Shown: positions 1 to 64,000 of the stretch, one piece after another
Layout: every line of letters begins with the position of its first letter
Position numbering within the stretch: position 1 is the stretch's first letter
DNA from: Patescibacteria group bacterium
GTDB taxonomy: Bacteria; Patescibacteriota; Minisyncoccia; Phycocordibacterales; CAIRYW01
Length of the DNA stretch: 64,000 nt
Reading direction: 5' to 3'
NCBI GenBank assembly: GCA_040389185.1
Contig: JAZKAJ010000006.1
Span: forward strand, 2,914-66,913
Position numbers and translations under genes: made by a program
The notes under the pieces: model-generated
The model's database searches: none
Told to the model about the DNA's origin: nothing
What the model saw: the letters and a program-made list of their open reading frames with translations, nothing else

Positions 1-1739
1 AAATCGCCCTTATCCTTATCGGGAATACCATCTGCAGATATCACAGATCTTGCAATATTATCCATTTGCTCCAAAGATTCAAAGCGCCCTGTTGGACCTG
101 CATTTATTGCAGCCTCGATGAGCTCCAGGTTCTTGGTATAACCTCCTGGTTGAGAACTAAGAGATTTACTAAGTGTTATGTTCTGTTTGTATGCACTGTA
201 GTTTATCAAGAACATGACAATCAAAAATATTCCAATAAGCATTGCTAGAGTTGCTCCACTTAATTCTTCTTTTTTGGACTTTGTTTCCTCCACAAGATTT
301 CTTTCTCCAAAACTTGCAAGTGCAAGAATGAGAACAAAAAGCATGTAGCTCGTTAAGTTATCAAAGATAAATAAACTTTGGAATGCAAATGCACCAAAGA
401 GTCCGAGGAGTACCGCTTTTTCTGGGACATTGAAGTTTTTGCTTCGTACAATTGATACGAACGAAAATACATAAAGCAAAAGCCATCCCAATAGCCCAAG
501 CAATCCTCCGGCTACCAACCAATCTAAGAATGCATTATGAGCTCGATCAAACCAAGGTTCCTGACTTATCATTTCTGGAACATAATATTTGGTGAATGCA
601 AAAATAAAGTTGTCCTGTCCCCAACCAAGTACAGGATGTTCTTCCCATGCTTTGATAGCCATAGGCCAAATCATGGCACGAGCCTGCGTTGTATCATGAA
701 ATGATATGGAAGCAAATCGATTGAGCACTGGATCAGTTTGCACAAAATTTGTATTTTTTACTACAAAGAATCCAGCAACAATGATAAAAAGGGTGGCGAG
801 GATGGCTATAGCGGCTTTTTTTATAAATTTATTTTCCTTTTCAAATATGATGACAATAATAGAGGCCCCGATTGCTCCACCGATAAATCCAAGCAACCCT
901 CCTCTTGTCGAGGTGTAATAGAGTGCCACAAGTTCTGCAAGAATAAGAAAAACATACAAACCGAATGCATGTATTCGCTCATACTTTGCGAATACTTTAC
1001 TGAATCGAAGCCAGCACATTTTTACAATTGTAAGAAGCGCAATTGCGAAAATAATCCCTCCAGCCTTTGTATAATTAAAAGAATCATCAGCTGTAGCAAT
1101 TCTCATCAGATAATACAAAATATAGATTGATGAACCATAAATCACTGAATCTGCTATGCCCTTCAATTTATTTCCATTTGATATCCAAAGATAAAGAAGA
1201 AAGAATATATGAAAGACAAGATATGTGGCCAGATATGCAGAATTACCGAGTGTTCCATCAAGTCTTGTATTACTTTGGTTGATCACTGCCCCGCCAAAAA
1301 ATTGTAGGAATGCAAAAAAGGTCATAAAGATCGAGATAGCTGTCGTTGAATAGAGCATCCGATCCCAATCCCTCTTATCTCTCAAAACATTCGCAAGGAT
1401 TACAAAGTATGCGAACAAATGCGCGATCAAGACAAATCCTTCCATTCTCTCGAAGTTGCTGAAAAATGCCTTTGTCTGGTTGATCGCGAAGATATCAGCA
1501 ATAAATATAACAACTACGAAATAAATAAAAGCTTTCAAAATATTGCTCCATTTTGGACGATAGCTTTTGTCCACAAACGCGAGTCCTATGTAGAGAAAGA
1601 GGCAGAGTTCGACTGCAATCCTAAATAAAAAACTCTTGCCTGTAATAAACGGAAAATACATCCCGTCCGCAACAACCAACGAAACCGCCGGGAGCGCATA
1701 GATGAGAGCTTTGAGGATCTTTTTTACTATTGAATTCAT
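1..1739 (-). CDS. O-antigen ligase-like (Wzy_C-type) polytopic membrane protein; partial, continues past the window start
   Basis: Absent from the ORF track because it runs off the window edge. Manual reverse-strand translation from ATG at 1739 (MNSIVKKILKAL...) stays open to position 1 (>570 aa). About 10 hydrophobic helices and a YTSTRGGLLGF loop typical of O-antigen ligase/polymerase-like proteins, then a soluble tail. Confidence 0.55.
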   Translation of the reverse strand, partial: MNSIVKKILKALIYALPAVSLVVADGMYFPFITGKSFLFRIAVELCLFLYIGLAFVDKSYRPKWSNILKAFIYFVVVIFIADIFAINQTKAFFSNFERMEGFVLIAHLFAYFVILANVLRDKRDWDRMLYSTTAISIFMTFFAFLQFFGGAVINQSNTRLDGTLGNSAYLATYLVFHIFFLLYLWISNGNKLKGIADSVIYGSSIYILYYLMRIATADDSFNYTKAGGIIFAIALLTIVKMCWLRFSKVFAKYERIHAFGLYVFLILAELVALYYTSTRGGLLGFIGGAIGASIIVIIFEKENKFIKKAAIAILATLFIIVAGFFVVKNTNFVQTDPVLNRFASISFHDTTQARAMIWPMAIKAWEEHPVLGWGQDNFIFAFTKYYVPEMISQEPWFDRAHNAFLDWLVAGGLLGLLGWLLLYVFSFVSIVRSKNFNVPEKAVLLGLFGAFAFQSLFIFDNLTSYMLFVLILALASFGERNLVEETKSKKEELSGATLAMLIGIFLIVMFLINYSAYKQNITLSKSLSSQPGGYTKNLELIEAAINAGPTGRFESLEQMDNIARSVISADGIPDKDKGD

Positions 1740-1747
1740 ACTTTATA

Positions 1748-2422
1748 TTATTGTTTAATTTTTAAAATGAAAAACCTGTGATATTTATTGAGTACTGGAC
1801 TGAATTCTTCAATTATCTCAAAATGCTTGCGGAGAATGGAGCGAATGGTCTTTGCTGCATACGGGGCCCTGCCAATCTCCCAATAATGTTGTCCCGAAGT
1901 ATCAAATCCTCCAAATTTAAGAGGAATACCTACGGAGATATCAAAGAAATTTCTCTTGAATATTTTTCGTATGAAAGGAAATTTGAGAACCATTTCAAAA
2001 TATGTTGATCGATATGGTAAAGAAATGACAACAAACTTTTGAGCCACCCTTTTTAATTCTTTGAGTGCTTTCTCAAAATCCTCAAATGGGATATGTTCAA
2101 GCACTTGGCATGCCATACTCACATCAAATGATCGATCATCAATCGGCAATGCTCGCACGTCAGCCACAATATCTGGCAAAACACTTTTATCAAAATCACA
2201 AGTCGTAACTTGCAATCCATATTCTTTAAGAGAATTGGCACATACCTTGCTACCGACCCCGATCTCTAATATGCTTTTCACATTCAGTCGCTCTACCGCT
2301 CGAATCTGATAATAGTAAGAAATGAATCGTTCCAAAGTATTATATGATCCTTTTGAATAGTGTCGCTCTTCCACTTGTACATTATGTGCTTCTTGCATAT
2401 CGCATATTATTACACTAAACAA
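1748..2422 (-). CDS. class I SAM-dependent methyltransferase
   Basis: 224 aa. Gly-rich SAM motif ILEIGVGSKVCANSL, acidic CDFD, and a Methyltransf_11-like post-motif QVLEHIPFEDFEKALKELKRV. Paralogous to 4563..5177. Confidence 0.8.
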   Translation of the reverse strand: MFSVIICDMQEAHNVQVEERHYSKGSYNTLERFISYYYQIRAVERLNVKSILEIGVGSKVCANSLKEYGLQVTTCDFDKSVLPDIVADVRALPIDDRSFDVSMACQVLEHIPFEDFEKALKELKRVAQKFVVISLPYRSTYFEMVLKFPFIRKIFKRNFFDISVGIPLKFGGFDTSGQHYWEIGRAPYAAKTIRSILRKHFEIIEEFSPVLNKYHRFFILKIKQ

Positions 2423-2451
2423 AATTTATCTCAAACAAGCAATATATATAG

Positions 2452-2457
2452 TATAAT
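2452..2457 (+). promoter_or_regulatory. candidate -10 box (TATAAT) 8 nt upstream of the ATG at 2466; possible leaderless transcript
   Basis: tatatatagTATAATcaagtgtaATG in the 43-nt divergent intergenic region. No clear -35 or Shine-Dalgarno. Confidence 0.25.
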
Positions 2458-2465
2458 CAAGTGTA

Positions 2466-3647
2466 ATGAAAAAATTTAACTTAAAATCTGACTGGTTTGT
2501 TTTTGTACTACTTGCCCTCTTCTCATTTATACTTGGAATATTACTAATAAGAATATTGCCACCATTCCCTGTAATTTCTGACTTTTTAGACTACGACAAC
2601 ATAGCAAAAGCCCTGGTTGAAAAAGGAGGCTATATAACGATATCAACTGACAATTTAATTTATCCTCCACTTTATCCTATTTTCCTTTCAATAATCTACA
2701 GAATGTTTGGATATTCTTACAGTGCCGTGTATCTCGTTCAATTTATCTTTCTAGGCGTGATTGCATTTATATTTTATAAAACAGGAAAAAAATATATCGG
2801 ACTTAGTAAAACATTTTCTATTCTTGTATCACTTACTATTATCATATGGCCGTATATGATGCTTTATTCTCTCGTGGTGAGCAGTGAGATACTTTTTATT
2901 CTATTTCTCAGTATTTTCCTCTATCTGTTTTTAAAATTTGTAGATCTGCCAACTCGCCAACTAAGTGTTGGAATGGGAATCGCGATCGGACTTGCGGTAC
3001 TGACTCGGCCTGTCGCTCTCCTTTTGCCACTCTGGCTTATTATTGGAGTCACTTTACTTCATTTTATTTCCTACTGGAAATTAACTTTGCAACATTTTAA
3101 ATTATCGCTCCTTTCCCTCTTGGTTTTTATCATCACTCTTTTGCCTTGGATCGGATTTGTCTATCTAAAATTTGATCGCCTCATTCCAGTCGCTTCAAAT
3201 CTTTCTGCGGTAACAGACAAAGCAAACAATTCTTTTGAATACCTCAAAGGTACCATTGGCGAATCTTTGATGCATTCAGGTGGGACCATGAAAGAAACTC
3301 TTGAGATAAAAGCCTTAAATGTGATCCTCTTTTGGAATCCAGGAGCGAGCGGATACAATGTCGCATCTCTTGTTGAGAAACACCCAAAAGCAGAAATTTT
3401 TGTTACATTCTACAAAATTGGATTTATTATCATTGTTCTGTTGGGACTTGGAAGCATGTACTATATGAGAACCAAAAGAAGTATTGCTCTCCTATTGTCT
3501 GTCCTATTGTATTTCTGGTCTGTGCATACAGTACTCTTCCCATTCCCTCGATACACACTCCCTATCATCCCTATCCTTATTTTACTTGCGTTTTATATGC
3601 TAAATACTATAATTGAATTCTCTCGAATATGTCTCAAAAAATATTAA
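2466..3647 (+). CDS. polytopic membrane glycosyltransferase, GT39/GT83 (PMT_2/ArnT-like) family
   Basis: 393 aa and about 11 TM helices. N-terminal loop DFLDYDNIAKALVEKGGY...YPPLYPIFLSIIY resembles the ArnT/PMT loop-1 region. Overlaps the following GT2 gene, as ArnC/ArnT-type pairs do. Confidence 0.6.
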   Translation: MKKFNLKSDWFVFVLLALFSFILGILLIRILPPFPVISDFLDYDNIAKALVEKGGYITISTDNLIYPPLYPIFLSIIYRMFGYSYSAVYLVQFIFLGVIAFIFYKTGKKYIGLSKTFSILVSLTIIIWPYMMLYSLVVSSEILFILFLSIFLYLFLKFVDLPTRQLSVGMGIAIGLAVLTRPVALLLPLWLIIGVTLLHFISYWKLTLQHFKLSLLSLLVFIITLLPWIGFVYLKFDRLIPVASNLSAVTDKANNSFEYLKGTIGESLMHSGGTMKETLEIKALNVILFWNPGASGYNVASLVEKHPKAEIFVTFYKIGFIIIVLLGLGSMYYMRTKRSIALLLSVLLYFWSVHTVLFPFPRYTLPIIPILILLAFYMLNTIIEFSRICLKKY

Positions 3648-4582
3648 TTTCAATTCCTGCAAAGAACGAAGAAGCGATGCTGGGCTCTGTTATTGATTCA
3701 AGCAAAGAGGCACTTATTCAACTGACAGGGGAAATTCCGGATATTCTTGTAGTAAGTGATGGCTCGACCGATGGCACAGAAAAGGTAGCACTCTCGCACG
3801 GCGCAAAATTGATACCTTATAAGGTGAGTCAGGGACTTGGCTATGTGTTTCAAGATGCTGTTGAATATGCAATCTCGCATAACTACGATATCCTTCTTAC
3901 GATCGACGGAGACGGCCAATTCGATACAAAAGACATTCCAGCACTTCTTGCCCCTATACTCGAGAAAAGAGCTGATTTCGTCACAGGCTCTAGATTTTTG
4001 GGCGGATCAAAAGTCGAGGGTATCCCTTATGCAAAAAAAATCGGCAATACAATGATGTCATCGATTATAAGCTCGATTGTTGGAAAGAAGTTTATGGATG
4101 TTTCTTGCGGTTTTAGAGCTTACAGCAGAGAAGCTCTCCTTAGTCTTAATGTCTTTGGCAAATTTACATATACCCAAGAAGTGTTCATCAATCTTGGTGT
4201 AAAAAGAATCTCGATTGAAGAAGTGCCGATAAACGTACAGTATTTCAAAGAAAGAAAATCAAGAATAGCCGCAAACCTATTCCGATACGCGATCCAAACC
4301 TCGAAGATAATCTTAAAATCGGTTATCCATTATCAGCCAATGAGAATATTTGGAAGACTTTCGTTCGTTACCGCACTCATTGGTCTTCCTCTCATTACAG
4401 CAATAAGCATTCGCTATGCAATGACTGATCTCATTACCCCATTTAAGGGCATTGCCATCACAAGTATCATTCTTCTTGTGGTAAGCTTCGGATCGCTTGT
4501 TGCAGGAATAACGCTCGAGGTCTTGAGCAGGATTCAATTAAGCACAGAAAAAACAATATATTATGCAAGAAAAAAATCGTAA
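3629..4582 (+). CDS. GT2 polyprenyl-phosphate glycosyltransferase (dolichyl-phosphate mannose synthase/ArnC-like)
   Basis: 317 aa. GT2 catalytic domain (ILVVSDGSTDGTE, TIDGDGQFD, DxD-like), then two C-terminal TM helices typical of DPM1/ArnC-like enzymes. Confidence 0.8.
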   Translation: MSQKILISIPAKNEEAMLGSVIDSSKEALIQLTGEIPDILVVSDGSTDGTEKVALSHGAKLIPYKVSQGLGYVFQDAVEYAISHNYDILLTIDGDGQFDTKDIPALLAPILEKRADFVTGSRFLGGSKVEGIPYAKKIGNTMMSSIISSIVGKKFMDVSCGFRAYSREALLSLNVFGKFTYTQEVFINLGVKRISIEEVPINVQYFKERKSRIAANLFRYAIQTSKIILKSVIHYQPMRIFGRLSFVTALIGLPLITAISIRYAMTDLITPFKGIAITSIILLVVSFGSLVAGITLEVLSRIQLSTEKTIYYARKKS

Positions 4583-5177
4583 CATCACACAGTTTACTGA
4601 CAAGTATGAATTTACAAATCCTATCACTCGAGCTATTCTCGATAACTTTTTTAAGGCAGTTCTTTCACTTTGCCCTAAAAAAACGAACAAAGTGCTTGAG
4701 GTTGGCTGTGGTGCTGGATATTCTACAAAGATCCTTTATGAGCATATAAAGCCAGAAACATTTCATGCATCTGATATCGATCCAGAGCTTGTAAAACTTG
4801 CAAAGGAAAGAACTCCGCAGATCACTGCAGAAAAAGAATCAATCTATGAGCTCCCTCACAAAGACAACTCATTTGATCTTGTATTCACTCTAGAAGTGCT
4901 TGAGCATTTAGAAGATCCAGAGAAAGCCCTCAAAGAATTAAAGAGAGTGACAAATAAATACATCATCGTGAGTGTTCCACACGAACCAATCTGGAGAATA
5001 CTTAATATGCTCCGCGGCAAGTACCTCAAGCATTTTGGCAATACAGAGGGTCATATCAATCACTGGTCTAAAAGAAGCTTCACAAAATTGGTTGGAAAAC
5101 ATTTTAAAGTGATCAAAGTCAAAACTCCACTTCCATGGATCGTTATCCTTGCAGAAAAAAATGAAGAGACTTTTTAA
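4563..5177 (+). CDS. class I SAM-dependent methyltransferase
   Basis: 204 aa. VLEVGCGAGYSTKIL (motif I), DIDPE, and LEVLEHLEDPEKALKELKRV, nearly the same post-motif as 1748..2422. Confidence 0.85.
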   Translation: MQEKNRNITQFTDKYEFTNPITRAILDNFFKAVLSLCPKKTNKVLEVGCGAGYSTKILYEHIKPETFHASDIDPELVKLAKERTPQITAEKESIYELPHKDNSFDLVFTLEVLEHLEDPEKALKELKRVTNKYIIVSVPHEPIWRILNMLRGKYLKHFGNTEGHINHWSKRSFTKLVGKHFKVIKVKTPLPWIVILAEKNEETF

Positions 5178-5544
5178 CATTGGAGATTTATTGCGGTACG
5201 GCACAGTTGCAGGAATAAGTTACATCATATTATATGGTGGCACTTACCTTTTGGTAAATTATACCAAGCTTACTCCGAGCCTTTCGTATATGATCGTCTT
5301 GAGTATTCTTTATATTGGTGTTTATATCTCATATACAAAATTCGTATTCAAAACCAAATTCACAAAAAAGAATATTTCTCGTTTCGTAGTTGTACTTATA
5401 GTGATCTGGATCGTTAACAATAGCGCATTCTTTATATTGAATGATATTTTGAAAGTTCATTATTTGATCACAATTACGATCAATATCATATTGTTTGGGG
5501 GCCTAAAATTCCTCACACACAAACATTATGTATTTAAAGAATAA
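5149..5544 (+). CDS. GtrA-family small membrane protein
   Basis: 131 aa, 4 TM helices, N-terminal RYGTVAGISYIILYGGTYLL as in the GtrA family. Sits next to the GT2 polyprenyl-P glycosyltransferase, as in gtrA-gtrB arrangements. Confidence 0.65.
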   Translation: MQKKMKRLFNIGDLLRYGTVAGISYIILYGGTYLLVNYTKLTPSLSYMIVLSILYIGVYISYTKFVFKTKFTKKNISRFVVVLIVIWIVNNSAFFILNDILKVHYLITITINIILFGGLKFLTHKHYVFKE

Positions 5545-6400
5545 GCCCATGAAAAAAAAGGTGATGCTCACGTTTGATCTAGAGTTTTGGTACGAAGGCA
5601 AATGGCTAAAGCCTTATATCACTCCAGAGATGGAGGGAAGGGATGCACTGATTGAATCAATGCTCCCAATACTCGCCATTCTTAAAAAAAATGGACACAA
5701 AGCAACATTTTTTACCACCAATTCAGTTGTTCTAAAGTATTCAGACCTTATTAAAAGAATGAGCGATGAAGGGCATGAAATCGCGTCTCACAGTGTCAGG
5801 CACCTTCGCTTAGAAGAGGTGGGCAAAAATACCTTTGAAGCTGAATTTAAAAACCATCTTGATCTAATTGAAAGCATAACTGGCAAAAGACCAAAAGGGT
5901 TTCGAGCCCCCCATTTTTCTTTAAACAACAAAACGCTGTGGCTGCTTCCGATTCTCAAAGCTTGCAGGATCTCTTATGACTCGAGCATCTTTCCCATCAA
6001 GACTCCAGAATATGGAGTAAGTGGTGCTCCGCGAAATAGCTACCCTATTTCATTTAGTAATGTCGCAAAAGAAGACCCTTTGTCTTCTTTGATTGAAATT
6101 CCCCAAGCTACTTTACAAACAGGTTTTGGATTAGTACCAATTGCCGGGGGGATTTATTTCAGGCTTTTTCCCAGGATTGTATTTGAATATCTGTTCAAAA
6201 AAGCATTGAGACAAAACACTACCCCAATGCTCTATTTCCATCCCCATGAACTATGTAAGAACACACCCAAGATCCAGGGACCCGTCATCAAAACAATGCT
6301 AAAATATTGGGGTACAAATAAAAGCCTCAAAAAATTTGAGAAACTTTCAGAAAAGTTTGAATTCGATTCAATAGAAAATATACTGGAGATCAATAGGTAA
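5528..6400 (+). CDS. polysaccharide deacetylase (CE4-like); real start probably Met at 5549 (MKKKVMLTFD)
   Basis: LTFDLEFWYEG (motif 1-like), HEIASHSVRH (His-His metal motif) and GFRAPHFS. Confidence 0.8.
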   Translation: MYLKNKPMKKKVMLTFDLEFWYEGKWLKPYITPEMEGRDALIESMLPILAILKKNGHKATFFTTNSVVLKYSDLIKRMSDEGHEIASHSVRHLRLEEVGKNTFEAEFKNHLDLIESITGKRPKGFRAPHFSLNNKTLWLLPILKACRISYDSSIFPIKTPEYGVSGAPRNSYPISFSNVAKEDPLSSLIEIPQATLQTGFGLVPIAGGIYFRLFPRIVFEYLFKKALRQNTTPMLYFHPHELCKNTPKIQGPVIKTMLKYWGTNKSLKKFEKLSEKFEFDSIENILEINR

Positions 6401-6404
6401 GCAT

Positions 6405-7676
6405 ATGAAAAAAATAAATAGTTTATTAGATAAAATAGAGATATTTCTCAAAACCGACATACGGTATCTTTTAAGCGGTGGATTTTGGCTGACAGCAGGC
6501 CAAGTCACCGCTTCACTATCATCCTTCCTTTTATCTATCGCATTTGCAAACCTATTATCGAAGGAGACATTTGGTCAATATAAATATGTCATCTCACTTT
6601 TTGGGATCATTGGAGCTTTATCACTTTCAGGTCTTACTACATCGATCACACAATCTGTGGCCCGAGGATTTGAAGGAGTGTTGGTAAGATCATTTTGGAT
6701 GAGTATGCGATGGGGTTGGCTTCTTACCATCACCTCTTTTGGTATTGCTATTTATTACTACACCCTTGGGAATATTCCCTTAACAGTATCGATGATGCTT
6801 GTTGGGGTTTTTAGTCCACTTCTTTATAGCGCATTGTTTTATAAATCTTTCCTTAACGGAAAAAAAGAATTTAAAACTCTTACATTGTATGGAATCTACT
6901 ACAACATCATTCCAGTACTCTGTATGGTTGGCGTTGTATTCTTTACTGACAATGTCAACGCGGTTGTATTCGCCTACCTCTGCTCAAACACACTCATTTC
7001 TCTATATTTTTTGAATCACGTACTCAAGAAATACAAACCGAATAATAAAGTTGATCCCAAGAGCATGATATTTGGAGCGCATTTAAGTTTTGTAAACGTG
7101 CTTGATACTATAGCAACATATTTGGACAAGATACTTTTGTTTCATTTTCAAGGAAGTATTGATCTTGCAATCTACTCCTTTGCCGTTGCAATACCAGAGC
7201 AGATAAGAAGCCTCCTAAAGATTATTCCCTCTCTTGCAATACCAAAACTTGCAGAAAAAACGAACGATGAGATACAAAGAACCGTTTATCATAAAATTTG
7301 GAAGATCTCACTTATTACTCTTCCGATTGCGATTCTCTATTATTTTGCAGCCCCTTTTATTTATACTTATATTTTCCCTCAATATATAGAATCGATCGCA
7401 TATTCTCAAATATTCATTCTCATTATTCTTGTTGAGGGAGGGCTTCCGGGAGCGGTCTTTAAGGCACAGTTAGCTGTGCGAGAATCTTATATTATGAATA
7501 CTGTGGGCAATCTCATACGAATCGGCATGCTCGTTCCTTTTGTTATATTCTTCGGGATCTGGGGAATCGTATGGGCAAGAATCCTTTCCAGATATGCAAT
7601 ATTTTTCATTTCTCTTTTTCTCCTCAAAAAAATGAAAAAAACTCAAATATCTGATAAGATACAAAACACCCTATGA
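6405..7676 (+). CDS. Wzx-like oligosaccharide flippase (polysaccharide biosynthesis protein, MOP superfamily)
   Basis: 423 aa and about 12 TM helices. N-terminal LLSGGFWLTAGQVTASLSSFLLSIAFANLLSKETFGQY is typical of Polysacc_synt proteins. Confidence 0.7.
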   Translation: MKKINSLLDKIEIFLKTDIRYLLSGGFWLTAGQVTASLSSFLLSIAFANLLSKETFGQYKYVISLFGIIGALSLSGLTTSITQSVARGFEGVLVRSFWMSMRWGWLLTITSFGIAIYYYTLGNIPLTVSMMLVGVFSPLLYSALFYKSFLNGKKEFKTLTLYGIYYNIIPVLCMVGVVFFTDNVNAVVFAYLCSNTLISLYFLNHVLKKYKPNNKVDPKSMIFGAHLSFVNVLDTIATYLDKILLFHFQGSIDLAIYSFAVAIPEQIRSLLKIIPSLAIPKLAEKTNDEIQRTVYHKIWKISLITLPIAILYYFAAPFIYTYIFPQYIESIAYSQIFILIILVEGGLPGAVFKAQLAVRESYIMNTVGNLIRIGMLVPFVIFFGIWGIVWARILSRYAIFFISLFLLKKMKKTQISDKIQNTL

Positions 7677-8413
7677 AAGCAATAATTCTAGCCGGAGGTC
7701 AAGCAACTAGACTTCGTCCTATTACACACAACCTGCCAAAGTGCCTCCTAAAGATTGGTAAAAAGACCATTATCGATTTCCAGATCGAGACCCTACAAAA
7801 AAACAATATCAAAGATATTATTATTGTTACTGGATTCAAAGCAGAACTTTTGAAAGAACATATAATAACAAACTATAGTCAGACAGATATTACATTCACT
7901 TTTGTCTTTAATGAAAAGTATGAGACAACACATGCCGCGCACAGTCTCTGGAGCGCAAGGGATTATTTGACCGATACAACGATTTATTTAAATTCAGATC
8001 TAATCTGTGATCCAATGATTATCAAATCAGTCATTGAAAATAAGAACGATTCCGTCACTGCAATACAACAAAATGATTGGGATGAAGAAGAAGTGAATGT
8101 GATCACTGACGAAAACATGAACGTAGTTGAAATTGGAAAACTGATCCCTGAAAAACTTAGTAAAGGAGAATTTATAGGCGCAACAAAACTCAGCTCTTCT
8201 TTTTTGAATAAATTAATTGAGGTTCTAAATGATATGGTTCAAAAAAATGACACAAAGAAATTTGCAGTGGATGCAATAAACAATGTAATACATTCGAAAG
8301 GAGAAAACCTATACGCATTGGATGTATCACATTATGTTGCGATTGAAATTGACACAATTGAAGATTTTGAAAAAGGCAAAAAACTTTGGGAGCAGTACGA
8401 AATCAAGGGTTAA
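7673..8413 (+). CDS. LicC-like sugar/phospho-headgroup nucleotidyltransferase (NTP_transferase family)
   Basis: MKAIILAGGQATRLRPITHNLPKCLL...IDFQIETL closely matches the LicC (CTP:phosphocholine cytidylyltransferase) N-terminal signature. 246 aa. Confidence 0.7.
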   Translation: MKAIILAGGQATRLRPITHNLPKCLLKIGKKTIIDFQIETLQKNNIKDIIIVTGFKAELLKEHIITNYSQTDITFTFVFNEKYETTHAAHSLWSARDYLTDTTIYLNSDLICDPMIIKSVIENKNDSVTAIQQNDWDEEEVNVITDENMNVVEIGKLIPEKLSKGEFIGATKLSSSFLNKLIEVLNDMVQKNDTKKFAVDAINNVIHSKGENLYALDVSHYVAIEIDTIEDFEKGKKLWEQYEIKG

Positions 8414-8422
8414 TTATTATCC

Positions 8423-9286
8423 TTACTGTGGAGTAAGCACAAGATTAAGCCCTGCTTTCATATCAAAATTAAAATCTACCAATCGATAACTTGGAATATT
8501 GAAAAAAAACAAGAAACTCCGATAAGGAATAATAGCTTGTATTTTGTAGTTTGGAGGAAGAATTTCAAAAATACTTTTCTCATTCTCAAATGTTTTTTTT
8601 GTATCGCTTGAAAACTCCATCATGATAGTTGGACGATTTTTCATTAATGTTTCCCGAAGCCCCAAAAGAACTTCTTTTTCAAATCCCTCAACATCTATCT
8701 TTATGAGATCTATTTTATCGATCTTTTGTTCTTTAAGATAAGTATCTCCTTCCACCACCTGCAATTCCAAAGAGTCTGATGAATTTCGATTGTGAGTAAC
8801 AAAAGATCCTGTGCCCTCATTATCTGTTTCTGGCGGATAATAGGTTAAAGTTTGATCCGTACTCCCTAGTGCCAAGGGATGAACAATGATATTTGAAATA
8901 TGATTGTAAGAAATCTTGTCTACAAGTGAAGATCTTACTTTTTCGTATGGTTCAAAAGAGTGAACGGTCTTGCAATACCTCGAAAGAAAAAGTGAATGAT
9001 GGCCAATGTTAGCTCCAATATCAAGACAAATTGGATCCTTGTACTTCAGTGCTACATCTCTCAAAAGATAGAGTTCACTTTTTTCAAATCCACCATAGAA
9101 ATAGACCTGTGAATCAATATGATTGTGAAGTAATCCTTTATAGTGAAATCCAAAAAAACCTACCTCAAATGGACAAGAGGGATTGGTATTAATCAAAAAA
9201 TTTGCTACCCTATACCTAATCCCGAATCTTACCCAATCTTGCCTGCAGAATAAGCGTCCAAATGACAGAAAGAATTTCATATACAA
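8423..9286 (-). CDS. FkbM-family methyltransferase
   Basis: CLDIGANIGHHSLFLS (SAM motif) and IKIDVEGFEKEVL, both typical of Methyltransf_21/FkbM. Confidence 0.8.
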   Translation of the reverse strand: MYMKFFLSFGRLFCRQDWVRFGIRYRVANFLINTNPSCPFEVGFFGFHYKGLLHNHIDSQVYFYGGFEKSELYLLRDVALKYKDPICLDIGANIGHHSLFLSRYCKTVHSFEPYEKVRSSLVDKISYNHISNIIVHPLALGSTDQTLTYYPPETDNEGTGSFVTHNRNSSDSLELQVVEGDTYLKEQKIDKIDLIKIDVEGFEKEVLLGLRETLMKNRPTIMMEFSSDTKKTFENEKSIFEILPPNYKIQAIIPYRSFLFFFNIPSYRLVDFNFDMKAGLNLVLTPQ

Positions 9287-9318
9287 TTACGATAACATTT
9301 AATTAACATTTTTACAAA

Positions 9319-10494
9319 ATGACTCGAATATTTGGCTTTTTAACGGATTGGACTTATTCATTTCTCTCTCACCTCACCCCAAGGAATAAGAATTTGTGGG
9401 TGTTTTGGGGTTGGCACCTTGGTGAAGTAGGAGAACTTTTTGCAGATAATTCAAAGTATTTTTATCTTTATATAAACAATCATCATAAAGAAATACGGGC
9501 AGTCTGGCTGACAGGCTCAAGCGAGACAAAAAAGCGCCTGCAGGCGAAAGGCTTAGAATGCTATCTTTTTTATGAATATAAAGGTGCGCTATCTGCAATG
9601 CTCGCAGGCTTTACAATCATTGATGGACTTATGAGTCGCTCCACTTGGAGATATGCAGGACGAACAAATATAATACAACTCTGGCACGGCAAAGGAATGA
9701 AAAAAGGATTACATCTAAGTCCTTATAATAATTCCAAAAAAAATAATTATTTCATTACACCTCAGCTATTCAAAAGACCGACGAAAATAATAGCCTCATC
9801 AGCATATGCTGGGAAGCTCATGGCATTAATGTTTAATGAACCGATGACGAAGATTATCACAACTGGATTGCCAAGAAACGATGTCTTATTTAAAACTATA
9901 AAAAATAGTGAGGTAGACACGGATCTCGAATTAAAAGAAAGCATCCTCAAAGTAAAACAAGTATGCAAAGGGCTCGTCTTATATGCCCCCACCTTTCGTC
10001 CTGACGGTAAAAACCCATTGGATGCTATCGACTGGGAAGCCTTAAACAGTGATATCAAAGAGGCAAATATATACATCACTGTCTTACTCCATCCAAAATT
10101 TGCCCGCAAAACTCACTCGAAAATGGAAAGTTTTTCAAATATTATCTATGGAAAACCAGGGTTTGATATTTATCCACTTTTAATCAATTTTGATGCACTG
10201 ATAACAGATTATTCATCAATCTATATTGATTATTTACTCCTTGATCGACCTATGATATTTTTTGATTTTGATATTGAGGAATACAAACAAAAAATGGGTC
10301 TTTTTGATGAGTATGCAGAAATGACCCCAGGACCCCATCCAAAAGATCAGAAGGATCTCACTGTCGCAATAAAGGAAGTTATAAAAAATGATACCTTCAA
10401 ATCAGAGAGACAAAGAGTTATGAAACTCCTCCACGAACATACACTCGACGGAAATTCATCCGAAAGAGTATTGAGCGGGATTAAAGGCCTGTAG
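9319..10494 (+). CDS. CDP-glycerol glycerophosphotransferase family protein (TagB/TagF-like)
   Basis: 391 aa. [23 protein letters not shown] and HPKF motifs of the Glyphos_transf family. Confidence 0.8.
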
Positions 10495-11617
10495 CCGCTT
10501 TAGCAATGAGCGCTTCATAGCGCTTTGCAGTTATGCCTATATCATAGTGGCTTGCAGTCTCTATTGCGCACTGACCCATCTCAACTATTTTCAAATAGGA
10601 TCCGTCCATTTTAACGAGTACATCTCTCACACCTTCAGGAGTTCTGTTATCAATAAAATAACCGTTCTTACCTTCACTGATCATTCGGTCAGGACCAGCA
10701 GTTCTCGTTGAAAGGACTGGTAATCCACAAGCAAGAGCTTCAGCGTGCGCAATACCAAAGCCCTCTATATCTGAGGTTGAGATAAAAAAATCTGAGGCAA
10801 TATAATAGCGAAAAATATCCATTTGAGAACCCATCATAAACACCTTACCATTAAGACCGAGATCAACAATTCTTTTTGAAAGAGTTTCTCTTAATGTACC
10901 ATCGCCTAAAATAAGTAATTTATAATCAATATATTCTTTCACAAAAAGATCAAAACCTTCGATGAGTAGTTTCTGATTCTTTTGGGTAGTTAGTCTCCCC
11001 ACATTTATTATCAATCGATCACTATCTTTAAATCCAAGTTCTTTTTTTATTGCGGACTTATTATATGGTTTTATAGTTTCGTTAATTTTTTGAATATCAA
11101 TACCGTTTTGAATCACTTCAAATTTGCTTTCAGAAATGTTTTCCTGTTTTGCAGTAAATTCCTTTACAGTCTCTGAAACTGCCACAATTTTGTAAGTAAC
11201 AAAGGAAAGCCACTTATCAATAAAAATTTCAAAACGGGTCTTTTTGGTGTAGGTATTATGCTCGACAGTAATGATCTTGAATCCTAAAAATAGCTTTATG
11301 ATACGAGTTACGGTGTTAGAGAAAAACAAATGCGATACAACCACGTCTGGGTGAATCTTCCTTAGAGTTCGAAAAAGGGACAACCATCCTTTTATATCTT
11401 TGATGCCCTTCCAAGAAAGTTTTTTTATTTTGATATCTTGAGGAATCAGATCATAGAATGTCTTTTTGCCCTCAAAGGTGATTAAAGTTATCAGGCTATA
11501 GTCGAACTTTTGTCTATCAGCATGATTAAGTACATCCACAATAAGTTTTTGTGCGCCCGCAGCAGTAAAATCATTTATAACTATTACTACCTTTATTTTT
11601 CTATCTTGTTTTTCCAT
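10481..11617 (-). CDS. GT4-family glycosyltransferase
   Basis: Glycos_transf_1 C-terminal domain ([29 protein letters not shown]-x7-E region). Confidence 0.85.
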
Positions 11618-12389
11618 TTTTTAGACCTTCGTAGATACTGATCGCATTTGATAATTTTGTCTTAAATTGGATGAATGATGTTTTTGAATCAATCGAGTTT
11701 CTTTTCAACTTAAAAATGTCATCATGAGTCTTTATCAGTCCACCTTCAACCGTCACTGCCCCACTCCATTCATTGTCCCTTAGGTAATCAATTATAGCAT
11801 CAGTATATCTACCCTTAGGATATGCAAAAATATCTGCCTTAGCTAAAGTTAGGCTTTCAATGTATTTTCTTGATTCTGATATTTCAGAGGCAGCGATTTC
11901 AAACGAAACCTTATCAAGTACTACATGGTGTGCAGTATGAGGCATTAATTCTGCAACATCTTTGTCTTGAGCAAGCTCTGCAAGCTCACTGTTTTTCATA
12001 AGCGATATCTCCACCCCATCACTTGTTCTCATTGTCTTATTGATATTTTGGGTTGCAATAAAAAATGTAGCTTTTATCCCTAATTCCTTGAGGATGGGAT
12101 ATGCAATCTCAAAATTATCTTTGTAACCGTCATCAAAAGTAATACACACAGTATTCTTGAATTGCTCACTTTTTTTCATTTTATCGATCAATTCTGATAT
12201 GAAAATAATATTATATCCATTATCCTTTATATATTGCATCTGTCTCCCAAATGCTTCTTTTGTGACAGTAAAATAAGCATTGTTATCACCTATCGAGTGA
12301 TACATGAGTATCGAGCATCCACTATTCCTCTTGCCACATAGAGCAAAGAGAATAAAACAGATCAGGTCTTTGAGAGACTGCTTTAACAT
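11601..12389 (-). CDS. polysaccharide deacetylase (CE4 NodB-type)
   Basis: ITFDDGYKDN (motif 1) and HTAHH (His motif). Confidence 0.85.
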   Translation of the reverse strand: MLKQSLKDLICFILFALCGKRNSGCSILMYHSIGDNNAYFTVTKEAFGRQMQYIKDNGYNIIFISELIDKMKKSEQFKNTVCITFDDGYKDNFEIAYPILKELGIKATFFIATQNINKTMRTSDGVEISLMKNSELAELAQDKDVAELMPHTAHHVVLDKVSFEIAASEISESRKYIESLTLAKADIFAYPKGRYTDAIIDYLRDNEWSGAVTVEGGLIKTHDDIFKLKRNSIDSKTSFIQFKTKLSNAISIYEGLKNGKTR

Positions 12390-13426
12390 ACAATTTTTTG
12401 AATAAGGGATTTTAAACTATGTTGCTCAAGCACTATACTTCGAAGCATCACACCTATTTCTTTTTTGGTTTCCTTATCTAACAGATGGATCTGTTTTATT
12501 TTCTCTGCGAGATCGATTGCATCATTTTCGTTGAACATTAGAATACTGTGCCATTTTTTTGGAAAGATATTTTCATATGACCGGTTTGAAACAAGTGCGA
12601 GCCCCCCGCACGCCATCATCTCAAGAATCACTTTATCAAATGAACCAGTTGGCGTGAGATTCACCAACACTCCATGAGAATTATATATCTCTACTGTTTT
12701 GTTGTTTGGAACAGAACCAGGAAATGATACAAGATTTCGTTCTTCTATTTCCTTTGCTTTTTCTTTCAAGTTTTCAAAATAGCCTTTTTCAGAATCCACT
12801 TTAACAGGACCACCATAAAGATCTGCCTTAAAGGTATCGCTTTCTTTTGAGAGAAGGAGAAGTGATTCAACAAGTATTTCCACTTTTTTAATTGATGAGA
12901 TTCGCCCCAAATAAAGCAAAGGTGAATCAGATCTTTGATCATCATGATTGTCCCTAAAGTAATCTGTATCAATACCAGCAGGCATGATCTCAGTTTTTTT
13001 GAACTTTGCAGTAAATGAAAACTCTGAAGTACAAAATACCCTATCGGAAAGAAATACCGCGAGCTTTGTTTTCCAAGTGCCATTCGGATGATTTCTCCAC
13101 ATGAATATCTTTTTACCCCGAAGCTTCCAAATAAGGGCACCAAGTAGCACGTATTCTTGGTTCATATGTACAAATACTGTGTCATATGTGCTGTTCATAG
13201 AAATGATTCTCTTATAAAAATTTGAAATGTATGAGAACCTTGACTGTTTCGTCTCTTTTCCAAGTGAAAAAACTGGAATCGATTTTGGAAGGCTATTTAC
13301 CCCCTTTTCCAAGCAGATCACAGAAACACTCGATACTTTTTTTTCAAATTCCTCCACCCAACGGATAAAGAATCCTAAAACATCATCATCTTTATCTATC
13401 TTTTGGGTTATAACAAGTAATTTCAT
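12383..13426 (-). CDS. GT4-family glycosyltransferase
   Basis: GT-B fold, EMMACGGLALVSN glycos_transf_1 signature. Overlaps both neighbours. Confidence 0.75.
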   Translation of the reverse strand: MKLLVITQKIDKDDDVLGFFIRWVEEFEKKVSSVSVICLEKGVNSLPKSIPVFSLGKETKQSRFSYISNFYKRIISMNSTYDTVFVHMNQEYVLLGALIWKLRGKKIFMWRNHPNGTWKTKLAVFLSDRVFCTSEFSFTAKFKKTEIMPAGIDTDYFRDNHDDQRSDSPLLYLGRISSIKKVEILVESLLLLSKESDTFKADLYGGPVKVDSEKGYFENLKEKAKEIEERNLVSFPGSVPNNKTVEIYNSHGVLVNLTPTGSFDKVILEMMACGGLALVSNRSYENIFPKKWHSILMFNENDAIDLAEKIKQIHLLDKETKKEIGVMLRSIVLEQHSLKSLIQKIVC

Positions 13427-14274
13427 ATGTTTTCGCCATAGACACCGCGAAGGAGATGTAAATCTTTATGTGTTTTTTTGAGTAATTCAATATTTTTTTC
13501 TTCCATTGCCCTGAGCATTTGTATACCTTTTTCATCCTTTGTGTGTATAGAATAAAACTTTGAAAGTGCGGCGAAATCTTTAATAAAACATTCACCCCCT
13601 GCTCCTCTACCTGATTTGTGTAGTGCATTTGCATAAGTTGGTCCATTATCTGGATCTGCAGATATCGCTTTTTTGATATTTTCATAATCTACACCGAAAC
13701 TTTCTGTCAAATCATGGAAAATGTTTGCCATAAGTACTCGTGCGTATCCAATAGAGTTTCTTGCGTATTTGATAAGCTCAGCTTCTGTTGAGTCGCATAT
13801 AAGCTCAAAAGGTGCTTCAGGAAGGATTTCCATAACCCCTCTTGCAATATCTTTATGCTTTTCATCGTTTAAAGGAATACCAATAATATTTCTCGCAGGA
13901 TTTGAGGCATCATATTTTGCGGTTGCAACAGACAGAAACTCAGGGTTGACCAAAACAACAATATCTTTGAAATCTACTTGGATCTTTTTTAAGGTTCCTG
14001 GTAAAAGGGTTGATTTGATTACGGCAACCTTATCCTTACCCACCAGTTTTAATGCCTCTCTCACAATTGAATCATCAAACTCGCCGTGTTTTGTTGGTGT
14101 AGGAACAGCAACAAAAACGAGATCGCAATCCTTTATCATGTCTTTATTCATCACATACTCCTTTTCCAAGGAATATCTAACCACCGTTAAACCACGCTCC
14201 TCAAAATCATCAGAATAATTCTTACCAATCCATCCCTGTCCTATGAATCCAATTTTTTTATTTTTAAAGTCCAT
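13423..14274 (-). CDS. UDP-glucose/GDP-mannose dehydrogenase-family protein; only the N-terminal NAD-binding and central domains
   Basis: GFIGQGWIG Rossmann motif and catalytic-Cys motif GRGAGGECFIKD. Stops at 283 aa where the next gene starts, so no C-terminal UDP-binding domain is present. Confidence 0.65.
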   Translation of the reverse strand: MDFKNKKIGFIGQGWIGKNYSDDFEERGLTVVRYSLEKEYVMNKDMIKDCDLVFVAVPTPTKHGEFDDSIVREALKLVGKDKVAVIKSTLLPGTLKKIQVDFKDIVVLVNPEFLSVATAKYDASNPARNIIGIPLNDEKHKDIARGVMEILPEAPFELICDSTEAELIKYARNSIGYARVLMANIFHDLTESFGVDYENIKKAISADPDNGPTYANALHKSGRGAGGECFIKDFAALSKFYSIHTKDEKGIQMLRAMEEKNIELLKKTHKDLHLLRGVYGENI

Positions 14275-14293
14275 TTATTTATAGTCTAAATTA

Positions 14294-15643
14294 TTATTCT
14301 CCTCCGCTTCCTGGGATGAGTGTGAGCACTTCTTTGATCGGCATACAAAGCTTTTCTGCATTGCCAGCGCTCCCGTCCTCTAGGATCATCTCAGCCACCT
14401 TTGTCATCGCGGGATATGCACTTCGAAGAAGTTGATTAGCATAGATCACGACATTTACTCCCGCTTTTTCTAGTTCGTCCTCAGTGACAGAAGAATAGGT
14501 ACTTGGCACAACAGCAAGCGGAACTCTGTTCTTGAATTTTTTGTACTCTTTGCAGAATTCAAATATTTCCGTCGGCTCCTTTTCTTTGCTGTGAATAAGG
14601 ATCCCGTCAGCACCTGCCTCGATATATGCTTTTGCACGAGTAAGTGCGTCTTCCATACCCTGCTTTAAAATGAGACTTTCTATTCGAGCAAAGATCATAA
14701 AATGATTGGTTACCTGAGCCTTTTTACCCATAGAGATCTTGTAGCAAAAATCTTCAATGCTGTCCTGAATCTGATTTGCCCCTGTTCCAAAAAGTGAATT
14801 CGCTTTAAGACCTTTCTTGTCTTCAATAATAACTGCTGATGCGCCCAATCGCTCCAACGTCTTTACCATAAGTGCAAAGTGTTCTGGGAATCCTCCGTTA
14901 TCCGCATCTACAATCATTGGCTTTGTTGTTACATCAAATATCTGATCGATAGTACTTTGTCTTGAAGTAAAATCAACAGAACCATTATCAGGCTTTCCTT
15001 TTGCAACAGAATCAGTGAGCGAAGAAAGCCACATTCCATCAAATTCTGACGCTTTTTCTTCTTTTGAGATTTTGGTCTTTTCTACAATTCTCCCAGTAAG
15101 ACCATTGTGGACTTCCATAATTCTTATAAGCGGCTTTACAGATAAGTATCTTCGAAGAAGCTTCATTCGTGTCTCAGGTGTAACACCTTGTCCAACGAGC
15201 CCCTCTATAAGATTGGTAGTTGATGGAATACTTTCTATTCGCTTAGGCTCAACCAATTCACCCCCGTATTCATTTAAAATTTCTATTACTTTTTTTCTTT
15301 TTTCTGATTGAACGCTTTCCTTCCAGTCATCGCCATGAACAAAATAATCTGGTTTTAATTTTCGAAGATTTGGCTCAAAATCGTGAACTTCTTGAAGCAT
15401 TACCGAATCAACCCCGACAATACTCTCAATGATCTTCTTTCGCTGATCATAAGTAGATAACGGCACTCTTTTGTATGTAGCTATAGCTTCGTCGCTCAAA
15501 AGCCCGATAACAACTTTCCCGAGTTTTCTTGCCTCATTGATAATGTAAATATGACCATAATGAATAAGGTCCACTGCCATTGGCAAATAAACAACCTTCT
15601 CTTTTTTATCGTTATCCTGGCTAGTTTTTTTAGTCTTTTTCAT
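14294..15643 (-). CDS. bifunctional cytidylyltransferase / phosphoenolpyruvate phosphomutase (Fom1-like CyTase-Ppm fusion)
   Basis: N-terminal HxGH nucleotidyltransferase domain (VVYLPMAVDLIHYGHIYII). C-terminal ICL/PEPM fold with IVDADNGGF and the Ppm-diagnostic EDK-X5-NS motif (VIIEDKKGLKANS). GADGILIHS is also present. Confidence 0.8.
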   Translation of the reverse strand: MKKTKKTSQDNDKKEKVVYLPMAVDLIHYGHIYIINEARKLGKVVIGLLSDEAIATYKRVPLSTYDQRKKIIESIVGVDSVMLQEVHDFEPNLRKLKPDYFVHGDDWKESVQSEKRKKVIEILNEYGGELVEPKRIESIPSTTNLIEGLVGQGVTPETRMKLLRRYLSVKPLIRIMEVHNGLTGRIVEKTKISKEEKASEFDGMWLSSLTDSVAKGKPDNGSVDFTSRQSTIDQIFDVTTKPMIVDADNGGFPEHFALMVKTLERLGASAVIIEDKKGLKANSLFGTGANQIQDSIEDFCYKISMGKKAQVTNHFMIFARIESLILKQGMEDALTRAKAYIEAGADGILIHSKEKEPTEIFEFCKEYKKFKNRVPLAVVPSTYSSVTEDELEKAGVNVVIYANQLLRSAYPAMTKVAEMILEDGSAGNAEKLCMPIKEVLTLIPGSGGE

Positions 15644-15689
15644 AGAGATTACTATACATTATGGCAATACTTATAACAAGTTCAAACCC

Positions 15690-16622
15690 TTAAACTAACT
15701 CAGCAGTAAAAGTTTTTTTACTTAATAATTCATTGTAGAGCATTGACCACTCTGCACTATATTTTTTAAATTCTTCAACTTCTTTTTCATCCCAGATTTT
15801 CTCTTTGTTATGCCATGGCTTTATGCCCTTTTTCTGCATCTTCTTGATCTCTTTTTCACTCAAGATCGGTGTCAATCCAAACTCTTTTGCCACATTCTTA
15901 TAGTAGCCATAATAATCCTGTCTTGCTTCATTCAATTTAAATATAAAGATCTTCTCTTTTGGAATTTCTTTCAACTGTTCCCAAATATCTTTATTCATCT
16001 TATTTCCCCACCACGCGATCTTTCCGACTCGAGTGAGACCATCCCATTCTCTATAGAATTCTCCGTTAGGCACCAGTCGTCCAAAGAGATAAAGCCAATA
16101 CCATTTCTGTGGAAAGTTAGGTTGAAACCCGAGTGCCATATCGACATTATCTCGCACATATTTGTGCTCAAAAAATCCCTTATTGTAAATCGATTGGACT
16201 GTAAACTTTGGATCATTGATCGCAAAGATGATTCGTTCAGGTCGAAGCAAAGTATTGAGTTCTACAATCCCATGTGAAAAGAAAGGGCTGATAACAAGCG
16301 CAATATCTCCTTTTTTCCAATCTTCAACAATGCCGTGCTTTATAAGCTTTATGATCCCTGCAGTATCAATCGGTAGTTTGTTGTATTTTATGTATCGATA
16401 GAAACATTCCGGCTCAAAATATCTTTCAGTGATTCCTGTTGCATTTGTATGCAAATTAAAAATATCTCCAAGCAAACGTGTGCCAGAGCGAGCCGCTAAA
16501 GTACAAAGAATTAACTTTTTCCCAGCCTGAAGTCCTTTTTCGTATTCCAAATCAACTGATTCAAGTATTTTGGAATCGAGACCTCCCCTATCCCATGAGA
16601 TCAAAAGCTTTCCTATTTTCAT
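15690..16622 (-). CDS. sulfotransferase-fold family protein
   Basis: 5'-PSB-like CTLAARSGTRLL and 3'-PB-like FAINDPKFTVQSIY motifs. 310 aa. Confidence 0.5.
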   Translation of the reverse strand: MKIGKLLISWDRGGLDSKILESVDLEYEKGLQAGKKLILCTLAARSGTRLLGDIFNLHTNATGITERYFEPECFYRYIKYNKLPIDTAGIIKLIKHGIVEDWKKGDIALVISPFFSHGIVELNTLLRPERIIFAINDPKFTVQSIYNKGFFEHKYVRDNVDMALGFQPNFPQKWYWLYLFGRLVPNGEFYREWDGLTRVGKIAWWGNKMNKDIWEQLKEIPKEKIFIFKLNEARQDYYGYYKNVAKEFGLTPILSEKEIKKMQKKGIKPWHNKEKIWDEKEVEEFKKYSAEWSMLYNELLSKKTFTAELV

Positions 16623-16629
16623 AATAAAA

Positions 16630-17760
16630 TTAGATGATGGTGTTTAGTATTAATCTTGCGTCTATGAGGGTCATATTTCTCGGATTATTCTTCATTCGTT
16701 CTATCGATGCTTCCTTGAGAATCAGATCGATATCCACCGGCTTCAATTTATCAAAATTCACCTTAAGTCCTATTGCATTAAAAAGTTCATCTAGTGTTTC
16801 TGATGCTTCTTTTGGGGTCTTAGTGCCTAGTATCTCGACGATCTCATCGATCGTCCCCTTTACATAACTTACTCCCCGAGGATCGTTATTATTTTCTTCA
16901 TTAACCTCGCTATTATATATCAAAATCTGAGGCAGAGTAAGAGATACTGCCTGGCCGTGCGGAATGTTGAAATGGGATGTAAACGGATAAGAAAGGGCGT
17001 GGCAAGCGGTAGTTTTTGAGATATTAATAGCCTTTCCTGCCAAGTGCGAACCTTTTGCTATAATTTCTCGAAGTTTTTGATCTGGTTTTAATACCACATC
17101 TTTCAAATTTGGATATAAAAGAGATAGAGCTTCTCTTGCATACTCTTTTGATTCTTCAGTTGAAGCAACAGACCACAATGATTCAATCGCCTGACAAAGT
17201 GCATCAGCACCTGCCTGTGCCGTAATCTCTGCATTTAAATTTGATGTGAGTAGTGGATCAACGATTGAAATAGTAGGTAAGATCTTTTGATCGGCAAGCG
17301 AATATTTTGTTGTATCAATATAAACCACTGCAAAATGTGTTGCCTCGCTTCCAGATCCAGATGTAGTAGGAATCGCAACAAGCGGCAAGCCATTTGTTGT
17401 TAATTTTTTTTCTCCTTTAATACAATCTTCCAAATCACCCATCTGAAACGAAAGTATATTTACAAGTTTTGCCATATCGATCACACTGCCACCTCCAACT
17501 GCAACAACTATATCAGGAACAAATTTTTTAAACTCTTCTATCCCCTTTTTTACATCTATAATATTTGGATTTGATTTGAAATCAGAGAATTGAAAAACAT
17601 TCTTACCTTGAAAGATAGACTCTAATTCTTTTTCTGCCCCCGATTCTTTGAACGAATTTTTGCCCGTTACAAGAAAGATCCTTTCGCTTTTTAAATTGCT
17701 TAGGACCTCTTCAAGTTTTTTAATGCTACCATTCCCAAAATATTCTACTTGTTTTTCCAT
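16630..17760 (-). CDS. iron-containing (group III) alcohol dehydrogenase; candidate phosphonoacetaldehyde reductase (FomC/PhpC-like)
   Basis: VAVGGGSVIDMAK and a metal-binding His-rich C-terminal half. Sits between Ppd and the Ppm fusion. Confidence 0.75.
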   Translation of the reverse strand: MEKQVEYFGNGSIKKLEEVLSNLKSERIFLVTGKNSFKESGAEKELESIFQGKNVFQFSDFKSNPNIIDVKKGIEEFKKFVPDIVVAVGGGSVIDMAKLVNILSFQMGDLEDCIKGEKKLTTNGLPLVAIPTTSGSGSEATHFAVVYIDTTKYSLADQKILPTISIVDPLLTSNLNAEITAQAGADALCQAIESLWSVASTEESKEYAREALSLLYPNLKDVVLKPDQKLREIIAKGSHLAGKAINISKTTACHALSYPFTSHFNIPHGQAVSLTLPQILIYNSEVNEENNNDPRGVSYVKGTIDEIVEILGTKTPKEASETLDELFNAIGLKVNFDKLKPVDIDLILKEASIERMKNNPRNMTLIDARLILNTII

Positions 17761-17762
17761 TT

Positions 17763-18893
17763 CTAATTATTCAAAAAATTCATAAAATCGTTCTTATTCT
17801 CTAAAGGAGTTCTTGTTGGTCTCCCAAGATCTTTTCTTGCACCAGGTGTTACAAGGATTTCCATAAGAATTGGTCCTTCAAGTTTTTCAATCTCTTTAAA
17901 ATTAACCTTGATGTCATCCTCTGTTTTTGAGCAAAAAACATGTTTGTAATTTGAAGCTTTTGCGATAGATCCAAAATCCATCACTGTTGCGGCTGTCGGT
18001 TGACCACCTACAGAATCGTGCACCTTATTATTAAAGACAATATGTATAAAATTCTTTGGTGCAACCTTGCCCGCAGTACCATATGCACCAAGATGCATTA
18101 TAGATGCGCCATCACCATCAAAACAATATACTTTTTTCGTAGGCTTCGCGATTGCAATACCAAGTGCGATCGAAGATGCGTGACCCATACCTCCAACAGT
18201 GAGAAAATCTCGGTCGTGTGTGTCATTATTTTTTACTCGAAGTTCAAACAGCTCTCTTGAGAGCTTACCTGTAGTACCGACAACGACAGCATCTCTTGAG
18301 ATCAATTCAATAACACTCTTCAATGCATCTTCGCGACTGATTGTGATATCACTTGAAATATTTTTCTTTGATCCTTCGTAGTTTGAAAATGTACCGCTCT
18401 TTACTACAAGTGCATACGGCGCTGAATTCTCTATCATTATTTTATATGCTTCTTGTACAGCAACCTTGGCCTCCTCATCATTATCAGGAAGAATTTTGTA
18501 CGGAACTCCCATTACCTCAAGCATTGAGAGCGTGATCTTTCCTTGTTTTTTATGCTGTGGTTCATCTGGAACCCCTTCTTCACCTCTCCATCCCACAAGC
18601 AAAAGAATGGGTACAGAATATATTTCTGGATCAGCAAGAGAGACCAGTGGGTTTAAGGTATTACCGAGACCAGAATTTTGAAGATAGACAAGGCCGATCT
18701 TTTTTGAGGCAAGATAATATCCCATTGCCAGAGCAACCGCATTCCCTTCGTTAGCAGCAATGATATGTTTATCTTCTGAAACATTATCATTCACAAACCC
18801 GCAGAAATCCTTCAAAAGCGAATCTGGCACACCAGCAAAAAATTCAATATTATTCTCTGCAAGCGCTTCAAAAAATGATTTGGGTGATACCAT
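17763..18893 (-). CDS. ppd: phosphonopyruvate decarboxylase (TPP-dependent)
   Basis: 376 aa, about the size of Ppd. N-terminal FAGVPDSLLKDF and the TPP-binding region GDGASIMHLGAYGT...NN. Next to PEP mutase. Confidence 0.8.
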   Translation of the reverse strand: MVSPKSFFEALAENNIEFFAGVPDSLLKDFCGFVNDNVSEDKHIIAANEGNAVALAMGYYLASKKIGLVYLQNSGLGNTLNPLVSLADPEIYSVPILLLVGWRGEEGVPDEPQHKKQGKITLSMLEVMGVPYKILPDNDEEAKVAVQEAYKIMIENSAPYALVVKSGTFSNYEGSKKNISSDITISREDALKSVIELISRDAVVVGTTGKLSRELFELRVKNNDTHDRDFLTVGGMGHASSIALGIAIAKPTKKVYCFDGDGASIMHLGAYGTAGKVAPKNFIHIVFNNKVHDSVGGQPTAATVMDFGSIAKASNYKHVFCSKTEDDIKVNFKEIEKLEGPILMEILVTPGARKDLGRPTRTPLENKNDFMNFLNN

Positions 18894-18934
18894 AAAGAGT
18901 GGATTATAGCTTTATATCAAGTGATTATATCATA

Positions 18935-20047
18935 TTACTCCCTATTTTTATTTGCCCTTCGAGTCATAATTCCCTGCCAAGATTTGAGATAGTCTTTCAA
19001 AGTTTCATCAAGTGATAGCAATTTGTTACAGATCTTATTATTATTTTCTTTCACTATTTTTCGAAAATTCTTGTTCTTGATCATTTCTATCATTGCATTT
19101 ACTAAAGCATCTTTATTGTTTACGGGGATCACGAGTCCATTTTCTTTATCACCGATCACTTCGTGAGCACATCCAACATCAGTCATAATAACTGGCAAGC
19201 CAAAGCACGCAGCCACGATCGGTGCTAGTCCGTACCCTTCTGCATTCGAGGTCAAAAGAAAACAATCAGATCGAGCGAAAAAGAGTGTTACATCACTCAC
19301 AAATCCTTCAAATAAAACCGAATCTTCAAGTCCTAATCGCTCAACCAACGAAACAAGATTATTTTTTTCAATTCCCTCACCCAGAATCATTAATTTTGTA
19401 TTAGGATATGATTGAAGAACTTCTTTCATTGCTTCAATTTGAAGAGGTATATTCTTGATCGGTACAAGCCTGCTTGCTGTCACAAAAGTTAAATCCTCAT
19501 CTTGTTCTAACCGAGCTGCAGCTGCAACGGCTTTTGCCTTTGTTTCAGCACAATCAACAAAAATTGGAACAACTGTAATAACCTCTTCTTTAATATTAAA
19601 ATTCTTTATGAGGTCTTTTTTTAGCCTATTACTTACCGCTCGAATACCGTCCGCTCTTTTGAGTACAAATCGCGCAATTGCTTTTCGTACTGGATTTAAT
19701 TTTTCAAAGCCGTGTACCTGAATCTCAAGACCCAAAGAATTTCGTCTGGAGAGATAAAGTGCAAGAAGTCCTAAAAAGTAAGGGTCTCTCGTTGTAATGA
19801 GATCGTATCCATTTTTTTTTATTATTTTTTTTGCAAGACCAAGTATACGAAAAAGGTCAGAGATCTTATTAGTTTTTTTTATGCTGTAGACCATGACTTT
19901 GTCTGTAATAGGTGTCTCAGATGCACAAGGTGCTGGGACAATAATATCGTGTCGGCCCGTTAATTCTCCATAGAGCTTGAATCGCTCGCTAAGTGGCGAA
20001 TTTTTATCGAGAACCGTTGCATCAAGACCTATTGTGAGTATTTTCAT
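18935..20047 (-). CDS. GT4-family glycosyltransferase
   Basis: Glycos_transf_1 signature SNAEGYGLAPIVAACFGLPVIMTDVGCAHEVI. Confidence 0.85.
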   Translation of the reverse strand: MKILTIGLDATVLDKNSPLSERFKLYGELTGRHDIIVPAPCASETPITDKVMVYSIKKTNKISDLFRILGLAKKIIKKNGYDLITTRDPYFLGLLALYLSRRNSLGLEIQVHGFEKLNPVRKAIARFVLKRADGIRAVSNRLKKDLIKNFNIKEEVITVVPIFVDCAETKAKAVAAAARLEQDEDLTFVTASRLVPIKNIPLQIEAMKEVLQSYPNTKLMILGEGIEKNNLVSLVERLGLEDSVLFEGFVSDVTLFFARSDCFLLTSNAEGYGLAPIVAACFGLPVIMTDVGCAHEVIGDKENGLVIPVNNKDALVNAMIEMIKNKNFRKIVKENNNKICNKLLSLDETLKDYLKSWQGIMTRRANKNRE

Positions 20048-21135
20048 AGCACTTTCTTTAACTCAATAATAGTATTTTCAAAGGAAAACTTCTTTGATCG
20101 AAGTATCGCATTTGCCGATAGTCGTTCCATCATCGCCCTATCGCTTCGAAGCTTATTTATGAGAGGTATCATGCCATAAGGTTCGGTACTCTTAAACAAA
20201 AGTCCCGATACACCGTCTTCAACTATTTCCTTCAGACTTCCAGAATCTGCCGATACGATCACACATCCCAAAGCCATAGCTTCCACCACCTGAAAAGAGA
20301 AGCTCTCAAATCCAGAATTTAAGACAAAAATATCTGATTCAGACATGAGGGATAGAAGCTTTTCGCGTGGAAGTCGCCCTGTGATATTTACAGCATGCTC
20401 AAGTCCGAGTTTCCCTGAGAGATCTTCTAATTCATTTTTGCATGGGCCGTCACCGACGATAATAAGCTTCGCGTTTAAAATATTCTTTCTGACCTCGGCA
20501 AATGCATTTATAAGTTCGCCAAATCCTTTCCATGGAACAAGCCTTCCTGCACTGATTAAAACAAAATCATTGTTTGAGTTATTTTTTTTTCTTTCTATAT
20601 TTATTTTCTCGATCCCGTTGTAGATCACGTGTAGTCTTTCTTCTTTAACTCCCCATTTAGACACTACGGTCTTAAAGTAATGACTCGGCACTATCACAAT
20701 ATCCGAATACTTTGCAACAAAAAATTGTACTCTTCTTATGAATCCGAGCATTCCACCAGATTTAGTATCTTGAAAATGATCAATATCTTCTTTGACACCA
20801 AATCGCTGAACTCCTTGCTCCCAGGCATAATCCCCAGGCACGCGAAGTATCATTTTCTTTCGAAGAATCTTTGAGACCATGAGTGCAGGCAAACCAACGC
20901 TTACTGTATCCTGAATAAACAAAACATCAACACCAAATCCTAATAAAAAAAGTTTAGTAAAATAAATAGAGTGTCTCAATACTTTTGGATACTTTCTGAC
21001 AACATCAAAAGAGAGCACTTTTACATCGAAGCCTTCTTGCGGGAGCAGATCATTTAGAAGTTTGGCATAGGTAGCAGGCCCTCCAATTGAAGGCGGGTAA
21101 ATTCCTGTAGCGATGAGAATTCTTTTAGTAGTCAT
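20044..21135 (-). CDS. GT4-family glycosyltransferase
   Basis: N-terminal IATGIYPPSIGGPATYAKLL and C-terminal glycos_transf_1 VEAMALGCVIVSADSGSLKEIV. Confidence 0.85.
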   Translation of the reverse strand: MTTKRILIATGIYPPSIGGPATYAKLLNDLLPQEGFDVKVLSFDVVRKYPKVLRHSIYFTKLFLLGFGVDVLFIQDTVSVGLPALMVSKILRKKMILRVPGDYAWEQGVQRFGVKEDIDHFQDTKSGGMLGFIRRVQFFVAKYSDIVIVPSHYFKTVVSKWGVKEERLHVIYNGIEKINIERKKNNSNNDFVLISAGRLVPWKGFGELINAFAEVRKNILNAKLIIVGDGPCKNELEDLSGKLGLEHAVNITGRLPREKLLSLMSESDIFVLNSGFESFSFQVVEAMALGCVIVSADSGSLKEIVEDGVSGLLFKSTEPYGMIPLINKLRSDRAMMERLSANAILRSKKFSFENTIIELKKVL

Positions 21136-21137
21136 AA

Positions 21138-21170
21138 AGTCAAAAGTCTTAAAGTCTTAAAGTCGAAAGT
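21138..21170. repeat. left inverted repeat flanking the four-helix-bundle gene
   Basis: agtcaaaagtcttaaagtc[ttaaagtc]gaaagt is the reverse complement of 21536..21560, with an 8-nt internal duplication. Confidence 0.7.
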
Positions 21171-21517
21171 TATCTGATTTTTTTAATAAATCCTTGAATC
21201 ATCCTAGAAATTTCAATTGATGATTCATACATTCGAGTAAACTCAGATTGATTGATATATTTAAATTCTAAAGCCAAATAAAGCATTGATCTAACTTCTC
21301 CACACGAACCCTTTGAAATATAAAGAAATCTTGCAAATTCTTTATCGCCCATTCTTTCGTAGCCTTCGGCAATATTATTCATAATAGAGACAGAGGCAGA
21401 CTGAATCTGATCTCGAAAACGAAAGTCATTCAATTTACCAAATAATTTATAGACCAAAATTGTTAATTCTTTTGCTTTTTGCCAAATTAAAATATCTTCA
21501 AACTTTTCTATTTTCAT
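21170..21517 (-). CDS. four-helix-bundle protein (23S rRNA intervening-sequence protein family)
   Basis: 115 aa. MNNIAEGYERMGDKEFARFLYISKGSCGEVRSMLYLA is the hallmark of the IVS-protein family. Confidence 0.85.
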   Translation of the reverse strand: MKIEKFEDILIWQKAKELTILVYKLFGKLNDFRFRDQIQSASVSIMNNIAEGYERMGDKEFARFLYISKGSCGEVRSMLYLALEFKYINQSEFTRMYESSIEISRMIQGFIKKIR

Positions 21518-21535
21518 ATTTGCATTTTACTTGTG

Positions 21536-21560
21536 ACTTTCGACTTTAAGACTTTTGACT
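21536..21560. repeat. right inverted repeat flanking the four-helix-bundle gene; overlaps the murC stop codon
   Basis: actttcgactttaagacttttgact. Its reverse complement matches the left repeat. Confidence 0.7.
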
Positions 21561-22880
21561 AATAAGTATCTCTGCCAATTCCCCGATCGTTCCCGCTCCC
21601 ATTGTTATCACGACATCATTTTCATTTGTAGTCTCATTTAGTTTTTGGGCAATATCTTTAAATTCTGCAATATAAAAAGCGTTTGGGTTATTTTTCTTGA
21701 TCGTATCGATCATAAGTCCACTTGAAATAGATCCATCAAACTTTTCTCTGGCGGCGTAGATATCTGTGAGATACACAGTATCAAATTTTGACAATACGGC
21801 CGCAAAATCATCAAAATGTTCTTTTGTTCTCGAGTAAAGATGGGGTTCGAAAACAACAGTTAGTTTCTTACCAGGAAATGCCTCTCGAGCACCATTCAGA
21901 GTTGCCATTATTTCATGCGGATGATGTGCATAATCGTCATAAACGAGTGCTTTGGTCCCCATGTTTCCTTTGTACTCAAAACGTCTCCAAGTGCCTCCAA
22001 AGGTCTTTAAAGCCTCTTTCGCATCGTCTAATTTGATACCTAGATACGATGAGACCGCGAGCGCTACAGAAGCATTTTGTTTGTTATGGAGCCCAGGCAC
22101 CTTTAGACCCAAACTTACATCTAGAAACGCGCGCGAATCTATCACTTTTCTATGACATCCCTCAACTGCTCTCTGTGAATTCTCATCGAGCATATCAGCG
22201 ATCACAATTCCATTCTCCGGCAGTTTAGCGATAAATTCCTTAAATGAAGAAATAATATTTTCAATATTTCCATAAAAATCGAGATGGTCTGCGTCAATAT
22301 TTGTAATACAAATGACAGTTGGATTAATATTCAAAAAAGATTTTTTATACTCGCAAGATTCTGCAACCAAATAATCACTTGTTCCTGGAATGTAATTTGT
22401 TTTTTCTACCACTCCATCATGTTCGTATTTCATAAGAGAACCGACAATTACAAATGGAGAGAGTCCGAGCTTAATCATCATGTGAGCAATCATCGCGGTT
22501 GTTGTAGTCTTACCATGTGTTCCACAGATTGCGATTGTTTTCTTACTTTTTGAAACCTCTCCTAACATTGCCGCATAACTTAAAACTGGGAGTCCGAGTT
22601 CTCGAGCTTTTACAAGTTCAATATTATTTTCTGGTGTGGCGAGCGTATAGACTACCGCATCAATATCGGTCGTTATATGTGATTCATGATAGCCTTCAAA
22701 TGTTGGCACACCTGCTTTAACAAGCCCTTCACGATTAGAAAATCCTGTGTCACTTCCCGACACATCTTTACCGTCATGCTTAAAAAGCAGCGCAAGCGCC
22801 GACATCCCAATGCCACCAATGCCAAGAAAGTAGACCTTTTTTATATTACCTATATCCATTTGAGTAATATAATACCACAA
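21546..22880 (-). CDS. murC: UDP-N-acetylmuramate--L-alanine ligase; start possibly Met at 22859 (MDIGNIKKVYF)
   Basis: GIGGIGMSALA, ATP-binding GTHGKTTTTAMIAH, and Mur ligase middle and C-terminal domains (DDYAHHPHEI). Confidence 0.9.
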   Translation of the reverse strand: MWYYITQMDIGNIKKVYFLGIGGIGMSALALLFKHDGKDVSGSDTGFSNREGLVKAGVPTFEGYHESHITTDIDAVVYTLATPENNIELVKARELGLPVLSYAAMLGEVSKSKKTIAICGTHGKTTTTAMIAHMMIKLGLSPFVIVGSLMKYEHDGVVEKTNYIPGTSDYLVAESCEYKKSFLNINPTVICITNIDADHLDFYGNIENIISSFKEFIAKLPENGIVIADMLDENSQRAVEGCHRKVIDSRAFLDVSLGLKVPGLHNKQNASVALAVSSYLGIKLDDAKEALKTFGGTWRRFEYKGNMGTKALVYDDYAHHPHEIMATLNGAREAFPGKKLTVVFEPHLYSRTKEHFDDFAAVLSKFDTVYLTDIYAAREKFDGSISSGLMIDTIKKNNPNAFYIAEFKDIAQKLNETTNENDVVITMGAGTIGELAEILISQKS

Positions 22881-22888
22881 AACTGGAG

Positions 22889-23431
22889 TTAAATAGACCT
22901 GATTTTCTTCACAAATTCTCCAAAACCTTTGATTTGTTTTTCAAGTCTCACCTTTTCTTTTTCTCCTGTGAAATTATCTTTTTCATCAAAAAGATTCACG
23001 ATACTCCCGAGCATTACCTTTTGATTGAAAATATACCCTTCCTTGTAGGTGATAATGTCCTCAAGATGCCCTGACGCACGAATCCCTGACCACATTCCAG
23101 CCGAGACAGATGTAATAGCAAAGCATCTATTCTGAAAGGCTTCAGGAAATGGCAAAAGATCAATAAAAAACTTCAATACTCCTGGTACTCCACCGTTGTA
23201 TTCAGGAGTCACAAAGTGAACTCCATCAGCTTTAAGAATTCTGTCTGCAAAACTTTGTATTGGGAGCGGTCGAGCGTTTATCGAGTCTCCAGAAAACGCC
23301 TCAAGAGGTATATCTTTGAGATCAATGAGTCCCACTTCAATTCCTGCCATCTTATACATTTCAAATATCATCATCCCCACTTTCCTTGAATACGCCCCCG
23401 GTCGTGATGTTCCAATTATTATTTCGATCAT
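22889..23431 (-). CDS. NAD(P)H-dependent FMN reductase-like flavodoxin-fold oxidoreductase
   Basis: IIIGTSRPGAYSRKV...FVTPEYNGGVPGVLKFFID, typical of FMN_red/NADPH-dependent FMN reductases. Confidence 0.7.
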   Translation of the reverse strand: MIEIIIGTSRPGAYSRKVGMMIFEMYKMAGIEVGLIDLKDIPLEAFSGDSINARPLPIQSFADRILKADGVHFVTPEYNGGVPGVLKFFIDLLPFPEAFQNRCFAITSVSAGMWSGIRASGHLEDIITYKEGYIFNQKVMLGSIVNLFDEKDNFTGEKEKVRLEKQIKGFGEFVKKIRSI

Positions 23432-23484
23432 TTTTGATTAGATTTATGATTAAAGATTTATGATTTATGAATAAAACAAAAATC

Positions 23485-23991
23485 CTATTTGATAAATTGA
23501 TAATGTAATCTTACAATTCCTTCAGTTAATTTTTTGACTTCAATTAAATCTAATCTTGAATGGATATCAATATCTCCAAACAATTTTATACCTTTTCCAA
23601 ATACCTGAGGCTCAATATCAATATACACTTCATCTATCAAATTCTGTTCCAAAAATGCAGTATTCAAAGTAGAGCCTCCACCAATAACCATTTCACTCAT
23701 TCCTTTATTGCCACAAATCTCTACAGCTTCTTTTGGTGATGAAACAAAAACAGTATTTTGAGTATTGTCTAATGGAGTTTTTGTAACAACAATAGTAAAT
23801 GGATTCTCGAGTTTCTCAAATTCATTCACCTCTTTCATCATTTCATAAGTAGTTCGTCCCAGTACAATATTTTTTCTTTCTTTTATGAAATCATAATATC
23901 CCTTCCATACAGTATCTGACCAAGGAGCTTCGTTATTTTCCTTAGCAATGTAGCCATTGAGTGTCATCGCCATAAATAATATTACTTTCAT
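23485..23991 (-). CDS. dihydrofolate-reductase-family (RibD C-terminal domain-like) protein
   Basis: MAMTLNGYIA...VLGRTTYE...MVIGGGSTLNTAFLEQNLIDEVYIDIEP pattern of DHFR-like/RibD_C proteins. Confidence 0.75.
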   Translation of the reverse strand: MKVILFMAMTLNGYIAKENNEAPWSDTVWKGYYDFIKERKNIVLGRTTYEMMKEVNEFEKLENPFTIVVTKTPLDNTQNTVFVSSPKEAVEICGNKGMSEMVIGGGSTLNTAFLEQNLIDEVYIDIEPQVFGKGIKLFGDIDIHSRLDLIEVKKLTEGIVRLHYQFIK

Positions 23992-23992
23992 A

Positions 23993-25348
23993 TTATTTTA
24001 TTTCGTTAATTATTTTCATAAATTCATCATTTCTCACGTATTCATTTTTAAATAATCCAAAGGAAGCAAATGCGGGGCTGAAGAGGATTACATCGCCTGG
24101 TCGCGCTTCCTGCATAGCTTTTGTGATTGCTTCAAACAGGTTCTGCACAGGTACGACTGGAGCTGTTAACTGTAAGCTGTTAGCAGTTAGCTTTTCTGAT
24201 CCGGAGCCTGGGAGAAGGATGACAGTTTTGCAAGTTTTGTTTATTTTTTCCACAAGCTCATCTAATTCTAGTCCTTTGTCGCTTCCGCCCGCAATAAGAA
24301 TTATATTTCGGATTTCGGATTTCGGATTTAGTGCTTCCAAAGCGACTTCGGTCGCCTTTGGTGTTGTGGCATTATTATCATTATAAATTTTGACGCCATT
24401 TATTTCTTTTACAAACTGAAGTCTCCCTTCTACCCCATCAAACGTCTCTACCCCTTTTTTTATATCTTCAACACCAATTCCAAGTGCCCGGCAAGCTTCG
24501 ATAGCACAAGCAATATTTGAAATATTATGTTCTCCAATTATTTTTGGTTTCCAATCAGTTGGTACTTCCGACTTTCGTGCAATCACCATTTCCCCTTCGC
24601 CATGAGGTTTTGAAGCAATAACATTTGATATTGTTTCCCCGGCCACTAGAGTATCACCATGCTTTTGGTATAAATAAATATTTGCTTTGTCTGCAAAATA
24701 TCTTTCATGTCCTGACATCTCAGCGGTCGATTTGTAGTAGTTGGTATGGTCGTGCATAAATGCAGTAAAGACCGCAATATTTGGAGAGATCTTTGCATCT
24801 CCAAATCCCTGAAGCTGCCAGCTATCGAGCTCAAGTACGACGATTTCATCACCTATTATATCTTTAATGAATGGAAGGGTTGCCATATCACGAACATTTC
24901 CTCCAAGAATTGTTTTTTTACCGACACCTTTTAAAATATGATTGATGAGATGAGTTACAGTTGATTTGCCACGAGTTCCTGTCACTCCTACAATTACAAC
25001 TTCTTTTGGAAGAAGCTTACAAAAGAGTGATGAATCCATTTCGATCTGAATATTATTCTTTCTTGCTTCTTCTATATATATTGAATCGAGTGGCACTCCT
25101 GCACCTTTTAAAATAAAATCCCTATTATTGAAATCTTCAATAATATGCCCTCCAAGATGAAGCACAATGTTAGAATATCCTCTGAGCTTTTCTACAGAAG
25201 TCGTAAGCTCTTCTTCAGTCTTAAGATCCGTCACAATAAGTTCTGCTCCACATTCAGCTAAGAAAATAGCGTCTCCAAGTCCACGACCTAAGAGCCCTAG
25301 TCCTAATTGAGTTATTTTTTTACCTTTGAAATAGTCTTTATAATTCAT
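23993..25348 (-). CDS. murD: UDP-N-acetylmuramoylalanine--D-glutamate ligase
   Basis: LGLGLLGRG N-terminal Rossmann region, P-loop GVTGTRGKSTVTHL and Mur ligase C-terminal domain. Confidence 0.9.
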   Translation of the reverse strand: MNYKDYFKGKKITQLGLGLLGRGLGDAIFLAECGAELIVTDLKTEEELTTSVEKLRGYSNIVLHLGGHIIEDFNNRDFILKGAGVPLDSIYIEEARKNNIQIEMDSSLFCKLLPKEVVIVGVTGTRGKSTVTHLINHILKGVGKKTILGGNVRDMATLPFIKDIIGDEIVVLELDSWQLQGFGDAKISPNIAVFTAFMHDHTNYYKSTAEMSGHERYFADKANIYLYQKHGDTLVAGETISNVIASKPHGEGEMVIARKSEVPTDWKPKIIGEHNISNIACAIEACRALGIGVEDIKKGVETFDGVEGRLQFVKEINGVKIYNDNNATTPKATEVALEALNPKSEIRNIILIAGGSDKGLELDELVEKINKTCKTVILLPGSGSEKLTANSLQLTAPVVPVQNLFEAITKAMQEARPGDVILFSPAFASFGLFKNEYVRNDEFMKIINEIK

Positions 25349-25351
25349 GAT

Positions 25352-26587
25352 TTAAATATTATTAAAAATTTTCTTCATTTCTTCTGCAATCATAGGCCAA
25401 TCATATTTCTCTTTGACCATTTCAAATGACTGTCGTTTTATTTTTGACACAAGCTCTGGATTCCGAACAAGCTCAAGTACAGCAGAGGCAACACTTTGTG
25501 GATCACGGACATTTGCAAATATTCCCGTCTCACGATCACGAAGGAAATCAAGAATCCCTCCGACAGGAGTTGTGACACATGGAAGTCCACAAGCCATTGC
25601 TTCGACAAAAGAATTACCAAACCCTTCTGAGATAGGTACACGAATGAATATGTCAGAAGCTTTGAGATACTTTGGCATATCATTATGTGTTAGCCAGCCT
25701 AAGAATTGAATTCTATTCTCTACCCTAAGCATTACAGAGAGCTTTCGGATCGAATCTTCAAGATATCCTCTTCCTCCGATAATGAGTTTAATATTCTCTG
25801 GCAAAAGAGGCATCGCTTTGACGATATCTTCAACGGCGTTCTTTGTGACGAGGCGTGATGTAGTGATGAGAAATATATCTCCCCGCCTGCCGTCGCCTGC
25901 TGGCTCGGTCGATGGCGGGCAGGCTTCTTTTTTATTTAGTTTATTTTTTACTTCATTAATCTCACTTTCAGAATATTCTCGTGTGAAATGTTTGATATCA
26001 ACTGCATTTGGCACGACAACCACAGGACACCTTGCACCCATATCAACTCCAAAGTCCGCAAGATATTTTGAAATAGCTTGGATTGTATCCGCATGAGTAA
26101 ATATCATCTTAAACAAAGGCCAAAGCGGTCTAGCGCGTCGTTTAATAAATGGAATTGGATCACCTTCTTGAAGTGTGAGGAGGAATTTTATTTTAGGATT
26201 TAAGAGTTTAAAAAAGAGTGCAGCAAAAGAATTGTATGTCGCCATCATACTCCATACTACATCATATTTATGTTTTCTTTGGAGTTTCATCGCTTGCCAG
26301 AACCCTGTCACAAGCATCGCATATTTATTGAGATGGAGCGATTTTGGAAGTGAATCTGGAGACACATTGTCATCACTCGTCCACCCTACTCGATATACAG
26401 TCACATTACCTATTCTCTCTACCTTTGGGAGATGTGAATCGAGGTGAAGAGTTACCATATCAAACTCAAAATCCCGCCCTAGACGATCGGTTATTTCTTT
26501 GATTGCCACCTCTGCTCCACCTATAAAATTTGGGTAATAAACAAGAGAAAATATAAGTATTCGCTTCTTATTATGCTGAGTGTCCAT
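25352..26587 (-). CDS. GT4-family glycosyltransferase with a GC-rich internal insertion
   Basis: Glycos_transf_1 signature ISEGFGNSFVEAMACGLPCVTTPVGG. The GC-rich imperfect palindrome at 25886..25932 encodes PPSTEPAGDGRRGD. Confidence 0.8.
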   Translation of the reverse strand: MDTQHNKKRILIFSLVYYPNFIGGAEVAIKEITDRLGRDFEFDMVTLHLDSHLPKVERIGNVTVYRVGWTSDDNVSPDSLPKSLHLNKYAMLVTGFWQAMKLQRKHKYDVVWSMMATYNSFAALFFKLLNPKIKFLLTLQEGDPIPFIKRRARPLWPLFKMIFTHADTIQAISKYLADFGVDMGARCPVVVVPNAVDIKHFTREYSESEINEVKNKLNKKEACPPSTEPAGDGRRGDIFLITTSRLVTKNAVEDIVKAMPLLPENIKLIIGGRGYLEDSIRKLSVMLRVENRIQFLGWLTHNDMPKYLKASDIFIRVPISEGFGNSFVEAMACGLPCVTTPVGGILDFLRDRETGIFANVRDPQSVASAVLELVRNPELVSKIKRQSFEMVKEKYDWPMIAEEMKKIFNNI

Positions 26588-26622
26588 TCGAAGATTATCT
26601 CATAAAATGGCCTAATTTGAAA

Positions 26623-26754
26623 TTAGAGTATTTCGGAGATTTCGTATTCATCTGCATCATTTTGGGCCTCAATTTTAGAGCCTTTATTTATATTTAAAAA
26701 AGCCACGGCTCCCACTCCTCCTACGATAATTATAAGAATGAGAAGGAAAATCAT
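26623..26754 (-). CDS. hypothetical small membrane protein (43 aa); below the ORF-track cutoff
   Basis: Manual translation gives MIFLLILIIIVGGVGAVAFLNINKGSKIEAQNDADEYEISEIL, with one TM helix. It fills an otherwise empty 184-nt gap. No other support. Confidence 0.3.
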   Translation of the reverse strand: MIFLLILIIIVGGVGAVAFLNINKGSKIEAQNDADEYEISEIL

Positions 26755-26771
26755 AGCTAAACTAGAAGTTA

Positions 26772-28541
26772 TTATTGAATTTCAAGAATTCTCTTCAAAA
26801 TATCTTCTGGCACTTCCTTTTTTTCTTCCTGCTTTATTTCGGGTTTGATAGGTTCTTTTCTTTCTGGAGCTTTTTCTTGTACTGGAGAATGTCGCACTTC
26901 AACTGATCTAGGTTCACTTTTTGGGGCACTTTCAATATCATCTGATGATACAACAGATGCAAGAGCACTTCTGAGTTCTGCTAAATGTTCTTCAGAAGGT
27001 AATTTCTTTTCTTTAGGTTTTTGATTGGTTTGCCTGAGATAGCTAAGCGACACTGCTTTTCGAAGATCTCGCTCCCTATCATATGCCGGATCTCTTTTTT
27101 GTTCAGTGGGTTGTGAAGATGGTTGTACTGGTTTTGGTGCCGGAGCTTTGCCTAATACTGCTGCAAGCGCTTGATCTATTGGACTTGGTCGAGAACCAAA
27201 TTTTTTGTTACGATCGTCTCTTCGATTTTCTGAGGCAGAGATCTGAGCTTCTTCGTGCCAAGCTTTGATCTCATTTTCAACATCAGCACGAGGACGAGCA
27301 AATGTTTTTCGTGATTCAGCAATTATTTCTTCACGCATATTGTGCTCTGGCTTTGCGAGCGGAGGAAGTGTTGTAGCAGAGAAAGGTCGTGATGATACAC
27401 CATCGATCATAAGCTTTAGATAAATCTGTGCAAATCCAAGAGATACTAAGTCTTGCGCTGTAAAATAAGGTCCATACTCTTTTTCTAGAAATTCAGCATC
27501 AAAAGCACCGACTCGAAACGTAATCATTGTTCCGACGTTACCAAATACCGCAGCACGTACCTCTTCAGTCATCTGTTCGATATATTGATGTGCTACAGTC
27601 AGGTTCAATTTATATTTTCGAGCTTCAGAAAGAATATCTGCAAAAGATTCATTGGCAAAGTTCTGGAACTCATCTACATAAAGATAAAAGTTTGGAAGTG
27701 CATCAAGTTCAGCCTCTCTTTTGTCTGCGCGACTCATTGCTGCAAGATAAATCTTGGTGATGAGCATTGCTCCTAAAAGGTTTGCATTCGCTTCTCCCAC
27801 AAGACCTTTGGAAAGGTTCATGATAAGGATTTTCTTCCCGTCCATCATTTCTCGGATATCAAAAGTAGACTTTGGCTGGCCTATAATATTTCGAATCAAT
27901 GGATTAGAAATGAACTGACCAATCTTATTTTGAATTGATGCACCCGCTTCCTGCATATACTTTGGACCATACTTCGCAAACTCGTCCACCCAAAAAGACC
28001 TAACCGACGGATCAGTAATGTGTTCAATCACTTTTTTACGATAGTCTTCATCAGCTAAAATTCTATTTACACCAATCAGTGTTGAATCTGGATACTCGAG
28101 AAGTGCCAAGAGAATATTATTCAAAATATATTCCATTCTAGCGCTCCATGCATCCACCCAGATCTTTTTGAAAGCAGACATGAGTCCGTTTGCAACGAGA
28201 TGTCTCTTGTCAGGCCCTACATCTTCAAGCACATTGAAAGAGATCGGGTTATCGAGATCAAATGGCGCAAAATAAAGAACATCCTTCATTCGCGATTCAG
28301 GAACATATTCCAAAAGAAGATCGGCGGTCTTGCCGTGAGGATCGAGAAATGCCAGACCTCTTCCATCTTGGATATCTTGAACTGCGAGATTTTCGAGTAG
28401 AGTTGATTTACCCATACCAGTCTTACCAATGACGTAGGTATGGCGAGAACGATCTTTAATTTTGATACCAAAACGAAGTTTGCGATTGCGCGCATCTGTT
28501 TCGGCAAAATATACAACTTTGTTAGGATCTTCAGGATTCAT
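26772..28541 (-). CDS. P-loop ATPase of the TraD/VirD4/TrwB (type IV secretion coupling protein-like) / FtsK-HerA superfamily; soluble, with a low-complexity K/E/P-rich C-terminal tail
   Basis: Walker A YVIGKTGMGKSTLLENL, Walker B LYVDEFQNF, and the GxxxFxxxD/AHQ region of T4SS-type ATPases. No N-terminal TM helices. Confidence 0.55.
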   Translation of the reverse strand: MNPEDPNKVVYFAETDARNRKLRFGIKIKDRSRHTYVIGKTGMGKSTLLENLAVQDIQDGRGLAFLDPHGKTADLLLEYVPESRMKDVLYFAPFDLDNPISFNVLEDVGPDKRHLVANGLMSAFKKIWVDAWSARMEYILNNILLALLEYPDSTLIGVNRILADEDYRKKVIEHITDPSVRSFWVDEFAKYGPKYMQEAGASIQNKIGQFISNPLIRNIIGQPKSTFDIREMMDGKKILIMNLSKGLVGEANANLLGAMLITKIYLAAMSRADKREAELDALPNFYLYVDEFQNFANESFADILSEARKYKLNLTVAHQYIEQMTEEVRAAVFGNVGTMITFRVGAFDAEFLEKEYGPYFTAQDLVSLGFAQIYLKLMIDGVSSRPFSATTLPPLAKPEHNMREEIIAESRKTFARPRADVENEIKAWHEEAQISASENRRDDRNKKFGSRPSPIDQALAAVLGKAPAPKPVQPSSQPTEQKRDPAYDRERDLRKAVSLSYLRQTNQKPKEKKLPSEEHLAELRSALASVVSSDDIESAPKSEPRSVEVRHSPVQEKAPERKEPIKPEIKQEEKKEVPEDILKRILEIQ

Positions 28542-28580
28542 ATCATAGATATTATACCCTAAAATTTTGCTAAGATGAAA

Positions 28581-29762
28581 CTATTTATTCTTATTGGAAG
28601 ATAATTTCTTTTTTAGATACCTTGCTATCAAGAAAACAATAAGGAGATAGAGAATAATGTAAATCCAGTTAATGAGACCAAGTGACTGGCGAGTGTACTG
28701 TTCACCTGTAGGAATGATATCTAATCTTTTGTTTGATTTGAATATTCCAAAACGAGTAAGATGATCAACTGTAATAAACACTTTACCATCTTTAAATACA
28801 GCATCAGGAATGAGTGCCCAATGAATATTTCGCTCATTAGATTCATCAAGATAATATGCTCCCAAAAACTTTTCATCTTTTAGTTCTTGTGGAATATCGA
28901 TCGTAATTGTGATTGGCTTATTTAGATGATGAACTTCATTTCCATTTTGATCTTTTGCAACTATGTTAAAGATCGAACCACCTACAAGAAATGTACCGAT
29001 GCTTAATGTTGGAGTGGTTCGGTCTGATAGAGATTCTGGAGTTATAGTGATTGTGATATCACCATCGAAAGTCCCAGTAGGAATATCAACCGAAATCTTT
29101 TTACCATCTGGTGAGGTTGCAACAATTTGTTTACTCTCTCCTTGCTTGATTATTTCTGTAGTTGAATTTTTTTTCGAGTCTGTACCTGCATTGTTTATTT
29201 GAGGGGTATTAGATTTAGTATCATTTTGATTTGATTCATTACCTGAAGTATTCACATTATTGCTCAACGAACCTGACAGATTGTTTGTTAATGGTGGCGT
29301 TTGCCTATTTGAAAGAGGTCTCCAATCTGTTATCACATTACAATGATCACAATCAAAAGATACTCTTCCTACCGCACTTCCCTCTGTCCCTCCGGTACCC
29401 GTAAATTTTCCTGAACTATTTATAGTTACTCCGTCCATTGAAAGCCATCCGAGTCCCGCGACCCAGGCAGAACCTGACAAATGACCTTCCTTTGTGTTTA
29501 GAACACCTTGGTCCGAATTGGTTGGTGAAAAATTGATCCATCCAAGCACAGCACTCCAGGCATAGCCTGTAATTGCGGTATCGGAAATATGAAGTCCTGA
29601 ATATTCAGAATTTGTTTCTGGGGCAAAGTTGATCCAACCCATATTTTCGCCCCATGCATACTTTGAACCGCTTTGGATTGTCCCATTCGTTTCCGATGCA
29701 AAGACCGTCGTTATAGTGAAAGCAAGATATACAAAGAAGAGAAATGTAAATAATCTTCTCAT
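28581..29762 (-). CDS. secreted/surface protein with three Trp-rich GW(I)NF repeats and a C-terminal TM anchor
   Basis: Signal peptide MRRLFTFLFFVYLAFTITTVFA. Repeats YAWGENMGWINF / YAWSAVLGWINF / SAWVAGLGWLSM. An N/S/T-rich linker, then C-terminal INWIYIILYLLIVFLIARYLKKK. Confidence 0.55.
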   Translation of the reverse strand: MRRLFTFLFFVYLAFTITTVFASETNGTIQSGSKYAWGENMGWINFAPETNSEYSGLHISDTAITGYAWSAVLGWINFSPTNSDQGVLNTKEGHLSGSAWVAGLGWLSMDGVTINSSGKFTGTGGTEGSAVGRVSFDCDHCNVITDWRPLSNRQTPPLTNNLSGSLSNNVNTSGNESNQNDTKSNTPQINNAGTDSKKNSTTEIIKQGESKQIVATSPDGKKISVDIPTGTFDGDITITITPESLSDRTTPTLSIGTFLVGGSIFNIVAKDQNGNEVHHLNKPITITIDIPQELKDEKFLGAYYLDESNERNIHWALIPDAVFKDGKVFITVDHLTRFGIFKSNKRLDIIPTGEQYTRQSLGLINWIYIILYLLIVFLIARYLKKKLSSNKNK

Positions 29763-29768
29763 TGTAAT

Positions 29769-30332
29769 TTATTTTGCCTTACTTGTCGTCGCAGTTGCTT
29801 TGGGAGTAGGCTTAGTCTGAACTTTAGTATCTGCTGATGCACCAAGCGCACTTCCAGGAGCGGAAGAAAGGGGTCCAATATTTATGATTTTATTGATTGA
29901 TGGTCGATAAAGTACCGCTCGCATAGCAGCGGGAAAGATAACAACATCATCACCATTTTGTGCATCATTAAAAAATGATTGATCTTTGAGCTTTGTAATA
30001 TCAGAAACAGTAGCGAGCACCGCATTTGGATCATTTGGTACTACAGCTAGCTCTGAAATTTGTTTGATGACCTCTGCAGTCTTTTCTTTGGCAACAGCAT
30101 TTGGATCTTTGGTTAGTTTTTTATATTGCAAAAAATAATAAACCAAGCCGAGAGCTAAGGCAATAAAGAGAAGTATAAGTAAGTTTTTCTTTGTAACGAG
30201 TTTTTTTATTTTTTGCATTTTGCTGGTTTTGTTATTTGTTAAAACAATTTCTTCGTTATCAATGTTCATCCCCCCTGTTGGCACACCCCTACTTCGAGTA
30301 CGAACTAATTTAGGTTTTTCTTTATTTTCCAT
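29769..30332 (-). CDS. hypothetical single-pass (N-in) membrane protein
   Basis: About 55-aa basic cytoplasmic N-terminus, TM helix LLILLFIALALGLVYYF, then about 110 aa outside the cell ending in a T/A/K-rich tail. Confidence 0.45.
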   Translation of the reverse strand: MENKEKPKLVRTRSRGVPTGGMNIDNEEIVLTNNKTSKMQKIKKLVTKKNLLILLFIALALGLVYYFLQYKKLTKDPNAVAKEKTAEVIKQISELAVVPNDPNAVLATVSDITKLKDQSFFNDAQNGDDVVIFPAAMRAVLYRPSINKIINIGPLSSAPGSALGASADTKVQTKPTPKATATTSKAK

Positions 30333-30389
30333 TTAAATATTATATCTAAAGTAAAGCTATTTTCATAGTGTAAAAGTATCGCAAAAGAT

Positions 30390-32504
30390 TTATTTGCCCA
30401 TCAAATATAATTGTTTGATCTGGTCTGAAGTAAGTGCGGTTGTATAGGCACGAACATCATCAATCTCGCCGTCAAAAAAATCTCCGAAACCGCCCCACAC
30501 ATTACATCCAATACTAAATGTGTCAGGATTATCAGTGACATAATTACCGACACTTGCATTTGTTTGAGAAACATTCTGTCCATTAATATATAAAATCTGT
30601 TTTGAACCGTCCCCGACAAAAGCAACATGACTCCATTTATTAAGTGGTGCAGCATCAGCATCAAATAAAATGTTCCCACTCGATTGTGTCCAACCTGCAA
30701 TATTATTACTGCCGTCAAATCCAAATTCAATAGTATCATTCTGTCCAAAAAAACTAGTATGATCATAATTACGTGGGTAAATCCAGCCAGCAATAGTAAA
30801 TGCAGTTGGATTATTAAAGATCACGGCGCTTGTTGTAATACACTGATTACCTGTATTAAAATCAAACGCCTGTCCGATAACTCCAGGTGCGACAGAATTT
30901 TTTTGATCTGCACCAGAAAGGGTCCCGTCATTATTTTCCCCGCTTCTGTCATAAATATCAGCCTCACTACCATTTATCCAATGTGTATCCTTACCATCAA
31001 ACGACCAGAGTCCCTGAAGTCCGTCTGTTATCCGAGAATTTCGTGAATCATTTATTGTTGTATTTCCTCCTGAATGATACAGATTGTTAATCTCATTTGC
31101 TGATAATACACGATCATAGACCCTCACTTCATCAAGATCGCCGTTCCAATAATATGCACTATCAAATCCAAAACCAATACGAGCACTCCCGTTTGCATTG
31201 AGACTTAGAGTTGAACCCGTTCCTCCACCACTTAATACTCCATTAACATATAATTTTATTTCGCCACTTGTTTTTTCACGCGTCACACATCCAGATACCC
31301 ACGAACCAGTATTAACAGTTGCAGTGCTACTAAATGTATAATCTCCTATATTTGAATTACCATCGCCAAACACAAGCTTGCCATTTGAGTCTACCCCAAA
31401 CCCAAAATCATTTGTGACACCGCCCACTTCTGTATCGAGGATTGCCATGCTCTGCCAATGATTAGTACCCGATCCAACAGAAGTAGTTTTGAACCATGAA
31501 CAAATAGTAAAGTCATCAGTCGCAGGTCGTGAAATATCTATATATTGATTGGCGCCATTAAATTCAAATGCTTTACCTATCTTTCCATCCACCGAACCAG
31601 GAGAATTGGATGATGTGCCATTATTTCCTCCGCCACTCACATCATCTACAGTGCTGCCTGAAATTGTGTCTGGTTCAAAAGACCACCAGCCCGTAAGACC
31701 GTCTTTGGTAGGTGAAGTCAGAATTGTTGCAACACTATCAGTATTGCTCGAACGGAGTGCCCTCACTTGACCTGCTGAAAGCGCGCGATTATATACTCGC
31801 ACATCATCAATTGAACCTGAAAAAAATCCAGTATCAGCAGTACAACTCGCTCCTCGCGCAAGTTGTACATAAATAGAATTACCCGCTGCCGCAAAAGTAG
31901 GCTGTGCTGTTGTCGCTTTTAAAACTCCATCAACATACAGCTTAAGTCCCTCTGTGGAATTCCAAGTGGTGACCACATGATGCCAAATATTAGTTGTGGG
32001 TGTATCCTGCTCAGTCGCATATTTTGCAGATCCATCAAAAGAAATTGCAGAAAATTTTCCATCTGTGACAGCAAGAAATGGGATACACCAACCCAAGCCG
32101 TTTTCACTATTTGAGATATGAACAATATTTCCATTTGTTTCTCCGGGGTCTATCTTTGCCCAAGCAGAAATGGTATACGGAGCATCGGCAATACCTAAAC
32201 TTTCGATACTAGAATTGCTTTCGGCATATTGGTCATTTCCATCAAAGGAAAGTGCTTCACCAAACCTTCCTGGTTCAATCCATGAAGGAGGGGTTGCGCC
32301 GTAAAGAGTTCCCGAAACACTATTTCCAGAATTGTCAGCAAGTGTTGTGCCCGTTCCCTCATCAAGTTTCCAATTAAGCATTAATCCTCTATTTGCAGTT
32401 CCCAAAATTTTAACCGCACCATATGCCGAAAGACCGATAAGTAAAAGTGCGACAATAATCGGAATTGGAGTGATTTTTTTTCTCATTGATATTTTATTCT
32501 GCAC
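30390..32504 (-). CDS. secreted protein with three tandem concanavalin-A-like lectin/glucanase (LamG_3) domains
   Basis: Signal/anchor helix PIPIIVALLLIGLSAYGAV. Three repeats, each ending in the LamG_3 signature (FSGSIDDVRVYNRALSAGQV; WNGDLDEVRVYDRVLSANEI; FDGEIDDVRAYTTALTSDQI). Confidence 0.8.
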   Translation of the reverse strand: MQNKISMRKKITPIPIIVALLLIGLSAYGAVKILGTANRGLMLNWKLDEGTGTTLADNSGNSVSGTLYGATPPSWIEPGRFGEALSFDGNDQYAESNSSIESLGIADAPYTISAWAKIDPGETNGNIVHISNSENGLGWCIPFLAVTDGKFSAISFDGSAKYATEQDTPTTNIWHHVVTTWNSTEGLKLYVDGVLKATTAQPTFAAAGNSIYVQLARGASCTADTGFFSGSIDDVRVYNRALSAGQVRALRSSNTDSVATILTSPTKDGLTGWWSFEPDTISGSTVDDVSGGGNNGTSSNSPGSVDGKIGKAFEFNGANQYIDISRPATDDFTICSWFKTTSVGSGTNHWQSMAILDTEVGGVTNDFGFGVDSNGKLVFGDGNSNIGDYTFSSTATVNTGSWVSGCVTREKTSGEIKLYVNGVLSGGGTGSTLSLNANGSARIGFGFDSAYYWNGDLDEVRVYDRVLSANEINNLYHSGGNTTINDSRNSRITDGLQGLWSFDGKDTHWINGSEADIYDRSGENNDGTLSGADQKNSVAPGVIGQAFDFNTGNQCITTSAVIFNNPTAFTIAGWIYPRNYDHTSFFGQNDTIEFGFDGSNNIAGWTQSSGNILFDADAAPLNKWSHVAFVGDGSKQILYINGQNVSQTNASVGNYVTDNPDTFSIGCNVWGGFGDFFDGEIDDVRAYTTALTSDQIKQLYLMGK

Positions 32505-35500
32505 TAGGCTCTGGCACTTGAGATGATGGATCAGGTGTTAATTGTTCAGGATTAGGTGCCGGATCTTCGATTGGAGTTGGATCAGGTGTTGGCGCGTTTT
32601 CAGTTGGCTCTACGACCTCAGATGTTGTAGACCCTTCGTCTAAAGAGTTTACATCTTGATTTGAAGATCCACTATCTGATTCAGATGATGAATTTTCATC
32701 TGGTATAGAAATCATGTCTGGAGTAGTCGATGCATCATTCTTTGGTACAGGTGTTACACCTGCAGAATGAACCATTTGAATGAATTCTGCTTCAGTCACA
32801 CAAGTATCTCCAACACAAAGCTTATGGGTTGTAAATTGATCCGTAAATCCTGAAAGTTTGTCAGCAATTTCTTTGACCGCTTTTACAAGAATTGCAGTTA
32901 TCTTCTCATATCGCACTCCATGAACTGTCGTTCCATCTGCTTCAAGAGTTACAAGTCTTGGATCAACCGCATTTACTTCTTCCGCAATAAATCCAAGCTG
33001 TTCACCGCTGTAATTTGGGTTTGATTGAAGTGCACCATTGAATTCTGGCTTATAGAAGAATGAAACGGGATTCAATTTCATAAGTTCAGTCAAACCAGAA
33101 TCATCGGTCAATGAATTTATATTATCCTTAAATCGAAGAGATGAAGAACTACAATCACTGTTTGATCCAACAACTAATTCTCCGCTTGAATTGATACAGA
33201 GATATGAAAGCTGACCTTCATCTGATACTGGCAAGTTTTCCATTCGAACACCTGTATTTTCAATCCCTCCTTCTCCATCATCTTCGCCATGGACTGTGAG
33301 AATTGAAAGTCCTGCGATTGATGCCGTGTATGATTCGACTGTTCCTTGTGATGCATCACCAGAAATTGGAAGGTCAACCCACGATACTGCGCCCGCATCT
33401 TCAGCAAATGTGAGAGCCCCCATAGAAAGATTATCTATACTTGTTACTCCTGTTGTACTGTTATAAAGGAATGATCCGTTACCTATTGAGACATCACCAG
33501 TATTGTAGGCAATCCCTCCATCAAAATCCGTCCATTGACTACCTGTGAAGAGCTGTCCGTGCTGATAAAGATTGCCGCCGAAGTTAATATCTCCGTTTAC
33601 ACCACCTGTAAAATCAGTCAGTGTAATATTTGCTGAATGATGAGTAGGGTGTATTTGAGGATTATTCTCATCATCAGGAAGAATATTCCATACATTACCC
33701 GAAGCGCCAGCACTGAGCTGTTCAATAATAATATTATTACCAACTCTAGTCGCGCTAAAATATCCACCATTATTAATAACATTTACAGTTGTATTAATAG
33801 TTTCAGAAAGTGTGTCCCCGATTGGTATTGGATATGCTCCTGAATTGGTGTCATTATCATCAAATTCATAAGCATGCATGCTATTTTGACTATCAAAAAG
33901 AAGGAACGCATCTCCATCTATTACTTCACCAATTGTAAGTGTTGCTGTTGCTTTAATTGCTCCAACATCAAGATTAAAAGCCGGATCGTTTGTGCCGATG
34001 CCAACATTGCCACCATTAAATAGTGCGGAATAATTTTTTGGAGCATTGAGCACTACTATACCGTTATCACCATCAGCCACAAACAAAACATCCTTGTATG
34101 CTGCGACCGCATATGAATCTCCATCAGTTGTTCCGTAACCAATAGTTATAGGATTATGAGGGTATGAAATATTTATCGCATAGACACTGTCTTCCGCACC
34201 ATCAGCAACATAAGCAATATTTCCAGAAATAGTGATTCTTGTATTGTAGCGCCAGTCACCAATAGAAGTGCTACCAACTTTAACCAAATTTTCTGGATCG
34301 GACGCATCAAATACAACAAACCCTTCTCCATCATCAGTATCACGGGTGGCATAGACATAATTTCCTTTTGTTGCAATACCGCCATCAAAATAATCTGCTT
34401 CGGAAGGGTATAATGACATTTGTTCAAAATCAGTTGGATCAGTAATATCTACTACCTCGATTTCAGTGTCTTCCTCTAGATATGCGTAGTGTCCATTATC
34501 TGAAATTGCGATTCGGTAAGCACTATCATCTGCTTGATAAGGTTCAGAGAAAAACACTGGATCACCCGAATGTCCATGACTGATAGCAGATACATTGAGA
34601 GCATAGAAATAACCGTTATTATCTGTCACGTACACTATTCCATTTTTAACTTGAATATCTTCAATTTGTGCAGGACCTTCGTCAGATACACCAAGTAGTA
34701 TTGGAGTCTGTGAGGTGTCATTCACATCAAGAACATAAACAGAATTCCCAGCCGCAACATAAGCAATATCACCCACAACACGAACGGCAGTTGGTGTTAC
34801 GTTATCTCCTTGGAAATCATAGTAGGTGAGAAGTGTCTCATCTACGGGATCGGTAATATCAAAAATATCGAGATGGTAACCATCGACAGAATAGAGTTTG
34901 TTGCCAGATACCACAAGATCCATAACCCCAGTTTGTACATCGTGATATCGAGTGATCTGTGAAAATCCAACACCTGCACTTCCACCAACAACATCGAGTC
35001 CAGCATGCGGTGTATTGGTACCTATACCTACATTGCCGTTAGTATAATCAATTCCATCTTCATTTGTATTCCACTTCGAATCACCACCGGCAATATCAAT
35101 CCATTCACCTTCATTATCAGTAGTATAGTACTGCATCGTCTTCGTATCTGTATTGAAAATAATTTGATTGTTGGTCGGAGATTCTATATTATCACGCTCC
35201 ATCGTAGTAAATGATTGCATATCACCTCCCGTACAGTTACCGAGATTTTGCATACAAACAGTATCAATGCCGCCCATTAGTGATTCAAGTGATGGCAATT
35301 GGTAGCCATAGTGCGCATCATCATCGCCAGATAGGAAAAAAGATGCGGATTCAGTATGTCCAGGATCACTCGTTGTGAATTTGATTCCTGTTGCATCTGT
35401 AATTTCACCCACATCAGCACCAATAGAAACAGAGACTGGTGCATTCGAAGCCATTATCGTAAGTCCAGGCGCAGTTCCCGTCTCTTCAGATCTCATGAGT

Positions 35501-38500
35501 GAGACATTACTGATAGATCCAGAAAAGGCACCTCCTATTGGCATGAACTCAACAGTAAACGAATCGGCAGACCCATTAAGAGTTGAAGAGAAGCTAACAT
35601 CCCCATTACCTGCTGAATAAGTATTACAGGTGTCTTCTGAAACACTTCCAATGCATGCTTCTATCTCACCCTCACCTTCACCTATGGTAAAGCTGAGTCT
35701 ATACTCTCCCGCATCGAGACCATCACCTTGAGAAAGATTTGAGCTCTCTCCCACTTCTGTATGAAAGGTCGCAACCGCACCACTTCCAGATGTTGCAGTA
35801 AGACTGTACCCTGCTCCGTCAGTGTATCCATCACCCGCTGTAAGAATGGTGTTGCCATTGAATCCTCGTATCGCACCTGAAGGAACATCCTGAGACAAAT
35901 AGCCACCACTTCCTGTACCCCCTGAAACAACTTCATTCATATCACTACCGAAACTTGCTGTATTTGAAATAATCGATATCCCAACAATTGCACCATCTCC
36001 ATCTACAGAATCAACACTCAAAGTTGCGTCTCCATTAAATCCGGATACAGTAATCGTATCCCCTTCGGTATATCCGGAACCGGCAGTCGAAACACTGAAG
36101 CTATCCGGCACCCCACTAACAGAAAGAATCTCCATTGTTGCATCTCCATTTCCACCGTCAACATGCACAATTTCATCTGGAACATATCCTGAACCACCAT
36201 CTGTCAATTCGATAAAACTAGTAATTGGGCCTGATGAATCAGTCGCCTCATCAGCCACAACATCATTGTCATCATAGGACCAGCCATCACCCAACATCCA
36301 ACCAACAGCGTTTCCATCAAATGATCCATTTGTGAGTTCTTCCACATTGACACTTTCTGAATTAGAAGTCTGCCGGATCGTCAAATTTGCATTACTCAAC
36401 TCGGTCGTGTTGATACCCACCTGACCTAAATGACCAAGTGTCATTGAAGTATGATCATCATCAGCACCAAAAACGAGATCACCGTCACTGTTTAAAAATA
36501 CCCCCATTTCTTTATCAGTTCCGGCCAAGTCATTTTGAAATGTAAGCCCCCACGGATTACTGTCAGTCGTATGAATATTCAAAAGTGATGGATACCCTCC
36601 CGCAAATTCTCCTGAACCATCACCAAAAATTTCAAGTGTAGATCCGGGAGTAGTGGTGCCAATTCCAACATTACCAGATAAAAAATTAATTCCACTTTCA
36701 TTACCGTTCCATGCTGAATCACCCGACCCGCTACCGAAATCGGTCCACTCATCACCATCACCACTATTTCTGAATTGCATTGTGCCATTGTTATTGCGAA
36801 TACCAAAACCACTCTCGCCGACAGCCGTGCCAAAATTGAAATAGCGTCTATGAAATTCATCATCAGTGCCACCAATGAGTACATCTCCTCCCGATGTTTT
36901 GAGGGCGAGCTCAGGATTTTGATCTGTACTCAAGGTAAGTGTATGAATCCCCCCATCACCTGCCGCAAGTATGATTGTACTTCCCGAAAGTGCTACTGCA
37001 TCTGAATCACTTTCACTGTTGTAATTGGCAAGTTGCGTTATATTTGCCGGATCGCTCACATCAAAAATGTAGAGACTATCTGGAGCTCCATCAGCAACAT
37101 ACGCATAATTATTTTTAATCACAACAGATCCGTTATAGCGATAAGATCCAATATTCGCATATCCTGCAAGAGTAATGTTTCCATGATTAATACTATATAC
37201 AACAAAACTTTGCGTTGCATCATTCACATCATTTGTCGTATAGAGATAGCTACCAGAAATTGCAGGGCGCCCTGTCAGATTACCGTCGAGCGCAAAATCT
37301 GTAATGAAAGTTACGCTGTGGTTGGAGCCGATAGCGTATGAAAAAATATCTGACCCTGATGTTACATATGCATAACCGTCATCAGAGAGTGCAATACCTT
37401 GCGCAGATGCTTCGCTTTGACTCAGATCAACGACTGTAACCGGGGCATCAATTGTAGAAATATCGATATCAACAAATCCTTCATTGGTTGCCGCATATAG
37501 ATCATTTCCCTTTACAGCAATATCATTCACATTAAAATTACCGTGCCATACAGCAAGAGAAATAGGGTCCGATGCGTCCTCGAGGCTAAATATTTCGATA
37601 TCAGTTCCCTCAGCAGCAAACAGGTAATCCCCATTACTCGATATTGAAAGACGGCTCGCTCCATCACTCGTAGGAGCGACGGAGCTTACAGCGGTCAAAT
37701 TGCTCGGGTCACCAATACTTGTGATATCTATAGAATTTCCACCATTGCCGATTGAATACGCATAATTACCAAGCATGACAACATCCTTTGTATCACCAAG
37801 ATCAGACTTAGTACCTAAAAGCTCAAGCGCGAGCGCTCCTCCAGTACTCGCATTGACGGAAAGTTTTGCATCATTTGAAGTGCTACCTATACCCACAAGA
37901 CCTTGTGGTAAAAAGTTTATTCCCGATCCGACATCTGTCCATTGTGATGAAGTAATACCCTCGGTACAATTGCCGAGATATTTCATACAAAATGTATCGT
38001 TGCCGTCATCCACTGTTAAAAGAGAGGGTAAGACATACTCATATCGAGAATTATTATCATCTGGAAGATAGAGTGATGCTGCGTGAGAATTTCCACTACT
38101 ATCGATTGTTTTTATTAAAAAACCATGCTGACCTTCTTCACTGTTACCTTCTTCATTATCTATCCCCAAAGAAAGAGATGTACGATCGTTTGGAGCAAGG
38201 AATGTTAACCCTTGGACTTCTCGACTCATAACCGAAACATTATCAATTGTTCCATCAAAATCATTTGATGGACTAAAACTTATTTTTTGATTATCGTTTT
38301 TATGCCATTGACCACTGAAAGATACATCACCTTCCCCAGCATCAATTGTTTCGCAATGCCCGCCACCGAGACACACAAAAACACTCCCGTTTGAACCAGT
38401 GATAGTAAATGAAACATCATATGTAGCCCCCTCATTCAAATCACCTGTCTGATAAAGTGTTTTATTAACATCCTCATCATAATCAGCAGGAGCAAAGACT

Positions 38501-39777
38501 GCTGCGCTTTCATCATCATTCCACCCCAAGCCCAAATGCCATTCTGATATACCATAATTAAATCCTCCATCTGCGATTTGGTCCTCAGCGCCCGGATCCC
38601 GCTGTTGGATCGTCAACGTTCCTCTATCACCCACACGTTCACCACTTCGAGCATAATTAGTTGCATCACCTACGGTAGCCATTCCTGTAATATCAAGAGT
38701 ATCATTTACCGCAAGACCTCCAGTGTCACTACGGAGCGCACCATTCCTGCCCACTATAAAATCCGCCTTGTTGCTTGGTAACGAGTCTTCATCATACACT
38801 CGCAAAAGATCAACATCTCCCGCACTCCAAATCGCTGTCATATCACCATCCGCATAAAATCCGCTCCCTTCATTATTTTTTGTACCCTCTATCCAAATAC
38901 CACTACTACCTGTATCTTCTGGATCTGGATCAGGATTCGGATTCCAATGTTGCGCCTGACCATAGAGACCTGTTGGACCGTAGTGAATACCTCCAGTGTT
39001 TATTGCAGGATTACCAAAAAACATTGATCCATTCGTTAGCGTGTCTCCAGCAATCGAGAGAGAATAGTTTTTATCAGGCGCAACACCAATACCAACAGTC
39101 CCATATGTCTCATCGACTGCAAGTGGAATACCATTTGGCATTGTTTGTGAATCAACAGTGAGCCAATCAACATTATTATTATCTGAAAAAGAAGTTTCAG
39201 TAGTATCTATATATGCAGTAAATGAGGTACCTCGACTATATTCATCCTCTGTACCATCTGCACCAATGCCAGAATGAAAAACTCTGTAACCATCCGCACC
39301 ATCTACAGGATCCCAAGAAATAGCAAAATTATAATTTCCCTCAACTTGATCCAAGTTTACTTTTAAAAATTTTTCTGTGTATGTACTTGAGTACAACCGC
39401 AGACCATCTCCAATGTTTTTATAGGAGTAAACACGATAGGCATTAGTAAATGGATAGTGGATGTCAAAAGATTCTCGTCCATAACCCCCGTCCTCACTTG
39501 GAGACATCTCAACACTGACAGATGTAGGGGCCGCAATCTCATGAGCGAGCGTACCAATGTAAGTGACTCCATTTAGAGAAAAAAGGTTGCCAGGCTCAGC
39601 AATTGAGACCGTACAATTCTCATTTGTCGGGGCACATTCAGGGTTCAGTGTCTCGCCTTGAGAATATGGTTCACCACTCCATGTTGCAAAAGCATTTTGT
39701 GAAAGAGAAAAAGCACAGACAATAAAAAAAACAAGCAAAACACCCTGTGCTCCATTGCTTTTAAATATCTGTTTCAT
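32494..39777 (-). CDS. giant (2427 aa) secreted surface fibre protein: two LVIVD beta-propeller modules, LamG-like modules, tail-fibre-like W..D..GNVGIGT motifs, and a C-terminal intramolecular-chaperone (peptidase S74-like) self-cleavage domain
   Basis: Signal peptide MKQIFKSNGAQGVLLVFFIVCAFSLSQNAFA. LVIVD-type repeats (YVADGAPDSLYIFDVSDPANITQLANY; HLDIFDITDPVDETLLTYY; IAYVADGAEDSVYAINISYP). Internal duplicated modules ending FDGTIDNVSVM / FSGSISNVSLM. IMC motif SSLRFKDNINSL...LMKLNPVSFFYKPEF...GFIAEEVNAVDPRLV at about 32850..33150. Acidic/Pro-rich C-terminal tail. Confidence 0.8.
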   Translation of the reverse strand: MKQIFKSNGAQGVLLVFFIVCAFSLSQNAFATWSGEPYSQGETLNPECAPTNENCTVSIAEPGNLFSLNGVTYIGTLAHEIAAPTSVSVEMSPSEDGGYGRESFDIHYPFTNAYRVYSYKNIGDGLRLYSSTYTEKFLKVNLDQVEGNYNFAISWDPVDGADGYRVFHSGIGADGTEDEYSRGTSFTAYIDTTETSFSDNNNVDWLTVDSQTMPNGIPLAVDETYGTVGIGVAPDKNYSLSIAGDTLTNGSMFFGNPAINTGGIHYGPTGLYGQAQHWNPNPDPDPEDTGSSGIWIEGTKNNEGSGFYADGDMTAIWSAGDVDLLRVYDEDSLPSNKADFIVGRNGALRSDTGGLAVNDTLDITGMATVGDATNYARSGERVGDRGTLTIQQRDPGAEDQIADGGFNYGISEWHLGLGWNDDESAAVFAPADYDEDVNKTLYQTGDLNEGATYDVSFTITGSNGSVFVCLGGGHCETIDAGEGDVSFSGQWHKNDNQKISFSPSNDFDGTIDNVSVMSREVQGLTFLAPNDRTSLSLGIDNEEGNSEEGQHGFLIKTIDSSGNSHAASLYLPDDNNSRYEYVLPSLLTVDDGNDTFCMKYLGNCTEGITSSQWTDVGSGINFLPQGLVGIGSTSNDAKLSVNASTGGALALELLGTKSDLGDTKDVVMLGNYAYSIGNGGNSIDITSIGDPSNLTAVSSVAPTSDGASRLSISSNGDYLFAAEGTDIEIFSLEDASDPISLAVWHGNFNVNDIAVKGNDLYAATNEGFVDIDISTIDAPVTVVDLSQSEASAQGIALSDDGYAYVTSGSDIFSYAIGSNHSVTFITDFALDGNLTGRPAISGSYLYTTNDVNDATQSFVVYSINHGNITLAGYANIGSYRYNGSVVIKNNYAYVADGAPDSLYIFDVSDPANITQLANYNSESDSDAVALSGSTIILAAGDGGIHTLTLSTDQNPELALKTSGGDVLIGGTDDEFHRRYFNFGTAVGESGFGIRNNNGTMQFRNSGDGDEWTDFGSGSGDSAWNGNESGINFLSGNVGIGTTTPGSTLEIFGDGSGEFAGGYPSLLNIHTTDSNPWGLTFQNDLAGTDKEMGVFLNSDGDLVFGADDDHTSMTLGHLGQVGINTTELSNANLTIRQTSNSESVNVEELTNGSFDGNAVGWMLGDGWSYDDNDVVADEATDSSGPITSFIELTDGGSGYVPDEIVHVDGGNGDATMEILSVSGVPDSFSVSTAGSGYTEGDTITVSGFNGDATLSVDSVDGDGAIVGISIISNTASFGSDMNEVVSGGTGSGGYLSQDVPSGAIRGFNGNTILTAGDGYTDGAGYSLTATSGSGAVATFHTEVGESSNLSQGDGLDAGEYRLSFTIGEGEGEIEACIGSVSEDTCNTYSAGNGDVSFSSTLNGSADSFTVEFMPIGGAFSGSISNVSLMRSEETGTAPGLTIMASNAPVSVSIGADVGEITDATGIKFTTSDPGHTESASFFLSGDDDAHYGYQLPSLESLMGGIDTVCMQNLGNCTGGDMQSFTTMERDNIESPTNNQIIFNTDTKTMQYYTTDNEGEWIDIAGGDSKWNTNEDGIDYTNGNVGIGTNTPHAGLDVVGGSAGVGFSQITRYHDVQTGVMDLVVSGNKLYSVDGYHLDIFDITDPVDETLLTYYDFQGDNVTPTAVRVVGDIAYVAAGNSVYVLDVNDTSQTPILLGVSDEGPAQIEDIQVKNGIVYVTDNNGYFYALNVSAISHGHSGDPVFFSEPYQADDSAYRIAISDNGHYAYLEEDTEIEVVDITDPTDFEQMSLYPSEADYFDGGIATKGNYVYATRDTDDGEGFVVFDASDPENLVKVGSTSIGDWRYNTRITISGNIAYVADGAEDSVYAINISYPHNPITIGYGTTDGDSYAVAAYKDVLFVADGDNGIVVLNAPKNYSALFNGGNVGIGTNDPAFNLDVGAIKATATLTIGEVIDGDAFLLFDSQNSMHAYEFDDNDTNSGAYPIPIGDTLSETINTTVNVINNGGYFSATRVGNNIIIEQLSAGASGNVWNILPDDENNPQIHPTHHSANITLTDFTGGVNGDINFGGNLYQHGQLFTGSQWTDFDGGIAYNTGDVSIGNGSFLYNSTTGVTSIDNLSMGALTFAEDAGAVSWVDLPISGDASQGTVESYTASIAGLSILTVHGEDDGEGGIENTGVRMENLPVSDEGQLSYLCINSSGELVVGSNSDCSSSSLRFKDNINSLTDDSGLTELMKLNPVSFFYKPEFNGALQSNPNYSGEQLGFIAEEVNAVDPRLVTLEADGTTVHGVRYEKITAILVKAVKEIADKLSGFTDQFTTHKLCVGDTCVTEAEFIQMVHSAGVTPVPKNDASTTPDMISIPDENSSSESDSGSSNQDVNSLDEGSTTSEVVEPTENAPTPDPTPIEDPAPNPEQLTPDPSSQVPEPSAE

Positions 39778-39855
39778 TGATACTCATAATAATACCAAAA
39801 AATGAAGACTATATTAAGAAAATATTAAGAAAATATGGGGATAACCCAACTAAAA

Positions 39856-40722
39856 TTAGACAAAAATTTCGCCATCAAAATTTTCTGACTTTAATATCGT
39901 TTGATTCTCTCGAATGAGAACAAAATCAAAATTGTATGCGTCAGAAAGAATGTTCGAATCAACAAAAAAGAGACAGGTCGCAACACAATCGGCGACAAGC
40001 GCCGTATCTGCAACAACCCATACCGCCACAACATCGGTTACTGATTTTAACGTCTTTGGATTCATAATGTGATTAAATTCCGCCCATTTTCTTCTCGTTC
40101 CCGCCGAACCACATATACTTTTATTTTTGAGATTATATACACCCACCACTTCATCGAGACTAAATGGATTTTCAAGTCCAACTTTGATACTTTCATTGTT
40201 CTTGTGCAATATATCTCCACCAGCATCAATACAATATTTTGTAATATTATTCTGTTCTAGCAGGTCTCCAACAATGTCTATCAAATAACCTTTACCCCCT
40301 GCACCAAAATCAAGAATTGCAGGTATTTTTATTTTAAGTTTAGGGAAATTAAATTCCATTACATCTTCCCAATTTCGTGGGCTCATTAATTCATTTTTTT
40401 GTTTAAGAGAATACTCTGCATCATATCCAGCATCAGAAAGTATATCCCCTACAAGTGGAGTAAAAAGTCCTTCAGTCTTTTGATAGAGATCAAAATATAT
40501 ATTTAAGAGCATCTTACTATCCTCTGGCAAAGTGTAGATACCTGGTTTCTGCGACATTTCTGTTATCAATGAATCAGATCGAAATCGAGAATATGTCTTG
40601 TCGAATGTTTCGATTCGAATATTTATTTTTTCAAAAATTTCTTCCTCATCTTTTTTGTCGAGATAATCAAAAATATCTATCTGCCAAGATGTGCCAATTG
40701 CATCAAAATTAAACTGAGGCAT
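39856..40722 (-). CDS. apbE: FAD:protein FMN transferase (ApbE family)
   Basis: LDFGAGGKGYLID, CGSAGTRRKW and HIMNP motifs of ApbE. Confidence 0.8.
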   Translation of the reverse strand: MPQFNFDAIGTSWQIDIFDYLDKKDEEEIFEKINIRIETFDKTYSRFRSDSLITEMSQKPGIYTLPEDSKMLLNIYFDLYQKTEGLFTPLVGDILSDAGYDAEYSLKQKNELMSPRNWEDVMEFNFPKLKIKIPAILDFGAGGKGYLIDIVGDLLEQNNITKYCIDAGGDILHKNNESIKVGLENPFSLDEVVGVYNLKNKSICGSAGTRRKWAEFNHIMNPKTLKSVTDVVAVWVVADTALVADCVATCLFFVDSNILSDAYNFDFVLIRENQTILKSENFDGEIFV

Positions 40723-40730
40723 AGAAAAGA

Positions 40731-41324
40731 TTATGCCTTTGCCTTTGCCTTTGCCTTTGCCTTGATTTGTGCAACAGCATCATTAAATCCTATCGGCGTA
40801 AGGGACGCACCTGATACTTTTGTAAGTCTTATATTTGCTATATTTTGTCCAACGACAAATTGCTGGTATCCAGAGATAAATCTGTCTTGATACCTTGATG
40901 ATGTGTTATCACCCGCACCGTTTGTCACAGTAGCACTAGTCACAATATCATTTGAAATTGTGAGAGTTACACCAACAGTATCGGGTCCGCCCGGAGATCT
41001 GTAACTTCCCGTCGCTGAGTAAGTACCATTTTTATATACACTTACTGTAGTAGGTTTTTTGGTTGTGTCAGCTGGTGGAGTTGTGACTGCAGGGGTAGTC
41101 TGTTTTACAGGAACATTATCTTCTTGCCCGTCATCGCCAAAATCTCGCGTCTCCTCGACTGGTACACCCGTGACACTTTCTTGAGGTGCAATATCTGTGT
41201 ATGTTTGTTGAGATGGATTATTATTATCTTTAATACTAAAGATAAGTGCATATGCAATCCCGCCAAGAACAATTATCCCAATAACAATTCCAACTATTTT
41301 ATTTGTTTGATTTTGTGAATTCAT
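40731..41324 (-). CDS. membrane-anchored FMN-binding-domain protein, a likely substrate for ApbE flavinylation; C-terminal (AK)n tail
   Basis: N-terminal TM helix, T/P-rich linker, FMN_bind-like domain with flavinylation-type motif LTKVSGASL ([S/T]GA[S/T]). C-terminus AKAKAKAKA. Confidence 0.7.
   Translation of the reverse strand: MNSQNQTNKIVGIVIGIIVLGGIAYALIFSIKDNNNPSQQTYTDIAPQESVTGVPVEETRDFGDDGQEDNVPVKQTTPAVTTPPADTTKKPTTVSVYKNGTYSATGSYRSPGGPDTVGVTLTISNDIVTSATVTNGAGDNTSSRYQDRFISGYQQFVVGQNIANIRLTKVSGASLTPIGFNDAVAQIKAKAKAKAKA
40735..40764. repeat. hexanucleotide tandem repeat (GCCTTT) x4 plus one imperfect copy, encoding the (AK)n tail
   Basis: atgcctttgcctttgcctttgcctttgccttg. In-frame, so slippage would change tail length only. 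Confidence 0.8.
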
Positions 41325-41333
41325 TTTATTAAA

Positions 41334-41750
41334 TTATTTTTTACCATTAACACTTTCCTGAAAAGACAGCACATCACTTCCATTCATAAACACCACAAAT
41401 GTTGCAACCGCGAGTCCAAAATCTCGGACACCGATCTCTCCATATCCCACAACAAACATAATATCAAAAAGATGAAGAGATAGAAGCAATGCAGAGACAC
41501 GAGTCAATATTCCAAAGAGAAGCATTATTCCAAAAACAAGTTCAAATGATGCATTGAAATAAACAAGCGTTACGGCGCTTAATCCTGACATTGATACGGC
41601 AGAATCTGGCACATATGCAGTCCAATCCGCAGTATGCAGAAATTGTTCAGTACTGAACCAAAGGATAACAAGAGACATACCAATACGAAGCACACTTCCT
41701 GAATAAGTTTCTAATTTTTGAAATAAGGCATTCATATGTTTATTATACAT
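41334..41750 (-). CDS. DoxX-family membrane protein
   Basis: 138 aa, 4 TM helices, DoxX-like pattern (LRIGMSLVILWFS...LLFGILTRVSALLL). Confidence 0.65.
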   Translation of the reverse strand: MYNKHMNALFQKLETYSGSVLRIGMSLVILWFSTEQFLHTADWTAYVPDSAVSMSGLSAVTLVYFNASFELVFGIMLLFGILTRVSALLLSLHLFDIMFVVGYGEIGVRDFGLAVATFVVFMNGSDVLSFQESVNGKK

Positions 41751-41794
41751 TAATACGAAATCTTTCCAAAAAAAGTTGCAAGTGTATTATTTTC

Positions 41795-42913
41795 CTAGAG
41801 CAGTGCGAGTACCCTTCGAGTGATCGATCCGACATATCCTACAATAGGTGCAATGGTATGCGCAATTTGAAATTTAATTACCGCCGCACGCGTCGCAGAG
41901 CCAAAATATCTTGTTTCATTGCCGATAGATCCCGCTCCACTTTGTGATACCACGAATCCGTGGTTATTTAGCCATACCTGAAGAGCATATACATCGTCAC
42001 CAGTAATTCCCAAATAAAGGTCTCTTGAGAGCAATAATCCACTGCTACCATTTGCAGGAATTATATTTAGATCATCAATCGCATCGACAATAGGTTGAGG
42101 TAATTCAATACTTTCATTTTTTGCATCAATAAATACACTTCGAAAGTTTTTTACCAAGAATTTAGATAACTTATCTTCATCTGTGGTTTGTTTTAATATT
42201 TGAGTTAGATCATCAATTTTGTCTTCTAGAGATAATTCTTTTGTAAGTCGAGGAAATGGATCGACAGGAGTACCTGAGTTATCGTGTATCTCGAAATGTA
42301 AATGCGCTGGTCCACCCGCCGCATTACCAGTATCACCTACATACCCTATTAAGTCACCGGCTTCCAAGACAAGTCCAGATACTACCCCTTCACCAATATG
42401 ATCTAGGTGCATATATACAAAAGTTTCTCCTCCAGGGTTTGCAGTGTATACATAGTTACCCTCTGTCTCGCCCACTCCCGTACGAATCACTACCGCTTCT
42501 GTCGGTGAAACAATTGGCGTACCTAAAACAGCCATAATATCCTCACCCTCATGTGTTCGCCCATCAGACCGAGGATCACCAAAATTCGGTGATATGTCAC
42601 TTATTCCTACGCCAAAAAGCACTGGCATAGAGACTGTTTTATCGGAAGTATCTGGAAGGGCACTTATTTTCTTTTGAAGTTCGCTTGATTGTCCACGATA
42701 TTGTCTTATTTGAATTTGTCTGGTAGTTGAAGATTCGGCAGAACCATCAGTATTATATAGAGTCCTAAAATAACTATACCGAGTCGATGTTGATGTGGCA
42801 GCGAACGCAAGAGTTGGCAATATAAAAATTGCCATCAGAATAACGAGTTTAAATGTAGAATATTTCATTGTTTGTTTAGTTAAAAAATTAGACAGCAGAG
42901 GTGATAGAACCAA
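41795..42913 (-). CDS. M23-family metallopeptidase with a C-terminal peptidoglycan-binding domain; start probably Met at 42868 (MKYSTF)
   Basis: HEGEDI (HxxxD) and HLHFEIH (HxH) M23 motifs. C-terminal PG_binding_1 (DDVYALQVWLNNHGF...RYFGSATRAAVIKFQ). Confidence 0.85.
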   Translation of the reverse strand: MVLSPLLSNFLTKQTMKYSTFKLVILMAIFILPTLAFAATSTSTRYSYFRTLYNTDGSAESSTTRQIQIRQYRGQSSELQKKISALPDTSDKTVSMPVLFGVGISDISPNFGDPRSDGRTHEGEDIMAVLGTPIVSPTEAVVIRTGVGETEGNYVYTANPGGETFVYMHLDHIGEGVVSGLVLEAGDLIGYVGDTGNAAGGPAHLHFEIHDNSGTPVDPFPRLTKELSLEDKIDDLTQILKQTTDEDKLSKFLVKNFRSVFIDAKNESIELPQPIVDAIDDLNIIPANGSSGLLLSRDLYLGITGDDVYALQVWLNNHGFVVSQSGAGSIGNETRYFGSATRAAVIKFQIAHTIAPIVGYVGSITRRVLALL

Positions 42914-42955
42914 TCCATCTATATTATAGAAGACGGGTTGGTATCGATATGATTA

Positions 42956-43001
42956 CTAAATAAGCCGGCACCAAAGGGCCGGCTTATTTAGTAATTTTTT
43001 T
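42956..43001 (+). terminator. intrinsic-terminator-like hairpin (13-bp perfect stem) plus T-run; oriented for the + strand, just downstream of the minus-strand gene 43000..44178
   Basis: ctaaataagccggc-accaaagg-gccggcttatttag, then gtaattttttt. Confidence 0.45.
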
Positions 43002-44178
43002 ACAGCGCATCTGATGCATCCTCCGCCTTGCGTTCCGCTTTTCTTGCCAAGCTCTCAGCATCGGCATAATCTTCATCATCATATTTTATTCTCGCATTAT
43101 TAAAGAATTCCGTTGCATCATTAAAAAGACCCTTTGCATCACTTGTATCTCGATTCTTTTTGTCAGCGAGAGATATATCAGATCTTGCAGCACTCATCGC
43201 GCTCTTTGCTTTATTTATGGCATTTAGAGCATCTGTCTCATCACCATTATTATTAATAGCATCTTCGGCATCACTACCTTTGTCTTCTGCTTCTTGAGCG
43301 AGATTATTGGCATCATCATAATTAAGTGCATCTAATTCATCTTTTGCATTCTGTAATATAGTTCGAGCGCTCTTAAGGAGACTTTTTGCTTCTGATACAT
43401 CCTTCCCACCATCATCTGCATTATTTATTTTGTCTTCAATATCATCAAGCCCATGATCAACTTCATTAATTCTATTGTCGACACTATCACCTTTGGTTTT
43501 ACCGCCAGCAGCTTTGAATGCATTCACAGCATCACTAAAACTATTATCCGCATATGATTTTGCTTTTGAATAATCACCACTTATATATGATTTCATTGCC
43601 TTAAGTATTTCTTCTCTTGCGGAGACCAAGTCCTTATTGGACTGATCTACGTTTACGCCACCATGTCCAGAATCTACAACTTCATCTTCCGAATCTTGAA
43701 GCTGTTTGATAGCCCGAGTAAGTGCACTTTTTGCATCAGAAGAAGAACCACTTGATGTTGTAGTTGTAACGACAGGCGTAGCTAAAGTTTGTGACGAAGA
43801 TGAAGGTCCTGCCACTATAATATTATATTTTTGTCGTGAGAGTGGGCCGAAGTATCCAGTCGATGCAAGTCCATTATCTTTTTGCCATTTTTTGATCGTT
43901 GCAACTGTTAATGACTTCAGTGTGTCTGTTTCCTTACCAGGAGAGCCTGCACCAGTACTTGATATTATATATCCAGAGCCATTTAAGAATTTTTGAAGAC
44001 ATCTGACATCTTCTCCCTCAGCGTTAAGTGAGAGGTCTCTTGTGAATCCACAAGAAGCAGCATAAGTAGTATTCGCAGCAAGAATGGCAAGTGCAGATAT
44101 TCCGAGAATAAATAAATGTTTTGAGTATTTCATAAAAGTTCTATTTGTTATAGATACAATTATATTACAAAATGACAA
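43000..44178 (-). CDS. secreted protein: N-terminal peptidoglycan-binding domain plus a long D/E/K-rich helical region; start probably Met at 44133 (MKYSKHLF)
   Basis: Signal peptide, PG_binding_1 (EDVRCLQKFLNGSGY...GYFGPLSRQKY), then about 250 aa of low-complexity charged helical sequence. Confidence 0.6.
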   Translation of the reverse strand: MSFCNIIVSITNRTFMKYSKHLFILGISALAILAANTTYAASCGFTRDLSLNAEGEDVRCLQKFLNGSGYIISSTGAGSPGKETDTLKSLTVATIKKWQKDNGLASTGYFGPLSRQKYNIIVAGPSSSSQTLATPVVTTTTSSGSSSDAKSALTRAIKQLQDSEDEVVDSGHGGVNVDQSNKDLVSAREEILKAMKSYISGDYSKAKSYADNSFSDAVNAFKAAGGKTKGDSVDNRINEVDHGLDDIEDKINNADDGGKDVSEAKSLLKSARTILQNAKDELDALNYDDANNLAQEAEDKGSDAEDAINNNGDETDALNAINKAKSAMSAARSDISLADKKNRDTSDAKGLFNDATEFFNNARIKYDDEDYADAESLARKAERKAEDASDAL

Positions 44179-44272
44179 AATGAACAGAACAAATTCAGAT
44201 TACTTTCAGTAGTTTGGTACACAAAGCCATAAAATTCTGTAAGTATTTAATTTCTGTCTCGTCATATCGTAT

Positions 44273-44791
44273 ATGAACTATTTTAAAGTCAGATTTAGGA
44301 AAGAGAACCAGGATCTTATCAATTTTGGAACTTCGACCATCTCTTATCTTTTAATCCTAACAATACTCACCTTACATCTGAAAAATGAACGCGGGCTCCC
44401 CAAAGGAATCAATGTCTTTGATTTTGTCTTAATACTTCTTGCGACGCTTCGACTAACAGAATTATTTGTCTATGACAAATCAATGCAATTCTTTCGAGAT
44501 CTCTTCGTCAATATAAAAAAAATAGAGGTTAAAAAGAATGAAGTAATAATAGAAAAGTCGCCCACCAATTACGGACTCCGACGAACTATCCACGATCTTC
44601 TTGAATGCCCTTGGTGCACGAGCGTGTGGACCGGTACCTTTATTACTTTTTTATATTTTCTCTTTCCAAGTTTTTGGATATTTATTCTTATTCTTGCAAT
44701 ATCTGGTGGAGCAACAATGATACAGCTCGCAACAAATGCGATCGGATGGACCTCAGAAAAGACCGAACAAGAAGTCGAGAGTACGAAGTAG
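44273..44791 (+). CDS. DUF1360-family membrane protein
   Basis: CPWCTSVW motif and 3 to 4 TM helices. Confidence 0.55.
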   Translation: MNYFKVRFRKENQDLINFGTSTISYLLILTILTLHLKNERGLPKGINVFDFVLILLATLRLTELFVYDKSMQFFRDLFVNIKKIEVKKNEVIIEKSPTNYGLRRTIHDLLECPWCTSVWTGTFITFLYFLFPSFWIFILILAISGGATMIQLATNAIGWTSEKTEQEVESTK

Positions 44792-44797
44792 GAAATT

Positions 44798-45202
44798 CTA
44801 AAATGACAATATAAATGCAGCGAGCAATATTCCCACAAGCTGATTTGAAACAACTATAAGTACCTGCCACAACTGCTGACTTCGTGCAGTAGGACCCCAA
44901 ATAATTCCAGAGATCTGCGTTGGAATAATAAATCCAATAAGTAAAAAGAGGGCTGTTACTATTGGGCTAAATGGGAGCGCGATAAGCATTACACTAAGCG
45001 CAAAAGTAAAAACCAGCGTGAGAAATATTTGTAAAGCATAAAACAGAGCCATCTGTTTCTCTGCTTTTTTAATTTCTTTTTCAGTGCATTTATCTGCCCC
45101 CATTATCTTCATCCACCATTTCCCAAACATGAGTGGAGAATACCACAAGGCACCGAGTACAAACTGAGCAAGAGTTGCGATGATTATATATGTGTAATTC
45201 AT
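44798..45202 (-). CDS. DUF1761-family membrane protein
   Basis: 134 aa, 4 TM helices, GALWYSPLMFGKWWMKIMG N-terminus. Paralogous to 52815..53264. Confidence 0.55.
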   Translation of the reverse strand: MNYTYIIIATLAQFVLGALWYSPLMFGKWWMKIMGADKCTEKEIKKAEKQMALFYALQIFLTLVFTFALSVMLIALPFSPIVTALFLLIGFIIPTQISGIIWGPTARSQQLWQVLIVVSNQLVGILLAAFILSF

Positions 45203-45246
45203 AACTATTATTTATTAACTTTTATACTAGTATATTAACAAATTTT

Positions 45247-46275
45247 TTAAGATTTGTTTTTTGGAAAAATAACAGCAAAAACGGTACCGACACCTTTCTC
45301 ACTTTTAACAGTAAGGGTGGCATGATGCATCTCTACAATCTCTTTAACGATTGTCAGTCCAAGTCCTAGTCCATTTTGTATTTTTCCCCCTGATTCACTA
45401 GCACCTCTATAAAATGGTTCAAAAATGTATGGCAAATCCTCTTCCAAAATACCTGAACCATTATCACGAACTACAAGCGATATCTTTGGACCCTCATCTG
45501 CGAGGCTTACCTCGACAAACCCAGTGGTTGAGTGTGCAACAGCATTTTTTAAAAGATTCGTGATTAGCATAACAACCCCTGCTTTGCTACCTGTTATAAA
45601 AACCGACTCCGGAGCTTTAATAACTATAGAAACATCTTGACCCATCGTATCTTTTACTTTTTCTATAGCCTTTTCTACTTTTACACGAAGATTAATCTCT
45701 TCTTTCATAAAAGTTCTTTTCTTATTTTTTAATCCAGAAAAAACCATCAAAAAATCGGTGAGGTTTGAGAGCTCCTCTATTTCCTCTCTATTACTTTTCA
45801 ATATTGAAATTGCTTTCTCTCTTGTGAGAAATTCCTCATGCCGTAGTGCCACTTCGATACTATTTTTCATTACAGCAATTGGGGTTTTAAGCTCATGTGA
45901 TACTGTTGCAGAAAATCTTTTTTGAAGCTCTGCAGATTTTTTGACTGGACGAAGTGCATATCGAGCCAAAAAATAAGCAGCAACTACAAGTAAAATAAGT
46001 TTTACACCACGCCAAAACCAAAGCTCTTGCTCAGCCTTAATAAAGGCTAACTCCACCATTGGCCCAGTATCAAGACGGGCAATCTCATAAACAGCGTCAC
46101 GAAGAAATCTGTCAGCAATATCACTTATAATAATTGATACAACAGTACCTACAATAAAATAAAGTATAGCAATCTTAATCTGCGCAACCAGAAATGGGTC
46201 GGAAGTAAGCTTATCTTTCCACCGCGTAACCAACCCCTCGAACTGTGCGTATAATTTTTGAATCATAGTTATCAT
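45247..46275 (-). CDS. sensor histidine kinase (HisKA + HATPase_c); real start probably downstream of the 65-nt overlap with the response regulator
   Basis: H-box FSATVSHELKTPIAV, N-box NLLKNAVAHS, G-boxes DNGSGI / GLGLGLTIV. Two N-terminal TM helices. Confidence 0.9.
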   Translation of the reverse strand: MITMIQKLYAQFEGLVTRWKDKLTSDPFLVAQIKIAILYFIVGTVVSIIISDIADRFLRDAVYEIARLDTGPMVELAFIKAEQELWFWRGVKLILLVVAAYFLARYALRPVKKSAELQKRFSATVSHELKTPIAVMKNSIEVALRHEEFLTREKAISILKSNREEIEELSNLTDFLMVFSGLKNKKRTFMKEEINLRVKVEKAIEKVKDTMGQDVSIVIKAPESVFITGSKAGVVMLITNLLKNAVAHSTTGFVEVSLADEGPKISLVVRDNGSGILEEDLPYIFEPFYRGASESGGKIQNGLGLGLTIVKEIVEMHHATLTVKSEKGVGTVFAVIFPKNKS

Positions 46276-46879
46276 CTATTTTCTGTCTCAAGTGTCGAAT
46301 ATGTACATCAACAACATTTCCAAAATCATCATCTTTTCTTTCCCACAGTTTCTCATATATTTCTTCTCTTGTCTTTACCTTACCATCACTTTCAATAAGG
46401 TATTCAAGAAGTTCAAATTCTTTAAATGTGAGATAGATTTCTTTTCCCGCTCTAAACACCCTTCTTTCCCCAATATCAATTGTAAGATCAGAAATCTTGA
46501 GCTGTGGAGGATTGCCTTGAGATCTTCTTGTGAGAGCCCGAAGTCTTGCCAGCACCTCATTAAATGAAAAAGGTTTTGATACAAAATCATCTGCACCACT
46601 ATCAAGTGCATTTATTTTATCCTCTAGAGAATCTCGTGCAGTCAAAACCAAGATAGGAACCCCCACACCTTCTTTTCGCAAAGTTTTACATATCTCAAAC
46701 CCATCTTTGCTTGGGAGCATAAGATCGAGAATCACAAGGTCGGGAATATGTTCTAAAACATTTTTTTCACCCAAAATTCCATCATAAAATACTGAGACTT
46801 CATATCCCTCTCCTTCGAGACCTTCTGTAAGTGATGCGGCAAGTTTTTTTTCGTCCTCGATAAGTGTGATTTTCATCAC
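46211..46879 (-). CDS. OmpR-family response regulator
   Basis: Receiver domain (ILDLMLP, LVLTARD, K in DDFVSKPF) plus winged-helix trans_reg_C (LTFKEFELLEYL...RTVRGVGY). Confidence 0.9.
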   Translation of the reverse strand: MMKITLIEDEKKLAASLTEGLEGEGYEVSVFYDGILGEKNVLEHIPDLVILDLMLPSKDGFEICKTLRKEGVGVPILVLTARDSLEDKINALDSGADDFVSKPFSFNEVLARLRALTRRSQGNPPQLKISDLTIDIGERRVFRAGKEIYLTFKEFELLEYLIESDGKVKTREEIYEKLWERKDDDFGNVVDVHIRHLRQKIDDNYDSKIIRTVRGVGYAVER

Positions 46880-46880
46880 T

Positions 46881-46898
46881 CTATTATAGCAATAATAG
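46881..46898. promoter_or_regulatory. perfect palindrome ctattat-agca-ataatag just upstream of the response-regulator start codon; candidate operator
   Basis: 7-bp arms, 4-bp spacer, 2 nt before the ATG at 46879. Confidence 0.25.
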
Positions 46899-46912
46899 AG
46901 AGCGCAAACAAC

Positions 46913-46942
46913 AAAAAACCCCTGTATTTACAGGGGTTTTTT
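46913..46942. terminator. bidirectional rho-independent terminator
   Basis: aaaaaa-cccctg-tattta-cagggg-tttttt. Closes the minus-strand gene 46953..47318. Confidence 0.7.
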
Positions 46943-46952
46943 GGGATTTAAG

Positions 46953-47318
46953 TTAATTTAAACTTAATCTAGTGTATGACTTGTATGAGATTGCGAGAAT
47001 AATCATGAACGCGGCTGGGAGTATAAGCATTGGTCCAAATCCTGCTACTGCCCAGATACTCACGAATGCTGAAATAAAATCGATTCCAAATCCAGCATAC
47101 GCCCACTCTTTCATATTTCTTGGAAATTGAGGAAACATAAGCACGATTGATCCGAGAATTTTAAACGTAGCAAGAAGCGAAACGAAATAAAGTGGATAGC
47201 CAAGACCAACAATGCCGTCAATTGACATTTGACTCCAGCCAGTGAGTGCTACAAGCACTCCTTCCATAAGGAATATGATTGTTGTAGTAATCCAGTACGC
47301 GATTTTTTGAGCTTTCAT
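46953..47318 (-). CDS. DoxX-like small membrane protein
   Basis: 121 aa, 4 TM helices. Confidence 0.5.
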   Translation of the reverse strand: MKAQKIAYWITTTIIFLMEGVLVALTGWSQMSIDGIVGLGYPLYFVSLLATFKILGSIVLMFPQFPRNMKEWAYAGFGIDFISAFVSIWAVAGFGPMLILPAAFMIILAISYKSYTRLSLN

Positions 47319-47379
47319 AAAATTATAACTTAACCTAATATACCCATAATATTAGCAGAAATACAGAAATGTGAAACTA

Positions 47380-47742
47380 TCACTTCTTTTCAAAAGCAAG
47401 ACTCTCTTTGACTCGAAATTTAACAATCTTTGTAATGAGTCCGTATGGAATCTTCTCATCGATTGGAAACTGAACAGTTCCTTTAGAAAAAATATACTTT
47501 GATACCTCCTTCTTAAAAGCTGTAACACCCGAAGATGTTGGATAAAATCCAATATGATGTTTATACCCAGCAAAATGCACCAAATGATGGCCATCTAAAT
47601 CAAATGTTGGAATGCCGTAGCTTATAGTTTCTGTCGCCTTCGGAGCGGCTTTTTCAATAGTTACTCTCACCTTCTTCAGGATGATCTGAATATCTTTTGA
47701 AAAAGTTTTTATATATGAGTCAATATCTTTATGGGATTTCAT
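47380..47742 (-). CDS. DUF1801 (YdhG-like) domain protein
   Basis: 120 aa. IDSYIKTF...ISYGIPTFDLDGHHLVHFAGYKHHIGFYP is typical of DUF1801. Confidence 0.65.
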   Translation of the reverse strand: MKSHKDIDSYIKTFSKDIQIILKKVRVTIEKAAPKATETISYGIPTFDLDGHHLVHFAGYKHHIGFYPTSSGVTAFKKEVSKYIFSKGTVQFPIDEKIPYGLITKIVKFRVKESLAFEKK

Positions 47743-47868
47743 ATTAATATTTTAGCAGATAGAGTTAACTATTCAAATCATCTGTGATAAATTGTAAAAT
47801 TTTCAGTTTGGATGTAGGATGACAATTAGAAAACTGTCCTAATACAAACCCTAAACAACCTCAAAACT

Positions 47869-48759
47869 ATGAACGAAGAACTCGTAAATGGAGATGGGGC
47901 TGTCGGAGCTCCAATCTCAAGTAGTGCTGGCATCAGTCATGAAGCAGCAAAATGGCTTATGGTGAGACTGCAAAAGCGCGATAATGAGGCCTTAACAACC
48001 TTGTTGAATCAGTACAATAAACTGATTGTGAGTGTGGCCGCTGCAAAAGTTGGCTCAGCACATGCAGAGGATGTGGCCATGATCACCTGGATGGAAGTGC
48101 TAAATCACGCTCACTCATATGACCCATCAAAAGGAACGCCTATAAGCTGGATTATTTCCATCTGTAGTAGGAGGTCAATAGACTGGATAAGGCGTACCGT
48201 GGCAAGAGAAAGAGCGCATCAAGGATTAGAAAACGAGCAGTCAACAAGTGAAGATGCGCATGATGGATGCGATGTCTTGGATCGCAATGAAGTAGGGAGC
48301 GTACTCAGTGAGCAACTTAAAAAGTTACCCGCTGAACAACAAGAAGTTTTGATTCTTCTAAGTCGAGGCTTCAGTCAAAGAGAGATTGCGGAGATAACCC
48401 ACACTCCTTTGGGTACCGTCAAAACAAGAATGGAACTTGGCTTGAAAAAGTTGAGGCAAAATTCACGGATTTCATGTTTACATGTTAAAAAATCCGCGAA
48501 AAGTTCTAAGCGGAAAGCTGACTCAACTCCCTCTCGTCAGGAAACTCTTCCTCCTGAACCGGCACTCGAAGTTCTTTCACTGAATGAAAAAGTGATTGAT
48601 GACACAAGCTCTCTTCCCGTGACTGAGTCTCCTGCCCCAAAAGCAGCCCAGCACACTGAAAGCAACCTGCCATTGAGAGCCAATTTCATGCCCAAAAGAA
48701 GACGTCGAGTGAGCAATGTTTGGTGGAAGGAACTTGCTACCAGACTCAGATCAACATGA
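47869..48759 (+). CDS. ECF-type sigma-70 family sigma factor with an about 100-aa C-terminal extension; encoded in a GC-rich (~45%) islet
   Basis: Region 2 (ITWMEVLNHAHSYDP...ISWIISICSRRSIDWIRR) and region 4 HTH (LSRGFSQREIAEITHTPLGTVKTRMELGLKKLRQ). Composition clearly differs from the flanking ~35% GC DNA. Confidence 0.8.
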   Translation: MNEELVNGDGAVGAPISSSAGISHEAAKWLMVRLQKRDNEALTTLLNQYNKLIVSVAAAKVGSAHAEDVAMITWMEVLNHAHSYDPSKGTPISWIISICSRRSIDWIRRTVARERAHQGLENEQSTSEDAHDGCDVLDRNEVGSVLSEQLKKLPAEQQEVLILLSRGFSQREIAEITHTPLGTVKTRMELGLKKLRQNSRISCLHVKKSAKSSKRKADSTPSRQETLPPEPALEVLSLNEKVIDDTSSLPVTESPAPKAAQHTESNLPLRANFMPKRRRRVSNVWWKELATRLRST

Positions 48760-48765
48760 GATAAC

Positions 48766-48801
48766 AGGTCATCGCCCTCGGCGCTGACCTGCTTTTATTT
48801 T
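48766..48801. terminator. rho-independent terminator shared by convergent genes
   Basis: aggtcatcgcc-ctc-ggcgctgacct (one mismatch) followed by gcttttatttt. Confidence 0.6.
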
Positions 48802-49428
48802 AATTCAAAACTTTCTTCTTCCCTCCAATAGCGATCCAAAAAATACCTTTTCTTCCCGCGTCATCAGGCAGAATATCTGAATAAGTAATTATAAATCCTA
48901 AATCTTTCAAAAGTTTTTCGATTTCTGTTTTTGAAAAATATGTGTAAAAACGATCGTTCTCTCCCGAGAGAATATCTTTGACGAAACCTTCTCCTTTACC
49001 TTTTCTCACCTGAATGTGAACTAATCCACCAGGCTTCAATATCTTATAAAATTTTTAATCGCTTTTGGTACATCAGTTCTTTTGAGATGAAGTAAGACCG
49101 CTTGAGCCCAAATGCCATCAAAATGATTATTTGGGAATTTTGATTTTAAAATATCTTCACATTTAAATACCGTCTTCGAAACTTCTTTTTTTGCCTCATT
49201 TATTAAAACACTTGAAACATCAATACCTATTACGCGCAAGCCATTCTTCACAAAAAATTTTGAGTCCCTTCCACCTCCGCACCCAACATCAAGAATAAGT
49301 GACTGTTTTAAAAAAGAATTGGTAAATGGTAGCCGAGCAGGCACAACCAACTTTTTACTGGCATCTAAATATTTTTTTCCCAGTCTGTTGTACACTTCTA
49401 CAGTCTGCTGGTAAATACTTTTACTCAT
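48800..49428 (-). pseudogene. class I SAM-dependent methyltransferase split by a -1 frameshift at about 49037 (homopolymer T4 where T5 would restore the frame)
   Basis: Track ORFs 49036..49428 (ILDVGCGGGRDSKF...KNFIRY*) and 48800..49039 (MKPGGLVHIQV...) are the N- and C-halves of one Methyltransf_11/25 enzyme. KNFyrILKPGGL would be contiguous with one extra T. Confidence 0.6.
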
Positions 49429-49438
49429 ATTTTTCAGC

Positions 49439-49606
49439 TTATTGCCCTGTATGCTTTCTAAATTTAACTCCCATATAATATGGCCAAACTATAATTGCTA
49501 AAACACCTTTCCAAAAAGAAAGATTTAAATATCCTATAGTAAAAAGCCATCCAATACACCACAAAGTCCCGAACAGATCCTGATTGTTTATTATTTCATT
49601 ATGCAT
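49439..49606 (-). CDS. hypothetical small membrane protein (55 aa, 2 TM helices)
   Basis: Manual translation gives MHNEIINNQDLFGTLWCIGWLFTIGYLNLSFWKGVLAIIVWPYYMGVKFRKHTGQ. It fills the 180-nt gap. No other support. Confidence 0.3.
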   Translation of the reverse strand: MHNEIINNQDLFGTLWCIGWLFTIGYLNLSFWKGVLAIIVWPYYMGVKFRKHTGQ

Positions 49607-49609
49607 AAG

Positions 49610-50872
49610 TTAAGTATACCACTTTAACAACTTCAGAAAAATGCCCTGCAACACTATTATCGAGATACTTGTTTTTTTTGCAAAAAGACACATTCTATAG
49701 ATTGTGGTTTTAATGATGCTCTCAATGATCGATACAAACAGTCTTGGATCATAGAAAGGTATATATTTCCATCTTCTCTCAATATTACATATCCATTTCA
49801 AAATTTCTAACATATCCAACCGCAGGATTGAGTACAAAATACTTCTTGGAAAGTAGCACATGAATTGAGCATCTTTACACTTCGGCAATTTCGGGCGGAT
49901 AAGCTGTGTCTTTTGTAACAAATAGTTTGTTATTGCCAAAGAAAAATCTACTCCAATATGTTTTGCGGGTTTAAACCAGACCTGAGGCCTCAGATCAGAC
50001 TCGATAAGATAATGCGCTCGTGACTTTTCATCTCTCATAAATGTGATAGAACTAAATCCGTTTAGACCAAAGCTCTCACCCATTTTTTTCAAAATTTCCT
50101 CAACTTCAGGACACTCAACATACTTTCTTTCACAAGATGCGCTGAACTCTCCGTTCGTAGTCTTTTTTACGATCGAATATGCGTAAGCCAAAAGCGCGCC
50201 GTTTTTAAACAATGCTTCGACTGAAACATTTTCCCCAAAAATATATCTTTGAAATAGAAGGTCCTTGTTTTGTTTTGCCGATAACTTCGAAAGACAATCC
50301 TCGACTTCTTGTTTGTCATGGCACAAGAATACACCTTTACCTCCACTACTTTGGTCAACTTTGAGAAGCATGGGGAAAGGAACCTGCTCGTATATTTTGT
50401 TCAAATCTTCAAAAGAATTATGAAGGTAAGATTGTGGAGTCAAAATATTATACTTTTGACAAAGGGAATTGAGTCCCGCTTTTGATCCAAGTAATATTCT
50501 ATTCTCAAGATTAATTATCGGTTTAATAAAGAGTTCCGCATCCTCCGTTGAACATTCGTTTATTATTCGAAGCGTTGTATCATCTGAAGCAACAAACCAA
50601 TCATATTTGTTTTCTTCTAGACTACTTTTTAGTAATTGAAGATACTCAATATTAGATAATCCCTCAGTACTGATATGGTCATCCCAAAAACTATTTTTAA
50701 GAAGCCATGATCCATTTGAACAAAAAACATCAACTATGCATCCGGCTGTTTTGAATAAATATGGAATCTCGGCTGCGATCTCAGAATTTTTGCGATCCGC
50801 GATCAAAATTCGAGCTTGATGCAGATGTTCATTCTGCGATTGATCATTATTGACTAATAATTTAAACTTCAC
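49610..50872 (-). CDS. ATP-grasp domain protein
   Basis: FPMLLKVDQSSGGKGVFLCHDKQEVEDCL resembles the ATP-grasp P-loop region (as in RimK/LysX-like proteins). 420 aa. Confidence 0.6.
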   Translation of the reverse strand: MKFKLLVNNDQSQNEHLHQARILIADRKNSEIAAEIPYLFKTAGCIVDVFCSNGSWLLKNSFWDDHISTEGLSNIEYLQLLKSSLEENKYDWFVASDDTTLRIINECSTEDAELFIKPIINLENRILLGSKAGLNSLCQKYNILTPQSYLHNSFEDLNKIYEQVPFPMLLKVDQSSGGKGVFLCHDKQEVEDCLSKLSAKQNKDLLFQRYIFGENVSVEALFKNGALLAYAYSIVKKTTNGEFSASCERKYVECPEVEEILKKMGESFGLNGFSSITFMRDEKSRAHYLIESDLRPQVWFKPAKHIGVDFSLAITNYLLQKTQLIRPKLPKCKDAQFMCYFPRSILYSILRLDMLEILKWICNIERRWKYIPFYDPRLFVSIIESIIKTTIYRMCLFAKKTSISIIVLQGIFLKLLKWYT

Positions 50873-50910
50873 AAATTGATGAAAATAAAATAAAAAATTG
50901 CATTCAAAAA

Positions 50911-51468
50911 CTAAAGCTTCTGAAACGCCATCTTGAACATTCCTGGTGATTCTATGAGTTCAGATTTATTTAGTATCTCTCTAAGGAACCCGTGGATAAT
51001 TTCTTTTGTCTTGGCAACCTCTTCTTTATTCTTCACACTAATTTCTGCCTCAAGAAAATATCTGATACTTGGCGAGTGGTCAAACTTTATACTATCAATT
51101 GTGATACTGATATTTTGTCCATCAAAACTAGCCGCAAACCATTCCCGGTCTTTTTTAATTTTTAATGAATCTGGATATTCCACAAGCTTGGATTCGTATT
51201 CTTCTTTTGTTACTTCGTGTTCATTTTCTCTTCGGACGGGCTTGCCGCCTTCGAACAATTCCCACATCTTCTCAGTATAAAAATATTTGTCTCCTTCTTT
51301 TCGATACCGCTTGATATCATAGCCTCCGTATTCTGACTCTGTAGCTTCTGGCCAAAAGTCATTTTGAGGAGTCACACCCTTAGACAAAAACCCTCGCTCT
51401 TTAAAAAGACTGATCAGCTTTTCTTTTTCATCTTCAGTAAGTTCAATTTTAAGTTCTACTTCGTACAT
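50911..51468 (-). CDS. CYTH-domain protein (triphosphate-tunnel metalloenzyme / class IV adenylate cyclase-like)
   Basis: N-terminal YEVELKIEL (ExExK) signature and alternating charged beta-strands. 185 aa. Confidence 0.55.
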   Translation of the reverse strand: MYEVELKIELTEDEKEKLISLFKERGFLSKGVTPQNDFWPEATESEYGGYDIKRYRKEGDKYFYTEKMWELFEGGKPVRRENEHEVTKEEYESKLVEYPDSLKIKKDREWFAASFDGQNISITIDSIKFDHSPSIRYFLEAEISVKNKEEVAKTKEIIHGFLREILNKSELIESPGMFKMAFQKL

Positions 51469-51471
51469 ACA

Positions 51472-52014
51472 TTATTTTGTTCTATTCACTATTAACGCTT
51501 TTGCAAGTATCACAATATTCAACTCTCCATATTCCTTTTCTACAGTTTCAATAAGTTTATTGGTGAAATCAATCCACTCTGGATAACGAAATTCCCGCAG
51601 TGCACCATCATATAGAGTTGCAGTTTTATCATATAATTTTAGCAACTGTGCTTTGGCTGGTTTTTGCAAAGTCTCCTTTACTTCAATTTCAAAATTTTCA
51701 AATGTCATATCTTTTATCATTGCCACCACTTCTTCTGACAAATCTGAAGGGAGAGCTGCTGTAGTATCTTCAAGAACATCATGGAACAGGAGCGCTTCAG
51801 CACCAGGAATCCTAATCGATTCAGGCAGTTTTGTATCCAACAGAATCATCATAGAACACCACAATGGATGGGTGAAATATGGATTAGTTTCTTGACTCGG
51901 AAACTTTCGGTGAGTCTTTGCAGTAGGCAAAGCCATTTCTTGATGCGCTTCTGCCTGGAGCTTTATATATTCAATAAATTTCTCGTAGTCCATATTATTT
52001 ATCCATTCTATCAC
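51472..52014 (-). CDS. HD-domain phosphohydrolase resembling the RelA/SpoT (p)ppGpp-hydrolase domain (small alarmone hydrolase-like); start may be Met at 51993
   Basis: HPLWCSMMIL ... ALLFHDVLEDT matches the Rel/Spo HD motif (H...HD..ED). Confidence 0.55.
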   Translation of the reverse strand: MIEWINNMDYEKFIEYIKLQAEAHQEMALPTAKTHRKFPSQETNPYFTHPLWCSMMILLDTKLPESIRIPGAEALLFHDVLEDTTAALPSDLSEEVVAMIKDMTFENFEIEVKETLQKPAKAQLLKLYDKTATLYDGALREFRYPEWIDFTNKLIETVEKEYGELNIVILAKALIVNRTK

Positions 52015-52843
52015 GAACCTCTAATTTTCTTTTAAAATGCTTCAAATATGCCACAATAATGAAACAAATGATCACCAAGAGAAACCACGAGGTGATCTTA
52101 TTAAAACTCACCACATGCCATTCGTGAAGCTGACCTGGATACTTCCATGCACCCAAATATGTCGCAATATTTTCTGCAACCCAAACAAAAAATCCAATGA
52201 GAATGAAGCTCAAAACAAGTGGTATTTTGTACTCTTTGATGCGGATAGTGAAATGTACCATTGTTTTGAAATACACAATAAATATGAAAACAAACAGAAT
52301 CCATCGCATATCGGGTATGAAGTGATTCGTAAAGAAATTAAGATAGATAAGTGAACACAAAAGAATACTTAGTCTGTATGATGGATGATCAGTTAATCTA
52401 AGTTTAAACATCTTCCATGCATAGGCAATATAGCTACCAACTGCCGCATACATAAATCCACTATAAAGTGGTACATTAAATACCTTGAAATACCCAGCTT
52501 CAGGATACGACCATGAGCCAACACTAGGACTTGTTTTGAATATCTCAAGACAAAGCCCGATGATGTGAAAAAGAAAAATGGTCTTCATCTCATCTTTTGT
52601 CTCGAGTTTAAATATGAGAAGCAAAAGTTGGATGATGATTGCGCCTATAAACAAAAAATCATATCTATATAATCCCGGGATAGATATGTAGTTTGAAATA
52701 AATAAGACAAATATGAACGAGAGTGCAAAAAGAAGCGACCGAAGCTCTTTTACGAGAAAGTAAAAAAGTTCAGCCACAAAGAATTTCATATTTTCTTTTA
52801 TTTTTTTCATCAAGCTAGACAAAGAAGCTTGCAACAAAAGCAA
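51995..52843 (-). CDS. DUF817-family polytopic membrane protein; start probably Met at 52810
   Basis: About 8 TM helices. Overlaps the neighbours at both ends if the longest ORF is used. Confidence 0.5.
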   Translation of the reverse strand: MLLLQASLSSLMKKIKENMKFFVAELFYFLVKELRSLLFALSFIFVLFISNYISIPGLYRYDFLFIGAIIIQLLLLIFKLETKDEMKTIFLFHIIGLCLEIFKTSPSVGSWSYPEAGYFKVFNVPLYSGFMYAAVGSYIAYAWKMFKLRLTDHPSYRLSILLCSLIYLNFFTNHFIPDMRWILFVFIFIVYFKTMVHFTIRIKEYKIPLVLSFILIGFFVWVAENIATYLGAWKYPGQLHEWHVVSFNKITSWFLLVIICFIIVAYLKHFKRKLEVRDRMDK

Positions 52844-53264
52844 TAAGTACGAGTGTCACAAGATTTGCACCTATCTCAGAAAAGAATCTAGGATACCTTA
52901 TACTTTTGTCAGTATTGCTCCAGATGATGCCTGAACCGATTGTAGGCACAATAAAGCAAAGCCAGTTCATCGCAATGAATCCAAGCGCCATTCCAAATGA
53001 AAGCCCATTTCTCATACCTGTTGTCACAATAAAAACGACAGCAAATGAAGTCAAAAACGAGAGTCCGATCTGCGCCGCATACATCTTCCCCATCATTGGC
53101 TTTGCCTCTTCCATTTTTTTCTTCATTTCTGCTGGAGTGAGGTTGTCACAGCCGAGAGTTTTCATATGAATACGTCCCATAGGTGTAGAGTTCGAATACC
53201 AAAAACTACCAACAATTGCAGCAATAGCTGCTCCTAGAAGTGAAAGTAAAGTAACAGTGATCAT
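52815..53264 (-). CDS. DUF1761-family membrane protein (paralog of 44798..45202)
   Basis: GSFWYSNSTPMGRIHMKTLG N-terminus and 4 TM helices. Confidence 0.55.
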   Translation of the reverse strand: MITVTLLSLLGAAIAAIVGSFWYSNSTPMGRIHMKTLGCDNLTPAEMKKKMEEAKPMMGKMYAAQIGLSFLTSFAVVFIVTTGMRNGLSFGMALGFIAMNWLCFIVPTIGSGIIWSNTDKSIRYPRFFSEIGANLVTLVLIAFVASFFV

Positions 53265-53316
53265 AAAATTTAAAATTAATGTTAACTAATAATTACAAAT
53301 AAATCTTCTACTCATA

Positions 53317-54510
53317 TCATGCTTCAGATAAGAAGGTTGCAGTCACTGTGGTTATTGTGCTCATAGTAACCATACATGTTCCAGTCCCTGAACAGCCACC
53401 TCCAGTCCAACCAAGGAAAGTGGCACCTATACCTGGAGACGCAGTAAGTGTAACAATACTACCTGACGCAAACGAATGGGAACAAGTCGAGCCACAGGCA
53501 ATACCTGCCGGGGTACTTGTGATCATCCCATCTCCCACAAGGATAACATTTAAAGCATAAGTATTAAGAGTGAACGTCGCGGTGACCGTTGTGTCATTAT
53601 CAAGTGTTACAACACAAGGACCAGTACCTGAACATGCACCAGACCAACCAGAGAATGTTGAGCCAGCATCAGCAGATGCGGTAAGTGTCACAGTGGTGCC
53701 TGATGAATATGAAGAAGAACAAGTCGAGCCGCAAGCAATACCCGCGGGAGTACTCATGACCACCCCATTTCCAGACCCAGATTTAGCAACGGTGAATGAA
53801 TATGTAGGTATTGGAAGTGTTGTCACATCGAGTATTGATGAATATTCGGAAACATTACCTGCAACATCTTTTGCCTTAATCTGGTAACGATAGAGTGTAT
53901 CAGCACTCAGGTCTGCATCATCAAATGAGGAGGTAGTTGGATTACCAATCTCAATAAAATCAGTACACCCATCACCTTCACATCGCTCAAGAATGTATTT
54001 TAAAAATCCTGAACCTCCTACATCAGTAGAATCCGACCAATCCAAAGACAGAGTTGTCTCTGTAATATTTGATGATTCGAGATCAGTCGGTATCGTAGGT
54101 GCTGTTCTATCTGCATGACTGCGAATGATTGTGCCCGACCTCACCTTTGGCAATATTAGACCAATCGTAGTCGTACTCATATTAGAGATCTGTAGAGGAG
54201 TGGATAGATGAGCTCGAGTAAGCGGACCAACAATTCCTATAGGAACAATTCCGTTCGCCCTTTGAAAATCAATAACAGCCGTTTTTGTTAGTGGTCCAAA
54301 ATATCCTGTCGCTGTTGGATACGAGAAAAAACCTAAACTCTTTAAGATATTTTGCAGAGTCAAAACCTCACTTCCACTTAATCCAAGATAAAGACTGTGA
54401 GTAATAGATAGTGATGGAACAGAAGATAATACTTCCGCATTTAGCGTTGTAGAAATACTAAAAATACAAAAGAATGCTAAGACAACCTTCGAAATACTTA
54501 TTTTCTTCAT
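53317..54510 (-). CDS. secreted cell-wall-associated protein: PG_binding_1 + fibronectin-III-like + two divergent InlB-B-repeat-like Cys-containing modules
   Basis: Signal peptide, LYLGLSGSEVLTLQNILKSLGF...GYFGPLTKTAVIDFQ (PG-binding), an FN3-like segment, then two repeats TPAGIACGSTCS.S..SG..VTLTAS...G.TF.GW.G.CSGTG.C.VT. Confidence 0.7.
   Translation of the reverse strand: MKKISISKVVLAFFCIFSISTTLNAEVLSSVPSLSITHSLYLGLSGSEVLTLQNILKSLGFFSYPTATGYFGPLTKTAVIDFQRANGIVPIGIVGPLTRAHLSTPLQISNMSTTTIGLILPKVRSGTIIRSHADRTAPTIPTDLESSNITETTLSLDWSDSTDVGGSGFLKYILERCEGDGCTDFIEIGNPTTSSFDDADLSADTLYRYQIKAKDVAGNVSEYSSILDVTTLPIPTYSFTVAKSGSGNGVVMSTPAGIACGSTCSSSYSSGTTVTLTASADAGSTFSGWSGACSGTGPCVVTLDNDTTVTATFTLNTYALNVILVGDGMITSTPAGIACGSTCSHSFASGSIVTLTASPGIGATFLGWTGGGCSGTGTCMVTMSTITTVTATFLSEA
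53380..53780. repeat. two near-identical DNA repeats of about 150 bp (period about 240 bp) encoding the InlB-B-like modules; locally GC-rich
   Basis: gaacaagtcgagccacaggcaatacctgccggggtacttgtgat versus gaacaagtcgagccgcaagcaatacccgcgggagtactcatgac, plus flanking similarity. Confidence 0.6.
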
Positions 54511-54595
54511 GAGAATATAATATCATAAAGGAGAAATTAAATATTTATAGACCACTTTTGTGTGGAAAACTAAACAAATAGTACTGCCCAATCTT

Positions 54596-55093
54596 CTATA
54601 TTATTTTTTCATTTATTTTTTCTGTCCCAAGTTTTACAAGCTTTTCATCCGCCATAACCTCTTCTTTAAGATTTGCTTCGAGAAGTTCGGACACTTCAGA
54701 AAATCCTAATTCTTCAGCCCAAATCAAAGCGGACATATACCCCGCCATTTCATAATGCTCTGCATATGATGCGGCAGCAATCAGATTTGCGTCGAGTGCT
54801 TCTTTTGGTTTTACATTTTTTATCACCCATCCTCCGTCTTCGATAATTCCTCGAATACCTGCAGATTTCATACTTCGTTCAGGTTTAGCACCAAGAAGTG
54901 TAAATATCTGCTCCAATCTTTTAGCATGACCCTTGGTTTCTTCAAGATGTGTTGTAAATCCGTTCTTAAGATCCTTGTCAGTTGCTGCTTTTGCTAGTTT
55001 TGGCAACGCTTTTATAAGCTCTTGCTCTATATCAAGAAGCACGGAAAGTTTAGTAATAAGAAGCGCTTGTAGATCTTTTGGTTTTGTTGTCAT
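54596..55093 (-). CDS. ferritin-like domain protein (DUF892/YciE family)
   Basis: LLDIEQELIKALPKLAKAA ... AASYAEHYEMAGYMSALIWAEELG four-helix ferritin-like pattern. Confidence 0.75.
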   Translation of the reverse strand: MTTKPKDLQALLITKLSVLLDIEQELIKALPKLAKAATDKDLKNGFTTHLEETKGHAKRLEQIFTLLGAKPERSMKSAGIRGIIEDGGWVIKNVKPKEALDANLIAAASYAEHYEMAGYMSALIWAEELGFSEVSELLEANLKEEVMADEKLVKLGTEKINEKII

Positions 55094-55171
55094 AAAAATT
55101 AAGTTAGTTGGTAATATCGTTCCAGAATTGGTGACGCTTCTTACTTAATGTTATGACAAATGTGCTTTCTA

Positions 55172-55465
55172 TTATTTACTTACCTCAGGATATTTTTTCT
55201 TTCGAAGTGGTGTATATTTCCACCACATTCGGGCCTCTGTACCATTCATAAAATCAACCGCAGCTATATAAGTATCCAAAACGCATGGATCTTGGCGCGT
55301 CTTTGTAATTTTGCAAATTTCTAAATAGAGCTTATAGGGATCTTTTTCTATTAAATCTTTTGGATCATTAAGCCCTAGCAATTTAAAATCTCGTGTCATC
55401 GCAGGTCCGATGTTTGGGATGTCTGTAAACTTTTTTACAAAGATATTCTTAGTTGCTTTCATTAT
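55172..55465 (-). CDS. helix-hairpin-helix DNA-binding protein (TfoX-C / Cdd1-like); start taken as Met MKATKNIF
   Basis: FTDIPNIGPAMTRDFKLLGLNDPKDL HhH motif. The longer track ORF (to 55552) would overlap the ABC transporter gene by about 100 nt. Confidence 0.45.
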   Translation of the reverse strand: MMKATKNIFVKKFTDIPNIGPAMTRDFKLLGLNDPKDLIEKDPYKLYLEICKITKTRQDPCVLDTYIAAVDFMNGTEARMWWKYTPLRKKKYPEVSK

Positions 55466-57332
55466 GAGCAAACTGACTATTGTAGAGAGATGCGTAGAAA
55501 CCATTTTGTGAAAGTAGATACTCGTGATTTCCCTGTTCAACAATATTTCCATCTCGCATTACAAGGATGAGATCTGCATTTTTGATGGTCGAAAGTCTGT
55601 GTGCAATTACAAAACTTGTTCTTCCGTGCATAAGTTTCTCCATCGCACTTTGAATTAATGTTTCTGTTCGAGTATCAACAGAGCTCGTCGCTTCGTCCAA
55701 AATGAGCATCGGAGTGTCTGCAAGCATCGCTCGTGCAATTGTCAAAAGCTGCTTTTCACCTTGAGAAATATTATCAGCCTCTTCGTTCAATTTCATATTA
55801 TATCCACCTGGAAGAGCTCGAATGAAGTGATCTGCGTGTGCCGCTTCTGCCGCGTGCACAACTTCATCATGAGTTGCATTCGTCTTTCCATATGCAATGT
55901 TTTCTTCGATTGTACCTGTAAAAAGCCAAGAGTCTTGAAGCACCATTCCAAAAAGTTTTCGGAGGTCCGATCGTTTCATATTTCTAATATCAATACCATC
56001 GATCTTAATAGCTCCACTATTTACATCATAAAATCGCATAAGAAGATTCACCATTGTAGTCTTGCCTGCTCCTGTTGGGCCTACAAGAGCCACTTTTTGT
56101 CCAGGCTTTATATTTGCAGTAAATCCGTGAATAATAGTCTTCTCCGGTGAATATCCAAAGACAATATTATCGAACTCCACACCACCTTTAACATCTGAAA
56201 GTACAATAGGATTTTCAATTTCTTTTACTTCATTTGATTCTCTAAGAAATTCAAATACTCGCTCTGCAGCCGCCGCAGTCGACTGCAAAACGTTTGCAAT
56301 GTTTGCTGTCTGAGTGATAGGTTGAGTGAACTGGTTCATATATTGAATGAATGCTTGAATGTCTCCAATTCTTATTTTGCCCTGGATCGCAAGCCACCCA
56401 CCAAGTACCGCTACACCAACATATCCGAGATTTCCCACAAATGTCATAATAGGCATCAAAAGTCCTGAGAAAAATTGAGACTTCCATGCACTATCATAAA
56501 GCTCATCATTGATACCTTTAAAAATATTTACAGATCTTTCTTCTCCATTAAACGCTTTCATCACAGTGTGTCCCGAAAACATTTCTTCAACATGTCCGTT
56601 TATTTTTCCAAGCGTTACCTGTTGAGTGACAAAATATTTTTGTGACCTGCCTACCACAAGACCGATAAGTCCAAAACTTATAGGCAAAACAATTATTGCA
56701 ACAAGTGTCATCTGCCAACTGATCGTGAGCATCATGACAAGGATTCCAATAAGTGATGTCACCGCAGTCACGATTTGAGTGAGGCCCTGGTTTAATGTTT
56801 GACTCACTGTATCAACATCATTTGTGACACGACTCAATACTTCTCCATGAGTTCGATTATCAAAATAACTAAGAGGAAGCTTATTTATTTTTTCTGAGAT
56901 ATCTCGCCTTAGATTGAATGTTACTTTCTGAGAAACGCCAGCCATTATCCATCCTTGAATATAACTAAAGAGCGCACTCACGACATAAAGTCCAACAAGG
57001 AGTTCAATAATTTTCAAAATTGCAACATAATCAATCCCTGCTCCACCAGATTGTTTATTTATAAATCCTGCGACAATATCATTTGTCACTTCACCAAGCA
57101 TCTTCGGACTTACGATTGCAAATACAGTACTCAAGACCGCAAACACAAGCACAACAATGATCGAGAGACGAAAAGGTCTCAAGTATTCGAGAAGTGTCCG
57201 CATCGTCGCCTTAAAATTCTTTGGCTTTTGCACAGGCATTCCCATTCCAGCCATTGGTCCTCCACGACCAAAACCATGCTGTGGGGGCGGTGGCGTTTTA
57301 GTCTCTTCTGTTTTTTTATTATCTTTATCCAT
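55449..57332 (-). CDS. ABC transporter permease/ATP-binding protein (exporter type), heterodimer partner 2
   Basis: 6-TM ABC_membrane domain. Walker A GPTGAGKTT, signature ISQGEKQLLTIARAM, Walker B ILDEATSSVD. Confidence 0.9.
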   Translation of the reverse strand: MDKDNKKTEETKTPPPPQHGFGRGGPMAGMGMPVQKPKNFKATMRTLLEYLRPFRLSIIVVLVFAVLSTVFAIVSPKMLGEVTNDIVAGFINKQSGGAGIDYVAILKIIELLVGLYVVSALFSYIQGWIMAGVSQKVTFNLRRDISEKINKLPLSYFDNRTHGEVLSRVTNDVDTVSQTLNQGLTQIVTAVTSLIGILVMMLTISWQMTLVAIIVLPISFGLIGLVVGRSQKYFVTQQVTLGKINGHVEEMFSGHTVMKAFNGEERSVNIFKGINDELYDSAWKSQFFSGLLMPIMTFVGNLGYVGVAVLGGWLAIQGKIRIGDIQAFIQYMNQFTQPITQTANIANVLQSTAAAAERVFEFLRESNEVKEIENPIVLSDVKGGVEFDNIVFGYSPEKTIIHGFTANIKPGQKVALVGPTGAGKTTMVNLLMRFYDVNSGAIKIDGIDIRNMKRSDLRKLFGMVLQDSWLFTGTIEENIAYGKTNATHDEVVHAAEAAHADHFIRALPGGYNMKLNEEADNISQGEKQLLTIARAMLADTPMLILDEATSSVDTRTETLIQSAMEKLMHGRTSFVIAHRLSTIKNADLILVMRDGNIVEQGNHEYLLSQNGFYASLYNSQFAHNESN

Positions 57333-57344
57333 AATGTTTGTTTG

Positions 57345-59081
57345 TTATTTGATATCCTCTAGCTCCTTCTCCGAAAGCTGTGACGATGCAATTTCTTGAT
57401 AGACAGGAGAGCTCTTCATAAGTTCTGCATGAGTCCCTTCTCCAACAATCTTTCCAGATTCAAGCACTATGATTTTCTCTGCGTGCATAATAGTACTGAT
57501 TCGTTGTGCAACAACAATCATCGTCTTACCTTTTGTCTCGGACTCGAGTGCCTTTCGGAGTGCCGCATCAGTTTTGAAATCGAGCGCAGAAAAACTATCG
57601 TCAAAAATATAAATCTCTGGTTTTTTTGCAAGTGCTCGAGCGATTGATAGTCGCTGCTTTTGTCCACCAGAGAAGTTGGCTCCAGCTTGAGCAATATGAC
57701 TTTCAAATTTGCCTTCCAAACCTTGGATAAAATCAGTTGCCTGAGCAACAGTAGCCGAGTGTTCTATGTCCTCAGTTTTTAGATCATGACTTCCATAAGC
57801 AATATTTTCTTTTATTGTCCCCGAAAAGAGCATTGCTTTTTGAGAAACGTATCCGATCCGACTTCGCAAATCATTCTGAGTCATCTTTCGTACATCAACC
57901 CCATCAACAAGAATTTCTCCTTTTGTGACATCATAGAATCGTGGAATGAGATTAATGACTGTTGATTTACCGCTACCCGTACTTCCCACAATCGCGGTCG
58001 TTTCTGACGGATTGGCTGAGAAAGAAATATCTGCGAGCACTGGTGCTTCAGCACCAACGTATGAAAACGAGACATTTTTGAATTCAACTTTACCTCCAAG
58101 ATGTGGAGCTTTGATAGGATTTTGTGGATCTTGGATAACTGGTTTTGATGCAAGCACTTCTGCGATTCGCTCTGCTGACACAGCAGCACGAGGCACCATA
58201 ATAAAAATAATTGAGAGCATAAGGAATGCAAATATTGCCTGCATCGCATACTGCATAAACGCGAGCATATCTCCGATAGCGAGATTTCCGAGATCAATTT
58301 GATGTGCACCATACCAGACGATTGCGATCGATGTGATACTCATAATAAGCATCATCGCAGGCTGCAAGATTGTCATGAGTCGGTTTACAAAGAGGTTTAC
58401 ATCAGTGAGTATTTTGTTGGATTCTCTGAATTTATTCTCCTCATATTTTTCTTTGTCATAAGCACGAATCACTCGAAGCCCTGTGAGTATTTCTCGAGTC
58501 ACAAGGTTTAATCTATCTACCAATTTTTGAAGTTGTTTAAAACGAGGGAGTGCAATACTAAATATCATTGCAATAACAGCAATGAGTGTAACAACCGCCA
58601 CAGTCATGATCCACGTCATTCCAGGCGCGAGAGCATATGCTTTGATGATAGCCATAACTCCCATAAACGGAGCCATGAGAGCAAGGCGAAGGAGCATAAT
58701 GAGAACCATCTGGATCTGCTGAATATCGTTCGTACTTCGAGTGATGAGTGATGCTGTCGAAAACGTATTGAATTCAACAAGTGAAAATCCTTCGATCTTG
58801 GTAAATACCGCATCACGAATATCTTTTGCAAATCCTGTACCAATTCGTGCCGAGAAATATCCAGCACCGACCGTGAGAATTCCACCACCTAAAGCAATAA
58901 GAAGCATAATGAGACCATAGCTATAGATCACACTCTGATTCCCACCCACTATTCCATCGTTAATAATATGGGCCGTGTAGTCAGGTAAAGAAAGGTTCGA
59001 AAACACCTGTCCAATTGTAAGAATGATCAAGAAAACAATAGGCCAGCTATAAGGTTTTAAGTATTTAAATAAATTAATCAT
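57345..59081 (-). CDS. ABC transporter permease/ATP-binding protein (exporter type), heterodimer partner 1
   Basis: 6-TM domain. Walker A GSTGSGKST, signature FSGGQKQRLSIARAL, Walker B IFDDSFSALD. Confidence 0.9.
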   Translation of the reverse strand: MINLFKYLKPYSWPIVFLIILTIGQVFSNLSLPDYTAHIINDGIVGGNQSVIYSYGLIMLLIALGGGILTVGAGYFSARIGTGFAKDIRDAVFTKIEGFSLVEFNTFSTASLITRSTNDIQQIQMVLIMLLRLALMAPFMGVMAIIKAYALAPGMTWIMTVAVVTLIAVIAMIFSIALPRFKQLQKLVDRLNLVTREILTGLRVIRAYDKEKYEENKFRESNKILTDVNLFVNRLMTILQPAMMLIMSITSIAIVWYGAHQIDLGNLAIGDMLAFMQYAMQAIFAFLMLSIIFIMVPRAAVSAERIAEVLASKPVIQDPQNPIKAPHLGGKVEFKNVSFSYVGAEAPVLADISFSANPSETTAIVGSTGSGKSTVINLIPRFYDVTKGEILVDGVDVRKMTQNDLRSRIGYVSQKAMLFSGTIKENIAYGSHDLKTEDIEHSATVAQATDFIQGLEGKFESHIAQAGANFSGGQKQRLSIARALAKKPEIYIFDDSFSALDFKTDAALRKALESETKGKTMIVVAQRISTIMHAEKIIVLESGKIVGEGTHAELMKSSPVYQEIASSQLSEKELEDIK

Positions 59082-59200
59082 GTGAATTTTCTATGTAGAG
59101 AGAGTACATTTTACTCCAAAAAGGCTAATGCCGCTATGTTAAGGAAGACGGATTTTTTGAGGGGTTATGACAATGAGACCTTAAAGAGATAAGGATCTGC

Positions 59201-60010
59201 TTATCCAAAAATATTTTTATCTTCTTCTATAAGCCAAGCACCAAAAGACCTAAGCAAGTGCTGCATTTGCACTTTATTAGATGTTGGATTCTTAGTATAT
59301 TCAAACAACTCATCCAACTCTTCTTTTTTTTCAGGATAATATTGAGAGACCATCTGCACCAATTTTGGAATTTCCATTGTGTAGGAGTTTTCTTTCCACA
59401 TACATAACATACCTGAACTACGGATAATTCGTTTTGAGATCCATTTACTAATTTCCATTATTTCTTTAGCATCATTGGTTCCTGCCAGATCCTCTTTTGC
59501 AGTTTCAACATCTTTCTTGACATCAACTCGAATTCGACCCATTGTTTCTTTATCTAATTTATAGTCAGGCAATTCTGGATTAAAATCCTTTCCATACACC
59601 CACGCTGAAAAATCTTTCATTTGAAATTTTTTCCCTTCGCTTATATGATCGACTGAGATAAGATGAATCTCCACCCCTCGCTGAAACGGAAATAGAGTAT
59701 CAATTCTTTTTTCCTCATCTAAAACCCAAACATCATCCAGCCGCCCACATTCTTCCTCGGTCAAATCCACGATTACATATGAGTCAACATCTGATTTGTT
59801 TTCTATCGCTTCACCATGAGAAACACTGCCACCAATATATATAGAAATGAGCTTTGAACCTAAATGTTCATTGCAAGTTTTTATTATCTCATCAACAGCC
59901 TCTTTCCATTTTCCAGTTATCTTTTCTGGAGAAGCTTCTTTAATAAGGATTCTATTCTCATCAATATGTATGGTAGGCATAGAATTAATTATACCACTTG
60001 AATCTATCAC
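59201..60010 (-). CDS. Pol-beta-superfamily nucleotidyltransferase, ANT(3'')/aadA-like aminoglycoside adenylyltransferase family
   Basis: ISIYIGGSVSHGEAIENKSDVDSYVIV matches the GS-x(n)-DxD motif. 269 aa, the same size class as AadA. Confidence 0.5.
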   Translation of the reverse strand: MIDSSGIINSMPTIHIDENRILIKEASPEKITGKWKEAVDEIIKTCNEHLGSKLISIYIGGSVSHGEAIENKSDVDSYVIVDLTEEECGRLDDVWVLDEEKRIDTLFPFQRGVEIHLISVDHISEGKKFQMKDFSAWVYGKDFNPELPDYKLDKETMGRIRVDVKKDVETAKEDLAGTNDAKEIMEISKWISKRIIRSSGMLCMWKENSYTMEIPKLVQMVSQYYPEKKEELDELFEYTKNPTSNKVQMQHLLRSFGAWLIEEDKNIFG

Positions 60011-60036
60011 CTTGACACCTTACACCATTTTACGAT

Positions 60037-60399
60037 ATGATACCTTTATACAACAAGGTACCTAAATATTTAAACAATATGGACCACAACAATGAAAAAT
60101 TTGGCGCAATACGTAAAGGACTCCTCGAGTTTATTCTTTTGAAGATGATTAATTCGAGAGCACTTTATGTTGCCGATATTTTAAAAGAGATCAATCAAAC
60201 AGACTTTGCTACCCAAGAAGGTACTCTCTATCCCCTCTTGAGCCGCATGCGTCGTGATGGATTTTTGGACTATGAGTGGAAGGAATCAGAAGTAGGACCA
60301 CCTCGCAAATACTACAGCCTCACCAGGAAAGGCAAAGCAGAATTAAAAGAAACAGAAGATTATTGGCAAAAAATTAATACTATAATCAAAAACATATGA
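60037..60399 (+). CDS. PadR-family transcriptional regulator; start may be the internal Met at 60079
   Basis: LYPLLSRMRRDGFLDYEW...PRKYYSLTRKG winged-helix signature. Confidence 0.85.
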   Translation: MIPLYNKVPKYLNNMDHNNEKFGAIRKGLLEFILLKMINSRALYVADILKEINQTDFATQEGTLYPLLSRMRRDGFLDYEWKESEVGPPRKYYSLTRKGKAELKETEDYWQKINTIIKNI

Positions 60400-61256
60400 A
60401 CAAAGTAATCACAATCAATCTCGCAGGCAGATCATACTCAGTCGAAGAAACGGGATACAATGCACTAAAAATTTATCTCGATAATGCGGCCATAAAACTT
60501 GAAACTGATCCAGACAAAGAAGAGATCCTCAAGGACTTCAATCTCGCCATCGCAGAAAAATGTGACACTTACCTGAGTTCAACAAAAAATGTTGTCCTAT
60601 CATCAGAGATTGAAACAATTATTAAAGAAATGGGGGCAGTCGACACTACGACAAATACCACTCCTTCTGATAAAAAATTAGAGGATGAGAATGGACCAAA
60701 ACGCCACAAAAAATTCTATCGCCTTCCAGACGAAGGTATTATTTTCGGAGTATGTAGCGGACTTGCTGCATACCTTGAAATGGATGTGACGCTTGTCCGA
60801 ATTATATTTATCGCTCTTACAGTGCTTACTCACGGCGCTTGGGTCGCTGTTTATTTTGTAATATGGATGCTTGTGCCAAAAGCTGACACTCCTGAAGAAA
60901 AAGCTGAAGCGTGGGGTGCGATTCGTACTACCGCACAGGATTTGTTGCATCGAGCACGAACAGGATTCGAACATTTCAAAAATACCGACGAAGCAAAGAA
61001 ATGGAAAAGACAACTAAGAAATGAGCGGAAGCAATGGCAGAAGCGAGAACGATGGCACGCAACTCAAAACAAGTCCCCATTGTATGAATTAGTACAAAGT
61101 ATTATTGGTATGGCTTGGCTCATACTCATCATATATATTATGTGGTTTGGATATGAACATGTTGGAGCGGTTCGAGATCTCTTTGATGCGATCGGTAATC
61201 TACTGGACAGAGCCGTCACACAACTCACAGAGTGGTTGAATGAGCAGGTGGGATAG
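60396..61256 (+). CDS. PspC-domain membrane protein
   Basis: KKFYRLPDEGIIFGVCSGLAAYLEMDVTLVRIIFIAL (PspC domain) plus TM helices. Overlaps PadR by 4 nt, suggesting an operon. Confidence 0.8.
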   Translation: MNKVITINLAGRSYSVEETGYNALKIYLDNAAIKLETDPDKEEILKDFNLAIAEKCDTYLSSTKNVVLSSEIETIIKEMGAVDTTTNTTPSDKKLEDENGPKRHKKFYRLPDEGIIFGVCSGLAAYLEMDVTLVRIIFIALTVLTHGAWVAVYFVIWMLVPKADTPEEKAEAWGAIRTTAQDLLHRARTGFEHFKNTDEAKKWKRQLRNERKQWQKRERWHATQNKSPLYELVQSIIGMAWLILIIYIMWFGYEHVGAVRDLFDAIGNLLDRAVTQLTEWLNEQVG

Positions 61257-61272
61257 AGATCATATTTTTATT

Positions 61273-61316
61273 TAAAAAACGATCCGTGTTTTTTTACACG
61301 GATCGTTATTTTTTAA
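61273..61316. terminator. strong bidirectional rho-independent terminator
   Basis: aaaaaa-cgatccgtg-ttttttta-cacggatcg-ttattttttaa, with a 10-bp perfect stem. Confidence 0.8.
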
Positions 61317-61333
61317 TTTAGAATTGTTTGAAC

Positions 61334-61771
61334 TTATCCCAATTTCTCTGCCAACTCCAAAATAATTCCTTCTGGTCCGCGGATATAGCAGAGTTTGTAT
61401 ACATTTTCATAATTGTATATCTCACCCATAAGTTCAAAACCTTTCTGCCTTAGTTTGGCTGTGATTCCCTCCACATCCTGAACATCAAAACAAATATGCC
61501 TAATACCAAGTGTATTTGAAAAAGAAGGCTGTATACCTTTGTCATCTACAGGATTATAGAACTTTACGAGCTCGATGTTTGCTTCACCATCAGGGGTTTG
61601 CATCATAACAATCTTATCCTTAACGTTTTCAAGTGCAATGATCTTTCCTACCCATTCACCTTCCACCTCCTGTTCGCCCACCACCTTGAGACCAAGCTCG
61701 AGGAAAAAGCCTTTTGCAGCTTCCAAGTCTTCGACTATGATTCCTACATGGTCTATTTTGTTTATTTTCAT
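61334..61771 (-). CDS. VOC-family (glyoxalase/bleomycin-resistance fold) protein
   Basis: IDHVGIIVEDLEAAKGFF ... HICFDVQDVEGITAKLRQKGFEL. Confidence 0.85.
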   Translation of the reverse strand: MKINKIDHVGIIVEDLEAAKGFFLELGLKVVGEQEVEGEWVGKIIALENVKDKIVMMQTPDGEANIELVKFYNPVDDKGIQPSFSNTLGIRHICFDVQDVEGITAKLRQKGFELMGEIYNYENVYKLCYIRGPEGIILELAEKLG

Positions 61772-61779
61772 ATTTTTTA

Positions 61780-62127
61780 TTATTTCCTCAAAATATCTTC
61801 CATCTTTTTCCCTTTCGCAAGTTCATCAATAAGCTTATCGAGATATCGCATTTCTTTCATGACCCGATCTTTTATTTCTTCTATTCGGACTCCACAAATC
61901 ATACCTGTGATCAAAGTTCTTTTGGGATTGAGCTTTGCTTTGCCAAAGAAATTTTCAAAATCCGTTTCTTTTTCCAAATGCTTTTCAAATTGCTTTTGTG
62001 TATATCCTGTTAACCATCGAATGATCTCATCCACTTCGTCCTTTGTGCGACCTTTTCTCTCCGCTTTTGCGATGTAATACGGATATACTTTTGCAAAACT
62101 TGTCTTATATAAATTTTCTAGTTTCAT
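61780..62127 (-). CDS. DUF2200-like hypothetical protein
   Basis: 115 aa. [32 protein letters not shown] pattern. Confidence 0.5.
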
Positions 62128-62163
62128 AATACTTTAGAGAGTTTGTTAAGTAATGAGTCCTCA

Positions 62164-62469
62164 TTATACAGCTGGCTCATAATTCAAAACTTCACGACCT
62201 GGAAAATCCTTGTTGAGAATTTCTAACACTTCGGGAAATGACACTTCACCATAGACACTACTCTTATCCCACACATAAATATTTTTATCCTCGATTTTAA
62301 TTTTTGCACCTCCTTTTATGCTTATAATCTCAACACCTTCATTCTTCATTTTCTCCACAATATCTTTGTGGAATTTAACACTTGGGTCACCCCACAATAA
62401 AGTCCCTTTTTCTGTTTCCACCATGACAAACTTCATAACTCTATTTAACTCGAGATTATTTTTCATCAC
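62164..62469 (-). CDS. hypothetical protein
   Basis: Clean ORF of 101 aa in a tightly packed minus-strand array. No recognisable motif. Confidence 0.4.
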   Translation of the reverse strand: MMKNNLELNRVMKFVMVETEKGTLLWGDPSVKFHKDIVEKMKNEGVEIISIKGGAKIKIEDKNIYVWDKSSVYGEVSFPEVLEILNKDFPGREVLNYEPAV

Positions 62470-62473
62470 TAGA

Positions 62474-63088
62474 TTATTTATTAATGTCCCCCGTTTTCAA
62501 TTCCCCTACTGGTTCGTAAGTTGCAATGATAACACCTGTCGTTGAAATTTTTGATTCAGCAAGTTTAAATGTTTTTGGTTTTGTACCGTTTTGAAATAGA
62601 CGTTTGCCACACCCAATAGTCACAGGATAAGTTAATATGTGCATAATATCTATAAGATCCTCTGCAAGCAAGGTCTGAATCAGGTTCCCACTTCCCCATA
62701 CCCAAAGATCAGGACCATCCATTTCTTTTAGTTTTTTTATTTCCTCAACCACATCACCTGATACAAGAGTAGAGTTTTGCCATGAAAGTTCTTTGGGCGT
62801 GTGCGAGACGACATATTTTCGAGTACTATTGAAAGGTACAGAGACTTCATTATCGATAGTTGCGGTTGGCCAATATGAAGCAAAGATATCATAAGTAATT
62901 CTACCCAAAAGAAGTTCGAATGGCTGGTTCATAAATCCACCTATAACATTATCTGATATAGAATCATCAAATTTTCCATACTGCCATCCGCCATATTTAA
63001 ACCCCTCTGCAGTATCTTCTTGTGATCCACCTGGAGCCTGCATAACTCCGTCTAATGTAACAAACGTTGTTGTGATTATTTTTCTCAT
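62474..63088 (-). CDS. dihydrofolate-reductase-family protein (RibD_C/YwjB-like)
   Basis: ITTTFVTLDGVMQAPGG...LLLGRITYD...VWGSGNLIQTLL pattern. Second DHFR-family paralog in the window. Confidence 0.8.
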   Translation of the reverse strand: MRKIITTTFVTLDGVMQAPGGSQEDTAEGFKYGGWQYGKFDDSISDNVIGGFMNQPFELLLGRITYDIFASYWPTATIDNEVSVPFNSTRKYVVSHTPKELSWQNSTLVSGDVVEEIKKLKEMDGPDLWVWGSGNLIQTLLAEDLIDIMHILTYPVTIGCGKRLFQNGTKPKTFKLAESKISTTGVIIATYEPVGELKTGDINK

Positions 63089-63307
63089 AGTTAAATTATA
63101 ACGCTAACCAATAATTTATAAAGACGTAATATTCAATGGTTTATTTCCAACAAGCGAGGTGAAAAGCGAATACATGGAGCTTTGCAAGACCTTGAATATT
63201 TTGTATTCAAAATGTGAAAGGTGTACAGTTCCTGTAAGGAAAGTGTGAATGAGTATCCTCATACACAACGTCCGAGGCGAAGTTGGAACAAAGGATTTCT
63301 AGATCCT

Positions 63308-63748
63308 TTATCTTGCAAAGGCTTTAAATATAAAGTACCCGATCACAACACCAAGTCCGTTTAATATTACATCATCAATATCAAATATACCTGTTTTCAG
63401 TACCACCTGCACCCCTTCAATAGCAACTGGAACAAGAACTGCAAGAACTAGACATTTTTTAAATGTCATATTTCGATAAACGCTTGCCGCAAGAAATCCA
63501 AATGGTATGAGCAACGCGATATTCCCAATAATATTTGCGCTCGCAATAAGCCATCCACTACGACCCAAAAGGTATGGCCAAATAGTTTTAAACGGTACGA
63601 AGTTTGACTGACCATTTGCATCTGATCCTCCAAACTTAAGCATGAGGTGTCCAATCCGAATAACCGGAATCTCTCTAAACACCATTACTTTTATGAGTAT
63701 TGCGCTGTAAGCAATGAGAACTAGAGTTGATACTGGATGTTTTTTCAA
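63308..63748 (-). CDS. VanZ-family membrane protein
   Basis: NIIGNIALLIPFGFL ... DIDDVILNGLGVVIGY VanZ signature. 4 TM helices. Confidence 0.8.
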   Translation of the reverse strand: MKKHPVSTLVLIAYSAILIKVMVFREIPVIRIGHLMLKFGGSDANGQSNFVPFKTIWPYLLGRSGWLIASANIIGNIALLIPFGFLAASVYRNMTFKKCLVLAVLVPVAIEGVQVVLKTGIFDIDDVILNGLGVVIGYFIFKAFAR

Positions 63749-63757
63749 AAGAATTTC

Positions 63758-64000
63758 TTAAGCTTTGATTGTCTGTTTTACTTTGAAGTTACCGCGGAAA
63801 AATGGTCCTCCATCTACCCCTTCACCAAGTTCCCCTGTCATAATGTCATATCCTCCATCTTCATGAGTAAAGACCCCAATCTCATCCCCTGCTCCCGCAA
63901 ACCAACACTGTGCAGCTGATACTTCTCCCGCGAGAAGTCCCTTACTATCTATACCGCCTGTGCCGCCTACTACACTACAACTTCCCTGGAATTTTCCTAT
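63758..64000 (-). CDS. hypothetical protein, C-terminal 80 aa only; continues past the window end
   Basis: Manual translation gives ...GKFQGSCSVVGGTGGIDSKGLLAGEVSAAQCWFAGAGDEIGVFTHEDGGYDIMTGELGEGVDGGPFFRGNFKVKQTIKA*. Stop at 63758. Not in the track because it is truncated. Confidence 0.4.
   Translation of the reverse strand: MGKFQGSCSVVGGTGGIDSKGLLAGEVSAAQCWFAGAGDEIGVFTHEDGGYDIMTGELGEGVDGGPFFRGNFKVKQTIKA

Follow-up and report, generated by a model that had tools for sequence, protein, structure and literature searches.

The 64-kb window analysed here, by which we mean the whole stretch of DNA, probably holds two unrelated units lying side by side: a surface-fibre cassette, which would produce a Sec-dependent adhesion fibre with a force-releasable anchor, and an orphan ATPase heading a GT/Mur-ligase block. 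The original prediction had joined the two in a single five-gene module with the ATPase as a part or motor, and synteny across relatives upholds one half of it, in that the four surface genes recur together, and contradicts the other, in that the ATPase is separate from them in all relatives but one (L171). Judged by gene order in relatives, the giant, LamG, small TM and GW genes are a real, recurring, co-directional cassette in Patescibacteria that is accessory and relocatable, and the ATPase, on the same kind of evidence, is an accidental neighbour from a cell-envelope sugar gene block and not a part of the cassette. A misleading ATPase-export hypothesis is thereby removed, and a defined, testable cassette stands in its place.

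Layout and transcription of the locus

The features of the locus are collected in Table 1. The five minus-strand ORFs and their spacing were recovered as originally described, with intergenic distances of 57 nt (LamG/small TM), 6 nt (small TM/GW) and 39 nt (GW/ATPase); the reported 11-nt overlap of the giant and LamG genes was also recovered, although it depends on choosing the GTG start that makes the ORF longest, and an ATG at codon 7 leaves a 7-nt gap. Transcription runs from the giant gene towards the ATPase, which places the ATPase last of the five and not, as had been claimed, first. The minus-strand run to which they belong spans 10481-44178 (~34 kb, ~30 genes), and because of its length the borders of a five-gene set are arbitrary and co-directionality is not distinctive.

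Table 1. Positions in the window of the five genes and of the elements and domains discussed in the text.
Feature	Position	Strand	Remarks
Giant fibre gene	32494..39777	-	2427 aa; first in cassette
N-terminal 'handle' of mature fibre	39604..39684	-	aa 32-58, TWSGEPYSQGETLNPECAPTNENCTVS; family motif Y.PGETLNP.C.PTD.NC.V
Strain-variable distal tip	33478..34377	-	aa ~1801-2100, just upstream of S74 cleavage site
Peptidase_S74 intramolecular-chaperone domain	32788..33144	-	Pfam match aa 2212-2276, profile positions 1-57 of 58
LamG gene	30390..32504	-	three Laminin_G_3 domains; optional accessory of cassette
Small TM protein gene	29769..30332	-	187 aa, single-pass; core cassette member
GW protein gene	28581..29762	-	core cassette member
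GAIN_B/ZU5-like ('MAIN') domain of GW protein	28698..29165	-	aa ~200-355
Predicted cis-autoproteolysis site H334-L335/T336 (slash marks the cut)	28755..28763	-	followed by R-F-G-I-F; ~20 aa before TM helix
C-terminal TM anchor and basic tail of GW protein	28602..28688	-	hydrophobic aa 359-387; model helix 361-392; kept across A2
GGTATAAT, -10-like element	28551..28558	-	9 nt 5' of ATPase ATG; kept in cassette-free L081
ATPase gene	26772..28541	-	soluble VirD4/TrwB-like (T4CP-type); outside cassette

Consensus promoters and terminators were no more frequent than chance would give (47 sites, against 45 expected in shuffled sequence), and no convincing terminator was found between the GW protein gene and the ATPase gene, so that read-through from the cassette into the ATPase gene is possible. 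A pattern scan of all genes placed -10-like boxes 6-9 nt 5' of the ATG at the giant, small TM and ATPase genes, that of the small TM gene being TATAAT at 6 nt. The idea of a single polycistronic unit was set aside; these boxes suggest several start points. From the conserved GGTATAAT, the ATPase could be transcribed independently of the four genes upstream.

The Pfam scan comprised 56 ORFs and covered most ORFs of at least 100 aa in the window. No T4SS, T2SS, type IV pilus or sortase genes were found among these 56 ORFs, which agrees with the earlier statement that T4SS and T2SS components are absent.

The ATPase and its neighbourhood in relatives

The ATPase carries a Walker A motif (GKTGMGKST, aa 39-47) and a Walker B motif (VDEFQNF) in a RecA-like nucleotide-binding domain of the T4CP/VirB4 clade, and it matches the Pfam families T4SS-DNA_transf, TrwB, TraG-D_C and DUF87. 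A sequence-profile search of the PDB returned only a marginal TrwB match, and identification needed a fold search. The protein has no hydrophobic segment along its whole length and thus lacks the N-terminal transmembrane domain of a T4CP; the ORFs scanned in the window likewise include no VirB4, T4SS channel or relaxase genes. Beyond ~aa 430 the predicted structure is of low confidence, and this long disordered tail ends in a conserved C-terminal peptide, KEVPEDILKRILEIQ. The original description of a soluble, T4SS/TraD-like ATPase with Walker motifs and a disordered tail is thus borne out. Across matches the identity is 55-88%, which is unusually high conservation. Only 148 of 5,713 Patescibacteria T4CP homologues lie near virB4, and exaptation has been proposed for the orphans among them (PMC12102498); the window ATPase is a widespread orphan, soluble VirD4-like ATPase of Patescibacteria.

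The conserved neighbours of this ATPase are DUF4015, GT4 and Mur ligases, and it is the first gene of a conserved block in the order ATPase, GT4, Mur ligases, GTs. The five closest cassette-free relatives encode ATPases 82-88% identical to that of the window; directly upstream lies ApbE in two of them and a Na/H exchanger in another two, the fifth contig beginning at the ATPase gene, and GT4 and Mur-ligase genes follow downstream wherever the sequence continues. Loci L081 and L083 show the order M23-DoxX-hyp-ApbE-ATPase-GT4-MurD-like-...-MurC-like, which is that of the window flanks with ApbE abutting the ATPase, and L168-L170 are consistent with them in lacking the cassette beside the ATPase. 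At none of 80 species-level ATPase loci were GW, small TM or giant homologues found near the ATPase, and LamG gave a single match that is not adjacent to it. Approached from the other side, an ATPase homologue lies near the GW gene at only 1 of 84 GW-protein loci, on the opposite strand and with 41% identity. The five-gene order of the window is seen again in L171, which is ~98% identical in nucleotides and belongs to the same lineage; it shows that the juxtaposition is stable and is not independent evidence.

Because the cassette-free relatives and the 80 ATPase loci lack the four genes beside the ATPase, the ~11.2-kb surface block (28581-39777) appears to be an insertion between ApbE and the ATPase in this lineage, a reading favoured over deletion in the relatives only by parsimony. 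The insertion borders show no tRNA, and the ORFs scanned in the window include no integrase.

These observations bear directly on the idea that a new appendage system has the T4CP-like ATPase as its dedicated energiser, which would export or assemble the fibre and the lectins from a five-gene operon. Adjacency, shared direction, the short gap without a clear terminator and the order in L171 are what such an operon would show, and exaptation has been proposed for orphan Patescibacteria T4CPs (PMC12102498). We nevertheless regard this idea as extremely unlikely: in all relatives outside the lineage of L171 the ATPase and the cassette lie apart; the ATPase is soluble and has its own conserved -10 element; among the scanned ORFs of the window none codes for a membrane channel that could partner it; and the cargo proteins carry Sec signals. 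Because all four surface proteins have Sec-type N-terminal signals, no dedicated motor is needed, and the energiser model is largely refuted by synteny. A lack of conserved gene order in relatives had been named beforehand as the finding that would overturn the five-gene module, and this is what the relatives show for the ATPase. For the ATPase itself, its synteny with envelope-glycan and Mur-ligase genes offers a concrete lead to function.

The surface cassette

All four cassette genes lie together in L172/L173, and a three-gene core of Giant(S74), small TM and GW orthologue is found in L084, L086-L088 and L164. These copies sit in different genomic flanks and without any ATPase, and their gene order and same-strand orientation are very consistent; in L084, L086 and L088 the homologous giants upstream of the GW-protein orthologues are 2228-2892 aa long. 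In L172 an RVT_1 gene lies beside the cassette. Each of the four proteins encoded in the window has an N-terminal signal or anchor segment, which supports their earlier description as secreted or membrane proteins. The cassette plausibly serves attachment, as had also been proposed, because strain-level variation concentrates in the fibre tip and in one LamG domain.

The giant protein has a signal peptide, its N-terminus being hydrophobic at aa 7-32. Two LVIVD beta-propeller regions (Pfam LVIVD, 2.6e-14) and repeated 'GNVGIGT..P' module starts are followed by the variable tip, and towards the C-terminus come the Peptidase_S74 chaperone (3.7e-09; score 37.2 bits, cut-off 22 bits) and a Pro/Glu-rich tail. 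No recognisable anchor was found in the fibre once the signal peptide is removed. In phage tail fibres and endosialidases, the S74 chaperone drives trimer folding and then cuts itself off. The predicted self-cleavage site of the window fibre lies before Ser2212, in the motif S2212-SLRF-K2217-DNI, and the Ser...Lys motif SDxRxKxNI, with Lys five residues after Ser, is kept in the homologous giants. When the fibre is compared with that of the near-identical L171 (98.3% nucleotide identity in the flanks), protein identity drops to 66-74% at aa 1901-2100 and is ~100% elsewhere. A DGR was considered as the source of this variability and rejected, as there is no template repeat and the substitutions between strains are of all types and show no A-bias; among the scanned window ORFs no reverse transcriptase gene was found.

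Such a fibre invites comparison with phage. Phage tail fibres typically carry an S74 chaperone and 'GNVGIGT' module starts, and the S74 region of the giant matches cyanophage tail-fibre genes, as would be expected if the cassette were a degraded prophage or tailocin tail-fibre module and not a cellular organelle. We consider this origin highly improbable: the fibre is made with a cleavable Sec signal peptide; further phage genes are absent beside the cassette in the window, in L084-L088 and in L172; the flanks are housekeeping genes; and no relative of the GW family was found among 2.9 million viral contigs. The S74 domain alone matches the phage proteins.

Immediately behind the signal peptide, the handle motif recurs in 39 large ORFs (196-2892 aa) that neighbour GW-domain genes, every one of these ORFs (39/39) being on the strand of the GW gene. 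Of the 14 GW loci flanked by 6 kb or more on each side, 13 have a handle ORF. The motif could be a docking or sorting signal.

The GW protein belongs to a family of 9,396 representatives of 50%-identity clusters (E<=1e-3), and matches no Pfam or NCBIfam family. Its signal peptide (aa 1-23) precedes an N-terminal ectodomain, and its C-terminal domain, according to an AlphaFold2 model with a pLDDT of 85.7, has a beta-sandwich fold of the GAIN_B/ZU5 type, with a surface anchor C-terminal to it and a cytoplasmic tail of ~8 residues. These are the features of a MAIN domain, as is an HX(S/T) motif in a beta-turn between the last strands: the HL/T site falls in the turn between model strands 327-334 and 337-342. 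In an alignment of 33 full-length homologues (A2), H334 and L335 are nearly invariant, and among the best 120 homologues 55 have H[LFV][ST] in the last 110 aa, which in 50 of those 55 reads HLT. The HX(S/T) autoproteolysis mechanism has been described for GAIN and MAIN domains, and force-dependent release of the ectodomain has been proposed for MAIN proteins (Brogan & Rudner, bioRxiv 10.64898/2026.05.12.724683). By this motif and its setting, self-cleavage of the GW protein at HL/T is predicted. Some ZU5 domains, such as that of ankyrin, do not cleave. Because many GW-domain proteins lack the MAIN domain, as the remainder of the best 120 homologues indicate, the GW domain works in other contexts too.

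In the AlphaFold2 model the GW repeats are beta-hairpins of ~30 aa; the name 'GW repeat' is a description only. Listeria-type GW modules (SH3-like, ~80 aa) were rejected as the identity of this domain, with 0/33 family members matching Pfam GW even at E<=5, as was any known carbohydrate-binding family, for which Pfam and NCBIfam gave no match. Sortase anchoring through 'IPTGE' was also discarded, since this sequence is not kept across A2 and the window ORFs scanned with Pfam include no sortase.

The LamG protein, secreted or signal-anchored, matches Pfam Laminin_G_3 (3.5e-80) in three stretches of the ConA-like lectin type. Its gene is in the same position in L171 and in L172/L173, is missing from the L084/L086 cassettes, and LamG genes lie near GW genes at 3 of 84 loci; the second LamG domain is only 77-79% identical between near-identical strains that otherwise agree at ~98%. 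In the small TM protein a basic N-terminus is followed by a TM segment (aa 45-71), then by an extracytoplasmic domain of ~70 aa that is conserved, and lastly by a low-complexity tail. The protein has 78 homologues, and one stands directly upstream of the GW gene at 20 of 84 loci, a proportion that becomes 8/10 at those with a full-length GW orthologue. Longer homologues carry LytR_C; the window protein aligns only before that domain, and its assignment as a LytR_C protein was rejected.

Gene content, synteny, folds, motifs and strain variation are established here, and we infer from them trimerisation, both cleavages and the adhesion role of the cassette, and from gene neighbourhood alone the docking of handle and GW domain. 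In the mechanism that we propose, all four cassette products would leave the cell through the general Sec pathway without a dedicated motor. If the Peptidase_S74 chaperone of the giant behaves like its counterparts in phage tail fibres and endosialidases, it would bring about folding of the trimer and afterwards release itself by cleavage at Ser2212, exposing the distal, strain-variable tip, which could bind a target surface; further binding, of the lectin type, would come from the LamG protein. The MAIN domain of the GW protein would cleave itself at HL/T just outside the membrane, leaving an ectodomain that is held non-covalently and could be pulled off by force. Finally, the N-terminal handle of the fibre would dock on the beta-hairpin domain of the GW protein, possibly with help from the small TM protein, and the whole would act as a breakaway attachment organelle.

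The proposed docking could be mistaken in that the four surface genes might encode independent adhesins, co-located in a variable 'surface-protein island', with the GW protein and the fibre never touching and each anchored or released alone. The GW domain is indeed found with many different C-terminal parts and neighbours, and the MAIN proteins described so far need no partner. We think this arrangement rather unlikely, as gene order and strand are very consistent, handle and GW genes co-occur far above background (39 handle matches in 0.79 Mb against 0 in 1.24 Mb of control Paceibacteria DNA), and the mature fibre lacks a recognisable anchor of its own. A different role for the pair of GW/MAIN and small TM proteins would be mechanosensory signalling, in which a force-shed ectodomain triggers a membrane signal and does not serve as a passive anchor. 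Adhesion GPCRs and the bacterial SEAL/RsgI systems provide the analogy, and the small TM protein does have a 45-aa basic cytoplasmic N-terminus; however, the cytoplasmic tail of the GW protein has only ~8 residues, and the loci examined link the cassette to no sigma factor, site-2 protease or cytoplasmic signalling domain, which makes this role very unlikely.

The adhesion cassette with a force-releasable anchor may have a wider meaning. It is possible, and we put it forward tentatively, that GW-domain proteins and handle-bearing giants form a widespread, Patescibacteria-specific two-component organelle, in which the disulfide-stapled handle of a Sec-exported, S74-matured trimer plugs into the GW domain of a pre-cleaved, GAIN-like anchor. 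If so, a tiny cell holding on to a host or particle could come loose under load and not be torn. Given a GW family of more than 9,000 clusters, episymbiotic bacteria would then possess a major attachment system so far undescribed, in which bacterial GAIN-type mechanics work with a separate ligand-bearing subunit. To our knowledge, little is known of host attachment in Patescibacteria apart from type IV pili.

Comparison with known systems

The ATPase departs from the T4SS coupling proteins VirD4, TrwB and TraD in several respects: it lacks an N-terminal transmembrane domain, its long tail is disordered and bears a conserved C-terminal peptide, its sequence is unusually well conserved, and its synteny is with DUF4015, GT4 and Mur-ligase genes and not with T4SS or relaxase genes. 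The fibre resembles phage tail fibres and tailspikes (K1F endosialidase, T5 pb1) in being modular, in its C-terminal S74 domain with the Ser...Lys motif, and in varying immediately upstream of the cleavage site. Unlike them, it is cellular, with a Sec signal peptide, LVIVD propellers and the N-terminal handle; there are no virion genes nearby, and the family of its GW partner is absent from the viral contigs.

The GW protein has the same order of parts as MAIN proteins such as Bacillus subtilis YfkN, namely signal peptide, binding domain, GAIN_B/ZU5-like beta-sandwich and surface anchor, and shares with them HX(S/T) in a beta-turn between the last strands. Those MAIN proteins that have been described bear adhesion domains themselves and do without a partner, and Patescibacteria are absent from the main text and the listed supplementary entries of the preprint that describes them (bioRxiv 10.64898/2026.05.12.724683). 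Here, by contrast, the ectodomain is an uncharacterised GW beta-hairpin domain, and the gene of the protein shares a fixed cassette with that of a separate giant fibre. Its anchor is a C-terminal TM helix, whereas the vast majority of MAIN proteins use sortase signals, cell-wall-binding or SLH domains; it is small, at 43 kDa against a mean of 158 kDa; and its MAIN domain is missed by Pfam. MAIN domains would thus extend to Patescibacteria and to TM-anchored proteins with a separate fibre partner, and a GAIN-like domain family of more than 9,000 sequence clusters would be placed outside Pfam and NCBIfam. Where YfkN has HFS, the GW protein has HLT, as in adhesion GPCRs; in contrast to the GAIN/GPS of those receptors, it lacks the helical GAIN_A subdomain and the GPS disulfides, and one TM helix takes the place of the 7TM receptor.

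The ATPase and its genomic neighbourhood

The five minus-strand ORFs of the original prediction were located exactly where it had placed them, and Pfam agreed with the domains claimed for the ATPase, the LamG protein and the giant protein, the ATPase matches (T4SS-DNA_transf, TrwB_AAD_bind and TraG-D_C) being weak yet above threshold. The claimed Walker motifs were found in the translated ATPase, zero hydrophobic segments were detected along this protein, and each of the other four products carries the N-terminal signal or anchor segment of a secreted or membrane protein.

Genes of the five-gene run and of the phosphonate biosynthesis set, in window positions
Feature	Position	Strand	Remarks
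CTP-transferase/PEP-mutase fusion	14294-15643	-	
Fe-alcohol dehydrogenase	16630-17760	-	
TPP-dependent decarboxylase-like enzyme	17763-18893	-	
ATPase	26772-28541	-	ORF
GW protein	28581-29762	-	ORF
Small membrane (TM) protein	29769-30332	-	ORF
LamG protein	30390-32504	-	ORF; three Laminin_G_3 domains (Pfam)
Giant protein	32494-39777	-	ORF; LVIVD and Peptidase_S74 (Pfam)

The intergenic gaps are 39, 6 and 57 nt, and the 11-nt overlap of the LamG and giant genes holds with the longest-ORF GTG start but becomes a 7-nt gap with the ATG at codon 7. The ATPase gene, previously taken as the first, is the last of the five, as transcription runs from the giant gene towards it. Tight co-directional spacing is a fact, but the co-directional minus-strand run spans 10481-44178 (~34 kb), so that such spacing is the local norm and no signal of a module, whose five-gene borders are arbitrary. 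The flanking genes have housekeeping and envelope functions (Mur ligases, GT4, ApbE, DoxX, M23 peptidase). In the window, the ORFs scanned with Pfam include no T4SS, T2SS, type IV pilus or sortase gene, in keeping with the claim that canonical T4SS or T2SS partners are missing.

In Patescibacteria, the ATPase family is very large and strongly conserved (>8000 homologues, 55-88% identity). When 80 species-level ATPase loci from GTDB genomes were each searched with all window proteins, the GW, small TM and giant proteins were found in 0/80 and LamG in a single locus, where it is non-adjacent. A downstream GT4 gene was found in 49 of the 80 loci (42/59 of those having enough downstream sequence), two more GT genes in 46-48 and Mur ligases in 28-34, and upstream there is usually a MurC-like gene, an RsmI-like gene, one for a small TM protein and one for a DUF4015 putative glycoside hydrolase, the last in 46/62 loci. 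Across Paceibacteria (the window, L001-L083 and L168-L170), envelope genes keep synteny with this orphan, soluble T4CP-like ATPase, whose disordered tail terminates in a conserved peptide (consensus KEVPEDVLRRILEI). Synteny, conservation and tail peptide together hint at a role in envelope biogenesis, not conjugation.

Conservation of the five-gene synteny in relatives is contradicted by these counts and by the closest relatives, which are without the other four genes (the cassette). In L081 (Ca. Taylorbacteria) and L083, whose ATPases are 88% and 85% identical to that of the window, the order M23 - DoxX - hypothetical - ApbE - ATPase - GT4 - ... - MurD-like - ... - MurC-like - GTs is that of the window flanks at every gene, ApbE lying right next to the ATPase; given this arrangement, parsimony favours reading the ~11.2 kb at 28581-39777 as sequence that was inserted, in this lineage, between the ApbE and ATPase genes. 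Three more relatives (L168-L170) have an ATPase 82% identical: in two, DUF4015 and a Na/H exchanger precede it, and in the third the contig begins at the ATPase gene; the same block lies downstream of the ATPase in both that have downstream sequence. Elsewhere, the five-gene order was found only in L171, a ~98% nucleotide-identical genome that is of the same lineage and hence lends no independent support to the ATPase-cassette adjacency. The ATPase thus lies outside the surface module. The proposal of a dedicated surface-fibre or attachment module stands for the module itself, but the ATPase's membership fell with the synteny test, which also makes an ATPase-driven export system the least probable of the alternatives weighed here.

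A GGTATAAT box 9 nt upstream of the ATPase ATG is common to the window and cassette-free L081, so the ATPase probably has its own transcription start point. The giant and small TM genes have comparable -10 boxes 6-8 nt ahead of their ATGs. Window-wide, a TATAAT-like box is found 3-9 nt before many start codons (e.g., 28551-28556, 30339-30344, 2452-2457 and 41923-41928) and a Shine-Dalgarno-like motif at only 6/62 tabulated gene starts, which suggests that leaderless or near-leaderless transcripts may be frequent in this genome.

The phosphonate biosynthesis set (14294-18893, minus strand) lies inside a ~25-kb envelope-glycan region (1748-26587), surrounded by several GT4/GT2 genes, a Wzx-like flippase, a TagF-like glycerophosphotransferase, polysaccharide deacetylases and an FkbM methyltransferase; this setting suggests that the surface glycans of this Patescibacterium may be decorated with phosphonate. 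At 21546-25348, FMN reductase and RibD_C/DHFR-like genes separate the MurC-like from the MurD-like ligase gene, an unusual insertion into the Mur-ligase pair; in L081, FMN reductase likewise lies between the two ligases. Between DoxX and ApbE, a conserved 197-aa membrane protein (40731-41324; also in L081 and L083) has a (KG)n tail from an 'aaggc' tandem repeat (3' end, ~40725-40760), and its weak, sub-threshold NCBIfam matches to GltJ and a pilin-like conjugal transfer protein probably reflect low-complexity sequence. Further secreted peptidoglycan-binding proteins at 53317-54510 and 41795-44178 (PG_binding_1 with fn3 and InlB B-repeat; M23 peptidase with PG_binding_1; PG_binding_1 with DUF4398) indicate a rich set of wall-associated surface proteins.

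The fibre handle and the recurring cassette

The giant protein starts with a cleavable signal peptide and contains two LVIVD propeller regions and repeated 'GNVGIGT..P' module starts; at its C-terminus is an S74 domain, a predicted self-cleaving chaperone, whose Ser/Lys motif (S2212-SLRF-K2217-DNI) is kept in homologues of the giant protein. Directly after the signal peptide stands a conserved motif, Y.PGETLNP.C.PTD.NC.V (the handle), which recurs at this place in 39 large ORFs (196-2892 aa) located beside GW-domain genes, all on the same strand. It was present in 13/14 GW loci flanked by 6 kb or more on each side and had zero matches in 1.24 Mb of control Paceibacteria sequence. The case for joint action of GW-domain proteins and large secreted proteins rests chiefly on this association; that they are independent adhesins, merely co-located, is a lesser but real possibility.

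The GW protein, which is covered by no Pfam or NCBIfam family, has 541 database homologues, and a profile built from 33 full-length members retrieved 9,396 cluster representatives at 50% identity. In L084, L086/L087, L088 and L164, the gene order is giant LVIVD and S74 protein (1298-2892 aa), small TM homologue, GW orthologue; in L085, a 444-aa handle-bearing ORF and a 496-aa S74-bearing ORF directly precede the GW orthologue, the small TM gene being absent; and L172/L173 have the order S74 protein, LamG/PA14 protein, small TM, GW orthologue. The cassette flanks are different in every one of these loci, and the ATPase is absent from all of them. Of 84 GW-domain loci, 20 have a small TM homologue as the next gene upstream, 19 include an S74-type C-terminus, 3 include LamG and one includes an ATPase homologue, on the opposite strand and 41% identical. 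By these counts the cassette core consists of fibre, small TM and GW protein, and LamG is an optional fourth member.

The chromosomal site of the cassette varies between genomes. A phage-borne cassette was considered and rejected, as no GW relative was found among 2.9 million viral contigs and phage tail fibres match the S74 domain only; a prophage remnant is, on the same evidence, very unlikely.

A second GW layout (L091-L167, e.g., L113, L121, L135, L145, L151, L157 and L158) consists of a ~660-800-aa GW-domain protein, then a ~120-aa gene, with a large handle-bearing protein 2-4 kb downstream, so that GW/handle pairing exists in at least two cassette layouts. A weak RVT_1 (reverse transcriptase) match was obtained in L172 for a 251-aa ORF (4577-5332) that overlaps the S74 fibre gene from its immediate upstream side. 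This ORF may represent a diversity-generating retroelement (DGR) or a group II intron remnant, and nothing similar was found in the window.

Strain variation, proposed mechanism and relation to MAIN proteins

The fibres of the window and L171 are ~100% identical over most of their length and 66-74% identical at aa 1901-2100, immediately ahead of the predicted S74 cleavage site; in the second LamG domain, identity falls to 77-79%. Such local variability is the pattern shown by receptor-binding tips. Because every type of substitution occurs and a DGR template repeat was not found, a DGR was rejected as the source of tip variation, and the data point to allelic replacement. At the nucleotide level, window 29917-33934 and L171 6350-10416 (small TM, LamG and the 3' end of the giant gene) share ~91% identity between flanks of 98.3%, with 305 nt unalignable; this is a recombination mosaic whose centre lies at the fibre tip and second LamG domain.

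The AlphaFold2 model of the GW protein (pLDDT 85.7) contains, from N to C, a signal peptide, a ~125-aa beta-hairpin-repeat domain with two conserved Cys in which every 'AW....GWINF' forms one hairpin, a disordered linker, a ~150-aa beta-sandwich and a TM helix. Their signals assign all four cassette proteins to Sec export. Like other S74 fibres, the giant protein would trimerise and its chaperone would cut itself off at Ser2212, exposing the variable tip. Fold, motif and published biochemistry of MAIN (microbial GAIN/ZU5-like autoproteolytic) domains suggest that the GW protein could cleave itself at L335↓T336, its ectodomain then being held non-covalently at the membrane. From gene neighbourhood, the beta-hairpin domain may dock the fibre handle, possibly with the small TM protein; the outcome would be an adhesion fibre on a breakaway anchor, to which the LamG protein would add lectin binding.

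The GPS site of adhesion GPCRs is HL↓T-x-F-A-V-L-M, and the predicted HL↓T site of the GW protein is alike in position and chemistry. It shares both also with the HX(S/T) site of the MAIN domains of Brogan and Rudner (May 2026), for which autoproteolysis with non-covalent retention of the fragments was shown and force-dependent release of the surface proteins was proposed (bioRxiv 10.64898/2026.05.12.724683). A mechanosensory pair, as another reading of the GW and small TM proteins, is very unlikely. Patescibacteria are unmentioned in the main text of that preprint and do not appear among the supplementary rows listed (bioRxiv 10.64898/2026.05.12.724683). The four-gene module can be read as a variant of MAIN-anchored surface proteins and S74-matured fibres that is widespread in Patescibacteria and missing from domain databases. 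In layout the GW protein is a canonical MAIN protein; it departs from the others in being small, TM-anchored and encoded beside a separate fibre.

Follow-up and report, generated by a model that had tools for sequence, protein, structure and literature searches.

The closest described counterparts of the protein analysed here are the MAT fibres of Bdellovibrio, of which Caulton et al. (2024; PMC10769870) reported 21, all encoded on the chromosome and equipped with signal peptides. Thirteen of the 21 end in a Peptidase_S74 domain with an SDxxxK motif, and self-cleavage at S782 was demonstrated experimentally for Bd3182 (PMC10769870). These fibres are about 1000 aa long, carry a beta-rich N-terminal domain of ~130 aa after the signal peptide and share the capping-loop consensus V-G-G/N-pi-x-x-P-x-x-x-L (PMC10769870). 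Trimer maturation driven by an S74 domain is established biology. The Pfam family, catalytic dyad and fold found in our protein are also those of the IMC domains of phage proteins, among them K1F endosialidase (3GW6), the L-shaped fibre pb1 of T5 (4UW8), S16 gp37 (6F45) and the putative tail fibre protein 8JOV. A non-viral S74 domain is present in MyRF (7DC3; PMC3742443), a eukaryotic transcription factor bound to the membrane, from which cleavage releases a trimer that binds DNA. Patescibacteria that have been brought into culture live attached to other microbes, and a recent report indicates that, type IV pili apart, little is established about how they find and hold the host (10.1101/2024.11.25.624915).

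The window, a stretch of 64 kb from a Patescibacteria genome, contains on its minus strand a gene for a protein of 2427 aa (Table 1). We consider it probable that this chromosomal gene of a Paceibacteria-like bacterium encodes a mosaic, phage-fibre-like adhesin which is exported by the Sec pathway, matures itself as a trimer and is of a kind with the Bdellovibrio MAT fibres. The open reading frame reported in the first-pass annotation is real and begins with ATG; the identical protein at NCBI carries the name 'tail fiber domain-containing protein [Patescibacteria group bacterium]'. A scan for hydrophobic 19-mer stretches detected a sole hydrophobic segment, aa 7-32, which ends in AFA|TW and was assigned heuristically, from its hydrophobicity, to a Sec-type signal peptide, in line with the earlier proposal. 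Neither LPXTG nor NPXTG occurs in the 2427 aa, and no second hydrophobic segment or C-terminal transmembrane segment was found, so that the claimed lack of a sortase or membrane anchor held as well. None of the NCBIfam profiles matched the giant protein, and Pfam detected no glycosidase or lyase domain.

Table 1. Features of the fibre gene and of the three partner genes downstream (nucleotide positions in the window)
Feature	Position	Strand	Remarks
Partner gene 3, 393 aa	28581..29762	(-)	signal peptide, three GWINF repeats, beta-rich domain
Partner gene 2, 187 aa	29769..30332	(-)	single TM at aa 45-71, external domain of ~110 aa
Partner gene 1, three Laminin_G_3 domains	30390..32504	(-)	N-terminal signal or anchor
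Fibre gene	32494..39777	(-)	2427 aa, net charge -272
Acidic tail, aa 2346-2427	32497..32742	(-)	low-complexity S/P/E/D/T, 82 aa, net charge -18
Peptidase_S74 chaperone/protease, aa 2212-2345	32743..33144	(-)	Pfam, alignment, fold
Pre-chaperone region, aa 1936-2211	33145..33972	(-)	presumed trimeric distal fibre part; Cys pair 2194/2209
LVIVD beta-propeller 2, aa 1581-1935	33973..35037	(-)	duplication, phmmer
Beta-sandwich module 2, aa 1136-1440	35458..36372	(-)	split by three GGSGY repeats of ~45 aa
Shaft module, aa 986-1135	36373..36822	(-)	capping loops at aa 1035 and 1118
LVIVD 7-bladed beta-propeller 1, aa 626-985	36823..37902	(-)	Pfam, AF2; capping loops at both flanks
Beta-sandwich module 1, aa 401-530	38188..38577	(-)	7-8 strands
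Repeat-type beta domain (about aa 110-200) and shaft module, aa 136-400	38578..39372	(-)	first capping loop at aa 226
N-terminal head, aa 32-135	39373..39684	(-)	conserved, Cys loop (GETLNPECAPTNENCTVSI)
Sec-type signal peptide, aa 1-31	39685..39777	(-)	K-rich n-region, hydrophobic core, AFA|TW

The assignment of the C-terminal part to an endosialidase- or tail-spike-type chaperone was confirmed by profile, alignment and fold. Peptidase_S74 (PF13884) matched aa 2212-2276 (nt 32950-33144) with 37.2 bits against a gathering cutoff of 22 (E 3.7e-9). The match opens with the motif S2212-S-L-R-F-K2217, the counterpart of the SDxxxK dyad (Ser-x4-Lys), in which Ser2212 is encoded by nt 33142-33144 and Lys2217 by nt 33127-33129. 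In an alignment of 52 relatives both residues belonged to the four invariant columns, the GFIAEE core was strictly conserved alongside the dyad, and SSxRFK was present in all six close homologues. The AF2 model of the domain reached a pLDDT above 90. In Foldseek its best match was the ICA domain of MyRF (7dc3; E 5e-5, probability 1.0, TM-score normalised to the target 0.60, 26% identity), the endosialidase chaperone 3gw6 followed with E 0.1, and 85 viral structures matched at E<=0.001, mostly S74/IMC tail fibres. The first-pass annotation had confined the domain to the last ~100 aa. The cleavage serine is in fact located 216 aa before the C-terminus (in 105 retrieved proteins bearing the motif the median distance is 149 aa), and past the core come a long helix, the Cys hairpin C2321-C2326, a short helix and the acidic tail. 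The hairpin was common to 27 of these 105 proteins, and acidic low-complexity tails of this kind occurred in every close family member (n=6).

Upstream of the chaperone, putative shaft segments alternate with globular inserts. The tail-fibre-type GNVGIGT..P...L motifs mentioned in the first-pass annotation correspond to six G.VGIG..(P)...L loops, at aa 226, 626, 1035, 1118, 1581 and 1923; three fit the capping-loop consensus fully, and the other three lack the proline or have it shifted. The two LVIVD blocks turned out to be beta-propellers inside one internal duplication (aa 445-976 and aa 1351-1935, 29-37% identity in a masked-segment BLAST). Propeller 1 was recognised by the LVIVD profile (PF08309, E 2.6e-14), folded into seven blades with a pLDDT of about 90 in an AF2 model of the monomer and matched WD40-type propellers in Foldseek (E about 1e-10). 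Propeller 2 was identified as a second copy by the duplication only (phmmer E 3.6e-29 against propeller 1). Seven-bladed propellers are unusual within a trimeric fibre, and the fold was modelled as a monomer only. The beta-sandwich modules are small (AF2 pLDDT 65-78). Their earlier description as LamG-like (concanavalin-like) modules of ~120 aa ending in F.G.I.NVS.M, at aa ~400-530 and ~1340-1440, had to be abandoned: no Laminin_G match was obtained with the whole protein at E<=1 or with eight isolated modules at E<=5, and the sub-threshold Pfam matches were to GalBD_like (E 0.015), CBM_6 (0.12) and CshA_repeat (0.007). Within the family the pre-chaperone region showed a mean identity of 70%; its monomer model had a pLDDT below 50-65, which is what interleaved trimers would lead one to expect. 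The N-terminal head was conserved in all six family members and recurred in P0035 and P0094; in every other protein bearing it the head occupied the N-terminus. Thirteen of 18 head-carrying proteins had S74 at the C-terminal end; the middle parts of proteins with this head consisted of YadA_head, PA14, LVIVD or a beta-roll. The beta domain around aa 110-200 and the shaft module each recurred alone in many proteins, the former in up to 25 copies.

The architecture had been regarded as undescribed for a chromosomal surface protein. This claim does not stand beside the MAT fibres (PMC10769870), since S74-ended, self-cleaving fibres are known from Bdellovibrio and the patescibacterial protein is thus a variant rather than a new kind. 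What held of the first-pass annotation is the mechanism, Sec export and Ser-Lys S74 maturation, by homology; the novelty and the LamG label did not. With MAT fibres such as Bd3182 the giant protein shares the chromosomal, non-phage location, the signal peptide and a C-terminal S74 domain with an S-x4-K dyad; its six loops resemble the capping-loop motif. By description, the layout is also alike: a conserved N-terminal domain, in the giant family a head of its own, is followed by a mosaic body, and modules are exchanged between members of either family. Bdellovibrio and Patescibacteria must both attach to other bacteria. At the level of sequence, a profile of the wider CPR relatives matched the MAT structures 8ond (E 2.4e-17), 8ojn, 8oml, 8ol4 and 8on4, and also the phage fibre 8jov. 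The shaft profile of the giant family itself gave a marginal match to Bdellovibrio Bd2133 (8ond, E 0.013), the single giant sequence gave none, and pairwise searches of the PDB returned weak matches only. The differences from MAT fibres are the CPR lineage in place of a proteobacterial predator, the giant size, about 2.4 times that of a MAT fibre, with two LVIVD propellers and two beta-sandwiches inserted, the Cys hairpin and acidic tail beyond the chaperone, and a conserved cassette in which a LamG partner and the genes of two membrane proteins constantly follow the fibre gene. The dyad reads SSxRFK in the giant fibre and SDxxxK in MAT fibres. In comparison to phage IMC proteins, which end with the chaperone, the giant fibre has extra modules after it, lies outside a virion gene module and is exported by Sec. 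MyRF, the closest structural match, likewise has a segment beyond the domain, but the giant fibre possesses neither its transmembrane segment nor its DNA-binding domain.

The fibre gene is part of a four-gene cassette, together with the genes of a 3xLamG protein and two membrane-anchored proteins, which was kept in five distinct chromosomal contexts and lies among different housekeeping genes in the loci L001/2, L003/4, L005 and L008. Partner gene 1 (704 aa) matched Laminin_G_3 over three stretches (Pfam, 3.5e-80). Its listed start is a GTG that gives an overlap of 11 nt with the fibre gene; translation more likely begins at the ATG at 32486, 8 nt past the stop codon of the fibre gene. In L001-L005 and in L008 the fibre gene was likewise followed by this LamG gene, and in L006 and L009 the S74 gene was followed by two LamG genes. 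The similarity of the LamG neighbour to TafC, a subunit of the haloarchaeal Tat-fimbria, is confined to the LamG domains, and with 108 bits against the NCBIfam cutoff of 410 this identity was rejected. Partner genes 2 and 3 occupied the same positions in L001-L005 and L008 with identities of 55-66% and 38-49%, respectively; partner gene 3 ends in a transmembrane segment with a basic tail. Neither gene matched a family in Pfam, NCBIfam or PHROG. A gene for a VirD4-like ATPase is found near the cassette in L001/L002 but not within 10 kb of it in L003-L005 or L008; given this inconsistent linkage it was set aside as a cassette component. Synteny suggests the downstream trio as the best candidate partners, in which the two membrane proteins may serve as anchors and the lectin-like 3xLamG protein as co-adhesin. 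The promoter and terminator scans yielded about what chance predicts (43 versus 44, and 11 versus 8.9), and we claim no operon boundaries from them. The window contains no tRNA gene.

A protein of this composition could be the tail fibre of a phage or prophage, or a cryptic remnant which by chance lies in the contig. S74 domains are typical of phage fibres, PHROG contains families that match the LamG neighbour and also the VirD4-like ATPase, and the name given by NCBI points in the same direction. The genomic context nevertheless contradicts this reading, which is largely refuted and in our assessment highly improbable. The 64 kb contain no integrase, capsid, portal, terminase, tail tube or other phage structural gene, in agreement with the first-pass annotation, which saw no phage structural or integrase gene nearby. 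In the related loci examined there was likewise no phage structural or integrase gene, and the cassette stood between different housekeeping genes in five contexts. Fifty-one of the larger neighbouring ORFs were scanned, about 50 of them against Pfam, and the matches, where present, were to cellular families involved in envelope glycan synthesis, Mur ligases, a two-component system and ABC transporters. The GC content rises only slightly over the fibre gene (0.40-0.43 versus 0.35-0.40 around it), with no sharp island boundary. IMG/VR held no close relative, and matches to phage proteins (27-42% identity) were restricted to S74. A match to the 'head closure' family phrog_460 (E 9e-6) falls on the low-complexity GGSGY repeats and was not counted toward a phage origin. 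To our knowledge, phage fibres assemble in the cytoplasm, so that the Sec-type signal peptide speaks against a phage fibre as well. The signal peptide also argues against a fibre of an extracellular contractile injection system (eCIS) or a tailocin. Peptidase_S74 occurs as a term in papers on the receptor-binding domains of eCIS tail fibres; no gene for a sheath, tube, baseplate or spike was present in the window or in related loci, and this reading is unsupported and extremely improbable.

Homology lends good support to a Sec-exported product that matures by a Ser-Lys S74 chaperone/protease, which makes a trimeric fibre the most likely outcome, with the gene placed outside any prophage. If instead S74 were only a self-cleaving protease or vestigial, the product might be a monomeric multi-domain adhesin. 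Globular parts (both propellers, both sandwiches and the repeat domains) make up most of the protein, the shaft segments are short, and in pairwise comparison they match MAT shafts only marginally. Against such a monomer, which we regard as improbable, stand the strict conservation of the dyad and the GFIAEE core and the trimeric state of all characterised S74 domains (K1F endosialidase, T5 pb1, MyRF, Bd3182). Every globular insert is moreover bracketed by capping loops, as expected if the inserts hang from a three-fold shaft. The product could also be shed rather than bound to the cell, as a soluble lectin, a glycan-binding or -degrading factor, or matrix or S-layer-like material. This would agree with a mature part that contains no transmembrane segment, LPXTG motif or known wall-binding domain, with its very acidic character, and with the many phage S74 proteins that are reported to be depolymerases. 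A shed product seems rather unlikely: the head is conserved across the family, as is the MAT head, whose presumed function is docking to the cell, the linkage to two membrane-anchored proteins is constant, and no degrading domain was detected.

For the self-maturing trimeric fibre the following sequence of events is proposed. The 2427-aa precursor would be exported by Sec and its signal peptide cut after AFA31. Outside the cell, the S74 chaperone would set three chains in register, as in every S74 domain studied, before Ser2212/Lys2217 cut the chain; a 216-aa fragment comprising chaperone, Cys hairpin and acidic tail would thereby be freed and the distal end of a fibre of ~2180 aa exposed. Each mature chain would then consist of the Cys-loop head and short shaft segments capped by the six GNVGIGT..P...L loops, with two side-mounted units of beta-sandwich and seven-bladed LVIVD propeller as the likely ligand-binding parts. 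The fibre itself carries neither a membrane nor a sortase anchor. Its N-terminal head probably docks to an element of the surface, and attachment, either to a host cell or to a polysaccharide, is the likely role. That the whole cassette forms a dedicated host-attachment organelle of Paceibacteria-type episymbionts is possible though doubtful; in such an organelle the fibre would be docked by its Cys-loop head on the two membrane proteins, the LamG lectin would act as tip or co-adhesin, and the mosaic modules would set host specificity. Phage host-range determinants would thereby have a cellular counterpart, and this in a lineage for which type IV pili are essentially the only known means of host recognition.

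The MAT-fibre concept would extend from a proteobacterial predator to ultra-small Patescibacteria. The Paceibacteria-like lineage possesses a large mosaic family of phage-fibre-like, apparently self-maturing surface proteins with fixed partner genes, and this combination provides concrete candidates for host-specificity determinants; its practical value lies in a testable gene set. Over 200 relatives were found, and the majority of those with a named source were proteins from Patescibacteria MAGs, many of them also named 'tail fiber domain-containing protein' by NCBI. A search of the accessible literature retrieved no paper on these Patescibacteria proteins. The S74 relatives derived from Nomurabacteria, Taylorbacteria, Kaiserbacteria, Saccharibacteria, Shapirobacteria and Minisyncoccia. 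They have the S74 domain in common with the giant fibre, which is far longer and contains propellers, whereas most of the relatives listed are 400-800 aa long and devoid of them; the giant LVIVD layout was common to only 6-7 proteins. Three of the homologues, P0002, P0004 and P0005, derive from the GROS21 groundwater sets. Subsets of the relatives possess the Cys hairpin, the N-terminal head or the LamG neighbour, and the order of the modules varied among the homologues P0001-P0006.

The 2427-aa open reading frame of the giant protein, with ATG as start codon, lies exactly where the first-pass annotation had placed it. NCBI holds an identical sequence as 'MAG: tail fiber domain-containing protein [Patescibacteria group bacterium]', so the core annotation was already public. 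Pfam assigned two significant families to the protein, LVIVD and Peptidase_S74. Peptidase_S74 (S74), a self-cleaving intramolecular chaperone (IMC/ICA), scored 37.2 bits, well over its gathering score of 22 (E 3.7e-9), and the catalytic motif SDxxxK aligned with S2212-S-L-R-F-K2217. All five close homologues kept S-S-x-R-F-K. When 52 diverse relatives were aligned with MAFFT, only four columns stayed invariant: S2212, K2217 and, within GFIAEE, the G and the A. A single-chain AlphaFold2 model of aa 1918-2346 showed a pLDDT above 90 exactly across the S74 part; the poor confidence upstream is what one would expect of a strand-interleaved trimer modelled as a single chain. Foldseek related the S74 model to the ICA domain of MyRF (7dc3, E 5e-5, probability 1.0) and to the K1F endosialidase chaperone (3gw6, E 0.1), and a viral structure library yielded 85 matches at E<=0.001, mainly S74/IMC tail-fibre proteins. 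Since both the IMC match and the conserved Ser/Lys dyad are present, the S74 domain proposed earlier is real, and by sequence homology it appears functional. Its placement at the extreme C-terminus was imprecise: Ser2212 is 216 aa away from the end, versus a median of 149 aa among motif-bearing relatives (105 of 128 retrieved proteins). Beyond the chaperone follow a long helix and a β-hairpin, with C2321/C2326 closing the hairpin, then a short helix and finally an S/P/E/D/T tail of 82 aa with a net charge of -18. The CxxxxC hairpin recurred in 27 of the 105 relatives, mostly the closest patescibacterial ones.

Coordinates of features in the window and in related loci from other genomes
Feature	Sequence	Position	Strand	Source
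Phosphonate biosynthesis genes	window	14294..18893	-	
Mur-ligase paralogues and enclosed genes	window	21546..25348	-	
VirD4/TraG/HerA-like ATPase, 589 aa	window	26772..28541	-	
393-aa partner, 'G(Y)AWxxxxGWINF' repeats x3 (aa 30-110)	window	28581..29762	-	
Giant protein gene	window	32494..39777	-	
Peptidase_S74, aa 2212-2276	window	32950-33144	-	Pfam
GGSGY repeats, aa 1136-1345	window	35743..36372	-	repeat analysis
Wall-associated protein genes	window	41795..44178 and 53317..54510	-	
Small S74 protein	L005	1836-3233		
Split fibre homologue	L008	1708-6970		
S74 giant	L009	506-11119		
S74 giant	L010	2-10453		
S74 giant	L011	4187 onward		

The LVIVD repeats reported in the first-pass annotation were likewise recovered by Pfam (E 2.6e-14, three stretches). 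AlphaFold2 modelled aa 386-985 as a 7-bladed propeller (pLDDT about 90), resembling WD40-type propellers (E about 1e-10), and a sandwich of 7-8 strands (pLDDT 65-78). Masked-segment BLAST revealed one large internal duplication (aa 445-976 versus aa 1351-1935, 29-37% identity) and a further match between aa 999-1056 and aa 1547-1602. In each duplicated unit, a linker with a Cys pair joins a small β-sandwich to an LVIVD propeller. The sandwiches had been labelled LamG-like, a label that we dropped, as Pfam detected no Laminin_G family in the protein even at E<=1 and the modules had only sub-threshold matches to GalBD_like (0.015), CBM_6 (0.12) and CshA_repeat (0.007). Six copies of the previously noted motif W.D.G..GNVGIGT..P...L.V (aa 226, 626, 1035, 1118, 1581 and 1923) form GNVGIGT-type loops bracketing the globular inserts; these capping loops and the propellers are recognised by homology. 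Three GGSGY repeats of ~45 aa sit inside the second β-sandwich and weakly match phrog_460 'head closure Hc2' (E 9e-6).

Only five full-length homologues (52-59% identity) and P0129 were retrieved, and their module order varies. Four homologues, P0002, P0003, P0004 and P0005, contain an extra ~190-aa domain (…AMGQTFTPTHTG…; about aa 1250-1430) that follows the second sandwich and precedes the last propeller; its absence from the window's protein is a further sign that modules are shuffled. Relatives of the C-terminal region number more than 200, and where a source is named they are mostly 'tail fiber domain-containing protein' entries from Patescibacteria (Parcubacteria, Kaiserbacteria, Saccharibacteria, Shapirobacteria), with partner domains such as Bact_surface_Ig-like, YadA_head, collagen, LamG_3 and PA14. 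GTDB genomes bearing relatives belonged to Nomurabacteria, Taylorbacteria, Minisyncoccia, Paceibacterota and a few non-CPR MAGs. Other S74 giants, from further Paceibacteria, comprise more than 3772 aa with 22 capping loops (L009, Ca. Taylorbacteria), more than 3643 aa (L010, Minisyncoccia) and 2384 aa (L011). Searching exhaustively with HMMER for the N-terminal 400 aa yielded 227 matches and resolved that stretch into three separate modules. Other proteins that carry the head (aa 12-85, GETLNPxCxPxxxNCxV) always have it at the N-terminus, and 13 of 18 of them end in S74 after varied middles.

Bdellovibrio encodes 21 chromosomal 'mosaic adhesive trimer' (MAT) fibres with signal peptides, 13 of which end in S74 with SDxxxK; Bd3182 cleaves itself at S782, an S782A mutant stays uncleaved, and a conserved N-terminal domain of all MAT fibres is thought to dock to the cell (Caulton et al. 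2024, PMC10769870). The consensus given there for the capping loops, V-G-G/N-pi-x-x-P-x-x-x-L, corresponds to the repeat noted in the giant protein. The claim that such an architecture is known only from phage receptor-binding proteins is contradicted by these fibres, and its novelty was wrongly asserted; MyRF is a second non-viral S74 precedent (PMC3742443). A profile of the patescibacterial relatives matched five crystal structures of MAT fibres, 8ond (E 2.4e-17), 8ojn, 8oml, 8ol4 and 8on4, and also 8jov (E 2e-19), a putative tail fibre protein. The giant family's own shaft profile reached only E 0.013 against Bd2133 and the single sequence gave no match; we therefore call the giant protein MAT-like, not a proven member of the MAT fibres. 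The literature library that we searched contained no paper describing S74 fibres in Patescibacteria. The fibre is noteworthy for its occurrence in Patescibacteria, its giant layout with propellers, its extension beyond the chaperone and a conserved four-gene cassette.

In the cassette, the fibre gene is always followed by three further genes. The first encodes 704 aa with an N-terminal signal or anchor and three domains of the Laminin_G_3 family (E 3.5e-80), the second a 187-aa protein with a single TM, and the third a 393-aa protein that combines a signal peptide and three GWINF repeats with a C-terminal TM and a basic tail. The GWINF repeats matched no family; the N-terminal repeat region resembles a 610-aa CarboxypepD_reg protein (44% identity) adjoining another S74 gene in L007. 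All four genes kept their order in L001/L002, L003/L004, L005 and L008 (Ca. Nomurabacteria), between varying housekeeping flanks (MscL and UDG; SecA and NUDIX; IPT and desaturase), and this chromosomal conservation is established by homology. In L006 and L009 (Ca. Taylorbacteria) an S74 gene is followed by two LamG_3 genes. The fibre homologue of L008 is split into ORFs of 1249 and 664 aa, the N- and C-terminal parts, probably through a frameshift or assembly error or as a shorter split gene version. L005 contains a second, small S74 protein (465 aa) 2.5 kb upstream of its giant homologue, next to a protein matching the Por_Secre_tail profile.

That the fibre gene belongs to a prophage is very unlikely. 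The best phage matches (27-42% identity) covered S74 only, and no close relative was found in IMG/VR. The recurrence of the same cassette amid different housekeeping genes settles this alternative and marks the cassette as the functional unit. Moreover, in agreement with the first-pass annotation, no integrase or virion gene occurred among the 51 larger window ORFs scanned (2.4-61 kb; about 50 against Pfam), and every match was to a cellular family. An eCIS fibre is the least credible of the alternatives.

The mechanism proposed for a trimeric, self-processing surface fibre is reasonable. The sole hydrophobic segment (aa 7-32, ending AFA|TW) bears out the predicted signal peptide, a single export signal recognised by homology, and the protein would be exported via Sec. 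Trimerisation outside the cell would be driven by the C-terminal chaperone, and a cut at S2212 would free a 216-aa fragment. The fibre may dock by its N-terminal head, for which the two membrane-anchored partners are possible sites; the LamG protein may serve as a co-adhesin, and the fibre might attach to a host cell or glycan. The giant protein, which has a net charge of -272 and in which neither an LPXTG or NPXTG motif nor a second TM was found, could instead be a shed soluble factor, which we consider unlikely; a monomeric adhesin whose S74 domain is merely proteolytic or vestigial seems distinctly less probable still.

The cellular families in the window include glycosyltransferases, a flippase, a teichoic-type glycerophosphotransferase, a PEP-mutase phosphonate cluster, two Mur ligases, ApbE, DoxX, M23 peptidases, a two-component system, a sigma factor and ABC exporters; tRNA genes were absent from the window. 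GC is 0.40-0.43 across the fibre gene versus 0.35-0.40 around it, a small rise and not a sharp island boundary. The VirD4/TraG/HerA-like coupling ATPase directly downstream of the cassette strongly matches phrog_5156 (unknown function, E 4e-56); in L001/L002 a homologue (56-59% identity) is encoded ~5 kb upstream of the cassette, and none was found within 10 kb of it in L003-L005 or L008. The fibre gene region is rich in envelope functions overall. Secreted wall-associated proteins encoded nearby comprise an M23 peptidase with PG_binding_1, a PG_binding_1 and DUF4398 protein, and one with PG_binding_1, fn3 and InlB B-repeats. A PEP mutase-cytidylyltransferase fusion, a TPP-dependent decarboxylase and an Fe-alcohol dehydrogenase, encoded amid GT4 glycosyltransferases, suggest phosphonate-decorated envelope glycans. 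The two Mur-ligase paralogues (444 and 451 aa) stand either side of RibD_C/DHFR-like and FMN reductase genes.
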